Below the pieces are notes generated by a model. That model had not been told where the DNA came from. It made no database searches and worked only from the letters and a program-made list of their open reading frames with translations. This document shows, in pieces, positions 1 to 64,000 of a stretch of 64,000 nucleotides of DNA. Each line of letters starts with the position of its first letter. The stretch's first letter is position 1. The translations under genes were made by a program, and so were the position numbers. Source of the DNA: Anthoceros angustus (Eukaryota; Plantae; Anthocerotophyta). The stretch lies in contig VJWM01000179.1 of NCBI GenBank assembly GCA_010909165.1, positions 186,001-250,000 on the forward strand. Reading direction: 5' to 3'.

Positions 1-889
1 AGGCACCTTCATGGCAAATCACTTTGATCGCCATTATTGCGGGAAGTGTCGTCTCACTTACGTGTATTCGAAAGCAGGAGGAGAATAGGTTTTTGCATAC
101 CTGTTGTATTGTCAGCTAGTGTTAGTACAATTTTTCTAGTGGAAGCCACCAGACGAGTTTTTTCTGGTGCTTACACGCAGGCCCTTGTGTCCAAAATGGA
201 GTGGCAGTTGCAGTTAGGGGTTGGGTCTACCGGTACTGGTATACGCTTTTTTCTTTCTCTGTAAAATTGTTCCCTAATCCTGCAAAACGTGGTCCTGCAA
301 TTTGGTAAACATGATTGTGACTCTCGAAGTTGGTAGCGTGTTGGTAGCATTGTGGGATGGAGTATGACAGCTCCTTTTAACTCCGAGTGCGTTGTGAGAC
401 GTGGCGTACGACGGCTCCTCCCAGTTCCGTGTGCCTTGAGCTTATAATCCCGAGTGCCTCCAGTTCGAGTTAATGTGTATACGAACCCACAGGTTTGGTC
501 TGGTTGGATCAATGGCAAACACGGATGCATCTCTCTCTCAGTTCTCCTTGTGCTCCCAGAAGGCGATCTCCACGCAAGGGATCTAGAGAATGTACAAAGT
601 GCTACAACCAATTTTGTACACAGCTTCTCTACCCCAAGAATTGGACATTCAGCGTACTTTACAACCCGCTTGTCGCAAGGAAGGTGTCAGCCGCAATATC
701 AATTGAATATGAGCAAACTCCTCTGATCTACGTTGGCAGCATATCAGGTATTCTGATTTCAGAAAAACCATTTGAAGCTTGCCAAGAAGCACTGGCCGGT
801 CACTAAGCTTGTGCTATACACAGCTTCTACCAAAGCTAGATACACCAAATGAGAATGATACAAGTACAAATACTCAGCCCCCACCTCTG

Positions 890-3227
890 TCAATGATCCA
901 CAATCGCACTGTCAACCATCGCTGGTCCCTCTTCCCATCCCCCCCATGTTGCAGAATTACAGGACGCTCCCCCCCGAATGCGCTTCTGCAGGTGTTCCAG
1001 ACTGGCAACCCTCTGCATCGAAGGTGTGCGGCCCATTTTCCCTCCTCCTGACTGTTCCACGGAAGGTGTAACAGAAGGTGGTGGCTGCCGAACATTCATG
1101 AACTGTGCCTGCACCTCACCCTGTCCACATACACTACTTGAGGTGAAGGAAGGAACCTTGAAGCTGACATTTGAAAGATAACTTGCTGAATGATGTGGTG
1201 TCTGGCCGTTCATGGCTGTTGCCCTTGCAACAATGTCTTCGGCCATCTTCACCTGTGGCATGAGAGCTCACATCAGAACTACACAGATCCTGAGCATTCT
1301 GGGGTGTATCTAGTATGCTGCTAGTATGTATCTACTATAATCCGTAAGGTATAAAGCTCTTGTGGTGGTGTTCCACATGATAGAATGGTGAGTGATTCCA
1401 AAAAACGTCTCAACGAGCTGTATCTAAGGCTCACCTTGGCTCTTAGAGCCTCACAATCCGCCTTCAAGACGCGGTTGTCGACAACAGCGTCATTGTACTT
1501 CTGGCTGACTTCATTAAACTGTTTCACAAGAGTAGAATTTTCCACGCGTAGCTGGGCCACCTGCGAAATCACCCAACCATTGCTCGGCCTCAATTTGATG
1601 TTACCTCTACATCAGAGTCAACAGCTACAGTTTCTCTTATCAAGATCACTAGATCTCAGAAAAAAGGCTGAAAGTAGAAACAAACAGCATGGGTTGTACC
1701 TGCATTTCCAAATCACTCAAGTGCGCTTGTTTCCTCCTCCTAGAACGCCTTGCTGACTCCCTATTTGACAACATTCTGAAAATGTTCGCAGGTGCAAGCT
1801 GGTTCAGTAAAACCCCAACGTTGTGCTTCTAACACCCAAGGGACATTTCTCGACAGCCACACAAATGACCCCGTCAGTACAGATTGCTGACCTCTTGACA
1901 CGCTTGATATCGATCGCTGTACCAGGGTTCTGCTCATGACCTACATCCACTTCACCTTCGTCATCATCTGATTGGGAAGAACCACTCGTAGTTGGCTTTG
2001 CAACACCTGAAGGCTTTGGTGGCAGAGCTGGGATGCCTAACGGCCCAGGTACACCAGCAGACATTCCTTTCCCACCTGAAGGCACAGTTTGTGCACAAAC
2101 GGAGCATGATTCGCCAGATACATACATGAAAGAACATGGCCAAGTATATGGCATCGCAGAGAGAAGGCAGGTTGCTCTTCAAAACACAAGAAATCTCACA
2201 AAACAACGCACTTTGTGTTGACAATCGCCCTCCCAGACTGCTGAGTCCACTCAGACCAGACGCCATATGCCTGACGTTGTTGTCAGATTGCTGATGAACC
2301 AAACCAGAAGATGGAGCTTGATGCCCCAGTTTACTAACCTGCACGTCAGAAGACAGTTCCCATCAGGGGCGTACTCTCCGGCACTTGAACTGACAAAGCA
2401 GTTCAAAGCTTCCCATTAGGTCTCAAAAAACGTGTTCACTTCTACTGCACCTCCCATGATGTGACGGGGTTTGTCTAAAAGGGCCCTAGCGCAAAGCAGA
2501 CACGAAGACTGTAGATGCAAACTTTCAAAAATAACAAACTAACCCGTGTCAATGCAGCTGCACACGCAAGGTCCAGACGCTTCTTTAGGTAGCTTTCGTA
2601 CTCCTGCGGATTACTGGGTGACGCTATTGCTACCTCATCACGCAATCCTGCAAACAAAGGGTTAACAGCTACTTTCACCTCCGGCTGCTCCGGCTTCACC
2701 TGCCCCACCTCCTGCTTCACTTCCTCAGCCGCAGAATCCTCCTGCTGAAGTTGTTGCGTGAAGGACAAGACTTCCTCGTGAGGAGTCTCTACAGACCCAG
2801 CATCATCCAAGTTCCTGAGTTCCTCGTTATCTCCGACTGGATCAAGCAGCAGAGAAGGCTGGTGCACTTTGAACTCCTCGGGCTCATCCTGTCCTTCTTC
2901 TCCCACAGATAGAAGATTGCGATTATCCGAAATCGAAGGTGCAACGGCAGAAGCCTGTACTCTCAAGTATTCTTGAAACTCCCACTCCGACTCACTTCGT
3001 GGCAATCCCTTAATCTCCAACCCCAGCCCACCCGTGCCCCAGGCTGACCATGCTGCCTCTCCAGCATCTGTCCCCTGTCTGTGCCCTTCCTGCTCCCACT
3101 CAAAGCCTGCCCCATGTGCAGTTGAGGCTACACGAGATGGTGAAGCACCTCCACTATTACTCTCCCCCTGAGTATCCAGCTTCCAAAATGTTCCTAGGAT
3201 GTCATCCACCGAAGACGCACGCTCCAT
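890..3227 (-). CDS. Group C bZIP transcription factor (bZIP9/10/25/63, Opaque2-like), 6 exons: 3227-2544, 2338-2212, 2075-1892, 1775-1700, 1560-1435, 1252-890
   Basis: GT-AG splicing gives a continuous frame. It contains the N-terminal [12 protein letters not shown] and [15 protein letters not shown] motifs, the basic region [28 protein letters not shown], a leucine zipper and the C-terminal [24 protein letters not shown], which is typical of group C bZIPs. Confidence 0.95.
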
Positions 3228-5108
3228 TTGTGGATCCTCTGTCCACACGTCTGCGAAAAGTCCCCCCCAAATTCGAGCCCTCACAATTGCACCTTATCGT
3301 AGCGTCTGTTTGACAAGCCTGAATCATACCACACCCCGGCTTTCCAACTCCCAAGCTAAGCGGCGCACAAATCCATAAGCATAATAACGTCGAGCTTCCT
3401 CATCTCGGCCATTTCCTACGATACACCTCAATTCGTCTTGCAGTAGGGACAGCGCTCACAATCCACTGCCACAGGGCATTAAAAAATGAGATCAGCGCCT
3501 CGGACGCACCATACATGCTTCCAAGTCTTGCTTGCACAAGACGCCGACTGCAACGTTCGCCGCTGCCTGTTTCTTTACAAGCTTCAGAGACCAGGCCTGA
3601 TAGCTTCCGCTGCCGCCGGCCTCATGGGAATTACCCACAATCACAGCAACCACAAGCACGCCTGCAGCAACAAAGGCCCGGGCGACAGGCCGGCAGTAAC
3701 CTAAGCAGCGAAAAGAGTCAGGCGCGCAAAACTCAGACTGCCACAAAACCCACAAGAACACAGCTTGCGGCCTCCCAGGAGAGCATCCGCAAGAATTCCT
3801 TCCAAAGAGCTGCAGCAGCAAAATTTGAACAAAGAATGAGCCCACGAGAAGCCCACAAGCAGCACATGAGAGGGGCACAGGGAGTGGGGAGACGACTCAG
3901 ACGGGGAAGACTCAATCAGAGGGCTCTTCCAGGAAAGAGAGGTAAAGCGATGGAAAGCGGGCTGAAACAGAGGCGGGAACCCAATCAGCAGTCCAGACCT
4001 GCAGGAAGAAACAACGGCAAGAAGCCGAATTGAGCAGCCAAGTGACCTGGGCTGCGAACGGAAAGGCGACCAGATCTGCTGTTCTGGGAATTGCTCGGCA
4101 GACTGGGCCAGGAACAAGAGACCCGGAGGCAACAGCAAGTGGACAGGCGTGGAGGGAAAGCAAGATCACAGCGGAGAAAAAGAGAGCCAGGGGCGGGAGT
4201 GGGGCAGTAAAGGGCTGAAGACGGAGACGGGGCAAGCAAGGCGGGGGCCGGGGGCGGGCGCGAGGCCAGGCGAGGCGGCTCGGAAGGACAGAGAGAAGGT
4301 GGGAGCACGCAAGACAGCCCAGCTTGCACGAGCAATGCATTAGGAAAGGTCGTTCACCGCGCCTGACTTCTTACCCATTCACCTGCTTGCTTCGGGCTCC
4401 GCGGCTTATCCCTAATTCCCACCGAACATCTTTCGTAACGCACTTTTGTGCAAACTTCCCGTCTTTCAATTTTTTGTTTTGTTTTGTCTTTTATCAACAT
4501 ATTCACGTAGGCCGCGGTCTAGGTACCAATTTCCAAAGATTAGTAGCACCTCCATAGAATATAAATATGTTGAATAATTATATGCAAAAGATTAGATATA
4601 GTTTTTATATCAAACTATATTAATAAAATACTAATGGAGCTATGAGATTTGATGATTAAACACGACTTAGTTTTTGTATGACCCAAATTGTAATGAAATA
4701 GTTATCTTGAATGAAGATAATTATGATAAGTAACAGTAAACAAATATATTTTGTGAAGGAGGAAGAAGTAATCCTTGTTCTAATCTATGGGAAAGAAAGA
4801 CTAAAAACGTTTCATGGATAAGAACTTTAAAATGAAGAAGACTTCTCATGTTCAAGATAACACAAAATAGTTTGGTTTTGTGAGATTGTCTGTTTTATAG
4901 AAGCCTTGATGAGTAAAACCACTTCTCAATAACTCTTTATTCTAAGGTGAAGTTGTTAATATTCGTACTAAGAAAACAGTTGGTTTGTGCAAGTTGCAGA
5001 CCAAAATAGCTGTAGAGTTGATGCTAAGAAAAAAAATCTACAGAGTGAAGCCAATTTTTATCGGTGGAAAGAAACAAAAATATCACGTTTATGAACATGG
5101 AACACCAC

Positions 5109-5179
5109 CGCCATTGCCGGGGATCGAATCCGGGTCACCTGCGTGGGTGGTGGGGATACTTACCACTATATAACAACTT
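5109..5179 (-). pseudogene. Degenerate tRNA-Asp-derived pseudogene
   Basis: The reverse complement reads TATAGTGGTAAGTATCCCCACCACCCACGCAGGTGACCCGGATTCGATCCCCGGCAATGGCG. This follows plant tRNA-Asp(GTC), but the anticodon loop, T-loop and acceptor stem are mutated. Confidence 0.85.
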
Positions 5180-6585
5180 CACTTACATTCCGAACAACTT
5201 TAACACCATACTATAAGGATACAAACTATAAGACACCAAGAGCATATAGGTGTGTTGAATTTGTGTGCAACCGTTGGAACATAAGAAGGTGGATTATCAT
5301 GAAGTCAACATTTGGTGCTCATCCAAAATGAGCACTGTTACGTCACTCAGGACTCCATACATGAACCCACTTCATGCCTTCTTTTATTCGTAACAAAGTC
5401 TCAAGAGATTTGACTACTTTGTGACAAGGATAAGATGATGTGTAGTTCGCGTTGGATCGCTCCGGCTTAGCACTCCAATTGATTTGTGCTAGATAAGGTA
5501 TGCAAAGGGAGGAAAACCAAGAGGCAACAAACAACCTCTTTGCCCTCAAAGCTCCTTGTAACTGTTCGAAAGTGTTTTTTTGACGTTGCTGTTGCTAATG
5601 TGCGCGAAAAGCATAAGGTGCCGAGCCTACTCAGTGCCTCAGGGCCGAACGGGCGCGCCGAACCGGCCGTCAGGGGAAAGGGGAACTTTCCATGTGTTGC
5701 CCACTTTATCCAGTGTCTCCGGTGATAAAGAGCGGTGTTCGCAGGCACCACGTCACGGCGTCGCAGATGAGCGCGCGACAGGTGGCAGAGACCTAACTTT
5801 ATAACCGCGCCATGTCGGAAACGGGTAACTGGCCGGCCACGTGCCTCCCGCAGGGCCGCTTCTGCGTGTTAGAAAATGGGAAATTATGTGTAGGTATTTT
5901 CATCCGAGGCCCCCGGAGCCGGCGCCGGCGATCGGGGTTCACGACCGGTATCGTGTTTGTGGATGGCGATTTTATCTGCTGGCCAGCCGCGGGAGGAATT
6001 ATGGAATATATGTGACATTTGTATGTATATTCGAATCTATTCCTTTTTCCCCTTGGCTTTGCTTGGCTTTGCTTGGCTTTGCTTTCCGCCGAGGGCCCGA
6101 GTTATCCAATTCCCATGGACGAGAAGCCAAGAGTGTGCCGACACAACGCACAACTTGGAGGCCGCCAGCGAGCCGAGTTCGGGCGGCCTGGAGGCTGGAA
6201 CCTGCACCGCCGGTACGGCCAGCCTGCTGTGGGCCCCGCCGCGAGTTAATGCAGCAGTGTGAAAGCGGCTCGTCACGCGCTGCAGCACGTCCTCCCCGTG
6301 CCCCGGCTGCCCGGAATCTTCCCCCCACCACGTGCTCCTGGTGTGCACACACCGCGTTTCGGATGCTGGCTGCCTGGACGCGGTCACGTATCGAACTGCT
6401 GTGTCCCTCAATGCGGGGACGCGTTGCTTGTCTCTAGATGTGGCACAGCTTTTGACAGCAAAGTCGCCCGGGGCTTTCAGTCCTTGAATTCATAAATTAC
6501 AGATAAGAAGGAAGTAAAGACGGTGTCTGACCCAACCGAGTCCTGCCGCCCAGCTCTGCTCGTGTTGGCCATGTATGTACGCTCT

Positions 6586-6864
6586 TTATGGAGCATGCAT
6601 GTAGGCCTGGACCAAAGACTTTGCAGCGTGTACCTGTTCGAGTGAACTCTTCCATCAGTCTGCTCAGCTTGTACAATGGCAAGTCCATAAGTCAGTGAGT
6701 TGGGCACGTTACCTGCTCTGGGGTGCCCTCGATCGTGATGCTTCTGCCCGGGTTGCCGTCTTTCTGGCTGCTTACCTGTGGATGGATGTGCAAAGTCAGT
6801 TCACTTCGTTTCGTTTTGGTGTAGTTGGTTTAGATATCTGTTTGTGGTGTGCGTGCTTCACCCA

Positions 6865-6895
<31 letters not shown>

Positions 6896-8314
6896 TCTGC
6901 CTTTTGCTTTTTGTTGGCTACAATCTCAAGGATGAGTTTACAGACCTTAATAGATGCTCCAGACAGTGCTCTGATCTGGTTGATGTTGGAGCCCCCTCGC
7001 CCGATGACGCCTCCTATCTGGGTGCTGGGCACAGTCATCTCGGTAGTTATCTTCAGGTTGCCTTTGGTCGGTGCAGTGGGAGGGCGCATCATGCCATAGG
7101 CTACGCTGGGTGCTGGGCTTTGAACAGAAGGTTGAGAGCTTTGAACAGTGTATATAGGTATCAACAACTGTTGCTGTTGGGGCCCGACGCCGAAGTAGTA
7201 GGCAGGCCTTGCCACCGTGGAATCCCTGGGAGGGTTTACTCTGCAACCACCAAGTTTTTAGTTCAAGACACAACACTCACTACCTACCCTTTATGCATAC
7301 CCTTTATCCAACATCTGCACCAAGCAAGCTGTGTGAGTACAGCAAGCACGGTGAAGGTGGAGCAAAAGACGTGTGAACTAAGGTACCTGAGTTTGGCAGC
7401 TATGATCTCCAAAGCGTGCTGAACTTGCGGCACTTCACCTGACAACTGCAGCACAGAGGAACACATCACCAGATGCCAGTTTGCACACATGTAAAGTTTT
7501 GAAATAGAGGGCATGTCGGATGGTCACACCTGCACAAGGCGGTCACTCTCTACTACTCCTGAGCATACAGGCAGCTGTTCTGGCGGCATTACTCGCACAC
7601 TGGCTCCAGATGTGTCCCTGATTTCTTTGATGGTAGCCCCGGCCTTGCCAATCAGGCAGCCAGCTTGAGACCCAGCAATAAGAAGACGAGTTAGATTTGC
7701 TGCAACATGATGTTGGGGGCCAATAGATGCAGTTGCAGTGCCCTCAGCTTGGTCCTGCCAAACCCAACCCAACTTTAGAAGTTCATAGGAACTTAAGATC
7801 CAAAGAAAAGCAGGTATGATCGCTACCCTAATTGGACGCGGCATGCTTACAATCTCTACTCTGCAAAGCTTCTGTAATTGCAAGGTGAGGCAAAGCGAAA
7901 ACCCTGGGAGTGTAGCTGGACGCACCTCCAAAACAACTGTGGCCAGTCGCAGCAGGGCATCTTCAGCAGCAGTTCGAGAATTGCTAGACTCCTCTTTGGA
8001 GGTTATAACCACCACACGTTCCTCCACATTCTGCAAGTGTGCCTTCCGTCAATCAGACATGAACACAAATAGGTTACAGGAGGGAACAAGGACACAGGGA
8101 CCAGGAAACGCACCGAGATTGGGTCTGTGATCTTTATCCGTGCAGAAGTTTCCTCTCTCAGTTGCTTGATCTGCGCACCCTGTTTCCCTATCAATCTGCC
8201 AATCCTGGTTGATGGTATGAGGAGGCGGAACACGGTCTCAATAGTGGTCCTGGCAACCCGTTTTGCTGAGCCAGGTCCTTGCTCGCTGCTGTCGTGAGCC
8301 CTTTTCCTAGACAT
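6586..8314 (-). CDS. Three-KH-domain RNA-binding protein (FLK/PEPPER/HEN4-like), exons 8314-8114, 8030-7926, 7754-7530, 7445-7387, 7240-6946, 6775-6713, 6633-6586
   Basis: Three GxxG KH cores (FRLLIP..RIGRLIGKQG, LLIAGSQAGCLIGKAG, TVPSTQIGGVIGRGGSNI) are joined in frame by canonical GT-AG introns. The start codon is less certain because an acceptor lies just upstream at 8322. Confidence 0.92.
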
Positions 8315-9554
8315 CCCATCCGCTGAGGAAACAGAGGAAACGTTCGGGAGTACATGAGCTGCCAAACGGCTATGATCATAACTGCTCACATTTGAGCACA
8401 TCTGTAGTGCTTGGCGGAGTAGCAGCCTTTTGTAAATCTCGGAAGGTGTCTGTCTCACTCCTGGGTATCCTCAAAATTTGTTCCTCTCAGCTCACTTGGC
8501 TCGAAGCGTCCTGCTTCGTTCACGAATTGGATCAAAATCAAAATTAGCAACTACCCGAAGTAGCTTTCCGTCACAATTTGGGCCGCCAACCAATACCCCT
8601 CCCTTCCGACACAGAAAATCACAACCCAGCCCCTTGCCCTCCGAGCTGGTACCAGAAGATCGGAATCCTCGAGCAACTCAATTTCAGGACCTTCAGGGTC
8701 TTGTGGATCGGAAACAGACAACGTCAGATAGGGCAACGCCTACAACTACCGTCCAATTCACCGCATAAGAGTGAATCGAAAAACTGTGCCTCGATCTAGA
8801 TGCCAGCACATGGTGTATGGGCTCTACGGAGGAGTGCCAAATGCTTCGGAGGTGCGCTCAAGTTGATACCAGATGCGGAAGGTACGGTTGCTCAAACACA
8901 GATCGGACGACTACTCCTTTTCACACAAGGCCGGCCAATCTGGCCAGGGGCGACCGCGATCCTGAGAGCATCGTGAGAGGCGGGCCAATCGTGTTGAATG
9001 TATCGCCTATGCATTTTGCATGATTCTATTAATAGCACCATCCCATCACCATTTAGGGTTTGTCAATTTCGTTTTAGGTGGCACTTTGCGTTCCCTTTGA
9101 AAGGAATATCAGCATCTAAATTCATACCTACTTAAAGAGAATGTCTAGCATTAATTCTTCTTACTTGGCTGCGGTATAAATCTGATTAGGTAGGTAAGAA
9201 ATATATTTAAATATAGAAATTAAAAATCAAATTAAAAGGAAGCTTTTTACTATAATTTCACTTCATTTTACAATTATCACAACGATAAGAGTCCGGGGTT
9301 CCCAGACCTAGTTTCATACGCAGAGAACAGGCCTCGCAGCAATATGAGCACTTATTCTGAAACATAACAGTCAATCATTTCAGTAATCATTAATTATTTA
9401 ATTATTTTCTCATAGCTTCTAATTTACAACATAAGAATTGATGAAACCATTTGTGAGAGCAATCCATGTAATATAATTCTTTCATACTAGGTATGTGATT
9501 AGATGCATATATCTACTTACCACAAATATTCAATAGATGTGTTAAAGAAAATGT

Positions 9555-10794
9555 TCACACAAAAATATTCTCCTCAAATGGGTTACTTATCAATGGTCTG
9601 TTATCGGCAAAATACACAAATTCTGCTGATGTTTTCGGGAGAGCCGGCTTGTTATGGAGCGCTCTTGTCATCTTGCCATAAGAGCGTGCATAAATATGCT
9701 GATGAAAAAAAAAAACATGTGTATGTTAGAAATTTATTCAATTAAAAAATATGTGATACTATATTGGTTATATTAACTCATGAGTGTTAAGATGTTAATA
9801 TACCTGTATGGCATGAATGTGGCCTGTGTAACCATTAATGTGATGTCTTCCTTCAAGAACCTCAAATCCATCGTTTTGTATAGGCTCAAGTTGTCTTTGT
9901 AGACATAGAGTCCTATCTTTATAAGGACAATTATTTTCTGGATAGGATGTTGAATGATATGTTTTAGTCACCCCTTTATCAGTTGTTCCAATGCAAGTCC
10001 TGAGAACATTGAAAGACAACAAAATAAAAAATCTGTTTGGTAAAATATGATATTTTTTGTGAAACATAACAAAAAATTCAGCACTTTTGTGCTCACACAC
10101 ACTACTAGAAAATCAGCAATTGTTTTGCAAAAAAAGGTGGAGTTCAATACTCCATCTCATCAAGAATGAGATTTCCGGAAGCATGGCGTGTTTCCGAGGG
10201 TGCTTCTCTTTTGCTACAAATATATTTTATTGCTCGAGGATCTTCATCCGGCCCCATTCCTTCTCGTCGACATCCTTGGGCATATAGGAATTGTCTTCCT
10301 TGTGGACGATGATCAACACTCTGTGTGAAAAAAGGCAGACAATTATTAGTGTTGAGCAAAATAGTAGTCCCCTGAGTTAAATTCTTTCAATGCCCCTGTT
10401 ATTTGAGCTGCAAATAGTCAGCTGACTTTTGAATCTTGATTTGCCTAAAAGATAGTTCACCAAATCTCAAATCAATCCTAAAACGAATTCTTAAGAAAAG
10501 AATGTCACCAACAATAGGTAGAGCTTTTTTGTATTGCCCATGTCGAATAGCATCATGTAGAACAGCTGCTCGATGAGTATTTTCGAGAGTAGTGTAAGAA
10601 AACACATGGTTTTTCTGGGATGGTTTATATCCAGTATATCCGGACATACACCCATCTGGCCTGTGAGTCAATCTGAAGTTTGCACGGGCAGGTATAGAAG
10701 GTGGTGGATTTTCATGCTGAGAAGGTGGTGGTACAAATCTCCGACCACATCCTTTCCACTCTTTAGGTTCTTTAGGAGGGATCACAACCGTCAT
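9555..10794 (-). CDS. FAM166/UPF0605 (CIMIP2-like) ciliary microtubule inner protein; exons ~10794-10512, ~10320-10151, 9999-9804, 9698-9555
   Basis: Two repeats of the FAM166-type motif: MSGYTGYKPSQKNHVFSYTT and HHINGYTGHIHAIQ/HIYARSYGKMT (spliced). The last three exons join in frame. The boundaries of the first intron are uncertain. Confidence 0.7.
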
Positions 10795-11303
10795 CGTGCC
10801 AGATTTATAATTTCAATAAGAAATTCCTGCAACAAGTAGCCAAGAGAGCAGCTTATGCACCTAACAACAAAGCGATCGCCACAATTGTTCACAAGAGACC
10901 TCAAACATATGACACAAAATCTTCTAGCAAGTAAGATTCATAGGCTCTCCCCTACCTAGAATGCGGTCTGCGATGGCTTTGAATCGAGAGTCATGAAGGT
11001 CACAAGTAGCGGCTTTATCCATAGAAGACACCGAGAGACAAATTAAGTAGCAAGGTGAGAGTGAGGCCGGTGCTTTCCAGAGAGACAGCAAAGGGTGCGA
11101 CTTTTTCCTCCTTGTTTCAAGCGTCGGGTTGGCACGTTGGCACCACCCTGAAACCTGAAAGCTCCCGTCAAACAAATTGGTTAAATGCTTCACACAAAAT
11201 GGAAAACGGAAAACGGTGGTCGTTATTGTGGGTGGAGTCAAGGGAACGCTTAGCCCTAATGTTGCGGTAACGCCTCCCGCTTGTCCCGAAGCCTGGTTGG
11301 GGC

Positions 11304-13249
11304 ATGGTGCTGGCCGGGCAGGTAGCGGCAGGGCGCGCGTCCTACTCTCGCTGCAGCTGCTGGATCTTGAAGGTGAAGGCCAGGGAATGCGCAGCTCTGC
11401 TGCCCGGCAAGCTCTTGTCGTTGCGCGCCTTGCGGGGAATTCTCAAGCGGAGCTGCCTGGAGAGGAGGTCCCAGGGCGCGGTGTGGATTCCCCTCCCCCT
11501 CCCCCGCACGCAGCGCGCGGTGCCCGGATCGTGGCAGATCGCCCAATGCTGCTCGGGAAGTCGGGGGATCCACGGCGGATTGCGGGAGTATGGCCGCAGC
11601 GGTAGAGAGCGGTGGGCGGCGGTGTGGAATGGCTGGAGGCGGGGGATGTGCGTGGGGCGGGGCGGTAGGGTTTCAGCCGTGGAGTGCCTGGCGGAGGCGG
11701 AGGCGGCGGCGGCGGACAAGGAGGATGTGAGCTCTCTGCCGTGGCGGAGGCTGGGAAGGTGGAGGAGCTGGAGGAGCTGGTGCAGTATTTTGTTCGGCGG
11801 AGGATCTCGAGGAAGACGCTGGAAGCGGGCGGAGTGATGAGATATGGTGGTGCCATTGCGTTTTTGTATAAGCAGAGGGATGGGAGGATTGTGAACTGCA
11901 AGTTCCGGGACTCGAGCAAGAGGTTTTGGCAGGCGAAGGGCGGGAAGAGGATTCTGTACGGGTTGGACGGGCTGGAGAAGGATGCGAAGGAGGTGGTGAT
12001 CGTGGAGGGGGAGATGGACAAGTTGTCCATGGATGAGGCTGGGATCCCTAATTGCTTGAGTGTGCCGGATGGAGCTCCGGCTGTGGCGGTGGAGGCGGGG
12101 GTAAAGGATCCGACGCCGGGGGAGGACAGGGAGTTCGGGTACCTGTGGGAGTGCAGGGAGTTTTTGGAGAAGGCGACCAAGATCGTGCTTGCGACCGATG
12201 ATGACGAGCCGGGGCAGGCTCTTGCGGAGGAGCTGGCAAGGCGGCTAGGGCGGGAGCGGTGCTGGCGGGTGAGGTGGCCGGCGGCGGAGGGCGGGGTGAA
12301 GGTGAAGGATGCCAACGACATGCTGCGGCTGCTTGGGAAGGATGCGCTGCGGGAGGCGGTGAGGAAGGCGGAGATGATGCCGATCCGGGGACTGTTTCAC
12401 TACTCGGAGTTCTCGAAGGAGATTGATGACTACTACTACCTCCGGCTGGGGGATGAGCGGGGAGTGACCACGGGGTGGCAGGGATTGAACGACTTCTACA
12501 GGGTGGTGCCGGGGGAGCTGACGTTGGTGACGGGGGTGCCGAATTCCGGGAAGAGTGAGTGGATTGATGCGCTGCTCTGCAACCTTAACCAGCAGAGGAG
12601 GTGGACGTTCGCGCTGTGCTCCATGGAGAACAGGGTGCGGGAGCACGCCAGGAAGCTGCTGGAGAAGCGGATGGGGAAGCCCTTCTTCGACGCCACCTAC
12701 TCCAGGTCGGTGCCCAGGATGAGCCCGCAGGAGCTGGCCGCGGGGATGGCGTGGCTGGACGAGACGTTTGTGCTGATCCGGTGCGAGGACGACCAGCTGC
12801 CGTCCGTGGACTGGGTGCTGAGGCTGGCAAAGGCAGCCGTTCTGAGGCACGGGATCCGGGGCCTGGTGATCGACCCCTACAACGAGCTGGACCACCAGCG
12901 GCCCGGGGGGCAGACGGAGACCGAGTACGTGAGCCAGATGCTGACCAAGGTGAAGCGGTTTGCGCAGCACCACGACTGCCATGTGTGGTTCGTGGCTCAC
13001 CCCAAGCAGTTGGCTGCGTGGAAGGGGAACGCGCCTAACCTGTATGACATTGCCGGGAGCGCGCATTTCATCAACAAGTGCGATAACGGGCTGGTGATCC
13101 ACCGCAACCGTGACCCGGACAGTGGCCCTGTGGACGGGGTCCAGGTCCTGGTGAAGAAGGTCCGCAACAAAGCTGCCGGCACCATTGGCCAGGCCAATCT
13201 CGCATACGATAGGGTCACTGGACAGTACACGGATGTCGAACCACGTTGA
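11304..13249 (+). CDS. Twinkle-like organellar primase-helicase (T7 gp4-like), intronless; the N-terminal zinc-binding region is in a different frame from the TOPRIM-helicase ORF 11684-13249
   Basis: TOPRIM motifs (VVIVEGEMDKLS, SVPDGAP, IVLATDDDEPG, KDANDML), Walker A VTGVPNSGKSEW, and SF4 helicase motifs LVIDPYN, VWFVAHP and IAGSAHF. The upstream frame from ATG 11304 has a WAAVWNGWRRGMC remnant of the W-N-C-x-R-x-x-C zinc-finger motif. Confidence 0.93.
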
Positions 13250-13295
13250 ACCTTTCCTACCTACTCCCACGTCTCCCAGCCTTAAACCTTCAAAC

Positions 13296-13374
13296 GTTTG
13301 GCCTGCTGTCTCCCCGATATAAAATCCTTGCCAGGTTTTGCCTGCTGTCTCCCCAATATAAAATCCTTGCCAGA
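13296..13374 (+). repeat. Two-copy ~39-bp tandem duplication downstream of Twinkle
   Basis: GCCTGCTGTCTCCCC(G/A)ATATAAAATCCTTGCCAG occurs twice in tandem. Confidence 0.9.
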
Positions 13375-13777
13375 GTTACTGGCCTATCGGCAATTCAAGG
13401 GTGATTCCCTCTCATCCGGATTAAGCAGGCTTCTGGTCATGCCACTGGGCACTTTCGAAGCGAATGTTCCATTCGCGCCGCCCACGACTCCGGTCGCTGT
13501 ACTCTACAAATGCAACTCAACCTGCCGCGCAGCATAGTGCAGCAGCGCAACCCCCTGGTCCATGCATCACAGCTTGAAAACATGGCTATTGCTGTGGCCA
13601 CCTTGTGGTGGAAAGCAGCCTGCAGCTAACTAAGTCAGCCCGCCGGCCCGACGAATCCTCCCAATTGGTAACCAGCCGAGGGAAGGAACCCTCACGCACC
13701 CCGTCCGCTCGCCCGGCCCATGCATCCTCCCAACCAAAAAGTCTCGACAAGAATCTAAAAAATCAGCATTTGTGTAA

Positions 13778-13860
13778 TCCGACTTGCCGGATTCGAACCA
13801 GCGACCTAAGGATTACTGCTACTCTACAGTCCTCCGCTCTACCAACTGAGCTAAAGTCGG
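13778..13860 (-). tRNA. tRNA-Tyr(GTA) with a 10-nt intron
   Basis: Reads CCGACTTTAGCTCAGTTGGTAGAGCGGAGGACTGTAG[AGTAGCAGTA]ATCCTTAGGTCGCTGGTTCGAATCCGGCAAGTCGGA. The A and B boxes are intact, the intron is at the canonical 37/38 position, and a T6 Pol III terminator lies downstream. Confidence 0.97.
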
Positions 13861-16049
13861 ATGGTGAGATGAAACTTGTCATTAAATTAATTAACCTTTA
13901 ATTTATATTCTCTTCCTATAACCACGCACACCATTTTCATCATCATTGGCCCCTGATAACTTGCATGTCCAGGCTACTTACACCAAGGGGACCTCTCCTC
14001 TAGGGACCCATCCAGGTACCGACCGATCTATGCGCAGGGTGCTTAACAACGACATTGTTATAAAGGTCTGTCCATTTGGCGGCCTAAGCCATTTTGGACA
14101 CCATATAACCCAGTTTTGACATCCAACTGTTAGGCATCAAAATACGTCCAAGACGTGGGTGTTCACCCTTTCACACAGCTCACACGTCCTTCATACGTAG
14201 CTATTATGTGCTCGTGGGGAAAAGACCCAGTCACTCGTCCAACGAGGGCAAGGAGAGGCTCCGGAGCCTCTCCTCACAGGGAGACAGGTCTTTAATTAAT
14301 CACGAAACAACAAGATACTTGTAATCGATCACCTTGACTCCTTGTCCCGTGCTGCAGCGCAAGCAATGTGAATCATGACACTTGTGGTATCAGCGCTATC
14401 AAGCAGTGCTGAAACGGGGATATCTATAGAGTTCGCTATTAGACAAGGTTAGATATCTGTATGCAAATGTCATCCATAACAATCATCTAAGGTGATTTGT
14501 TTGGACCTTGTTGAGCACTCCTGTTCCGAAGATACCGTGGACACAAATGATCAGACTAAACCACCGACTGGCATATATTAGACAGCATAGAAGTTGTATC
14601 GGAGGCCATGTGTTTAGGCCTTCTCCTCACCTTGAGCTTTTTCAGTGTAAGGGTTCAAATAACTGAAAATACAAAGGGAAGAAAATCCCATAAACACAAA
14701 AATGACATCCAATGCTTTTCAAAACTATCTACAACCTTTGCCCAGAAACGTATGTTCCATGAAGCTGAGAGCGGGCAGAAGGAGGCTGGAACAGAGCAAG
14801 GAATAAAGAATGGTCACCAATCGGATCGGAAGGAAGAAGAAAGCGAAGGGAACGGAGTCCTGACGCTCCCTCGGCGAAATGCTGGGAAACAAAAAGGAAA
14901 CCTTAGAGTCTGAGATGAGAGCAGGGTCAGACGACTGAAGAGACAACTTATCCTTCAGGAGATGTTGAATCGTGGCGGCCGCTCCCCAGCACTGGATTTT
15001 GAGGATTCTGTGCATCAGCTAGAGTAGTATTAAGAGGTCGCACGTTAGGGTCAACAAGTCCACCTGCGACCTGTCCATGGATTCCACAACCATAGCAATC
15101 ACCTTGGAGCCGCCTTGGACCTGCTCTTAATCCACAATGATGTCCCGTGGGCCAAAAGCACAGCTGGCCTTAGCCTCTCCATCGTCCTTCATGATCTCAC
15201 AATCATCATGACGGTGTTTCTGATCAGCTAAGACTTGCAGGTCCATCGATTCCGCTATGATGGTAGCCAGCTTGGAGCCTCCTTGAGCACCGAACGTGTG
15301 GAAGACACAGGGGTGGATACCTTCCGGCTCAGGTTGACGGCCGCCGACGTGGAGCTCCTCTTCCGAGCTGATCTCCTGCAGCGTTTCAAAGAAATCGCCG
15401 GCCAAGAAGGAGAAAGCTGTTGCCACGTCCTTAGCACCTTCCTCCATCGCACAGGATTCACGCTCCTTCTCCATATGGACCCCCTCTGATAAATTCAAAT
15501 TTATAGACAGTCGAATGCTCACGCAAGATCGGTCTTAATTCCTGCACAAGTCTGCTTCGTGGTCCGCGGAGGAGGGTCCTTGTGTGTTGCCCAGTGGCGC
15601 CGAAAAGAATTACCAAACACACCACCAGCACCTCCAACTCCTCCTCGTGACAATCTGATTAATTCACAGACTATGGCTCAATTCCTGCACACATCGGCTT
15701 CGTTGTCCGCTGATGCGGGTGTTGCCAAGTAGCACCACTTAAAAAGACCAAACACAGCAGTGAGCCCTTGCAAACTTACTGACCCTAATTTATTTGGCTG
15801 AACTCTCGGTAATATATGCACCCCTTTCGTAAACCCACTGCAACATACTTATCACCATCTCGATAATAGCTTGGCGGAACTCTCGCTAAGATACAGTTTC
15901 TCAGTTCGAGAGCAGCGAGTCCGTTCTCGAGAATATCAGATGCTTGTTTAGTGGGTTTATGATTTGCTACTCGGCAGATGCTTTGGCGTAACTGGTGGAA
16001 GCCAGAATGAAGCAAAAGATGGAACGAGTATGGAAGTCCGTGCCACCGG

Positions 16050-16940
16050 AGTGACTGTACATGAATCGTATATCATCTGCTCCTGCGTGCAAATTCGCAG
16101 CATCGGCAACCACTCAGCCAAAACTTCGCAAGGATCGAACCTTGCACGTCATTCTAAGATCGGGGAAACATTACGTGCCTGCCTGACCAACTCGGCAGGG
16201 TGTGTACTGTGTCTACAGAAGTGTGCAGGCGCTGGAGGGACACGACGTGTGGAGCCGACGAACGTCAAAGCGGCAGCCAAAATGGTGCCGCAGGCGCAGA
16301 CTGTAATATATCCCCGATTCCCTGTTGCACAGTCCTGTGGGGCCTAATTAATGCAAATTTACACTTGCCCAGCACCAGTACTTTGCAAGACTGCGCTACA
16401 ATGGTACAGCACCTGGCCAGCTTCTTACTAACTGTGGTCAAAGCTCAGCCATTTCAACTGTTGGAAATTGCACCAGAAATAAGGGCTGATGTCCACAGCT
16501 GCTGAAATCGGAGGTACATCCTGGCACCAACCCTGCACACTTGCATTTCACCAGGCACATCAAGCTGGAAGAGATGATACTAGGCTCTCAGAATTGAAGA
16601 GCCAGTCGTCACCTTGAGGAAAGACGAAGAAGGTACTGATGTTGGGGTCACAAAATAGCCACCAGGTTATGATCAGAATTCAGGATGCGTGATGAAGTTT
16701 CACAAGTAAAGACTACGACTCCAGAAATTTACATCGTCTAACGAATTCGTTTGCTTACCTAATCCACGTACTTGGTCCCAAAGGGTCCCAATTCGGGAAC
16801 AGCAATGGATGCGTCCGCCACACAACACATTGGTGTGCACACCAGAGTAAGGACTGCCACTGGACAGCACTCTGTATCGGAGGCTGGGAGTCATGTCAAA
16901 CAGGCAAACTTGCAGTGTGTGCTTTGTACATTCTACATGT
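16050..16940. repeat. Copy 1 of a local dispersed repeat or segmental duplication (other copies ~18620-18985 and ~24040-24970)
   Basis: Shared blocks include GGGAAACATTACGTGCCTGC, CTGAAATCGG...CCCTGCA(C/G)ACTTGCA, AGCTGGAAG(A/G)GATGATAC and CATCGTCTAACGAATTCGTTTG. Confidence 0.85.
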
Positions 16941-16967
16941 GTGTATCACTATTCTACATTTGTTACC

Positions 16968-17192
16968 GTCCACCAGGCAACTACCGACATCCCTTATTGC
17001 CCTCCAGCCCTCCTTTCTGTATTTGCAGACGAAGATCCTTGCCCAGTTGGACAGCTCCAACGTTTGTGAATCTGGGAAACAAATGAATGTGGCAAAATTG
17101 CGTGCAGCGGTGCCCTCCTGCTGAGTTTCTGCATAAAGGGCTATGGTTTCCTCATTTGACCCGTGCTGGGCATATCCTGCTATGATAGGTGT
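16968..17192 (-). pseudogene. PLS-class pentatricopeptide repeat (PPR) gene fragment
   Basis: IIAGYAQHGSNEETIALYAETQQEG...ATF (P-type motif), then in a shifted frame NVGAVQLGKDLRLQIQKGGLEGN (L-type motif), then VGSCLVD. The fragment is frameshifted and isolated. Confidence 0.85.
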
Positions 17193-17261
17193 AACCTGCA
17201 AATATGATTATGATATTTGCAGGTTACAGTAGGCTATTAGTAGGGAATGATGGCTACCTGT

Positions 17262-18400
17262 CGATAAACCGCTCCAGAATTTATGAATTGGAGGGGATCC
17301 TTCACACAGCAGGGTCTGTACTTATGGCCAATGCATTGACAAACACGACTGTTTGGGCAGGAATGTCGTAGCCTGCTACCTTGTTGACCTCCACAGAAGA
17401 GTGAGGAACCAACAAAGACACAACTGGATGTAACCGGAGAGTCTCCTCCACTCTGGCTTTACGATACGTCAGTTTTAAAAGATCTGCTTCAGTAACCTGC
17501 CGGTAGCCGCTCACCACAGAATTCACCTCCTTTCCTGCTCTCTCCAAAGTTGCAGGATGTCGCAATAACTCAGCCATCGCCCATTCCGTAGTTACAGTGG
17601 CAGTTGTGTCGGCTCCAGCCAAAATCAAGTCCTTCAAATGGAAAATGTCGTCATTGCTGCCCTGGCTAACATGAAAGTTTCCTATATTCAGCCACACAGG
17701 TATGTAGCTCTCGGCTGGGGGCTTAGAGCGAGCTGTCCCTTCACAGAGTCGCTGGATAGCTGGTCTTCTTCATTCAACTGCAACAAGATGTCAAGATAGT
17801 CTTTTGCACTTCGATCGTTGCGGTGTTCCTCGATCGCAGCTGTGTAGAGTCGGTCCATCCACTTCGGATCCTGGGAATTCTGTGTTTGCCAGGATTCAAG
17901 TGGCCGAAAACGGACAGGCAGGGGATGCAATCCCGGAGCAGCTGGGTTGTGCTTAAAGCTGTTATATCTTTTATGAGACTGACGAAAGTTTCTGCGTCCC
18001 CAATTAACAACCTGTTCATTGGAGGTCCCAACAAGTCCCATTGATTTTTGTGTCGCTGGATCAGCATCGATCTACAAATCTCACGCTTTTCAGGATTCCT
18101 AGTCATGCATTATACGGATACGAACCAGTGCATCTGATTCGTGGCTCAAAAAGCAGCTGCGACTCCCTTGTCCTACATCCTGAAGGAATTAATGCTTGGC
18201 TTGATCTTGAGCAAGCTCAACCGGCACATTTCAAGAGTCGAATCTGACGCAGCACCAGACGATGCTCGTTAGACGACATTGCAGGACTCAGGAGCAGGTG
18301 ACTTACACGGGTTTTTCTGATGCAGAACTGGAAGGTAACATTTTCAGATACTTCAGTTCTGGAAAGCACCGAGATCTTTCCTTCCTGAAGGACACCGGTA
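17262..18400 (-). pseudogene. Cytochrome P450 (CYP71 clan) pseudogene
   Basis: I-helix DLILAGADTT..TEWAMAELLRHP, K-helix ETLRLHP, GYDIPAQTVVFVNALAI and DYLDILL are present. There are stops and frameshifts, and the sequence ends after a degenerate PERF with no heme-binding FxxGxRxC. Confidence 0.9.
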
Positions 18401-18619
18401 GGGAAGGGGCTAGGAAGTCTTTCCATGTCTCCAATCCTCAGAATTTACAGGAAAGCATTAAATCCCGTGATGTTTGTTACGGACGTCCCGGGTGCGATGA
18501 AGGCCTGACCCCAAGGCGATCCCATCCGTCTACAGATGCCACGCACAACACATGATAGCCGGTTCAACGTTCAACTGGGGCTCGTTATTCCTTTTTATTT
18601 CATCTCGACATTTTCCTTT

Positions 18620-18985
18620 CAGCACAGTGTGGGGCCTAACGCAAATTTGCACCTGCCCAGCACCAGTGCGTTCCAGGACTGCGCTACAAATAATACAGCT
18701 CTTGCCAATTGGCAAGTTGTTACCAACTCCGATGAAGCTCAGCCATTTGAATTGTTGCAAATTGCACCATAAACAAGGGCTCATGTACACAGCTGCTGAA
18801 ATCGGGGAACATCCACACCCCGACCCTGCAGACTTGCACTCATTCCCCAAGCAGCTGGAAGAGATGATACAAGGCTCTCATACTCAAGAAACAAAGAAGT
18901 TATTAATGTTGGGGGTTCAGAATTAAATAGGTAGTCATATATCAGCGTATGATCTATAGAATTCAAAACCGTGATGAAGTTTTAC
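18620..18985. repeat. Copy 2 (partial) of the local dispersed repeat
   Basis: GCACAGT..TGTGGGGCCTAA...TGCCCAGCACCAGT...GACTGCGCTACAA matches 16327-16400, and the similarity continues to GTGATGAAGTTT. Confidence 0.85.
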
Positions 18986-19941
18986 AAATAATGTAACCAC
19001 TCCCGTCTAATAAATTCTAATCTATATCATATTATCTTGATCGATATCTATCAAGAAAGATTCAATAATAGAAAACGCTTACAAATAGCATATTCATAGA
19101 GTAACAAAGAAAAAGTCAAACAAGTAGAATAACAAAGAAAAAGTCAAACAAGTAGAACAACTACAACTAGGATATTATGTATGATAAAATCATGGATATG
19201 AAACCTAAACCCTGAACCCTCATCACTTTGATCCCTTATCCCCGAACCCTAAGCTAATATATGATGGAATAGTGCTAGTGCGATTTGGTAGTCGTGTACA
19301 TTTTAAAATTAAAACTAATGTAAAAATCCTTGATCATAATAAAATATTTTTTTTTCTAGGGCATATGATATGATCTCAGATAAATTAATACTTTGATTCA
19401 AAATATAGAAAGTGCAAAAGTGTTACTACGCTGACCGAATACGGAGATAAAGGACAAAGGCTCGTGGAGATGTCATGTAGTTTTGCGCGGCACATGACCA
19501 GCTCGCTGATTCACTGGACTGAACCGATTGGGATCACACACTCTCTCATCAGGCGGTCGGAGTGGTTGGAAGAAAGCTGAAACACGCGTGCATACGGGCA
19601 TACGCTGGCGTCACACTCTTTCATCTGTTTGTTTCCAACAGAACTCTTCAAAATATCCTATCCAGACATTGGCTAACCTAGCTTACCTAGCCACACAAGC
19701 AGCACGGTAGATCCAGGAAGGAAAGGGGAGAGCGATGGTTGAAGTCACATCATACTTGTACTAGTCGCCTTGGCCAGGCCCGTCAATTGTGGTGAGTCAC
19801 GAACGGAGCAGCGCTCTAGCTTGTTGCTGGAGCTCTCTGTATACAGCAGCACTTGGTACAGACATATGTATGCCAGGCATTGTCCATCGGCTTTCTGAAA
19901 TGGACGCCAAGCCTAACAAGGCCTCTTCGTATGTAGAATGG

Positions 19942-20049
19942 CGTGTTTCATTCATGACACCCATGTCGTGTTTCATTCACAACACCCATGTCGTGTTTCA
20001 TTCACAACACCCATGTAGTGTTTCATTCACAACACCCATGTCGTGTTTC
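19942..20049 (+). repeat. Minisatellite, ~4 copies of a ~24-25-bp unit
   Basis: CGTGTTTCATTCACAACACCCATGT is repeated in tandem. Confidence 0.9.
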
Positions 20050-21686
20050 CTTTCCCGCGTCCTTGTGTCAGCCACCAGCATGTGTCTGTCAGGAAAAAGT
20101 CCGACGTCTTTATTACTGTCGTCAACAGGAATGCCCACCGAGCTTTGGCCATTGGGCTTCCTCGGTCCAGCGGCTAGTTGAACCAGCAGACAGACTCCTG
20201 TGCAGCTGCAGAAGAAGCTGCCTGGAGCTGGAACCGTTGGTTGCATCTGCAGTCCATTCGTCCATTCCGGCACCGCCGTTCCAGCCACGTCTCCAACAGC
20301 TCCAGGCTCGATGTTCTAATATAGGCGCGCCCTCGAATCAGGTGCCTCTGGAGTCTGCGAGGCTCTCTCTATTCCTTGGAATCCATGACGTCAACGCGCG
20401 CAGCCCATTCATAAATTCTCCCATCCCGCAAATCCGCCCGCATATCAGGCCGGCCTGTGCCACCACGCGCAAACAGCAACCCAGTACAGTAGGTGGGGAC
20501 TCCACCGACCATTACTGGGCACTTTTATCTGGATGCCATGCTATGCTATGCTATGCCATACGTGCAGAGCAGTATATGCCCATGCTGTGTTTTATGTGTG
20601 TATTCGACATACCTGAGCAGTGAGAACCGTTGTCACACCATGAGTGCCCGGCCTCAGATCTGGAGCCGGGCTCCAAGCTCGAGGCCGATAAAAGCCAAGC
20701 CAAGCAAGCCGAGCTAGGCGAGCGAGCAAGCAAGACAGTTCCAAGCCAGCCTGGTGGAATTGATGACTATGATGAGGGTGACAACGGCCGTGGCAGCCGG
20801 GCAGTGCCCAGCGGATAAGGTGAAAGTTATAACATATCTTATTAGGGCCGCTAAACAGCAGCCACGTAAGGTCGCCGTGGCATGTAACGGAACGGAACGG
20901 AACCGTTGGGGCAGGCTATCCGAATCACCATCCACCATCTGGCTGCAGCAGTGCGCTGCCAGCAACAGCTTTGCACGTACTGTATGTACAATACTGCACA
21001 CGTATCTTAATTTCTTGATAATCACGTCTCTTTCCGAGTTTTGTCGCCTGGAAAAGGCGAGCCAAGCTCGTATTTGATGTACATGTGTACATGTCTCGAG
21101 CCACGTGGGGCGTGCGGACAAGCTTCTCTCCCCTCGACGTCGCCTGCACGCAACTTGCCCTAACCCTAGCCCCGAGAGCCGAGCCGTGACCGGTGACCGG
21201 GAACTGGGAACCGGTAACCGGCAACGGCAACGGCAACTGGCAGGGTGGTCAACGCCGGAACGCCGCTACTGGACAGGGTAACTTGCACCGCGGTAAGAAG
21301 CCTGTCCGCACGCGCTTCTTACCAGCCAGCGCTGACGAACCGAACCCGGGGGCCGCGAGTCGCCATCGAGCAGAGGGCCGGGCGACCGGTCATTTCTTGG
21401 CCGACCGTAGGCAACGCCAGGGGTCTGGGACTGGAGATGCCACACTTGCATCCTCTCTCTACTCTCTCTCTCCGGGACGCTCCCTCCTCGCTGCCTTCCG
21501 ACGAGCTCCGCCATCCCCCGCGGAAGCCGACATAGCCCGGCGTCCGCCTGCTTGCCCCGCTTAATTTGTCGCTTCCCTGTTGGAAGGAAATTGTTTCCGC
21601 TCCGAGCATGGCGGGTGGAGGACACCGGACTTCTTCCTCTTGAAACCGTGACACCGGACTTCTACGTGCTGCCGGGGTCTGACACG

Positions 21687-23172
21687 ATGAGCGAGCTGGG
21701 CGAGGTTGGGAGAGTTCCGTCAGGGAGGCAATTGGGGAGCTGGGCCCTGTGTTTTTAAAACGCATGCAAATTGGGTGCGGGATGTCTCGGAAGGCCCGGC
21801 CCGCAGATGCGAGCGGCAGGAGGAAGGCTAATTCTCTGCAGTGCTGCATGTGCGGGGACGAGGGATTTGTGGATCAGCTCGGGAAATGTAGCGTCTGCGG
21901 CACCCGGTATCAGCACTTGTGAGTATGATGGATGCAGTCTTGATGCTCGTGGGGAAGCTTGGTTTGGCATGCCTTCGCTCTCTGACGTGCCTTGTTTGTT
22001 CTTCCCTCCTCTTGTGTGATCGATGCAGGTACTGTTGCGTGCAGCACAATCCTGAGGGAGTGGTGGTTCTGGATACGGGATGGCCGGACCCCTTCTTGTG
22101 TGACTGGTGCCGCCAAGTGACGCCCAGTGTGGTGGTTCCAGTGGCGTCTGCCGTGGAGAAGGCGGCGGCCAGGGAGAAGCTTGTCCCCAACGTCTACAGG
22201 CCCTGGTTGATGCAGGAGAAGAACGGCGGCGGTGTGGGTGCCGACGGGCTGGACTTTCTGGTGCAAGCGGCCCTGGATGGATCGCCTGCGGAGTCGTGCA
22301 ATCGGAGCCGGGACAGCAGCGGGGAGAATGCCAGCAACGAGGTGCGCAGTGCGGAGGAGAACTCCGCATGTGACACTCTTTCTTCTACCAGCACGATTGA
22401 GAGCGTGAGCGGCCATGGAGCTGCTGCTTGGCGGAAGCAGAGGCAGGGGCGGGCTGCGCAGGGGCAGGTGCAGGTTCAGGTTCAGGACAGGCTTCAGACT
22501 ACTACTGCTGACACGCTCAGTTCGAGCTCCAGCCACCAGGAGCAGATGAAGGGGTGTCAAGCCCTGGGTTCCGATGTGTCGGGTCCGGCTGCCGACGGCA
22601 TTGCCACCAAGGATGCCTGTCAGGGGTTCAATCGGTTGTCGATCAGCAAGGAGGGTGCTGGAGCGGAGGCGGCGGCTGCGAGCCGGGCCGTGTCCAACAC
22701 CCGTGCAGGGCCCAGCCCTGACATCTGGATGCCTCCTGTCAGGCTCATGAGGGGATTCAAGAAGAGCAACCATGTGGTTGCAAACAAGACGCTCGTGCAA
22801 GAGGAGAGCAAGCCCTCGGAATCGCCTCCCCCTGCTCCCAGGGTTCTGCTTAGAAGCCAGAGTTTGAAGGCCTTGTCTGAAAGGAAGCCCCCCCGCAAGG
22901 AAGGTCTGGAGAGGAGCACCAGCCTCCAGTCAGGGTCCTCCATCACTCGAAGAAAGCAGAAATTGCTTGAGAGTATCAATTCGGTGGCGCCCCCGGTCGT
23001 GGTTCATGGTGCAGGAAGTCGGATTCCGGAAGGTGACAAGAGTTTGCCAAGCCAGCTGCCATCTGTGAAGAGAATGAGAATCAGCAACGGTAGAGCGGAA
23101 GTAAAGGCGCCCGTGCCCCAGGGCTTGCTGCCGGTGCGCAGGTACAAGTCCTTGTCGGAGTTATCTTGTTGA
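21687..23172 (+). CDS. PHD-like zinc-finger protein (plant 'ECCMCGD...CDWC...RRYK' family, At3g60520-like), exons 21687-21704, 21842-21918, 22029-23172
   Basis: The spliced product is MSELGECCMCGDEGFVDQLGKCSVCGTRYQHLYC...FLCDWC, followed by a long disordered middle and the conserved C-terminal VRRYKSLSELSC. Confidence 0.88.
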
Positions 23173-24039
23173 CACATCCCCGGCTCCAATCCACTCCTTC
23201 ATCCGGCGGATAGAATTAGGTCATGGGGAGTGTACAGAAGAATGCCGAGCCCTGCAGCTCTTGGTCCGGAGATATGGCAGCTGGTGTTGGAGCCGTGGCA
23301 GTGATGTTTGATCGAGGGGTTGTGCTGCGGGTGAGCCCCTTTGTAAATTGCAGGCGAGGTAGGGTAGCGCGGGGCAGGGAGGTCACTCACGTTGTGAGCT
23401 TCATGGCCTCAAGGTGTACTGTTTATGTATCACTTGTAGCTTGCAGCATGCTAAGAGATAGGCTAGTTGCTTCAGGAGCTAGACCGGCATAGGCTTGGGA
23501 CGATTGCCGGCCCCATCTTAGGTGCCAGATGTTCTTGGTGTCTTCCCGATGTACATTAGCTACGCTTCTTCTAACACGGTTCAACCTCTTGCAAAATCTG
23601 TGCACTGTAATCAATACATGCAACTTGCACTTCCCTTCACCGATCCAATCCCCTCTGTGCGCCTTTCGTGGAATTTGTGTTGTTCGAGATCAAGCTGGCA
23701 GAATTGTGGCCGACCACCTGCACTTCCAGCTGCAGCAGTAACATGGCCGCCACCAGCAACATGAGCCCATCGCGAGTGTGGCACGCGCGGAATCGGTCCT
23801 CGAAAGGGGGAGGGATGAAGTTCGTGCACGTGTTAATCGACCTCCATCAGGCATCAAATGCATGCGATACTGGCGAAGTTTGCAGGCTGAGCTTACTTAC
23901 GTCGTAGCCCTTGATCATCTTGCCGGCTGCAATGCTGCAAGGGCCTGTGAATTGGTCTCCAAGGGAACCTAGGAAACCGTGGATTCCTTCCTGCAAGCGA
24001 CAAGCCACTGCACACGGAAGGTGTATGGCTTGAAGGACG

Positions 24040-24970
24040 TGGATCGATTATCACCTCCTCCTGCATGCAGATTTGCAGCATTAGAACCAGTCAGCTGAAA
24101 CTTGGCAAGGAAAACTTTGCACATCATCCCAAGATCAGGGAAACATTACGTGCCTGCTTGTTCAAGTCTGCAGGGTGTGTACTGTGTAGAAGTGTGCAGG
24201 CAGTGGACTGCAAGAGTGGAACCTCCGCACGTCAAATTGGCACCCAAATTGGTATCGCAGCCTGTAGTGGTCACAGGTCTGTGTGTCTCGGCCATTTGAA
24301 CTGTTGCGAATTGCCACCAGAACTAAGGGCTCCAGTCCACCGCTGTTGAAATCGGAGCACATCCTGGCACCAACCCTGCACACTTGCATTTCACCCATGA
24401 CACCAAGCTGGAAGGGATGATACGAGGCGCTCGGAATCAGGAGCCAGTCGTCAGCTTGAGGAAAGACGAAGAAGTTATTGATGAAGGGGGTGACAAAATA
24501 GCCATCAGCTTATGATAAAATATCAGAATGATTGTGAGTGATGAAGTTGACAGATAATTCTACAACTCCAGAAGCTTCATCGTCTAACGAATTCGTTTGA
24601 GTAATCCGCGTACTTGTCCAAGAAAGGTCTCAATTCGGGAACAGCAATATCTAGCCAAGGTTTTGCTTGGCCATTGTAATCAGTAGCAGCGGACTGTTGA
24701 CCGTTTGTGACCACTCTTCACTTGCGTCAAGAATTCCGGTCAGGAGTCAGGAGCCAGGGTCAGGAGTTCATGTAGTCTATTGACAAGCATGGGAGAGTTG
24801 GAAGAGGTCGGTGAGAACCGGAAAAGATGCTCAAGTCGAAGTGGATCGTCGACGACACACAACAATCGTAGGGGCTGGGATGTATGTCAACACCTCATTC
24901 AATAAATCACTCAACACGAGCGATGTAGACTCTGCAAACTTGCACTGCGTGGTGTGCACATCTATGTATG
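24040..24970. repeat. Copy 3 of the local dispersed repeat
   Basis: Colinear with 16050-16940, with an internal deletion relative to copy 1. Confidence 0.85.
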
Positions 24971-25618
24971 TTTATGACCCGTTTGGCGAGAGCGGCCACC
25001 GCAAACTGGCCCTGGAAGATAGGACAGCCTGCGGGTCAGTCGTCTTTCTATGAACACAGCCTGCCATGCCGCCATGCCTTTCCCGACCGTTTCCAACGTC
25101 CAACGCCGTAACGGTCAGTTGTGTTACTGCGTGGAACCAACAGATACATACAATGTAAATATACGATTTTCTGACATTTCTTATTGGGTAGCCGTTAAGT
25201 AGCCCTAACCCTGGATCTGAACCAAAAATGAATCTAAATTGCATAGTACTTACTTATGCATGGATGAGATTGGGGTAACTTTTATCCCTGTTTTATTTTC
25301 TTCTAGAGTGTAAATTTTAAATAATTATTTAAAATAATTATTTTTTTACTAACTTCTCTCTTGGTCTTGGGCTGAATTTGCCGCCTTTCCCCCTTCAACT
25401 TAAAGGCCTTTTTTGCTTGTAATCTTTCCTTTACCGCCTTCATCTCCTTGACATTCCCAACCCGAGCCCTCCCTTATCACGTCCTTAATTTCCTGTAGGT
25501 TTTCTCATTCATGTTAGCTCTCCCATGCTACTATTTAGCTTTAAAGGCCCGAGTTTGAACCTTTTAGACTCCCAGCTTGCACCCCCTGTTTCCAGCTTTC
25601 CCTCTCTCACCTCCCCCC

Positions 25619-26205
25619 TGTCGCACGAGGTAAGCACTTGAATTCATATAAGCACTTCTTCGACCAACAGCCAAGGAAACAAATCTAATACGCAAATATA
25701 TAGGTGCAACCAATAACAACAGGAGGAGGTAGCTCGCACGTCGTAGCACAAACATACTCTCCCCAGGAGAACAACACGCAAATTCCTCACACATCGCTCT
25801 CGGAGTCATAGCTTTGGCCTCCTCACAACACTCTTGCATTGCATATCTAGAGGACAAGCTATGATCTGAGCTTGTCCTCAATGGAAGAGTATATATATAC
25901 TAGACCCTGGCATCGGCATATTCCTAAGATATCCTATTGGCATCAGCATATGCCAGAAATATCCTAAGAATACACTATAATATGTAAGGAATATGCCAAA
26001 GCATATTACTTGAGCTTATCCACTTAGCTATTGTATCCTAAGAATACATTATAATATGCAAGGAATATGCCAAAGCATATTACTTGAGCTTATCAACTTA
26101 GCTATTGCTAACCATGTTTAATTAACGCTAATCAATGCTTAATTAACATAAGCATCTTAGATTAATTAACACTAATTACTCACTTAAAGATAAGTAATTA
26201 GATTA
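25619..26205 (-). repeat. 3' LTR of the DNMT-Gypsy element (U3 end truncated; internal ~73-bp tandem duplication at ~25960-26107)
   Basis: Matches 45012-45405 from TAACAACAGG to GATAAGTAATTAGATTA. It has a TATA-like TATATATA at ~25890 and the hairpin GAGGACAAGCT-n8-AGCTTGTCCTC at 25850-25879. Confidence 0.9.
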
Positions 26206-26410
26206 CCATTTTCTTCTTGCCTTATTGAGCCTGTGCCTCCTGCAGAACACTGGTTCATCCTTGATTAGTTCTATGTGGAACTTCCCTTTGGTGTACTTCC
26301 CCATCTCCGCAAGCGTGAAAGCAAACACATGTCGCGATGCCTCCAACAACTCCTTTAGCTGACGCCGTTGGTTGCTCTTCAACTCGACGCCTGTTAACCA
26401 CTCATGTAGC
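26206..26410 (-). pseudogene. N-terminal (pre-RT) portion of Gypsy reverse transcriptase, truncated against the LTR
   Basis: LKSNQRRQLKELLEASRHVFAFTLAEMGKYTKGKFHIELIKDEPVFCRRHRLN matches the typical Ty3/Gypsy protease-RT linker. It is in frame with the DNMT motifs in ORF 26203-26919. Confidence 0.8.
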
Positions 26411-26569
26411 TGTGGCTCAGATGGCTTGCATGCTTCCTCTACGCGCTCACTCTCCTTGCCCTCCAAACTCGCCTTCTCTTGTTGAGATGCGAGTGCTGGA
26501 ATGTCCTTCACCCACCGAACCCGCTGCTTCAACCTCGCCTTCTTCTGGTTTCGAAGTTGGTAAGCGACT

Positions 26570-27129
26570 CCAGCGCTAAACAACCAGGTCATCATGTTCA
26601 TGTCAAATGCTTGCCCAAGCAATCGACACCGTTCCTTCTCGGTCACTCCTCGGATCATGCCAAAATCCTCCTGGACTTGCTTCTTCACGCTCATGCATGC
26701 TGGCACATTCTCCAACATGTATCCGCAAGGCCTTTCTTGCCCTTTCTGGATCAAGCGCAAGATCCTCATCAGGTCATAGAACAATGTTGTTCGTGGATCC
26801 TTCAGACCTTGACCCTTTCCTGCAGAGGATAGTCCTTGACACTCCCAACCTGCGATGACAAGGTCCACCGGTTGCCCAAGACAACTGAAATGGGACAACC
26901 CTATCATGCGAACATCCATCGGCGCCTCGGTAACCCTTCACCGACTCCCACGCCAAGAGGTTAGGTACTCCCCATCAAGTCTCTTACGCGCTGACACAAT
27001 CCTTGCTTTTGGATCCGGGTCACAATGCACGATCTTCGCACTTTGATGCCACACTTTAGCACTGCCCAAGCCGGGATCGATGCCTCCAAAGAGTTCCACG
27101 AGCACTATGCCGCTTCCCGAGGTCGCCAT
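26570..27129 (-). pseudogene. C5 cytosine-specific DNA methyltransferase domain inside retrotransposon pol (frameshifted, apparently internally deleted)
   Basis: Motif I IVLVELFGGI, motif IV VDLVIAGWECQGLSSAG (catalytic Cys retained), motif V GLKDPRTTLF, motif VI YMLENV and motif X ERCRLLGQAFD are present. Motif VIII and the target-recognition domain are not visible. Confidence 0.88.
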
Positions 27130-27499
27130 GTGATGACCGGGTGTTTAGGTCACAAACATGTGCTCAACCCTAGGCAAGAACTTACATAGCCTCCTCAGGA
27201 CATCGGGTCCTCTTGCACCATCCTCCACAGCTTTTGCACGGCTCATTGTCAGTCACCACCACCGTCCTGAAGAACCTCCTCCGAGGGTGGTTGCAACCCT
27301 AGCTTGTCTTCCTCCTCCTCGTCGAAATCCTCCATCCGGGCCATGTTGTTAGACACACGCCAAGAGGTTCAAGCACGATGGCGGTCCTTCACTACGGCGC
27401 CAAACACCGGGTAGACGCTGGCAATGAGGTTCTCATGATCCTTGCCATGCAGGTAGAGGGATGCGGGCAATCCGTTCATGGTTCTTTTCTCCACCGGTC

Positions 27500-27860
27500 G
27501 ATAGTAGACTGCTCCGCCCACAAATCCACCATGACTCTGTTTGTACAAAGCGTCCGCTCGGCAAGACATCAAATGTGTCTGCATCTGACCAAGCAAAGGT
27601 ACCTCGACAAAGGTGAAGTCTTGTTCTTGGTTTGAATGAAACCTTCAGCTTGTACCTTGTCACCCCAACACATGCTCCGTGGTCCCACAAGGTCCGATCT
27701 TCCACTTGGTTTCCTTCAACCTTTCTTGGTGGAGACCCAACGCTTCCTTCACTCTTCTTCCAACGATCACCTACTGTGCTTGTCAATCAACACCTCCTTG
27801 GTGCGAATCCATTGATTTCAATGTGCCTCTCCCGATTGTTGACCAAAGCCACCCCACTCA
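27500..27860 (-). pseudogene. Degenerate retroviral-type aspartic protease of the DNMT-Gypsy element
   Basis: Read across small indels: HIEINGFAP-(K)EVLID..AQ.VIVGRRVKEALGL (DTG-type active site), and later DTFDVL(LG). Confidence 0.6.
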
Positions 27861-28004
27861 GTAAAGATTCCGCTTCCACGAGATGCTTGGTTCGGAGGTC
27901 AGCAATGACATCATTGCTACCTGCTGTGGCAAATCTTAGACACTTGCTTCGTCTTCAAGGGTTGTCAACATCCGCCGAGTCAAACCCCTAACTTCCTTCA
28001 TGCT

Positions 28005-31000
28005 TGTGGCGCGACTTTTGCTGACGGCCAGCCGGGCGCGCACAATCCCGTGTCGTTGTAGGAAGGAGTTCGTTCCCAAGGGAATGTGACTGCTTGCGCT
28101 GCTTCAAAGCGATTCTCGCCTTACTTTGCGTCGCTCGGTCCCAACGCACACACCTTAGTTCACGCCTAACTACTCGCGACAAACACCGCAGTGCCGATGG
28201 CTAAACGCTTAAGGACCTGTCAGGCTCTGCTCGCTCGCCTCACACCTCCGGCCCACCTCTCCACTCACACTACACTTATCGGCCTTTTAAGAAAAGACGG
28301 GGTTACATGCCCGACCTCCTCCGCTGCTCCACCGCCTCCGTCCGGAGACGCGCTCCCCAAGTCCCTCCGGCCACACGCTCCGGTCCGTTCGGCGGGCGCG
28401 GCTGGGCGAGCACGGGTCCCCGCCACCCTTCCCCGCACACCACAACACGTTAGGTCCGTCACGGGACCACGATCGATCCTCCCGAGCCGGCTCGCCGTGA
28501 CTCAGACTCACGTTATCAAGAAGACACACAAGGTCTACAAGAACGCTGCATCAACACCAAGAAAGATGATTTATTGGCAGCCCGGCCCTCTTATACTACG
28601 CCCAGTCGGCGCCTTTATTACACCCCTATTACGGTGGCCATTTCGGTATGCCTAATCGACGCCTACCATCCTATTCCTCCCCTATCTCCTTCGCCGGTGG
28701 TGGGAAGGTCCGGGTTCCGCCTTGGGATTGGTGGTCCAATCTCCGATAATTAAGCACTAATCGGATGATCCGCGAGGCGGACCTCCTTTCTCCCGAATCG
28801 CCAGTTATACGGCGGGCGGTCGACGACCGCTACCACAACGTCATCCTCCCCTGGCCGGGTCCCCTCGGTGGGGCCCATTCTCTGCTCCCCTAAGCGTAAG
28901 TCGAAGGGGCTCCTCCTTACCGCCGAGTCCGGACCTCGAGGTCCGGGTCTCGACCCCGAGCCCGAACTCCAAGGGTCCGGCTTATTTCCGAGTCCGACCG
29001 GCCGGTCCGCTCTCGGGTTCGGACCTCGTGGTCCGATATACCGGGTCCGATCCCCAAGCTCCGGACTCCCGTGGACCTCGATCGCTAGGTCCTCCTCCTT
29101 ACCCAGACCCTTGTCTTGGTTGGGTTGGCTCCCCTTGCACCCCTGCCCCCCCCCTTGGCGGATCGGGTGGTGGTGAACTTACCTTGGGGTCCGCTGCCCG
29201 CCTCCTCTTGGGGCTCCTCTCCTTGCCGTCGTCTCCAAGCAGGGCCCCTAGGGTCCCCTCGGTGGGGCCACGGATCTGCTCCCCTAGCGTAAGTCGAAGG
29301 GGCTCCTCCTTCTTGAGTCCGGACCTCGAGGTCGGTCTCGACTCGAACTGAACTCCAAGGGTCCGGCTTATTTCTGAGTCCGGCCTGGGTCCTCGTCTCC
29401 GGGTTCGGACCTCGGGGTCCGTGAATAGGTCCGTCCCCAAACTCGGACCCCTTCCGGACCTCGTCTTGCTAGGTCCTCCTCCTTACCCAGACCCTTGTCT
29501 TGGTTGGGTTGGCTCCCTTTGCACCCCCTCACCCCTTCCGGATCGGGTGGTGGTGAACTTACCTTGGGTCCTGCGTCCCGCTCCTCTTGGGGCTCCTCTC
29601 CTTGCCGTCGTCTCCAAGCAGGGCCCCTAGGTCCTGTCTTGTCCCGTGCCCTTCTTCCCCTCCGAGCCTGGGTCCGTATTGCGGGCCGAGGCCTCTACCG
29701 CCAGGAGCTCGGTGTGGTAATAGGCAAAGTCCGAATCCACTTGTGGATTGCCTCTTCCACGCGCCCGAGCACCATACTCCCTTCGCCATAGGTGCTCCGG
29801 AGCCGAGCCTCTGCCGCTTGTTGCTCCACCTCCCGCCAAGTTTGATAGCCGGAGCCGGGCCGCGAGGTCGCAGGCGCCTGCCACCTCCCCGCCGTTGCTC
29901 CACTTGCTCCAACTCCTCCGCCTGCTCCGCCACCTCCCGCCATAGCCGCGTTCCTTCAAACTTCCTCGGTGCTTCTTATACCTTCCGGCGCCCTCGCCTC
30001 TTTGTCCATTCCGTTAACTCGCCATCTCCCGCCTCCCTCCACGGCCGCAACACGCCAGAGCGGCTTCACCCAGCCTTTCCATCTCGGCGTCACGCTCCTG
30101 TTCCATCGCCCCTTCACTCCGTCCAGCAGGCCGGGCCGCTCTATTTCCGGTCGCGTTCGCGACCATGTCCTGACTACCATTCCTCTCAATGATAGTTTGA
30201 GCCGCAGCCCAAAGTCTCCTTGCGGTCCTCCATCTCCCCGCCGCTGCTCCACCTCCCGAGCCGAGTCCGAGATCCTCCATCTCCTTGTCGCGAACTTCTT
30301 GGCCTGGCCGTCCGGCTTGCTCCGCCACCTCCCCGCCATCTTCGTGCGAGGAGGCTATCTCCGCCAAGTCTGGATTCTCCCATTGAGAATTCCTTGCTTG
30401 CTCAAGCGTCTTGGGTTGTAACTCCAAGGTGTCCTTCTTGTCCTCCAACTCCTGCCGCCTCCCTTCTACCTCCTGCAGTGCACAGGGTCCCGATTTCCCG
30501 GGTCTTGGCCTCCAGGACGGCTTCTGCGCTTGCTCCGCCACCGCCGGCCTTCGCCGTGGCTCTCTCGGCCTCCCTCCACCGGTTCGATCACGCCGATAGT
30601 GATCGCGATCGGCCGCCGTGGCCTCCGCCTCCTTGGCCACCTTCACGAGCCTCTCGGCTTGGCTCGGGCTTCCCTCCTTGGCCACCTTCACGAGCCTCTC
30701 GGCCGCCGTGGCCTCCGCCTCCTCTTGGCTCCTCCGCCTCAGAGGTCCTCCGCCGCTGGGCCTCCTTGGCTGCTTGGTCCTCGGTGAAGGAATTTAGTCC
30801 GGTCCTTGCGGATGGACGGACCTCCCTCTCGCCTCCCGGCGCTTCCTCTCAATCCGGCCGAGCTTGGCCTTCCTTGCCTCACAGGCTCCCTCCAGCTGCT
30901 CACGGAGTACCATGCGCCTCGGGTGGCTTCTACCTCCGGGTCTTGGCCTCCAGTGTTTATGCGGCTCGTCGTGCTTGCTCATGCCACTGCTCGGCCTTGG

Positions 31001-33385
31001 CGTGGCTCTCTCGCCTCCCTCCACCGGTTCGATCACGCCGATAGTGATCGCGATCGGCCGCCGTGGCCTCGCCTCCTTGGCCACCTTCACGAGCCTCTCG
31101 GCTTGGCTCCCTCCACGGTTCGATCACGCCGATAGTGATCGCGATCGGCCGCCCGTTACGCTTGCGCCCGGGCCCTCACTTCTGCTGCGCTCGCCCCACT
31201 GCGAGGTCCTCGCGCTTGGGCCTCCTTGCCTTGCTCCTCCGGTGAAGGAATTTAGTCCGGTCCTTGCGGATGGACGGACCTCCCTCTCGGCCTCCCGTTT
31301 CCCTCCTCAATCCGGCCGAGAGCTTGGCCTTCCTTCTGCCTCACAGGCTCCCTCCAGCTCACGGAGGTACCATGCGCCTCGGGTGGCTTCTACCTCCACA
31401 GGTCTTCTCGGCCATCCCAGAGACTGTGAGCATACCGTCCATGACGGTAGCTGTGACCCGTGTTTCTTCCACGGCCGCCGTGAGGCTCCCACAAAGTCCG
31501 TGGCGGGGCCGGCATCTCACGGTCCGCCAAGGACCTCCATACCGCTGTCCGAGTAAGTCGGTGGGTTCTCGGACCTAATCGGGACCCTTAGGTCCCGAGG
31601 CCGAGCCCCGAGCTTCCTTGGCCCTTTTGGCGCGAGCTCCTTCTCGCCCTTTTCTCCACAGGGCTCGGAGGAGGTGAGGAGTCCGGAGCAAGCCTTTGCC
31701 CCTTCACATCGGCAGGACCCGGCTCAGTGCGGGCTGCAGTGTCCTGCTCCACAGGCGCGTCCCTTTACGCCCTCCTTGCTTCCTCGCTTCTTGCCACTCA
31801 GGTGGGCGGGGTAGAATCTTGGCACCGGCCGGGGTGCAGCGTTGGTAGCCGTGGTCTTGCGTCTCTTGGCTCCCTCACAGTCGTGAGGCTCCTCGGTAGG
31901 AGTGGTGGCAGTGGCGTGGGTCGGGGCAGCTTCTGCGGCCACTCTGGTTGGGGCACGGGAGGAGGGAATGAATTCCCATACTTCCACAGGTGGTGAGGGG
32001 TCCGTTCAGACGTATGGAGTCGGAATCCTCGATCGTCCTCCTCCGGGTCCGTTTGGCTTTGACGATCGGCCTCCTCCCTCGGCGCCCTTGCCGCTCCACT
32101 TGGCGGGGCCTCGGTCCTTTCGGGCGCTCGCTCAAGCTCTCCTTCCTTGAGGAGCTCGAAATGCCCCATACATGGATCGGTATGGGGACAGCCCAGATGG
32201 CGAGGCTTCTCGGTCCTGAGCTTGCGAGCCTCCTGGCTAAACCGGGCGAAGATAATCCTTCCCCGTCGCCCTCTTCCCATTGCGGCGCGCGGGAATACCA
32301 GATTATCACCAAGGTGATCCACCTTGGTGAGTAGGTTCGATGGACAATGATCCGGGCTACCGCCCTTACTCGACCGTCCAACATGGATATCACCAACCGT
32401 TGGTGGTCCGCTGGCCCTGTGCCTTAGCATCGGCTGGCCCTATCTTCCTTCGCCTTGAGGGCTCGGCACCCTCCCCTCTTCCTCCTTTGGGCGGTTGTAG
32501 GCGCCTCGGGACCTCAAGGTCCATCGCCTTGGGTCCTCCGGAGGTTCTTGGACCGCACCTCCTTATTGACCGCCACAAGATCTTCCGGCGAACTCCGGAC
32601 GGTGACACTGTCCGTCCATCCGAACACATCCAAATGCCACTCCTGCACCAATTCTCCCGCCTCGGAGCCAGGCCCAAAGTCCGGATAGCGCGGGTCACAA
32701 TGTTGCGCTCCACAAGGTTCCATGGCTCCCAAACTTCCGCAGGCTTTTGGGTGCCATCGCCTTCTCCTCCTTGCCGAGCCGCTTGTCGGAGACACCGCAC
32801 GCTGCGCCGCGCTCGCTCCGACCAACGGTGAGCCGCTGCCAAGACGCCCGAGTGTCCCACGAGATACCGCGAGCGGTTGCGGGCGCGAGATCGCGAATTG
32901 TCTCGAGGTCGCAGAAATGACCTTCTTCGCCGCTTCGGGAGTAACTGGGCGGAGGGCGCCTTCTCGTCCAGAATCGCCGAGGTCTCGCATGGCTTATTCT
33001 CGACCTTACGCCTCCGCTTACTCGCCTTACGCCACGCTGCCTTACGCCGCCAGCGCGCGTGAATACTGCTATAACGGCCTCGCAAGGTTACGGTCTGGCG
33101 GTGCATGCCGTCCTCCACTCGGTCGCCCACGTGGCGCCCGTCCGCTCCACTCAACTAAGTTACTTTCCTGGCGTACTTATCACCTGGTCACAGGTGGGTC
33201 GGACTTATCCTGCTACTCCGCCGCCATAGTAGGTCGTGCGTTCCTCACTCCGGTCGGAGTATACTCCGAGTGCCGTCCGAGTGCTATCCATGCTTATTTC
33301 CCCTTTTTCGCCTCATTTTATCCTTACTCCTACAAAAAACAAAACCCTACCTAATTTCTAACCCCAAGGAAGTCCGTAGTCCACA
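28005..33385 (-). repeat. 3' LTR (~5.4 kb) of the nested element, with internal duplications (~28860-29610 and ~30560-31390)
   Basis: TG...CA termini (TGTGGC...GTCCACA), colinear with 38536-42845. A TATAAG on the minus strand lies near 28590. Confidence 0.88.
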
Positions 33386-33398
33386 TACTCCCTTCTCA
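33386..33398 (-). promoter_or_regulatory. Polypurine tract of the nested element
   Basis: The minus strand reads GAGAAGGGAGTA immediately before the TGTGGAC start of the 3' LTR. Confidence 0.8.
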
Positions 33399-33499
33399 CT
33401 GCATGCCTCCGCCAACACTAAGCGTGGTACTTTTCACCGCCACCGCTCACCCGAGGCGCACCACCATCCAACCGCCGTCGAACGGACCCATTGGGGTAT

Positions 33500-36400
33500 A
33501 CTGCACGACTTGGTAAGGTCCCATCCATCGAGGTGGAGTTTACCCGGAAGTGCATAGGCATGTCGTAAAGGGAGCGATCTCCTCCTTCACATACTCCCGA
33601 TTCCTAAGGCGCCTCATGCCATACCATGCTGATTCTGCACTGCTTGCATTGCGCCTCTTCCCGGTCCTCCGTATGCTGCACAAACCCTAGCAACCGCTCC
33701 AGTTGGCTCTCTTCATCCGTTAAGCGCCTTTCCATCATGACCGGAGTGTTGGCACCTCAAACTACCGCATAACGGTGAGTGCCCATAGGTCGATACGGAG
33801 TTCGCGGTTACCTTCTCTGCCGTTACGAGCGCCCGCGCGATGGCGCTTTGTATCGATCGTGCGCATAGTTAACCGTGCTTATTGAGGATGCGGCATAAGT
33901 CCATTGGTCTTCCACCCGCTCGGCCTGGATTGTAGGGGCTTTACGATGTGTGATGCCGAAATAGTCCGTCATTGCGCTTATCACATCATTGAGGAAATGG
34001 GTTCCCGATCGCTACAACAACGACACTTGTGTGATGATGTTTTCAGAGGAATTTGGCCACCGTGCTCGCAGAGTCCGCTCTAGTAGCGACTTCCACCCAC
34101 CGGTGCGAGTCCGCTGCCACCAAGATGTACCGCTTTTGTGTGCCTCGTCGCTATCGATAGGTCCAACGGGTCGATGCCCACTTCTCAAAAGGCGCTAATG
34201 CTAGTATGGGCACTAACGGCCATTGAGTTGTGGCCGGCTTCCGATCCGCCGACAAGCATCACACTTCTTCACGAATTGGTGTGTTTCCCCATACATGGTG
34301 GGCCACCAGTACCCAGCCTCCAAGATTTTCTTGGTGGTGACTCACCGCAATGTCCACCACCTAGTCCTTCGTGCATCCCTTTATTACCACCTCCTCCTGG
34401 AGGTACCTTCGCTCCACGCCATCCGGCCCTACCTTAAAGATGCAACTGCTATACAACCGAAAGGGCGAGCGAGTGCACAAAGGCTCGCCACTGGACCCGT
34501 TCAGTTGGTAGCTCCATCTCCCATAGGTACTGCTCCAACTCATAAGAGGGCCGCCCGGCCCGCCTCCTTCTCCGCCTGTGGGTCCGCCCCCAGCTTAGGG
34601 TTTGTCCGGCTGTGCTCCTCTGCTTCCTCCTCTATCGCTGCCACCAATTCCTCATCCGGAAGGCGTCCTCGATCCGCAGAGGCCCGCTTTAACTGGACAA
34701 GAAGTCGCTTTGGTGTTGCTTCCTTGCCTAGTCTCCACCTCAAATGTGAACTCCTGTAGCAGAATCCACCTCGCAATCCGTCCGACAAGTCTCGCCTTGT
34801 ACCAAATGCTTGAGCGAAGTGATCAACATAGAACACAAACTCATTGGGCGTAAGGTAGTGTGAATTTTTAACGGCGATACCATTCCCAATGCCTCTCGCC
34901 TCCGTAGTAGTGTACCTGCTGCGGCGTGAGCCGCCTTCCCGTAGTAGATTGGGTGATCCTCCGCTTATCATCTTTTGATCGAGCACTACCCCGATGGCGG
35001 CCGACATCCACATACACATGGAATCGCTTCCCCCCGTCCTTTGATACTCACCGAGTGGTCTGAGGTCTCGAATGCCGCCTCCCTCTCGCGCCCAGTCCAT
35101 TCCTCCTCCTTCCCGAGTAGCTCATAGCTCGAGGCCCGCTTTGCAAAATCTTGGATGAAACGCCTATAGTAACCCACCATGCCTGTGAACTCGTAACTCC
35201 TTCAAGTTCGCGGGTCAGGATGGATGACTTTCACCTTGTCTTGGTCCACCTCTATCCCTCTTGCCACACGGCCCCAACAAGATTCCTCTCACATAAGTAG
35301 CATTTCTCGGGATGCAGCTTGAGTCTCCTACATCGCTCCAAACACTTCCGCAATGTCCACGTGTTTGTCCTCCTCCGTGCACAGTAAGTCGCCCAAGAAC
35401 ACCTCCATGAAGTCCTCAGAATTTAAGACATTGGTCACCATCCGCATAAATGATCCGGTGCTCATCCCCAAGGCACTGTTTGTAGGCAAAACGTCCCCAC
35501 TCCGTGGTGAATGTTGTCTTATCCCCGACTCCCTTAGGTGTAACTGGTTGTAGCCGAGTAGTCCCAAGAAGGAGTAGGTACTCCGCCGCCACCTTGTCCA
35601 AGATGTCGTCCACAAAGGGCATGGGAAATGGTCCTTCCGTGGCGTTAAGCTTTCTCCCCCGACAGACCCGCCGCTCGCTTCTTCGGCACGACCACAATGG
35701 GCGCCACCCACTCACTGCTCACGATTGGGAAGATGATGTCCGCCGTGATACTTATCCAGACTTCCTTGACCTTGAGCGAGTGCTTGGGATTCACACCGCC
35801 TAATCCGAACAGCACCGCCTCCTTCAGATCTATCCTGTTCGCCTCGCTTTGGAATGCCTTCATGTCCGACCTTGAAAGCAACACCTCAATTCCCCAACAA
35901 TCGTGAGGTCTTGTTTAACTCGATGGCATACCTTGCGGAATTTTAGGAATTTCGGCGAACCTCCACATCTTCCACATCGCCGGATTGACCGCCTCTTTCC
36001 TCGCCGCCACTCACGCCTGCCATCATCCTCCACCCGGTTCATCTTCACGCATTCCCCATTCTCGGAAGAGTTCGTCCGAGGTGAACGGTTACTTCTTCGG
36101 GGTCCTCCTCATCCGGGATTCCGCTTTTGTTGCCCTCCGCGACTTCCACTTGAAGCAATCACCACCGCTCCAAAGGTGTCCCTCGATAGTCCATTTTCTT
36201 CTTCGACCACGAGATTTTGGGAAAGGGTAGTCCTCATTCGTATCCTCGCTCATCGCCACTGCCTTCTTGGAGGTGTACCCTGCAGGCCGACGGTTTCACC
36301 ACAGATGTGTCCTTACCTGTAATCCACCGTCCTTCCCTCACCTTCGGATCCCACCGCTTGAAGTGTATTTCCTTCCGTCCAAGTGTAGTTTTGTCTCGAG

Positions 36401-38330
36401 CGAGGCCTGCCCAAGGCCGCCTAACAGACCTCATACCCTGAGGTCCGCGGGTCCGGACGACAAAATCTAATGTATAGGGGCTCATGGTGGCTTGGACTCG
36501 GACAACTCAAGGCGCTGGCCACGACATGTCCGCCATCCCGAGGGTTTTGGTGGATGGCTCAAGGTGGTGAACCCCACTGCCTCGTGGCCTCTTGATGAGG
36601 TTCACTCGACCCGTGTCTAGAGGCACGCTTTTAATTACACACCCGCAATTCCACCGCACCATGGGCGCCTGTGGTCCGTATGAGATACTACCTTACCTCC
36701 ACGTTCTTGCCCTTCCACCAAGGAGTTCCATGCTTTCCTCGATGGCCTTCCGGACTTCGCCGATACTGGGTTGTCTTTAACAACCGCCTAAGGGACACCA
36801 AGTGTTGTTGGTCCATCATCAAGTCGGCCACCTTGAAAGGGCCGGGTGGTTCTCCCCGTCGGCCACGCCTCCCTGACCCTTCCAGCTTTGCCACCGCCTC
36901 TGGTGGTCGGACCACTGGTCCCGCTGGAGTTCTTCTCAAGCATCTCTGGCTACTTTGCCACATCCGGTTCGCGGCCGGTTCAGGGTGAGTCCGCTTCCGA
37001 CTTCCTCTTTTGTTCTCTTCCGCTCCTTCGGTTCGGCCAGTGTGTTCCGCCTCCTCCTCCTGACCCGCCTCAGGCGCTTCAATGTAGGGCGCCCTTAGGA
37101 GGGGAGGCGAGGTGGTCGGCCCCGCCGTGGCGTAGCGCACCGTCCCGAGCGAGGGTTCACGGTACCGCCGCCATGTGCCCCGCCTCGCTAATCTCCACAC
37201 AGCGCTCAAAGTCCCCGCTTGCCTTGCCGAGTGGGGTATGGGCACGCATTGGAGTAGTGCCCGGGTTCCAGCCCAGCACCACCGCCGCCGAGAATTCGGA
37301 GGCTCCCATGCGGTCGATCGAGGTCGGCGGATGCAACCAACAGTGGGGGTACATCGCCCGGGATACCGTGGTCCCGGCTTGCACTTGGTATGCATCCTCC
37401 CACTGCTCCTGGACTCTTCCCGTAGTCATACTCCACCGGTTCACGGGTCCGGAGGCGCTTCGAATGCCCATGTTGGTGACACACCGCACACCACAAATGA
37501 GTACGGTGGCCACCCACGCGCTCTTATCCTTCACCGGTTGATCGTCAACTCTTCCACCTCTTCATTACCCGCTTCTAGATCTTCCTCACCCGCTACTTCC
37601 TTCAAAGGAGCGTGGGACCTCTGCATGGCAAGTGCATCATGACCTCCTTCTTTTCCACCCTCCGCCTGACTACGGGCTTCTTCTTCTTTATTTTTCGGCG
37701 GGGGTCTTCTTCTTCCAGGACCTCCTCGGATTCTTCTTCTGAGTCCTCTTCCTCTTCCTCCGACGCCTCGGTCTCATCATCCTCTTCGTCCGAGGGTTCT
37801 TCATCTTCCGAGTCCGACCCCCGCTTCTTCTTCTTTCCTCCTGGAGGAGTCCTCGCCGTCGTTGGTGCATCGATTCTTCATAGTTCTCCGCCCGACCGCC
37901 TTGCTCACATCTTCTTCGCCAACAAAGACGTGCTTAGCCATTGGCTTGGATAAGCCAGAACCAACGCATCACCGCATGGTAGTGTGAGTGGGGTGCCGGT
38001 CCCGCAGCGTAGAACCGCTCGACACGATCCCAACTTCCGCCTTTCCTCGCCTGTGTTCTCGAGTTTGGACAAGACGTAGTTTCTTGATCGATTCCATGGA
38101 ATCTTTCTAAGAAGGCATCCTTCAATGCTCAAGGTGCGATTCCCAGATTCGACACTCAGCCTGCGCAGACCCTTGGAATCAATGAGCCGCATCCGAACCT
38201 TCTCCGCTGAAGTTTGCCCGCGACAAAATCCTCCACGAAGGTTTCGCTCCTCTCTTACCTCCAAAGAGAGAATACGCTTGCTTGGTCGACGTTGTTGCCA
38301 TCGCCGCGATCGGTAAGGGATGAGGAACCG
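33500..38330 (-). pseudogene. gag-pol of the nested Gypsy element (heavily frameshifted)
   Basis: RT: SEWVAPIVVVPKK, RKDHFP, DKTTFTTEWG, FMEVF, GMVGYYRRFIQDFA. RNase H: HYLTPNEFVFYVDH. Integrase zinc-finger region: YWWPTMY..THQFVKKCDAC..PFEKW. An acidic gag linker lies at ~37700-37830. The order PR-RT-RH-IN indicates Ty3/Gypsy. Confidence 0.9.
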
Positions 38331-38515
38331 CCTTACCACCGCCTCGACGGGCCCTCCTCTCGATCCGACAACCCACCACGCCACTTTGGTGTCTCGCCGA
38401 GCTCGCCGTCTCACGCCACGGCTCGAGCGCCGGGCGGGCCACAACGTCCGACTCTCGAATTCCCCTTAACTACCTCACGCCCCTCCACGCATCCACGCTT
38501 GCTACGGAACGATTT

Positions 38516-38533
38516 CATTCCCGGCAACGCCAA
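38516..38533 (-). promoter_or_regulatory. Primer-binding site complementary to the tRNA-Asp 3' end
   Basis: After the LTR end the minus strand reads CA-TTTTGGCGTTGCCGGGA. This is a slightly deleted form of TGGCGCCGTTGCCGGGGA. Confidence 0.8.
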
Positions 38534-38535
38534 AA

Positions 38536-41500
38536 TGTGGCGCGACTTTCCGACGGCCAGCCACAATCCTCGGTCGTAGGAAGGAGTCCGCTCCCAAGGG
38601 AATGATCCCGTTGCGCTGTTTCGTGCGATTCGCCTTACTTTGCGCTCACCCCAACGCACACATTAGTTCACGCTAACTACTCGCAAACACCGACAGCCGG
38701 TATGGCTAAACGCGTTAAGGACCTGTCACGTCCGTTCGCTCTCGCCTCTCACACCTCTCGTCCACCTCCTCTCCACTCACACATTTATCGCCTTAGAAAG
38801 ACGCTGGGTTACACAGCCGACCTCCTCCGCTCCACTGCCTCCGTCCGGCTCAGACGCCTCGAGTCCTCCGGCTCACACGCTCGTCCGGCTGCTGGGCTGC
38901 CTCGACGAGCACGGTCCCCATCACCCTTCCCCGCACACACCACAACACGTTAGGTCCGCTACCAGACCGATCGATCCTCCGAGTCGCCGTGCGCTGACTC
39001 AGACTCACGTTAGCAAGAAGACACAAAGGTCTGCAAGAACGCATCAACACCAAGAGAAAGATGATTTATCTGAGCCCTCTTATACTACGCAGTCGGCGCC
39101 TTTATTACACCCCTATTCCGAAATGACGGCCACCAAGATGCCTAATCGGCCGCCTACCATCCTATTTCCCCTATCTCCTTCACCGGCTGGAATGGAAGGT
39201 CCGTTGGGATTGGTGGTCCAATCCCGACAATACACCCAATCGGATGATCCGCGAGGCGGACCTCCTCTCCGAATCGTCAGTTACACGGCGGCCCGACGAC
39301 CGCTACCACAACGTCATCCTCCCCTCGGCCTCCTGGGTCCTCCGGGCCACCGGCATCGCTCCCTAGCGAAGTCGGCTCCTCCTATCGCCGAGTCCTCGAG
39401 GTCCGGTCTCGACCCGAGCCCGAACTCAAGGGTCCGTTATTTCCGAGTCCGACCTCCGGGTCCGGCCTGCTCTCGGGGTTCGGACCTCGTGGTCCTATTA
39501 CCGGGGTCCGATCCCCAAGCTCCGACCTTCCTGTGGACCTCGACCGCTAGGTCCTCCTCCTTACCCCCCGACCCTTGTCTTGGTGGTCCTTGCACCTCAG
39601 GCCCTCACCCCCTTCCGGATCGGTGGTGGTGAACTTACCTGGGGTCCGCTGCCCGCCTCTTGGGGCTCCTCTCACGCCGTCGTCTCCAAACAGGCCCCTA
39701 GGGTCTCGTTGCCCCTTCCCTCCGAGCCTTCCAGGTCCGTCCTGCGGCCGAGAGGCCTCCTCGGGAGCTCGGTGGTAATAGGCAAAGTCCGAATCCACTT
39801 GCCGGATTGCCTCTTCCACGTGCCCGGCACTCTCCTTCGCCATGCCCGGGAGTCCTGCCGCTTGTTGCTCCACCTCCCCGCCAGTTTGATAGCCGGAGCC
39901 GGCGCTCGCGAGGTCGCCAGGCCGCTCACCTCCCGCCGCTGTTGCTCCACTTGCTCCAACTCCTCCGCCTGCTCCGCCAGCCTTGCCCGCCATAGCGCAG
40001 CTCTTCCTCAGACCCGAGCTTCTTGTCCGCCCGCCGCCTCTTGTCCATTCCGTAACTCCGCCATCTCCCGCCTCACGGCCGGGCAACTGCAATCGCGGCT
40101 TCACCCAGCCTTCTCCATCTCGGCGACGCCCGCCTCCCCTGCTCCATCGCCATCGACTCGCCAACAGAGCCGAGCTTTATTTCCGCTCGCGACCATGTCC
40201 TGCAGACTACCATTCCTCTCAATGATAGTTTGAGCTAGCCCAAAGTCTCCTTGCGTCCTCCATCTCCGCCGCGCTCCACCTCCCGAGCCGAGTCCGAGAT
40301 CCCATCTCCTCCGCGAACTTCTTGGCCTGGCTGGTCCGCTTGCTCCGCCACCTCGCCTCCATCTTCGTGCAGCCGGAGGCGCTATCCCGCCAAGTCTTGG
40401 ATTCTCCATTGAGAACCTTGCGCCCGACGCTGCCTTGGAGTTGTAACTCCAAGGTGTCCTGCCCTCCAACTCCCCGCCGCCTCCTTCTACCTCCTGCACC
40501 CGAGGTCCCGATTTCCGGTGGGCCTCTCAGCCGCGGCTCGTCTGCTTGCTCAGCCACCGCTCGGCCTTCGATTGGCGTGGCTCTCACCGCCTCCTCCACC
40601 GGCCCGATCACGCCGATAGTGATCGCGATCCCGCTGCGTGGCCTCCGCCTTGGCCACCTTCACCGAGCCTCTCCAGGCTCGTCCAGGCCGCCTCGCGATC
40701 CCGCCTGCTTGCCGGGCCCCGCCTGGCTACGCCCGCCTGCAGAGGTCCTCCGCCTGCGCTGGGCCTCCTTGGTCGCTCACTGCCTCCACTGAAGGAATTT
40801 GGTCCGGCCCCGGATGGACCAGACCTCCTCCTCGCCTCCTCAATCCGCCGAGAGCTTGGCCTTCCTTCGCCTCCTGGCCCTCCAACCGCCTCCGGAGGAG
40901 TACCATGCGCCCGGTGGCTTCTACCTCCGGGTCTTCTCGGCCATCCCGCAGACCCTGCATACCGTCCATGACGGTAGCTGTGACCCTGTTTCTTCCACGG
41001 CCGTGAGGCTCCCACAAAGTCCGTAGCGGGAGCCGGGATCTCACGGTCCGCCAAGGACCTCCATACAGTCCGAGTAAGTCCGACTGGGTTCTCCGACCAA
41101 TCAGACCCTTAGGTCCCGAAGCCCGAGCTTCCCCTCCTTGGCCCTTTTGGTCATGAGCTCCTTCTCCGCCTTTTTCCCGGGGCTCGAGGAGGTGAGGGAG
41201 TCCGGAGCAAGCCTTTGCCCCTTCCGCCGGGCGACAGACTGCCCGGTGCGGCCGCTGTCCTCCGCCTCGCGCCTTTCTCGCCTCCCATCCTCCGCTTGCC
41301 ACTCCTGGGGGGAAGGGGCACTGCACCGACCGGTGCCACAGCCGTGGTCTTGCCCCTTCGGCTCCCTCCTGTCCGGGCGGCCTCACCGAGGCCGTGGCGG
41401 CCGGGCTGGGGCCGCCTCACTGGATCGGCGTTGGGGCACAGGAGGAGGAGGAATTTCTTCCCATACTTCGGGTGGTGAGGGGTCCGCCTGCACGTATGGA

Positions 41501-42845
41501 GTCCGGAATCCTCCCCGCCTCCTCCCGAGTCCGTTTGGCTTCGACGATCGGCCTCCTCCTCCGCCTTGCGCCTCCACTTCCGAGGCCTCCCTTTCCCGAG
41601 CGCCAAGCTCTCCTTCCTTGAGGAGTCAAATGCCCCATACATGGATCGTGTATGGGGATGCCCAGATGGCAAGGCTTCTCCCCGAGCTATGAGCCTCGCT
41701 AAACCGGCAAGATAATCCTTCCTCCCCGCCTTCTTCCCCGCAGCACATGCGTGAATACTATCAGATTATCACCAAGGTGATCCACCTTGGTGAGTAGGTT
41801 CCAGATAATGATCCGGCCACCGCCTTACTCGACCGCCCAACAGTGGATATCGCCCAACCGCTGGTGGTCCGCGGCCCTGTGCCTCAGATCGCTGCCGGGC
41901 CCCCTATCTTCCTTCGCCTTGAGGGGCTCACCACCCCTCTTCCTCCTTGGGCGGTTGCCGAGACCTCCAAGGTCCATCGCTTGGTCCTCCCGAGGTTCTT
42001 GACCGCACCTCCTTATTGACCGCCAAGATCTTCCGGCGAACTCCCGACCAGAGTGACACACAAATGTCCGCACTATCCGAACACATCCAAATGCCACCCC
42101 GCACTAATTCTCCCGCCTCGGAGCTGCCCAAAGTCCGGATATAGCGCCGTCACAATGTTGCGCCCACAAGGTTCCATGGCTCCCAAACTTCCGCAGTTTT
42201 TGGGTGCCATCGCCTCCTTGGTTGCCGAGCCGCTTGTGAGACCGGCACGCTGCGCCTTCTTCGCCGCTGTCACGCCTCCGACCTCAACGTGAGCCGCGCC
42301 AAGACGCCCGAGTGTCCCACGAGATACCGCCAGAGAGCCGGATCATGAGCGCAAGAGATCGCGAGAATTGTCTCGAGGTCAGCGAAATGACCTTCCCTTC
42401 GCCGCCCGGAGTAACTGGGCGGGAGGGCGCCTCGTCAGAATCGCTGAGGTCCGCATGGCTTATTCGACCTTACGCCCGCTTACTCGCCTTACGCCGCCAG
42501 ACTGTTTGCCGCCGCAGCCCGCGCGTGAATACCGCGGCCTCGGCCTGCCCACCGATGCCTGCTTCTCCACCCGAGTTGCCCACGTGGCGCCGCCGGGTCC
42601 GCTCCTCAACTCCGAGTCCCTTGGCGACTTATCCCGCCTCGGGGTCCCGGAGTGGGTCCGGACTTATCCTCACCGTGGCGCCTACCATAGTAGGTCCGCA
42701 CGCCCCTCACTCCCGAGTCCGAGTACTCGGAGTGCCGTCCGAGTGCTATCCATGCTTATTTCCGCCTCATTTTATCCTTCACTCCTACAAAAAACAAAAC
42801 CCTACCTATTTTCTAACCTCAAGGGAAGTCCTCAGCTACAGTCCA
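38536..42845 (-). repeat. 5' LTR (~4.3 kb) of the nested element
   Basis: Colinear copy of 28005-33385, ending ...CCTACAAAAAACAAAACCCTACC...GGAAGTCC...AGTCCA. Confidence 0.88.
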
Positions 42846-42859
42846 ACCCTATGTCTTTG

Positions 42860-44240
42860 TAAGGAAACATGGCATCTCCGTTTGTGCCATCGCTCACAAG
42901 AATCGGCATGGGTTTCTCCACATCGCCCACTCTGACTTTGATGTTGCTCCCACAGCTGTTCTCTGCTGGCAATGGCTCAACGACTTTGGCATCTTGGCAT
43001 AGGTTCGGGAAGAGGATCCCAAGCTTCCTTCCGTGTCTTCCGTGACCGGTGTCAAGACATCCTCTTCTTCCTCCGAGCTATCTTCTCTCGTAGCTGCCAG
43101 AGGTTTCTTCCCTTGCCCTTGATCCGTCACCGCCATGTATCCAAGCTTGTGCTCATCTTCTTCGTCCTCCGATGATGAACCGCCTCCTTGATCTTCGCCT
43201 TCCGCACCAACTTCTCAGCTTTGCAAGGCGTGCCACGTAGCCCATCGCCTTCTTTGATGCTTCCCGCTTTTGTCCACGGACTTCGCCTGCCTCCACGGCC
43301 TTTGCTCTTCACGATTTTGTGGATGAGGTTGATGCATTGGCCGGGTTGCCGCTCGACAACCCGTGAGGCCGCAATTCGGATGCTTCTCCCAACATGCCGC
43401 TTCATTGTGCCTGTACCTCCCACACCTGGGGCATGGCCTCACCCTTGACTCCTCCGAATGCATGCTCGCACTCATGAGGGGAATGGTCCGCCCCACCTCA
43501 CGCAGGGCTCCACTTGGGCTGTGGGCTGGCTTGTCTCGCCGAGCTCCTCCACTGACCTCCGCTTGGCCATGTCGCCCACCACTCCTACTTGTGCCGGAGT
43601 AATCACTAACAAAGACGAGAGAAAGTGTCGGGCCCTATCTTGTCACCCATCTCGTACACTTCCTTGAGGGTGTAGTGTTGCCCCTTCGTGCACCGCTTGT
43701 TGCACCTTCATGCGCAGCATATGGCAATGCCTCGCAAGTATGCAGCCAGGGTCACTCATGATCTTGGTGTCACGTACCAACTGGTCGATTCTTCGATAAG
43801 CCATCTTCGCAGCCTCTCGACTTCATCTTGAAGTGTGTCACCGAGATCTTCTCATCCGTGCTGTGGAAACTCACCGGAAGATGTCAAACATCTCTTCGAT
43901 GGGATCGTGCCCACTCGCCACCGCCTCCGTCTGCACCGGGTTCCTTCGAGCTTGAACTGCTACTCACCGGTCCTCCACGCCAACAGCCGCCAGGTGCTCG
44001 CGATAGCACGCCAATGCTTCATCCCCAAGTACTTCGGCATTTGGATGAAGCCGTATCGCTCGTGTATCCGGTCTTCAATTCCATCTCCGCACACACCGCA
44101 CTGCATTTCTCGATGAAGTCCTCCATGGCAAGGTGCCCGCCTGTGAACAACTCCATTCGATCCTTGTCTCCTCCCATCTTGACGACTCCAAGAGACAAGT
44201 CCTCCTGCCGCTCACCGAGTTGTCCCGGCAAAGACTAACG
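42860..44240 (-). pseudogene. gag of the outer DNMT-Gypsy element
   Basis: MELFTGG..MEDFIEKCSAVC gag-like N-terminus, and a CX2CX4HX4C knuckle CPRCGRYRHNEAAC at 43392-43433. The region is frameshifted. Confidence 0.8.
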
Positions 44241-44704
44241 TGTCTTGTGTGTGTTGCCACCATGCATCCTTCAAAGATTGCTACTTGGTCGGCCCCTCCG
44301 TCCTTTCGAGTGTGTCCAGCATGCACTTGTTCAAACCCTTAATCAAGGTTAACACACCCGCTATCTTAGATCGTGATTAGTGAAACCTCTAAGTATCTAT
44401 GCATGTTAAAATCGCATAAAATACTGCAGGCTACTTGATCAAAAATGTGAGCTGGGTGAGTTGGATAGCAAAGGCATAGAACTCAGAGTTAAGCACCGTG
44501 GGGTGGATCAAGACTGGATGGGGTGCCAACAACTAGGAGTTTTGGACAGAAAGTGAAATCAAATGGACTGATGACATACCCATGTTCATCCGCTTCCCTT
44601 ATCCCTTGAATCCGGGGCCCAAGAGTAAAATACTTTTGTTTCTCCCTTGGTTGGTTGGCCTTAAAGGCCAGCCCCTTGTGGAGGCCTCATTCCTCTCCTT
44701 GGTA

Positions 44705-44985
44705 TGGGCTTCTTCCTCCTCCTTGGCCTTGACTTGGGCTTCGCCTCCTTGGCCTTGGACTTGGGCTTCTTCGCCTCCTCCTTGGCCTTGACTTGGGCTC
44801 TTCTCGCCTCCTCCTTGGCCTTGACTTGGGCTCCTGGCCTCGCCTTGGGCAAGAGTCCCTTGCCTAGCACGCCTAGGCCTCGCTAGCATCGCCAGCACGC
44901 CTAGCCCCCCAGCACGCCCAGCACGCCAGCATCACCCAGCCTAGCATCAGCAAGCCCAGCATCACACTAAGCCTAGCACGCCTAT
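44705..44985. repeat. Short tandem repeats in the element leader: CCTCCTTGGCCTTGACTTGGGCT units (EAQVKAKEE on the minus strand) and CCTAGCACG/CCAGCA units
   Basis: Directly visible tandem units at 44705-44850 and 44860-44985. Confidence 0.85.
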
Positions 44986-44998
44986 CTAGTCACACACG

Positions 44999-45009
44999 AG
45001 ATCATAGCT
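44999..45009 (-). promoter_or_regulatory. Putative self-priming PBS (AGCTATGATCT)
   Basis: It abuts the CA end of the 5' LTR and is complementary to (A/G)GATCATAGCT inside the LTR, about 33 nt downstream of the TATA box. Confidence 0.7.
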
Positions 45010-45464
45010 TGTAACAACAGGAGGGAGTAGCTCGCACGTGGCACAAACACACCTCCCACGAGAACAACACGCAAATTCCTCACACATCGCCTCCTGAGTC
45101 ATTTTGGCCTCCTCACAACGCCTTGATCAGATATCTAGAGGACAAGCTATGATCCGAGCTTGTCCTCAATGGAAGGGTCTATATATACTAGACTGGCATC
45201 TAAGATATTCCTAAGATATCCCATTGGCATCAAAGTATATGCTAAATATCCTAAGAATACACTATAATATGCAAGAATATGCCAGCATATTACTTGAGCT
45301 TATCCACTTAGCTATTGCTAACCATGTTTAATTAACACTAATCAATGCTTAATTAATAAGCACTTAGATTAATTAATTACTCACTTAAAGATAAGTAATT
45401 AGATTAATTAATGCTAATCAAACACTAAACCCAAGTGCAAAGATTAGTATCACACGGCATGACA
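45010..45464 (-). repeat. 5' LTR of the DNMT-Gypsy element
   Basis: TGTAAC...ATGACA, homologous to 25714-26205. The TATA-like run is at ~45180 and the hairpin at 45138-45167. Confidence 0.9.
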
Positions 45465-45949
45465 CCCCCCTCGCCCCAACCACCTCATCCAGAGGGACCT
45501 CAAATTACAATACCTTCGTCTCACTTGGTCCCCTCTCTCGTCTACTCCTTCTCTCAAAGCCCATAATCTATTTTTAGGAGGAGGAGTTTCATGTCAATCC
45601 TTCCGAAGGGTTCCCTGCACCTCCACGCTATCCTAGTTCTCCTCTCTTCTTCAAATTCCGTACACTCATTAGTCAATTCTGTACAATCATTATTCAATTC
45701 CGTATTAGCTCCCATTACCTTGGGCTCAAGACCAATCGTTGGCTTAAGCCTGCATCTCCTTAGAAAGAATGTATTTGCAAGCTCTTGTCCTTGGACCTTG
45801 AATCTGAAACGCATTTCCTCTTCTATTGCCCTGCCTATGCTGACATTCGGGCTCGATACTCTTTTTTTTTAGTGCATACTGGTTTTTCCTTGTGCACATT
45901 CTTCTCTTTTCATATCTCTAAGCTCTGATCTTTGGGGCTATATACAGAC

Positions 45950-46641
45950 AATATAAGCACGAGCATTTTTACTAATCAGTTGCGACTAAGTGCTAGACAA
46001 GGTAGATGGCAAGACTTTCTAGCAATGTATGATGAATTTATCAAGTGTAAGCCATGAAAGGAGAATTTTGCGGCAGATGCTTTGAGTCACAAGGAGTGTT
46101 TGAGTTTCATTATTGCTTTTATGTTGAAGAGATATAAGCTACCTAGAATACATATGGTGATTGAGTCAAGGGATACCCAGACGCCAATCAAGGAAGCTTA
46201 TCTACAAGATGCATTGGTACAAAACTGCATCACTGAAGTGGAGCAATCGAAATCTAAGTTTAAGCTTAGGGATGGCTTGTTGATATTCAAGCAAAGCACG
46301 ATTGTGATTCCTGATTCTCAAGAGTTGAGAAGAAAGTTGCATGCAAAGTGTCATGATGTGCCAAGTGCAGGCTAGGTCATCGAGGAATTGACCCAACTTA
46401 TGAGAAGTTGAGAAAGCTGTTTTACTAGCTTGGAATGTATAAGAATAATGTAGAGTATGTTAAGTCTTGTGTAGACTGCCAGCAGGATAACATAGACCAA
46501 ACAAATTCGCAAGGTTTGTTACAACCTTTGCCTATTCCAAGTGAGCCTCGGAAAAGTATATCAATGGATCTCATTATGCCATTGCCAGCTAGTGATGTAC
46601 ACACAACTATCATGAAAGTGGTTGATAAATTCAGCAAGCAA
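45950..46641 (+). pseudogene. Ty3/Gypsy RNase H-integrase fragment, cut by a CACTA insertion
   Basis: LSARQGRWQDFL, ADALS, the integrase zinc finger CHDVPSAG...YVKSCVDCQQ, and LLQPLPIPSEP..ISMD..MPLP..VVDKFSK. Stops are present. Confidence 0.88.
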
Positions 46642-49600
46642 CACTACTACAATGCATCACTGTTTATGACGGCACAAAAGACGCTAAAATAACGGCAAGG
46701 GCTAAACAATAACGCCCCTCGGTTTGTCGAAAACGTTTTTTTCGGCGTCATTCAAAACACATCATATTCGAGAATTATGACGCGTTTGGCCCGGTTTTGG
46801 ATCGAATCTCCTTGACGATGCACAGGGTAGCCGTGGCCATTGACTGACTAGGTGTGGGCCCCACCGTGAACGGAACCGGAAGTTGTCCAAACCGGGACAA
46901 GTGACGGGCTCAACCATTCCGTGATGGGATCTCGCCGGCCCGCTCATCCCGATGTGGAATTTGTCCAACTATGCCGGTGCCACATTTTCCGTTCTTGGCA
47001 AAAGGCACGTGCCACCTGTGAATGGCATGCATTTAGCATACAACGCGCGTTCACACACGATCAGCCAGTGAAGATGCATGCGTCCCATCACACTATTTGC
47101 ATTTTCCGTGTATTGTCCAGATTGGTCGTGAAGGATGAATCTAGTCTGTCAGTGCAGTTTGTAAACCACGTACTGTTATGCTCGGAGACTTCATTTTCAA
47201 ATTCAAATTGAGGCTGCGACTCCGCCATTTGCAAATTACCACAATTGTAAATATGGATTAACCTTAGAGGTAACCCGGTGTAGACCTCGTTATAAATGAA
47301 TGGCCTACAACAATTTAAAGGTCATATTATCCACCACCAAGCTAATCGTCTCGCAGCGGTCTGCGGACACTCATTGACTCGGATACCCAGCGTCGTTTGC
47401 GAGGGAGGCACGCGTTTGCGATGCTCAAAGTGCGCACCATCGACTAGCAAAGCCACGCATACCAGGTCGTCATATATGAGGCATACTGGGTCCAAAGATA
47501 TTGGGGGCCCTTTGTTCTTCCTTCGCTTATTCTTTTCCTCTACACCCTCTTCTCCATCCCCACGCTTGGGGGCCGTTCTGAGTCTTCGCTTCAATGGGGC
47601 CTCCCTCGATGGGCACAAAGATTCGCAATCACACCGCATTAAAACATTGACCACCACGCCACAATGCTAGCGAACCCGAACATGCATAGCCACGATTGCC
47701 AACTTTTGCCACTAACCTCGCTCGAGATGGGCCAGGGTTCCCGGGACTTAATCACGCAACAAGGCAATCAAGGAGTGACAATGTGCATTAAAATTGATTC
47801 CATCATGAAGCAAATGAGCGTCTTGATAAATTGCTAACGAATTCCGTCGAGCCCGGGTTATTCTCCTAGTGGCCACTGGGGGTGGTGAAGTGGTTACGCA
47901 AGCGTGGTCCACTTATGTGTCTAGGAACACAGCCCTCCATCGATGCATGCATTGGCCGGCCAACGAGTCCGACGTAACATTCTCCTCTATGTCCCAAAAC
48001 CAACCAACAGACTACTCATGATAGGACATCGAATTGACCCAACTTGCTGGTATGGCAAAGTACGGTGCATGCAGATTGGCAAACCTTCCCCAATTGAAGT
48101 CCTCCAGGTCTTTGCTTTGCGTGCATCACGGAGTGACTTCACATTCTCAACTCCGTGGACAAGGCACCATTCCACCTCACGTTTTGATGGAAGAACTCCC
48201 CACCTCAATTTGAAAGACTTGCGAATCTCGTGGCACCTCCCGGCCATAAGGGTTGCAAGCACCACCATCGAACTTTTTCATGCGGGCCTCACAGAGCTCT
48301 GCTTTGTTGAGGTCGAGGCCAAACACCACCACCGGTCTAGCTCACGGACTCCAAATTGAACACACTGTCCATGCCTCCTCATGATCATCCATGCGAGATC
48401 GGGGTCATACCCCTTTCCTCATCTGCGCGCAATCTTCACCCTCTCTTGCACTTGGAAGTTTCGTTGCCTTGCACAAGCGGAAGCTTGTGATGGATGAAAT
48501 CCGGTTTGTGGCCTTGGGGAAAGTCCTGCCACTGCGTCAACCATCTCTCCTCGACGACATTGAGTGCTCGGTGTAAGGCTTCAACAATTTCAAGCAGTGC
48601 ACCAACTCATTGATTCGCTTGGAAGTTGGACTTGTCTGTGGTGAGAACACCAAAATTAGTGCGGACTCGTCCACCTTTGAGCCCTTTGACACACTTGCTC
48701 CTTCACAAGAAACTCGAGTTGCCTCCGGTCAACGCCATGCACCTTTAACGACCTTCAACACATCAGTTAGAGAGCAGGAATGATGTTCAATAAAGCACGG
48801 CAGCTGGGCTCGAGTGCGGGTGCTTCCACCAGCTTCGAGAATCGCCTCCAAATGATTGCCTCCGGTCATCGTCCGTCTCCTTCCCCATCACACGCAGATC
48901 TCGACGCTCTTCATCTTGATGAGGTGAAGCGACCTCACTACCCTCGCATTCTTGGACCATGTGTCCCTCAACGCGGTCCCTCATGGCAACGCACCTTGTT
49001 ACACGCTCTAAGCAAAGTAAAGTCCTCTGTAAGAACCAAACGCAAATAGCGGTGGTGGAGTAAGAGCGTAAGATCCGATGCTGTGGTAGGTGACACGCAT
49101 TCCCCCTTCACATGTTTTGCCATAGTACGATCTCTCGTGCGGCGCCAAAACAGTGTAAGCCCGCCAATGAACGAGACACGAAGAGCTTCAATTTGAATGC
49201 GATGCGGCGATTGCTTGCCCGCCACGTTTGCCACGAGGTCGTGCTTCCCTTGAAAGACCAGTTCACGCTGGACACAGGCGAAACTTCTTACAAGGTGGTG
49301 TCGACATGCCGGCGGCAAATGGAACTTTATTCATGACGGCTGGACCTCTCGAAGCAAGATACATTCCCAAAAAGGGCCCTCAAGCACCGGATCGTGTGAC
49401 AATGGCAGCACCATCTCGACATTTGCATTTCTCTCCGTACTCATTATGAAATACCTCGCCTGCAGCAACGTGGACGTCAACAAGAGTGCCGGATCGTGAT
49501 GGATGGCGTTTTCTCATCGTTTCCCCATTAGCCCCAATCGATGATGTCTATCAACAAGAAAGAAGGCGAGCTTTCCTATCAAGCGTCGAGGTATCCTTGT

Positions 49601-52600
49601 GTTATTCGTGTGAAACGTCCCTCGATCCCACCTAGCATGGACGCAGTGCATATCACCCAAGGCTCTCGGTTTGGCATGACGTGCGAACACTTGAGTAACA
49701 TGGGCGGGAAAGGTATAGGCCCACATCTGTGATTGCGGGCGTCGATAGTAGTGTCTAGTGTCCTGACCCAAAACCCGCAGGTCACGTTCCATGGTCGAGC
49801 CTTGGTTAAGGAACATTCGTACCAATGCACATTCGGGACAATGACGGAGAATTCACCTTCCGCAATGGACATCAGATGTCGAACAATTCTTCCAAAAATG
49901 TGGCCTTCTCAACAGCCCCCTTCCATCTCAAACTCGCCATGGACCCATGTCTTGGGTGGAGCTTCGTTTTAAGGCGTCAAACGCGTTCGGAAATGATAAC
50001 CCCTCGTGTTCGAGACCTCAGAAGATTTGACCCTTCGCGTGGCCGAATGCAAGAGCTCGAATATCGGCATGATCTGGGTGTCCCAGACCACCTCCCACTC
50101 GACACCTTCTTGCAACCAATCGATAAAGTTCGCACCTTCCTCGTTGGCATGCTCGCTCTCATTGGTGATAATACGAATCTGCACCAAATACCAATGTAAC
50201 TGCGTCATCCACCCCTATGGTAATCATCTTTGCTTGACCTATGGTGTGGTCTTCTTGAGGGGCTAATCGTATTGTTCCCTAGGCCTTGTGCATCATGAGT
50301 GTGTATCGTCCATAAACTCCGCCGTGAAGTTCATTGCTTCCATTGCCAAATACGGTTGCCATGGATCCTTGGCCTTGCCCTCACGCACGTGGTTTTTCGA
50401 CTAGGAGATATCGCTCCATAGGGTACATCCACCGTGTATGCACGGGCCATGCGATTCCACTTCATCCACAAGGTGTATAATAAGATGTTGCATCTTGTTC
50501 CAAAAATGTCGAGGGCATATCTTGTTCTAGCGATGAATGATCGATAGCCTCCAACTTCTTGGTTGGGATCTCGATGGAATCGCCCGGTAATCCAGTACAA
50601 GCTAGCCGAGGTAATGACATTCGCCTCGGTGGCATCCAAGAGTGCAATAGGTAGGTAGTATTGCATCATCAAACCGTGGCTTTTAAGTCGGTGACTTTAG
50701 GGCCACTAAAGCAAGTCTTAAGATTAGCCAAGGCGGTTGGAGCTTCATGGCGCGATCTCATCCTTCACGCTGCAAGTCCTCGGTGCCAGTACATACATCG
50801 ACGCTCGGCATGTGTTGATTCTCCCCATCCTCAAGCGCCCATAGCCATGGCTTAGAGTCATTCTCTTCCATATCGAACCGGCTTGCAAGGGTATCACCTT
50901 TCCCACTCAATGTGGCCCAAATTGCTTTGCAATTGTTTGCCTCCACGTGCATTCGTCCTTCACCCGAGCTTGCAAGTGACTGCAGATAAGGCAATGCACG
51001 AAGCAAGAGGGAGTTTCGTTTCACCCCAAGCGGCATGGCCCTAGTTTGAGCATCGCACTTGCCCATCGGGACATCTACCATGACATCGAAGCGGAACGGG
51101 AGTTGACGCCCAACTCGACTGGTTGTTAAAAGCTTCAACATTCAACGTCCTCGTGCATCGCCGGAGAAGGGCACCAACGCCGACTTCCTTCAAACAAGCA
51201 CTTGTCCAAATTCGGGACCATCGAGCATCCGTAGGCCACAATCGATGCAAGCGGCTTTACCGCGCACTTGTAAGCCAAAAAAGGAACCTAACCTGGGATA
51301 ATCACATGTGGCCACCACAAGCCCAGACCTTGAAGCGTCGTTTGCATCACCGACCGGGCCTCGAAATCTTCGCACACCTTCCACAGCCCCTGCAGCCCGA
51401 TACTAGAGGTTCGAGGTAGATGTCCATATTGGGTACTTGTCGGGGCGAATGATGGTGGATAGGATAATCCTTCCTTTCTTGGTCGACATCCATGGTGGGA
51501 AATTGTGAATGACCAGCAAAACCGCCATATCGAGTTACAATTTGACCTCTGCCACTGGTTCAATCTGCAAATGCAAACCTCACATTCTGTCTTCTTCTCC
51601 AAAATCTCCAAGCTGCATCCAAAGCTCTCCACGCTGGTGTGTCCCCTATGAACCTCATTTTCCCATCACGGCTCCGATTTTTGGACCACCAAGTCATGTC
51701 TCGCAAGGGCACCAAAAATGCGCCTCAATCGCTCCACCAATGGGAAATGCCGAAACTCTTCGAGAGCCGCCAAGCTCCTTCCCACTCTAGGGCGGGTGGG
51801 GTGAGGCGGAAAGGTAGTGGCGCTAGCACCCCAATAAATGATGCGGTCTGGGCAACAAGGAACCCGAACCGTGATTGAGAAACTTGGAGAAGGCGTTGAG
51901 CTTCTTGTCGACTGCATCGTGTTTGGGTGGGCAGCCCTCCTCGACTTCAAACAACCTTGACATTGCGCTATCGAAATGTTGAATGCCTCCTGTATTTGAA
52001 GCATCGTCCCCCGATAGGGTGCTTGCTTTCTCTGGCCCCGCAACATCATATAACGGGCCCGCCTCTGCGCGCAATGTCTCATGCCATTGATCCGGTGTGG
52101 ATTGCGTGCCCATTTCGTTTGCTTGAGCATAGCCCATCCGGTTCTTCAATATCCGGATCTCTTCCGGCTGCATCCATCGGGGCACTCGGTCGGCAAATCC
52201 GTGTTCTTCTTGCCACCGTGTCGATGGAGCTCATGGGTATGGCGGTGGGTGGCGGCTCGGTCCGGGGCTTGATCTTCATATTCCGCAGACTCGGGCATGG
52301 GGATGTGCATGGCTTGCAAGTTCATGTCCTCCGTCTCCATGTCCCTACGCAAAACTAGGTAATCGACATGCAAATCCATTGTGGGAAGCACGTGTGTGTC
52401 AATGAGGTACTACCGCGGCGGTGTGGTGCCTAGCATGGCGTAAAGCTATGTAAAGCGGATGCGTCGATTGTGGCGTGCAATCTGGCGAGCCTCGACTCAC
52501 GAGAATCGGCGATTCTCACCGCCCGACCATCGGTCTTTAGCTTCATCCAATTGCTAACGAGCGTTTTGGCGTGCCCGCTGATGTCAGCTCCAGTTACGCC

Positions 52601-53787
52601 ATCGGTCCCTCCGGATCAAAACCGAGTATAAACACGGGCGACCTTGGTGAGCAGATTGTGATAAGGCGTCTTGCGAGCTTTTACGCCTCGTGTGAAATGG
52701 GTCGTTTAAGTATGGCTTTATGTTTCATGCTGCGATTACACCTCGGTGGGAATCAGATTGACCCTTGAAGTCGGCCCTTCGGTAGGGCGTGATGCAATCG
52801 AAGCACCCGCTCATGTCGGTGTGTGCAAAGAGGTTTGATAAAACCATCTCCTTCAGTACAATCACGAGGCCGGTGGGAAGCGGGAGTTTTGATGACTCAA
52901 TCAAGCGGCGCATAAGCTTTCCATTTTGAACAAAGGCTGTGAGAGGCCACCAGTTACAAGGCCGCCGACAAGGTCCCGTGGTTGATCACATCCTCCAGCA
53001 ACTGTTGCTCTTCATGCACCGGTCTTTACGCTTGTTTGCTCATCCTATCCGTGAGGCCCTGCACCAACAACGAAGGAGGGACCGGATGGATGCGAATGGA
53101 AGGGCTGCATCCGTCTCCTTGAGAGCAATGTACAACGGAGCGTCAGAACATCTTTGGATCCGAGTGTCGGATGCGTGGGGTGAGACACACCTAAATGGGG
53201 CGATATTCAAGCGGCGTGGATGTGGGTGTAGCACGGGCGAGGCCGGGGGAGTCCGCCCCACCAATCCCAATTTGGACTTGGCGGCATGCCCCGATCCGCC
53301 ATGTGGTGATTATGTGTGCGTGCTTATCGCCCGGAGCGTTCCTTCCGCAATTTGGACACTGGACACGGACGGGTGTTCCAAGTCGCCGAGGCACCTATGA
53401 TAAGCGTATTTGGGCGAGAGTTCATCATTGCGGCGTGTGGCGATTGACGACTCGGGCCTGCCACTTGCGCGGTGCACCACCGGGACGTTGAATTGGTGGT
53501 GGCAAGCTGAGCTTGGATATGTGATGTTGTCCGCGCCCAAGAGCTTGGAGCATTCATCGTTGATATAATTGAAGAGATGCGCCGAAACCCCACTCTTGCA
53601 TTTGTCCGTTGTGGTGGAGGTTGGCACTCGCAACACGTCTTTTCTTCTTCCGTATTTGTTGGGGAGCAAGTTCGACATTCTCTGCGTCGACTTGGAACCT
53701 GCCTTTGAGTTTGCAAGCTCCAATCCTGTTACACGTGAGCCCCCCAACGATGAGCCACATCTGAGTGTGGAAATTGGTATGCAGTTC
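46642..53787 (-). mobile_element. CACTA (En/Spm) DNA transposon 1: left terminus plus internal region
   Basis: Begins CACTACTACAA exactly where the integrase homology stops, followed by ATGACG/CGTCAT-type subterminal motifs. Transposase remnants lie inside. The other terminus was not found in the window. Confidence 0.8.
49400..53780 (-). pseudogene. CACTA TnpD-like transposase (Transposase_21 / DUF4218-like), frameshifted
   Basis: YAYHRC...QCPNCG; QNVRFAFAD; CDYPRLGSFFGLQVRGKAACIDCG; RALPYLQSL...MHVEAN; LKSHGLMMQYYLPIAL; and a WMYP-like segment near 50420. Confidence 0.8.
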
Positions 53788-54079
53788 CACTACAAGAAAA
53801 TGAGGGTTTTTACAACGGTTTTTACAACGGGTGTTACAACGTGGCGTTGTAAAACGGCGCAACAACGCCGTTGTAAACCGAGAGCTTCATGACGCTAAAT
53901 TGCCGACATGGCCGCCTGTCAAAAGTGGTGATGTGGCGCCACATCATCGCCACATCACCAAGTGATGACATGGCATGTTGTTGCCACATGGCCTTCATTG
54001 CCACATCATCGGTGATGACATGGCATAATTTGATGACATGGCCCTCATTGCCACATCACCATGTGATGACGTGGTGCCA

Positions 54080-55140
54080 TTTTACAAAACCATTTACAAC
54101 ATCCCAATTGCAAAAGGAATTACAACATCTAAGTTTGAGACGCCTTGTGGGTACAACGCGCTTTACAACGACTGTTTTACAAAACCATTTACAACATCCC
54201 AATTGCAAAAGGAATTACAACATCTAAGTTTGAGACGCTGGTGTGGGTACAACGCTTTACAACGACTGCTTTACAAAACCATCTACAACATCCCAATTGC
54301 AAAGGAAGCAATTACAACATCTAAGTTTGAGACGCCCTGTGGGTACAACGCGCTTTACAACGACTGCTTTACAAAACCATCTACAACATCCCAATTGCAA
54401 AAGAAATTACAACATCTAAGTTTGAGACGTCTGGGGTACAACGCTTTACAACGACTGCTTTACAAAACCATCTACAACATCCCAATTGCAAAGCAATTAC
54501 AACATCTAAGTTTGAGACGTCTGTGGTACAACGCGCTTTACAACGACTGCAAAACCATCTACAACATCCCAATTGCAAAGCAATTACAACATCTAAGTTT
54601 GAGACGTCTCGGTGTGGGTACAACGCGCTTTACAACGACTGCTTTACAAAACCATCTACAACATCCCAATTGCAAAGCAATTACAACATCTAAGTTTGAG
54701 ACGTCGTGGGTACAACGCGCTTTACAACGACTGCTTTACAAAACCATCTACAACATCCCAATTGCAAAGCAATTACAACATCTAAGTTTGAGACGTCTTG
54801 TACAACGCGCTTTACAACGACTGCTTTACAAAACCATCTACAACATCCCAATTGCAAAGCAATTACAACATCTAAGTTTGAGACGCCTCTGGGTACAATT
54901 TTACAACGACTGTTTTACAAAACCATCTACAACATCCCAATTGCAAAGCAATTACACATCTAAGTTTGAGACGCCCTTGTGGGTACAACGCGCTTTACAA
55001 CGACTGCTTTACAAAACCATCTACAACATCCCAATTGCAAAGCAATTACAACATCTAAGTTTGAGACGTCTCGTGGGTACAACGCTTTACAACGACTGTT
55101 TTACAAAACCATCTACAACATCCCAATTGCAAAGCAATTA
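54080..55140 (+). repeat. Satellite array A, ~12 units of ~89-97 bp
   Basis: Unit: TTTACAAAACCATCTACAACATCCCAATTGCAAAGCAATTACAACATCTAAGTTTGAGACG(var)GGGTACAACGCGCTTTACAACGACTGC. I counted 12 CATCCCAATTGC cores. Confidence 0.95.
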
Positions 55141-57112
55141 GGTCGGATCGTGGGTGAGACACACCTAAATGGGGCGATATTCAAGCAGCGTGGATGTGGC
55201 CTGGCACAGGCGGCTGGGGGAAATCCGCCCCACCAATCCCAATTTGGACTTGGCGATGCCTCGATCCGCCATGGTGATTATGTGCGCAGCCAAAGCTATC
55301 GCTCGGGAGACGTTCCTCCGCAATTTGGACACTGGACACGGGCGGGGGTGTTCCAAGTCGCCGAGGCACCTATGATAAGCGCTGGGCGAGAGTTCATCAT
55401 TGCGGCGTGTGGCGATTGACGACTCGGGCCTGCCACTTATGGTACATGCACCAACCGGGACGTCGAATTGGTGGTGGCAAGCTGCAGGCGAGCTTGGATA
55501 TGTGATGTTGTCCGCCCAAGAGCTTGGAGCATTCATCGTTGATATAATTGAAGAGATGCGCATGAAACCCCACTCTTGCATTTGTCCGTTGTGGTGGAGG
55601 TTGGCACTCGCAACACGTCTTTTCTTCATACCGTATTTGTTGGGGAGCAAGTTCGACATTCTGCGTCGACTTGGAACCCCGCTTTGAGTTTGCAAGCTCC
55701 AACTTACACGTGAGCCCCAGCGATGAGCCACATCGAGTGTGGAAATTGGTATGCAGTTCCACTACAAGAAAATGAGGTTTTAGCGGTTTTACACGGTGTT
55801 ACAACGTGGCGTTGTAAAGCAGGCGAATAACGCCTGGGCAAACGAGAGCTTCATGGCGTTGTTGTAATTGCCGACATGGCGGTTCGATTGCCATGTCATT
55901 GGGGTGGTGATGTGGCGCCACATCATCGCCACATCACCAAGTGATGACATGGCATGTTGTTGCCACATGGCCTTCATTGCCACATCATCGGTGATGACAT
56001 GGCATAATTTGATGACATGGCCTCATTGCCACATCACCATGTGATGACGTGGTGCCATTTACAAAACCATTTACAACATCCCAATTGCAAAGGAATTACA
56101 ACATCTAAGTTTGACGCCCTCGGTGTGGGTACAACGCTTTAGCGACTGCTTTACAAAACCATTTACAACATCCCAATTGCAAAGGAATTACAACATCTAA
56201 GTTTGAGACGTTGTGGGTACAACGCGCTTTACAACGACTGTTTACAAAACCATCTACAACATCCCAATTGCAAAGGAATTACAACATCTAAGTTTGAGAC
56301 GTCTCGGTGTGGGTACAACGCTTTACAACGACTGTTTACAAAACCATCTACAACATCCCAATTGCAAAAGCAATTACAACATCTAAGTTTGAGACGTCTC
56401 GTGGGTACAACGCTTTACAACGACTGCTTTACAAAACCATCTACAACATCCCAATTGCAAAAGCAATTACAACATCTAAGTTTGAGACGTTGTGGGTACA
56501 ACGCTTTACAACGACTTTTACAAAACCATCTACAACATCCCAATTGCAAAAACAATTACAACATCTAAGTTTGAGACGTCGTGGGTACAACGCGCTTTAC
56601 AACGACTGCTTTACAAAACCATCTACAACATCCCAATTGCAAAGCAATTACAACATCTAAGTTTGAGACGTCGCGGGTACAACGCTTACAACGACTGCTT
56701 TACAAAACCATCTACAACATCCCAATTGCAAAGCAATTACAACATCTAAGTTTGAGACGCCTCGGGTACAACGCTTTACAACGACTGTTTTACAAAACCA
56801 TCTACAACATCCCAATTGCAAAAGCAATTACAACATCTAAGTTTGAGACGTCTGGGGTACAACGCTTTACAACGACTGTTTTACAAAACCATCTACAACA
56901 TCCCAATTGCAAAAGCAATTACAACATCTAAGTTTGAGACGTCTGTGGGTACAACGCTTTACAACGACTGCTTTACAAAACCATCTACAACATCCCAATT
57001 GCAAAAGCAATTACAACATCTAAGTTTGAGACGTCGTGGGTACAACGCGCTTTACAACGACTGTTTTACAAAACCATCTACAACATCCCAATTGCAAAAG
57101 CAATTACAACAT
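55141..57112 (+). repeat. Tandem ~2-kb duplication of 53165-55140, including satellite array B (56058-57112, ~12 units)
   Basis: GTCGGAT..GTGGG.TGAGACACACCTAAATGGGGCG restarts at ~55142. The flank, the CACTA terminus and the array are all repeated. Confidence 0.93.
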
Positions 57113-57339
57113 TTAAATTACAAATTTTAAGTATTATATATATAAGACAAACAAAAATATTATTAATAACACAAATATCTATTTTCAGCTTCTTTAAATG
57201 GGGCATATTTACAACAAGTGTTTTACAACGTCCTTTGTTGTAAATTTTGTATCTTGCACCTTGTTGTGCATTAGTGGGACACACGAGAAATGGAATGCTA
57301 CTACCAAATGCAAGCGATTCTAAACCCCAAAATGAACAG

Positions 57340-57768
57340 ATCCTCACACAAATCCACACATTCAACTCACACAAACTCACAACGGCCCACACAAACTCGC
57401 ACAAACCCACACTCTCACATAATCAGCGCCACAGGCTCTCACGCTCATAGGCTCGCCCGCTCACAGCTCACGCTCACAAGCTCACAAGCTCGCGCTCACC
57501 ACAAGCTCGCCTCTCAGCTCACAAGCCGCCGCCTCACAAGCTCACAAGCTATCGCTCTCGCCTCACAAGCTCATAGGCTTTTCAGCTCTCGCTCTCAGCT
57601 CACAGCTCTGCTCTCCTCTCACAGCTGGCTCACGACTCTCCTCTCTCAGGCTCACCTCAAGGCTCAATCAAGGCTCACAAGCTCCTGCTCACAAGCTCTC
57701 ACAGTGCTCATAGGCTCACAGCTCACAAGGCCACACACTCTTGCTCGCATAAAACTCACACACACACA

Positions 57769-57808
<40 letters not shown>

Positions 57809-57910
57809 TAAACACACAAACATAGAAGCCATTCCCACACAGACTCCCACAAACAAACATGGGGCCATTCCCACACACACACTCACAAACATTGGGGCCA
57901 TTCCCCAGAC
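57340..57910 (+). repeat. CTCACAAG-rich low-complexity tract and (CA)n microsatellite (57757-57806)
   Basis: Directly visible simple repeats. Confidence 0.9.
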
Positions 57911-59344
57911 ACACAAAGGGACATTCCCACAAAAAGCCGATGTCGTGATCAATTTCTAAGAGTTTCTAAGGAGCAACTAAAAGAAAGCACCAAACTAGAA
58001 TTCCTCGCTCCTTGATCTCTTCAAATTGGACTTGAGTTGAAGCCTCATTTCCTTCCTCTTCATGCTCTTCACCCTTGATGACTTGAGCTCTTTGGCGTAG
58101 TCCACCTAGCTTCAGAAGGCGTTGAGCTTCAAGCTCCCGTTCGATGAGAGGCCATGAGATTGAAAAACTTTTCCTGCATTTAGAGAGGGATACCTCAACC
58201 TCTTCAAATTCTTCCACCTCTTCCATGAGATGGAGTGGTTCAACTTCAACAAGTACTTCATCGTGGCTTCTTCCACACCGGTTGACCACACTTGGGAGGT
58301 TAAGGCTTCCCACCCGAGGGGCGGAGGCCACACCCGATCGCAAGAATCGAATATGTTACCAAGAAGCCGTGTTACAACAAAGCAGACTTGAAAGATCTTC
58401 TATAAGAACTACAGAGGAGAAAGATCCTCACTTAACCCGGCTTCAATCTAGGCACCAAATTGTCCAAAAACCAGCCGTCATCGTCCACTTGCTTGCGCCC
58501 AATGCCGATTACGGCTCCTATGGCAAATCCAAAAACAGAGTTAAAATAGGACAATCAAAACTTGCAAAGACATCAAATCAAAATCTTACCATCCAAATCA
58601 TCATCTTTGTAACCAGCATCCTTGAGGTCCCGCCACAATTGTTTGGCACCTATTCTGGGGTTGGAGCCAAACGCTCCGGATGAGGAAGATTGGCACGTCA
58701 ATATGTTTCAAGTTTTATTATCCAATTTCCGGCCTTCTTGCCTGCCTCTCTTGCTGAGGGCGTCTACCAAAAGAGTTGGTAAAACCGATTTGTAAACTTC
58801 ACAAACCCACCATTACCAAAGTGGGCATACGGTGGGCATCCGAGTTCAACTTCCTCAACATTGCTATGCGTTTTTGCGGACATCTCCATCCCGGCCTTGG
58901 CTTTTCATTCTCCACAATGCGATCCCGGTCACCGAGATATCACGAGGCTTATACTTAGGTGGATGATTACCCTCAAGAAATTGTCTTGCGCATCTTGCAA
59001 GATTGTTCTTCCAATTGCGCAACATGGTGTTGAACATTTGGTCACACACATGAGCCATGCTCCAAATCCCACCAACATCTCTTGAATGGCTCCACAATTG
59101 CTTGTGTCTCTAGTTTCTCTCCCGTTGCCAATCAATGGATCCATGAAGTGCCGCATTACCCACCTCAACCGAAATTGGAGCACTTCATAATCGTATGAAT
59201 CTTCTTTAATCCAACGACACATGAGAAGGAAAACATCGAATATGCTTGTACCGTGCGAGCATGTGGCTGTAAGTGGCATGTATAGGCCACATGCTTGTAC
59301 ATGCCTGCATGTGCATGTACATCCTTATGTTAGCCACCACACAC

Positions 59345-59792
59345 CGCATGTTTAGCTTGAGACCAAACGAGAAACACACACTGTTTAGGCTTGAGAGACC
59401 AAAGGAGAAACATGGGCGCCAAGGCCACACACCGCCAGCTTTAGGCTTGAGACCAAAAGAGAAACATGGGCCAAGGCCACACACCGCCAGCTTTAGACTT
59501 GAGAGACCAAAAAGAAACACGGCTCAAGGCCACACACTGTTTAGGCTTGAGAGACCAAAAAGAAACACGGCAATCAATCAAGGCCACACACTGCAGCATG
59601 TTTAGGCTTGAGAATAGAAAAATACGGCGACAAGGCCACACTTGGCTTTAGGCTTGAGACCAAAAGAGAAACATCGGCAAGGCCACACACTTGTGGCTTT
59701 AGGCAGACCAAAAGAGAAACATCGCAAGGCCACACTTTATTCGAGCTTGAGAGACCAAAAGAGAAACATTGGGCGATCAAGGCCACACACAC
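59345..59792 (+). repeat. Minisatellite of ~9 degenerate ~45-52-bp units
   Basis: TTTAGGCTTGAGAGACCAAAA(G)AGAAACA...AAGGCCACACAC is repeated in tandem. Confidence 0.9.
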
Positions 59793-62700
59793 ACTGGACA
59801 AGCTTATGAAAGTAAAAGCAAGGAGTCTTCAACTAAAACCAAACACCGATTCTAGATGAATGTCCGATGGAATGACGTGCGTGCATTTGGGCGATCTCCC
59901 TTTAATTCGATTTCTCCTTGGCAATTGCGGCGGATCTCCGCCGCCATCTCCCCTCCTCCACACTGGATTTTCCACTTCTTGCTGCTCCATCACCGCTGCA
60001 CTTCTTCAAGCCGAGAACCAACATTGACGGAAGGGTTAGGAGTAGGAGTGGTGGAGGTGGCATGGGAGTACTGCTGGATTGAAGGTCCGTAAGTTTTGAG
60101 CCGGTGTCACGGACAAGGGAGGAAGCGCCGCTTCTTCGCAGCTATCATCTTTCTCAAAAGGTCTGCGTGTGCACATAAGCCACTGGTGGCCCTTGTTCTC
60201 TCATCCGCAAGACCTAAGAGGAGGTGGTGGTGACTTGAGGCAGTCGTTCGCTTCTCCACGGAGCACAAGCTCTTCCACGGGCGCCGCCATGGGATTAGCG
60301 GCAGCGCCGACTCCTCCACGGCATCGAGGCGACGCTCCTCCACGGCATTAGAGGAGGCTCCTCCTCCTCCACGCATCGGGAGGCTGCTCCTCCTCCACGC
60401 ATCGGGAGGAGGCGCTTGTTCTCCACCGCATCGGCGGATCGCTTCGCTACCACACACAAGTGAGAAAAGAAAAAGCCATCGCTTTAGAGCTCATTATCAT
60501 CACCGACCCTAGAGCTCGCAGAACTAGTTGAAGGGCGATTCAAACTGGGTGCGATGCGCGGACAAAGCCGTTGATGCACAACTCACATTTCGAGGGCGAT
60601 CGCGCTGCAGCCTTCCGCTCCTTTGAGACGCCCTCCCGCTTCTTTGCCTTCACGGTGGCCCATTTTTCTGCACGCTAGGCTTGTCTCGACAAGCAAAGCC
60701 TCCTGGCTTGCGCCTACTAAACCCAACCACCGAGCCGTTAGGCGGATCCTTCCACCACGGCATCCATGCTGCGTCCCCACCACTAATCTTTGTTGGCCAA
60801 AAGTCTTGTTTCCTTATCGCGTTACGCATGACAATGCAAACCCAACCGCACTTGCACGTGTAGTGCACCATCTACATTGCAAGGTGGTTGGGGTTAGTAG
60901 AAAGGCGCTTAGCAACCTTTGCCCATGAAAGTGCGTGCCTAAAAAGCACCAAGCATAAGAGATTGGGGATGCACACAAACCTTCTTGATCCAAGGAATTC
61001 AATTTCGTAAGCCCTAATTGTGTTGTAGGTCGAAAAATCACTAACTAAACACGAGCTTGTGTGTAGTCACTAACTAAACACCATGTGCCGTTGTTAGAGC
61101 TTGTGCGTGCACACAACGCAGTGTCTGCGACCAAGATCTCGGCGTGAGAGAGGGAGGCCACCGACTCAACATGACTCCGCTAAGCAAAGTCGAGGCAATC
61201 TCTCTCGATCAAGCAATCCTTGGAAGCTGCCTGCAAAGCCAAGTCGGACAATCTTAAGCAAACAAGGTGCGGCCCTAATATCTGCGGATGTATGTATGGA
61301 GGTAGGCTACGGAGGGTGGGCAAACCAAATCCTTCATGTGGTTTTCAATAATCTTACGCTTACACACATGGTTTCCTAATGAGGCGATACAACTTTACTA
61401 TCACGATGTGTCGCTCGGTGTGGCGGATGCCCACATCTTTGTAGCCCTTCAAGCTTGTGCATTTTCTTTGTGGACACGGAATCTAGCGAAAAGTGCGGCA
61501 TGATATGTTGCATGACATTCCACGAACTTGTTTATTGCCAACTGCTGGTGGACATGTACGCAAACCTGGTGAAGGAGGCAAACACGGTTTCGATAGGTTA
61601 GCGTAAAGGATGTCGTGACATGGACGGCCCGATAGTTGGGTATGCAAATCATGGGCTTGGCCAAGAGGCGCTTGTTCAGTATGGACAAATGGAGAAGGAG
61701 GGCGATTGTGGGCAACCATGTTACCTTTGCTTGCCTTCCAAGGCTGCAAACGCAAGTGCCGCAGGGTGCATGCACTCACTGCAGAGAGGAGCCTAGATAA
61801 CACACTTGTGGGCACTTGCGGTGGACATGTAGGCAAAGTGTGGCGAAGTAGAAGATGCGCATCAAGTTTTCAATGCTTGAGCATTCTCGCCTTGCAAACG
61901 CGTGACGCTTGCAACTTTGTTGTCCACTGCATTTTCTCATGGCTTCAACATCCGATCCGCATAATTGCCACACTACATCTCTTTCACATTTCACATGGAT
62001 GCACACGCAGTGGGAAAGCCCGAGAACATCAACATCAGCCCCGATAGCGAACAAAAAAGCGAGGAGAAGAGGGCTGGCCTGATGGAAGCGAGATCGGTAG
62101 AATACCCAAGTCGCTTTAATGGCTCCGGTACTCCTTAGTGTATTCATGGATGCTAGTTCATATGGCTTCTCGCATCAAGAAATCACGTTACGAGTTCTGA
62201 TGTCCAATTTTTGGTGGAAGTTGTTTGACTAAATGACACATGAAGAGGACTGCATGTCTCTTGCCTGAAGGTGGTGCATGTCTCTTGCTTGAAGGTGGTG
62301 CATCTCTCTTGCCTGAGGGTGTTGTGGAGTGCTGGTTGCGGCCAGCTCCGCTTCCTGTGCCGTTTCCTAACTCTTGCTATGATTTATGTGAGAGCCCAAA
62401 GCAAGTGGTACAATTGGGGAACCGTGGCTTGTGTCTCTGACGACCGCCACGGGCTCCTGTGAATTTGTCAATGGCACTACGCTTACAATGTGAATTTGTC
62501 AATGGCACGAAGCCCGATCGAGGACATAACGTCAAGATCGCTTTGCAATGGACCTTGTATATGAGACTACGTTGTGAATTTGGTGTAAACGCGCAGAGGC
62601 TGATCCCGGCCTTGTCATACATTTTACAACACACAAGTGCGCTTTGCAACGAGCTGTGTTGTAAATTAGACTATGTTGTAAAATTCGTGGGAGGCCCATC

Positions 62701-64000
62701 TTGGCCTCTCTTAAACGTTTTACAATGTACAGGTGCGGTTTGCAATGGATCGTGTTGTAAATTAGATTAGGTTGTACGATGTTGTAAAACATGAGAGAGG
62801 CCCGATCCCGCCGCCTCAAACATTTTACAACATGTATAACATTTTATAACGACCGTGTTGTAAAACACGGTCCGCTGCAAAGCCCAATTGAATGCTTTGT
62901 CTTGCCGGGAGGAGGTGACCGATCGGAGAGAAGCGGGAGGAGGTGACTGACAGAGGTGTGTTTGGGTATACCTCTTCACTCCCACTTGTTGATCATTTTG
63001 GAAAGTGATGCTCCAACAACCGGATCATCTCCGGTCCTTGTAGGATGGAGTCGGGTGAAAGCTGCAGATGCATTGCTCACCGCCCAGCCCTCGCCGGTAT
63101 ATATTCGAGCGTGCTGAGAAACCAGTCCTCACCAGTGCGTTATATTCCTCTTCTTCATCTTCACGCCTGCAATTGGAGAAGGGGTTGTGGAGCGAATCGT
63201 CGAGATGTCGTCCTCCTCTAAGGATGCGAACCCCGCCACCAAGAAGAGACTCCCTAGGCCGCTGTGCAAGCAAGGCGGCTAGGACAACCGCCTCCTCTGC
63301 TGCCGCAAGGGACCCACGACACTGCGGGAAGCTGAGCCGACTAAGAAACGGAGCGCCCGCACAACGCGGGTGCCGAGGACTAGGCGCGAGGCCATAATCG
63401 CGGAGGACATGGGAGGTCCTCCATTGCGGCGCTTAGCTTCCACAATTTCTCCCACGCTGCCCCTACGCCACCCGCAAAGAGGGAGCCTGTGGCCTCATGC
63501 CTGTGGGCCCGAGGCTATGTCTGACGGAGGAGGTGAGGCCCTCACGGCCTCGAATTTCCCTCGAGGTAACCCCGATAAGGATGTGAAGATTGTGAGCCTA
63601 GGCACCGTGCAATGTACCGCCTCCTATCTCGTATCGATGCAAGCATACCGGTCTCATGAAACGGATCGAAAGGAGTTACACTGCCTCGGTCATGTTGTAA
63701 GTCACATGAAGTGACCGGTTTTGCTTCATCTCTGCTCCTACTCCCACTCGCTCTAAAGCTATCTAATTGCTTTGTGTCTTGACTGCAGGATCTGTCTTGA
63801 GGATTGAGGTATAACATTTTACAACATGTATAACATTTTACAATGTATTTGCAATGAACATGCCACATCAGCAATTTCACTAATATATAGCCTCATAAAT
63901 GACATAAATCAGGAAAAGGTCTCTTCCACATATTTACAACGGCATTTGACAAACATGCCACATCGAATCTTACTAATATATAACCTCATAAATTACATAA

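Follow-up and report, generated by a model that had tools for sequence, protein, structure and literature searches.

A dead Ty3/Gypsy retrotransposon copy with a DNMT3-type methyltransferase between protease and reverse transcriptase in a probable land-plant genome

What is a C5 cytosine methyltransferase doing inside the pol region of a Ty3/Gypsy retrotransposon, and in what appears to be the genome of a land plant? This question is raised by an earlier note on the window, by which we mean the whole stretch of 64,000 nucleotides analyzed here. Our overall reading, of which we are reasonably confident, is that the locus (element A) is a dead Ty3/Gypsy copy with a DNMT3-type methyltransferase, likely of the KnitGypsy-Dnmt3 lineage and in a seedless-land-plant host, and that intact copies would likely package the methyltransferase and methylate their own cDNA. 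The features on which this reading is built are the following.

25619..45464, minus strand: element A, the DNMT3-bearing Ty3/Gypsy copy, internally deleted and with nested element B inside (termini and repeats)
45012..45464, minus strand: repeat A1, the 5' repeat of element A (self-alignment to 26205-25714; start word of relatives)
43392..43433, minus strand: CCHC zinc knuckle of the element A gag (C-x2-C-x4-H-x4-C motif)
28005..42840, minus strand: element B, a second Gypsy retrotransposon that lacks a DNMT and is inserted between the gag and the protease of A (LTR pair)
38536..42840, minus strand: 5' LTR of element B, with a primer-site-like word behind it (LTR-end alignment)
28005..33386, minus strand: 3' LTR of element B (self-comparison)
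27669..27791, minus strand: catalytic-motif region of the aspartic protease, broken by indels, in a domain of about 27860-27500 (protease profile of relatives)
27079..27096, minus strand: DNMT motif I, SAM binding (alignment with the retro-DNMTs of Closterium, Mesostigma and Klebsormidium)
26704..26853, minus strand: DNMT motifs IV (catalytic Cys, W-E-C-Q), V and VI (PF00145; fold matches)
26649..26650, minus strand: in-frame break, with loss of motif VIII, target-recognition region and motif IX (tblastn gap, motif spacing)
26602..26625, minus strand: DNMT motif X (tblastn alignment, motif position)
26206..26412, minus strand: N-terminal approach to the reverse transcriptase (RT), cut at 26206 (alignment to Closterium pol)
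25714..26205, minus strand: repeat A2, 5'-truncated by the deletion of RT, RNase H, integrase and B1 (self-alignment)
25619..25713, minus strand: terminal repeat segment B2, at the 3' end only (single copy in the window; ends CGACA)

The earlier note had read C5 methyltransferase motifs I, IV, V, VI and X on the minus strand, and all five were confirmed between 27096 and 26602. An open reading frame of 244 aa (26937-26203) matches PF00145 in Pfam at E 1.3e-10, i.e., the domain match which that note had proposed as a check, with 41.7 bits against a cut-off of 22; motif IV lies at 26853-26827, motif V at 26799-26779 and motif VI at 26712-26704, and motif I is in the same frame with one in-frame stop between. 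The marks tested for in the window (motif I, the Cys of motif IV, the Glu of motif VI, and motif X) are all present. The last 70 residues of the frame align with the RT approach of a Closterium Gypsy pol (E 7e-12). On the protease side, a profile built from 14 relatives, run over the 64 kb in all six frames, has its sole match at 27791-27669 (iE 5.8e-4), and the Closterium protein P0021 gives a weak tblastn match to the same region (E 0.4). The order protease-DNMT-RT in element A is real, and the position claimed for the methyltransferase, between a degenerate protease and the start of RT, is borne out by the profile match and by the alignment to Closterium pol.

Motifs IV to X and the pre-RT region do share one reading frame, as had been claimed, but the domain within it is incomplete and lacks motif VIII, the target-recognition region and motif IX. 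From motif VI to motif X the window has 32 aa, compared with 163-170 aa in seven of the ten relatives with a full set of anchor motifs (the other three have 78, 101, and 131), and about 135 residues that are present in relatives are gone. The missing parts are required for an active enzyme. Other copies diverge exactly at the break at 26649 (five contigs in sequencing run X2 and 14 in X5), which indicates that the family holds more sequence there, and other copies continue in different sequence at 26226-26228. The RT breaks off at 26206, where the 5'-truncated repeat starts, and element A is left without most of RT and with no RNase H or integrase of its own. Judged from its sequence, the window copy of the DNMT element is dead and would be unable to work. 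Its DNMT domain is intronless. Many single-base indels distinguish the window from short-read contigs, which points to a noisy assembly in which some of the frameshifts may be errors.

The class of the methyltransferase was addressed with a profile of 25 family members, which matches DNMT3A at 2.7e-23, HhaI at 6e-11 and DRM2 at 5e-6; for the window frame alone HaeIII/HhaI come slightly ahead of DNMT3 (4e-5 vs 8e-4), and a predicted model (pLDDT 79.5) finds its best fold matches in DNMT3A, 3B, and 3C, with a best E of only 1.8e-3. By family profile and fold search the enzyme is classed as DNMT3-type. A search of representative proteins returned 965 at E up to 0.001, of which 150 were listed. 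When 37 relatives were scanned with Pfam, the DNMT followed gag or protease or preceded RT or RNase H in 11, and followed RNase H in 12; nine were without any retroelement domain and five had retroelement domains with no DNMT match at threshold. The Klebsormidium protein P0074 has knuckle, protease, and DNMT in the same order as the window, and P0007 has a complete pol, with gag knuckle, protease, RT, RNase H, and integrase in order. The species-named DNMT-bearing relatives (Closterium, Mesostigma, Klebsormidium, and Scenedesmus) are all algae, and no land plant was among the nine species-named of 29 matches to the DNMT or RT start that were looked up. The suggestion that W-E-C-Q might be a signature of the family was not upheld: it is found in 67 of the 120 sequences with the motif (171 examined), including those of Closterium and Mesostigma. 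Two DNMT trees were star-like; in both, the window forms a separate branch from an open fork and falls into no supported clade. As the RT is missing too, kinship has to be judged from the architecture, the termini, and an identity of 29-42% across motifs I to VI, and element A is likely of the KnitGypsy-Dnmt3 lineage. A scan of viral contigs recovered 31 loci that match along short stretches at 34-47% identity, and a metagenome scan with the window frame alone gave no close relative, none of its 83 pattern matches being confirmed.

With the family profile, the metagenome scan identified 240 relatives, of which the best 80 were taken (loci L032-L111); W-E or W-P was a requirement of the search pattern, and several of the loci turn up more than once in different assemblies. 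A protease lies upstream in 54 of these loci, an RT downstream in 58, and both in 41; 33 of the 80 have in addition RNase H and integrase. Full-length relatives run protease-DNMT-RT-RNase H-integrase-PHD, with repeats laid out as A1..B1-A2-B2. Nearly all (73/80) are below 45.5% GC, against 52% for the window. One of the flanks carries a PPR gene with E motif and DYW domain, a land-plant trait, so that the AT-rich loci are likely plant DNA from a lineage other than that of the window, and most of L032-L111 likely represent a second land-plant family of Gypsy-DNMT3 elements. It shares with the window the domain order, W-E-C-Q, the TGTCATGCC and CGACA ends, and the split repeats; it differs in its host, in DNMT identity to the window of 37-40%, and in having full-length copies with a PHD finger where the window copy is deleted. 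The DNMT dN/dS was 0.10-0.14 in five divergent pairs of 11, values that indicate purifying selection on the DNMT of full-length relatives; the other six pairs, which are close or decayed, gave 0.21-0.92 and speak against it.

What would such a DNMT do? By general Gypsy biology, gag-pol of an intact element would be translated as a polyprotein that includes the DNMT, which would be released by the protease of the element and co-packaged in the particle with RT and integrase; the packaged DNMT could then methylate the cDNA of the element de novo, and new copies would arrive pre-methylated and quiet. Self-methylation of cDNA by a retro-DNMT has already been proposed (PMC5890265). That intact family members are catalytically active seems to us rather probable; that their own cDNA is the main target, so that new copies come already silenced, we put a little short of an even chance. 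The DNMT may instead have been retained because it does something other than catalysis or acts on a different substrate: it could bind DNA or RNA, or help to choose the insertion site together with the PHD finger, with no methylation of cDNA. In line with this, most relatives have W-E or W-P in place of the residues that normally precede the catalytic Cys, the Klebsormidium DNMT domain gave no methylation in yeast (a result its authors call inconclusive; PMC5890265), and self-methylation should be costly because methylation silences plant transposons. We nevertheless regard this alternative as unlikely, since uninterrupted relatives retain motif I, the catalytic Cys, the Glu of motif VI, the Arg-x-Arg of motif VIII, and motifs IX and X, and since a retro-DNMT3 of dinoflagellates methylates CG de novo in yeast (PMC5890265).

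Element A starts with TGTCATGCC at 45464 and finishes with CGACA at 25619, thus with TG and CA, and the same terminal words are found in full-length relatives. G-runs flank it on both sides, as from a target-site duplication whose length is ambiguous within the run. Repeat A1 is 92-98% identical to 26205-25714 in a self-alignment in which only substitutions were counted, and is without the 95-bp terminal segment of the 3' end. As these last 95 bp are single-copy in the window, the 5' repeat is not an LTR equal to the 3' one: element A has split direct repeats and not an ordinary LTR pair. The window shows A1, A2, and the 3'-only terminal segment, with the position of B1 falling inside the deletion; loose contig ends at 26205 continue like A1 (22 contigs in run X2 and 16 in X5). 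No primer-site-like word was seen by eye behind A1 in the window and five relatives. Dating by repeat identity was dropped as the assembly is indel-rich.

Among the metagenome loci, 12 have a far-apart direct repeat, and nine of these were examined (L079, L106, and L108 were left out). The layout A1..B1-A2-B2 was present in all nine two-repeat loci, a TGTCATG start in eight, with CGACA-like ends, an exact 4-bp target-site duplication in three, a purine tract before B1 in seven, and a B1-A2 junction made up of CA, two bases, and TG in eight. Comparison of the repeats of the window with those of the AT-rich family showed no nucleotide likeness beyond the ends. The purine tract before B1 and the CA-NN-TG junction suggest a two-LTR circle opened inside one repeat, and the split repeats would then correspond to such a circle opened at the internal junction with its 2-bp spacer. 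On this basis the element might integrate from a DNA circle that the DNMT methylates, with new copies inserted already marked, a scheme that we put forward tentatively and consider possible but doubtful. If it were true, de novo methylation in these genomes would have a second source in the element. The split repeats and integrase-type ends point to an unusual integration route, and programs that search for LTRs would likely miss the element.

Contigs from public sequencing runs of three organisms were aligned to the window. Over 25600-28023, which holds the 3' repeat, DNMT, and protease, there were 2017, 5411, and 3123 contigs, with every bin covered in the three organisms; the bin at 25600-25700 (B2) was covered in all three DNA runs. 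Contigs on the gag side numbered 337, 477, 308, and 49, and the gag knuckle region (42900-43480) was covered by contigs of the same runs as the DNMT. The family of the DNMT element is multi-copy in three organisms. As to selection on the window family itself, eight of 17 listed variants are synonymous, compared with 27% expected (p 0.067). Run X9, guessed to be RNA, gave eight contigs.

The gag of element A survives as a frameshifted remnant at about 44200-43300, to which a gag profile built from relatives gave no significant match. Between it and the protease lies element B, 14.8 kb in length with LTRs of about 4.3 and 5.4 kb, remnants of RT, RNase H, and integrase at 35636-34234, a knuckle of its own near 37490, and no DNMT match within it. 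The word behind its 5' LTR may resemble Athila/Tat primer sites. The earlier note had placed the DNMT between an LTR pair with a gag knuckle upstream; the nearest such set belongs to element B, and the claim holds for the outer repeats (45464-45012 and 26205-25619) and the knuckle at 43433. That element B splits the protease was considered and dropped, as a profile search found the catalytic motif downstream of B.

We are quite confident that the gag half and the protease-DNMT half are one insertion interrupted by element B. The alternative is that two copies, one represented by the gag half (45464-42850) and the other by the protease-DNMT half (28004-25619), were joined by recombination or misassembly, in which case the DNMT would still be retrotransposon-borne. 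It is suggested by an indel-rich assembly, by the runs examined, in which no contig spans the whole pol or bridges gag to protease, and by the ends of element B, at which no clean target-site duplication was found. The LTRs of B are moreover 89-91% identical against 92-98% for the repeats of A, and look older than these, the reverse of what a younger, nested element should show, barring assembly errors. Joined copies are nonetheless improbable. The outer ends are both flanked by G-runs and carry terminal words that agree with those of relatives; the distance from knuckle to protease, once B is subtracted, is about 265 codons and falls inside the 126-308 of 11 of 12 knuckle-bearing relatives (596 in one); and both halves are present in the same runs, whereas the two ends of B are covered in run X1 alone. 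As for the idea that the domain is simply a host gene, or a fragment of host DNMT3 captured once amid retroelement debris, bryophytes do have host DNMT3 genes (PMC10952607) and the domain in the window is incomplete, but the lack of introns, the colinearity with algal pol on both sides, the many variant contigs in three organisms and the protease-DNMT-RT order in 41/80 metagenome loci leave this with a negligible probability. The DNMT is Gypsy-borne, between protease and RT, and is neither a host gene nor a one-off capture.

That the window is from a land plant, as the earlier note took to be apparent, is made highly probable by the flanking genes. When sets of 125 and 131 flanking ORFs were scanned with Pfam, bZIP, KH, and Twinkle were identified and PPR was not; a degenerate PLS-class PPR was located at 61545-61874 (E 6.5e-4; score 11.3 vs at most -0.2 in ten shuffles), and a further lead is a stretch at 17186 that resembles a PPR (Atlas 0.90). 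ORF 21892-23169 had no usable Atlas match. A P450 fragment is nearest to cinnamate 4-hydroxylase and to ferruginol and isoflavone synthases, and is presumably of the clan 71 type. In Klebsormidium clan 71 P450s are given as three members (PMC9937507). For the Twinkle ORF, among the best 120 of 3616 matches, land plants were closest with no near-identical record, and the species-named matches were all land plants, with Closterium, Chara, and Klebsormidium absent. In a tree built from the Twinkle ORF and 30 of these matches, the ORF pairs with one sequence outside the moss, liverwort, clubmoss, and seed-plant groups; the fork that holds it also has two presumed algal rows, and its base is unresolved. 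Outside the element the GC content is 49.6% and introns look short. The hornwort genome paper reports 49.6% GC, 173-bp introns, and expanded PLS PPRs, a class which expanded after land plants split from algae (PMC7027989). Among land plants a hornwort is the more probable host, with Selaginella or Isoetes as the chief alternative. A streptophyte alga, which would make this one more algal Gypsy-DNMT3, is very unlikely. In its favor are the species-named DNMT-bearing relatives, all of them algal, the open base of the Twinkle tree, and the lack of a near-identical named match for any host gene; the PLS-class PPR remnants and the land-plant names among the best 120 Twinkle matches speak against it.

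Gypsy-DNMT3 elements (KnitGypsy-Dnmt3) were described in 2018 from a single charophyte, Klebsormidium nitens (de Mendoza et al., PMC5890265), and later papers cite them as streptophyte (bioRxiv 10.64898/2026.05.21.726589; PMC12344493). An opinion paper of 2019 describes methylase-encoding transposons as absent from land plants such as tracheophytes (PMC6338049). In agreement with the earlier note, which knew of no characterized land-plant family, no published report of a land-plant Gypsy-DNMT element was found in the literature searched, mostly outside subscription journals, nor in the available text of PMC10952607, PMC7027989, and PMC8075897. The architecture and the proposed mechanism are thus already published, and what is new is apparently the range in land plants, in two lineages as it seems. 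Multi-copy Gypsy-DNMT families in land-plant genomes would overturn the idea of loss on land, at least for seedless plants, and would move the question of what a transposon gains from the silencing enzyme of its host to plants with methylomes and culture methods.

Among known systems, KnitGypsy-Dnmt3 shares with the window an intronless DNMT3-type domain in a Gypsy pol, after the protease, and the order knuckle-protease-DNMT (P0074 and P0288). A figure legend ascribes DIRS-type repeats to it (PMC5890265), and the A1..B1-A2-B2 layout is described for DIRS in the review file of the same paper; against its DIRS-like A1..B-A2-B repeats the window has A1, A2, and a 3'-only segment. It differs further in its identity to the window of 29-37%, in having F-P-C-Q in place of W-E-C-Q, and in its algal host, the window copy being of a land plant by gene evidence, deleted, and with a nested element. 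The unannotated Gypsy-DNMT proteins of Closterium and Mesostigma have W-E-C-Q as in the window, and those of Closterium also match it in the order protease-DNMT-RT and align with it along the pre-RT stretch; their hosts are algal, identity is 26-54% by segment, and the trees give no supported sister relation. SymbioDIRS-Dnmt3 of Symbiodinium is likewise a retrotransposon-borne DNMT3 and, in the text available, the only retro-DNMT shown to methylate CG de novo, but it is a DIRS element with a tyrosine recombinase and, according to the authors, an independent capture (PMC5890265). The EpiLTRs of Euglena and Cymbomonas are Gypsy-type elements with a cytosine methyltransferase, as in the window, and differ from the arrangement seen here in a DNMT that is sister to DNMT4 and is accompanied by Dam and a chromodomain (bioRxiv 10.64898/2026.05.21.726589). 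Finally, P0064 of the chlorophyte Scenedesmus also joins a Gypsy-type element to a cytosine methyltransferase (RT-RNase H-DNMT-integrase-PHD); unlike in the window, the DNMT follows RNase H, and the RT belongs to a separate group (85/95 support).

The nine full-length relatives of element A, the deleted DNMT3-bearing Ty3/Gypsy copy in the window, come from metagenome loci (L058, L100, L049, L061, L090, L068, L032, L047, and L102) and carry split repeats, with A1 at the 5' end and B1-A2-B2 at the 3' end. The internal junction of these repeats reads CA, two bases, TG in eight of the nine, a purine tract precedes B1 in seven, and 4-bp target duplications are exact in three. These features suggest that a circle would be the integration substrate and a DDE integrase the agent.

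The window holds further retroelement and repeat sequence, and two open frames:

11669-13246 (+), Twinkle primase-helicase, a single uninterrupted frame of 526 codons
16059-16806, 18622-18880 and 24037-24648, three copies of a decayed dispersed repeat, 77-81% alike
21892-23169 (+), open frame of 426 codons with a Cys/His cluster close to its start
28005-42840, element B, a Gypsy element nested in element A, with very long, GC-rich LTRs of 4.3 and 5.4 kb
46369-46689 (+), immediately beyond element A, weak remnant of the integrase zinc finger of a different retroelement
53166-57116, tandem duplication of a 2-kb unit, copies 90% identical

The LTRs of element B contain internal duplications, and its ends were found in the runs of only one of three organisms. 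Within each copy of the 2-kb unit, a 91-92 bp repeat occurs about 11.5 times, and a 50-bp repeat is present as well. Twinkle genes of flowering plants have many introns. Searches of Pfam and the Atlas with the 426-codon frame gave no Pfam match and no usable Atlas match.

Four loci (L034, L041, L043, and L050) represent a third Gypsy-DNMT family, with a GC content of 46-50%, the W-P-C-Q motif and long open frames; L041 encodes gag-protease-DNMT and, after one stop, RT-RNase H-integrase-PHD. The protein relative P0032 combines a cytosine methyltransferase with a weak PCIF1_WW match (E 2.5e-6, below the curated cut-off), which is possibly a second methyltransferase. In a large group of Gypsy polyproteins (P0064, P0281 and a 43-row clade in a DNMT tree), of which the named member is Scenedesmus, a DNMT of the same type follows RNase H and precedes integrase. 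Many of these polyproteins also have a PHD finger, and their RT forms a separate group.
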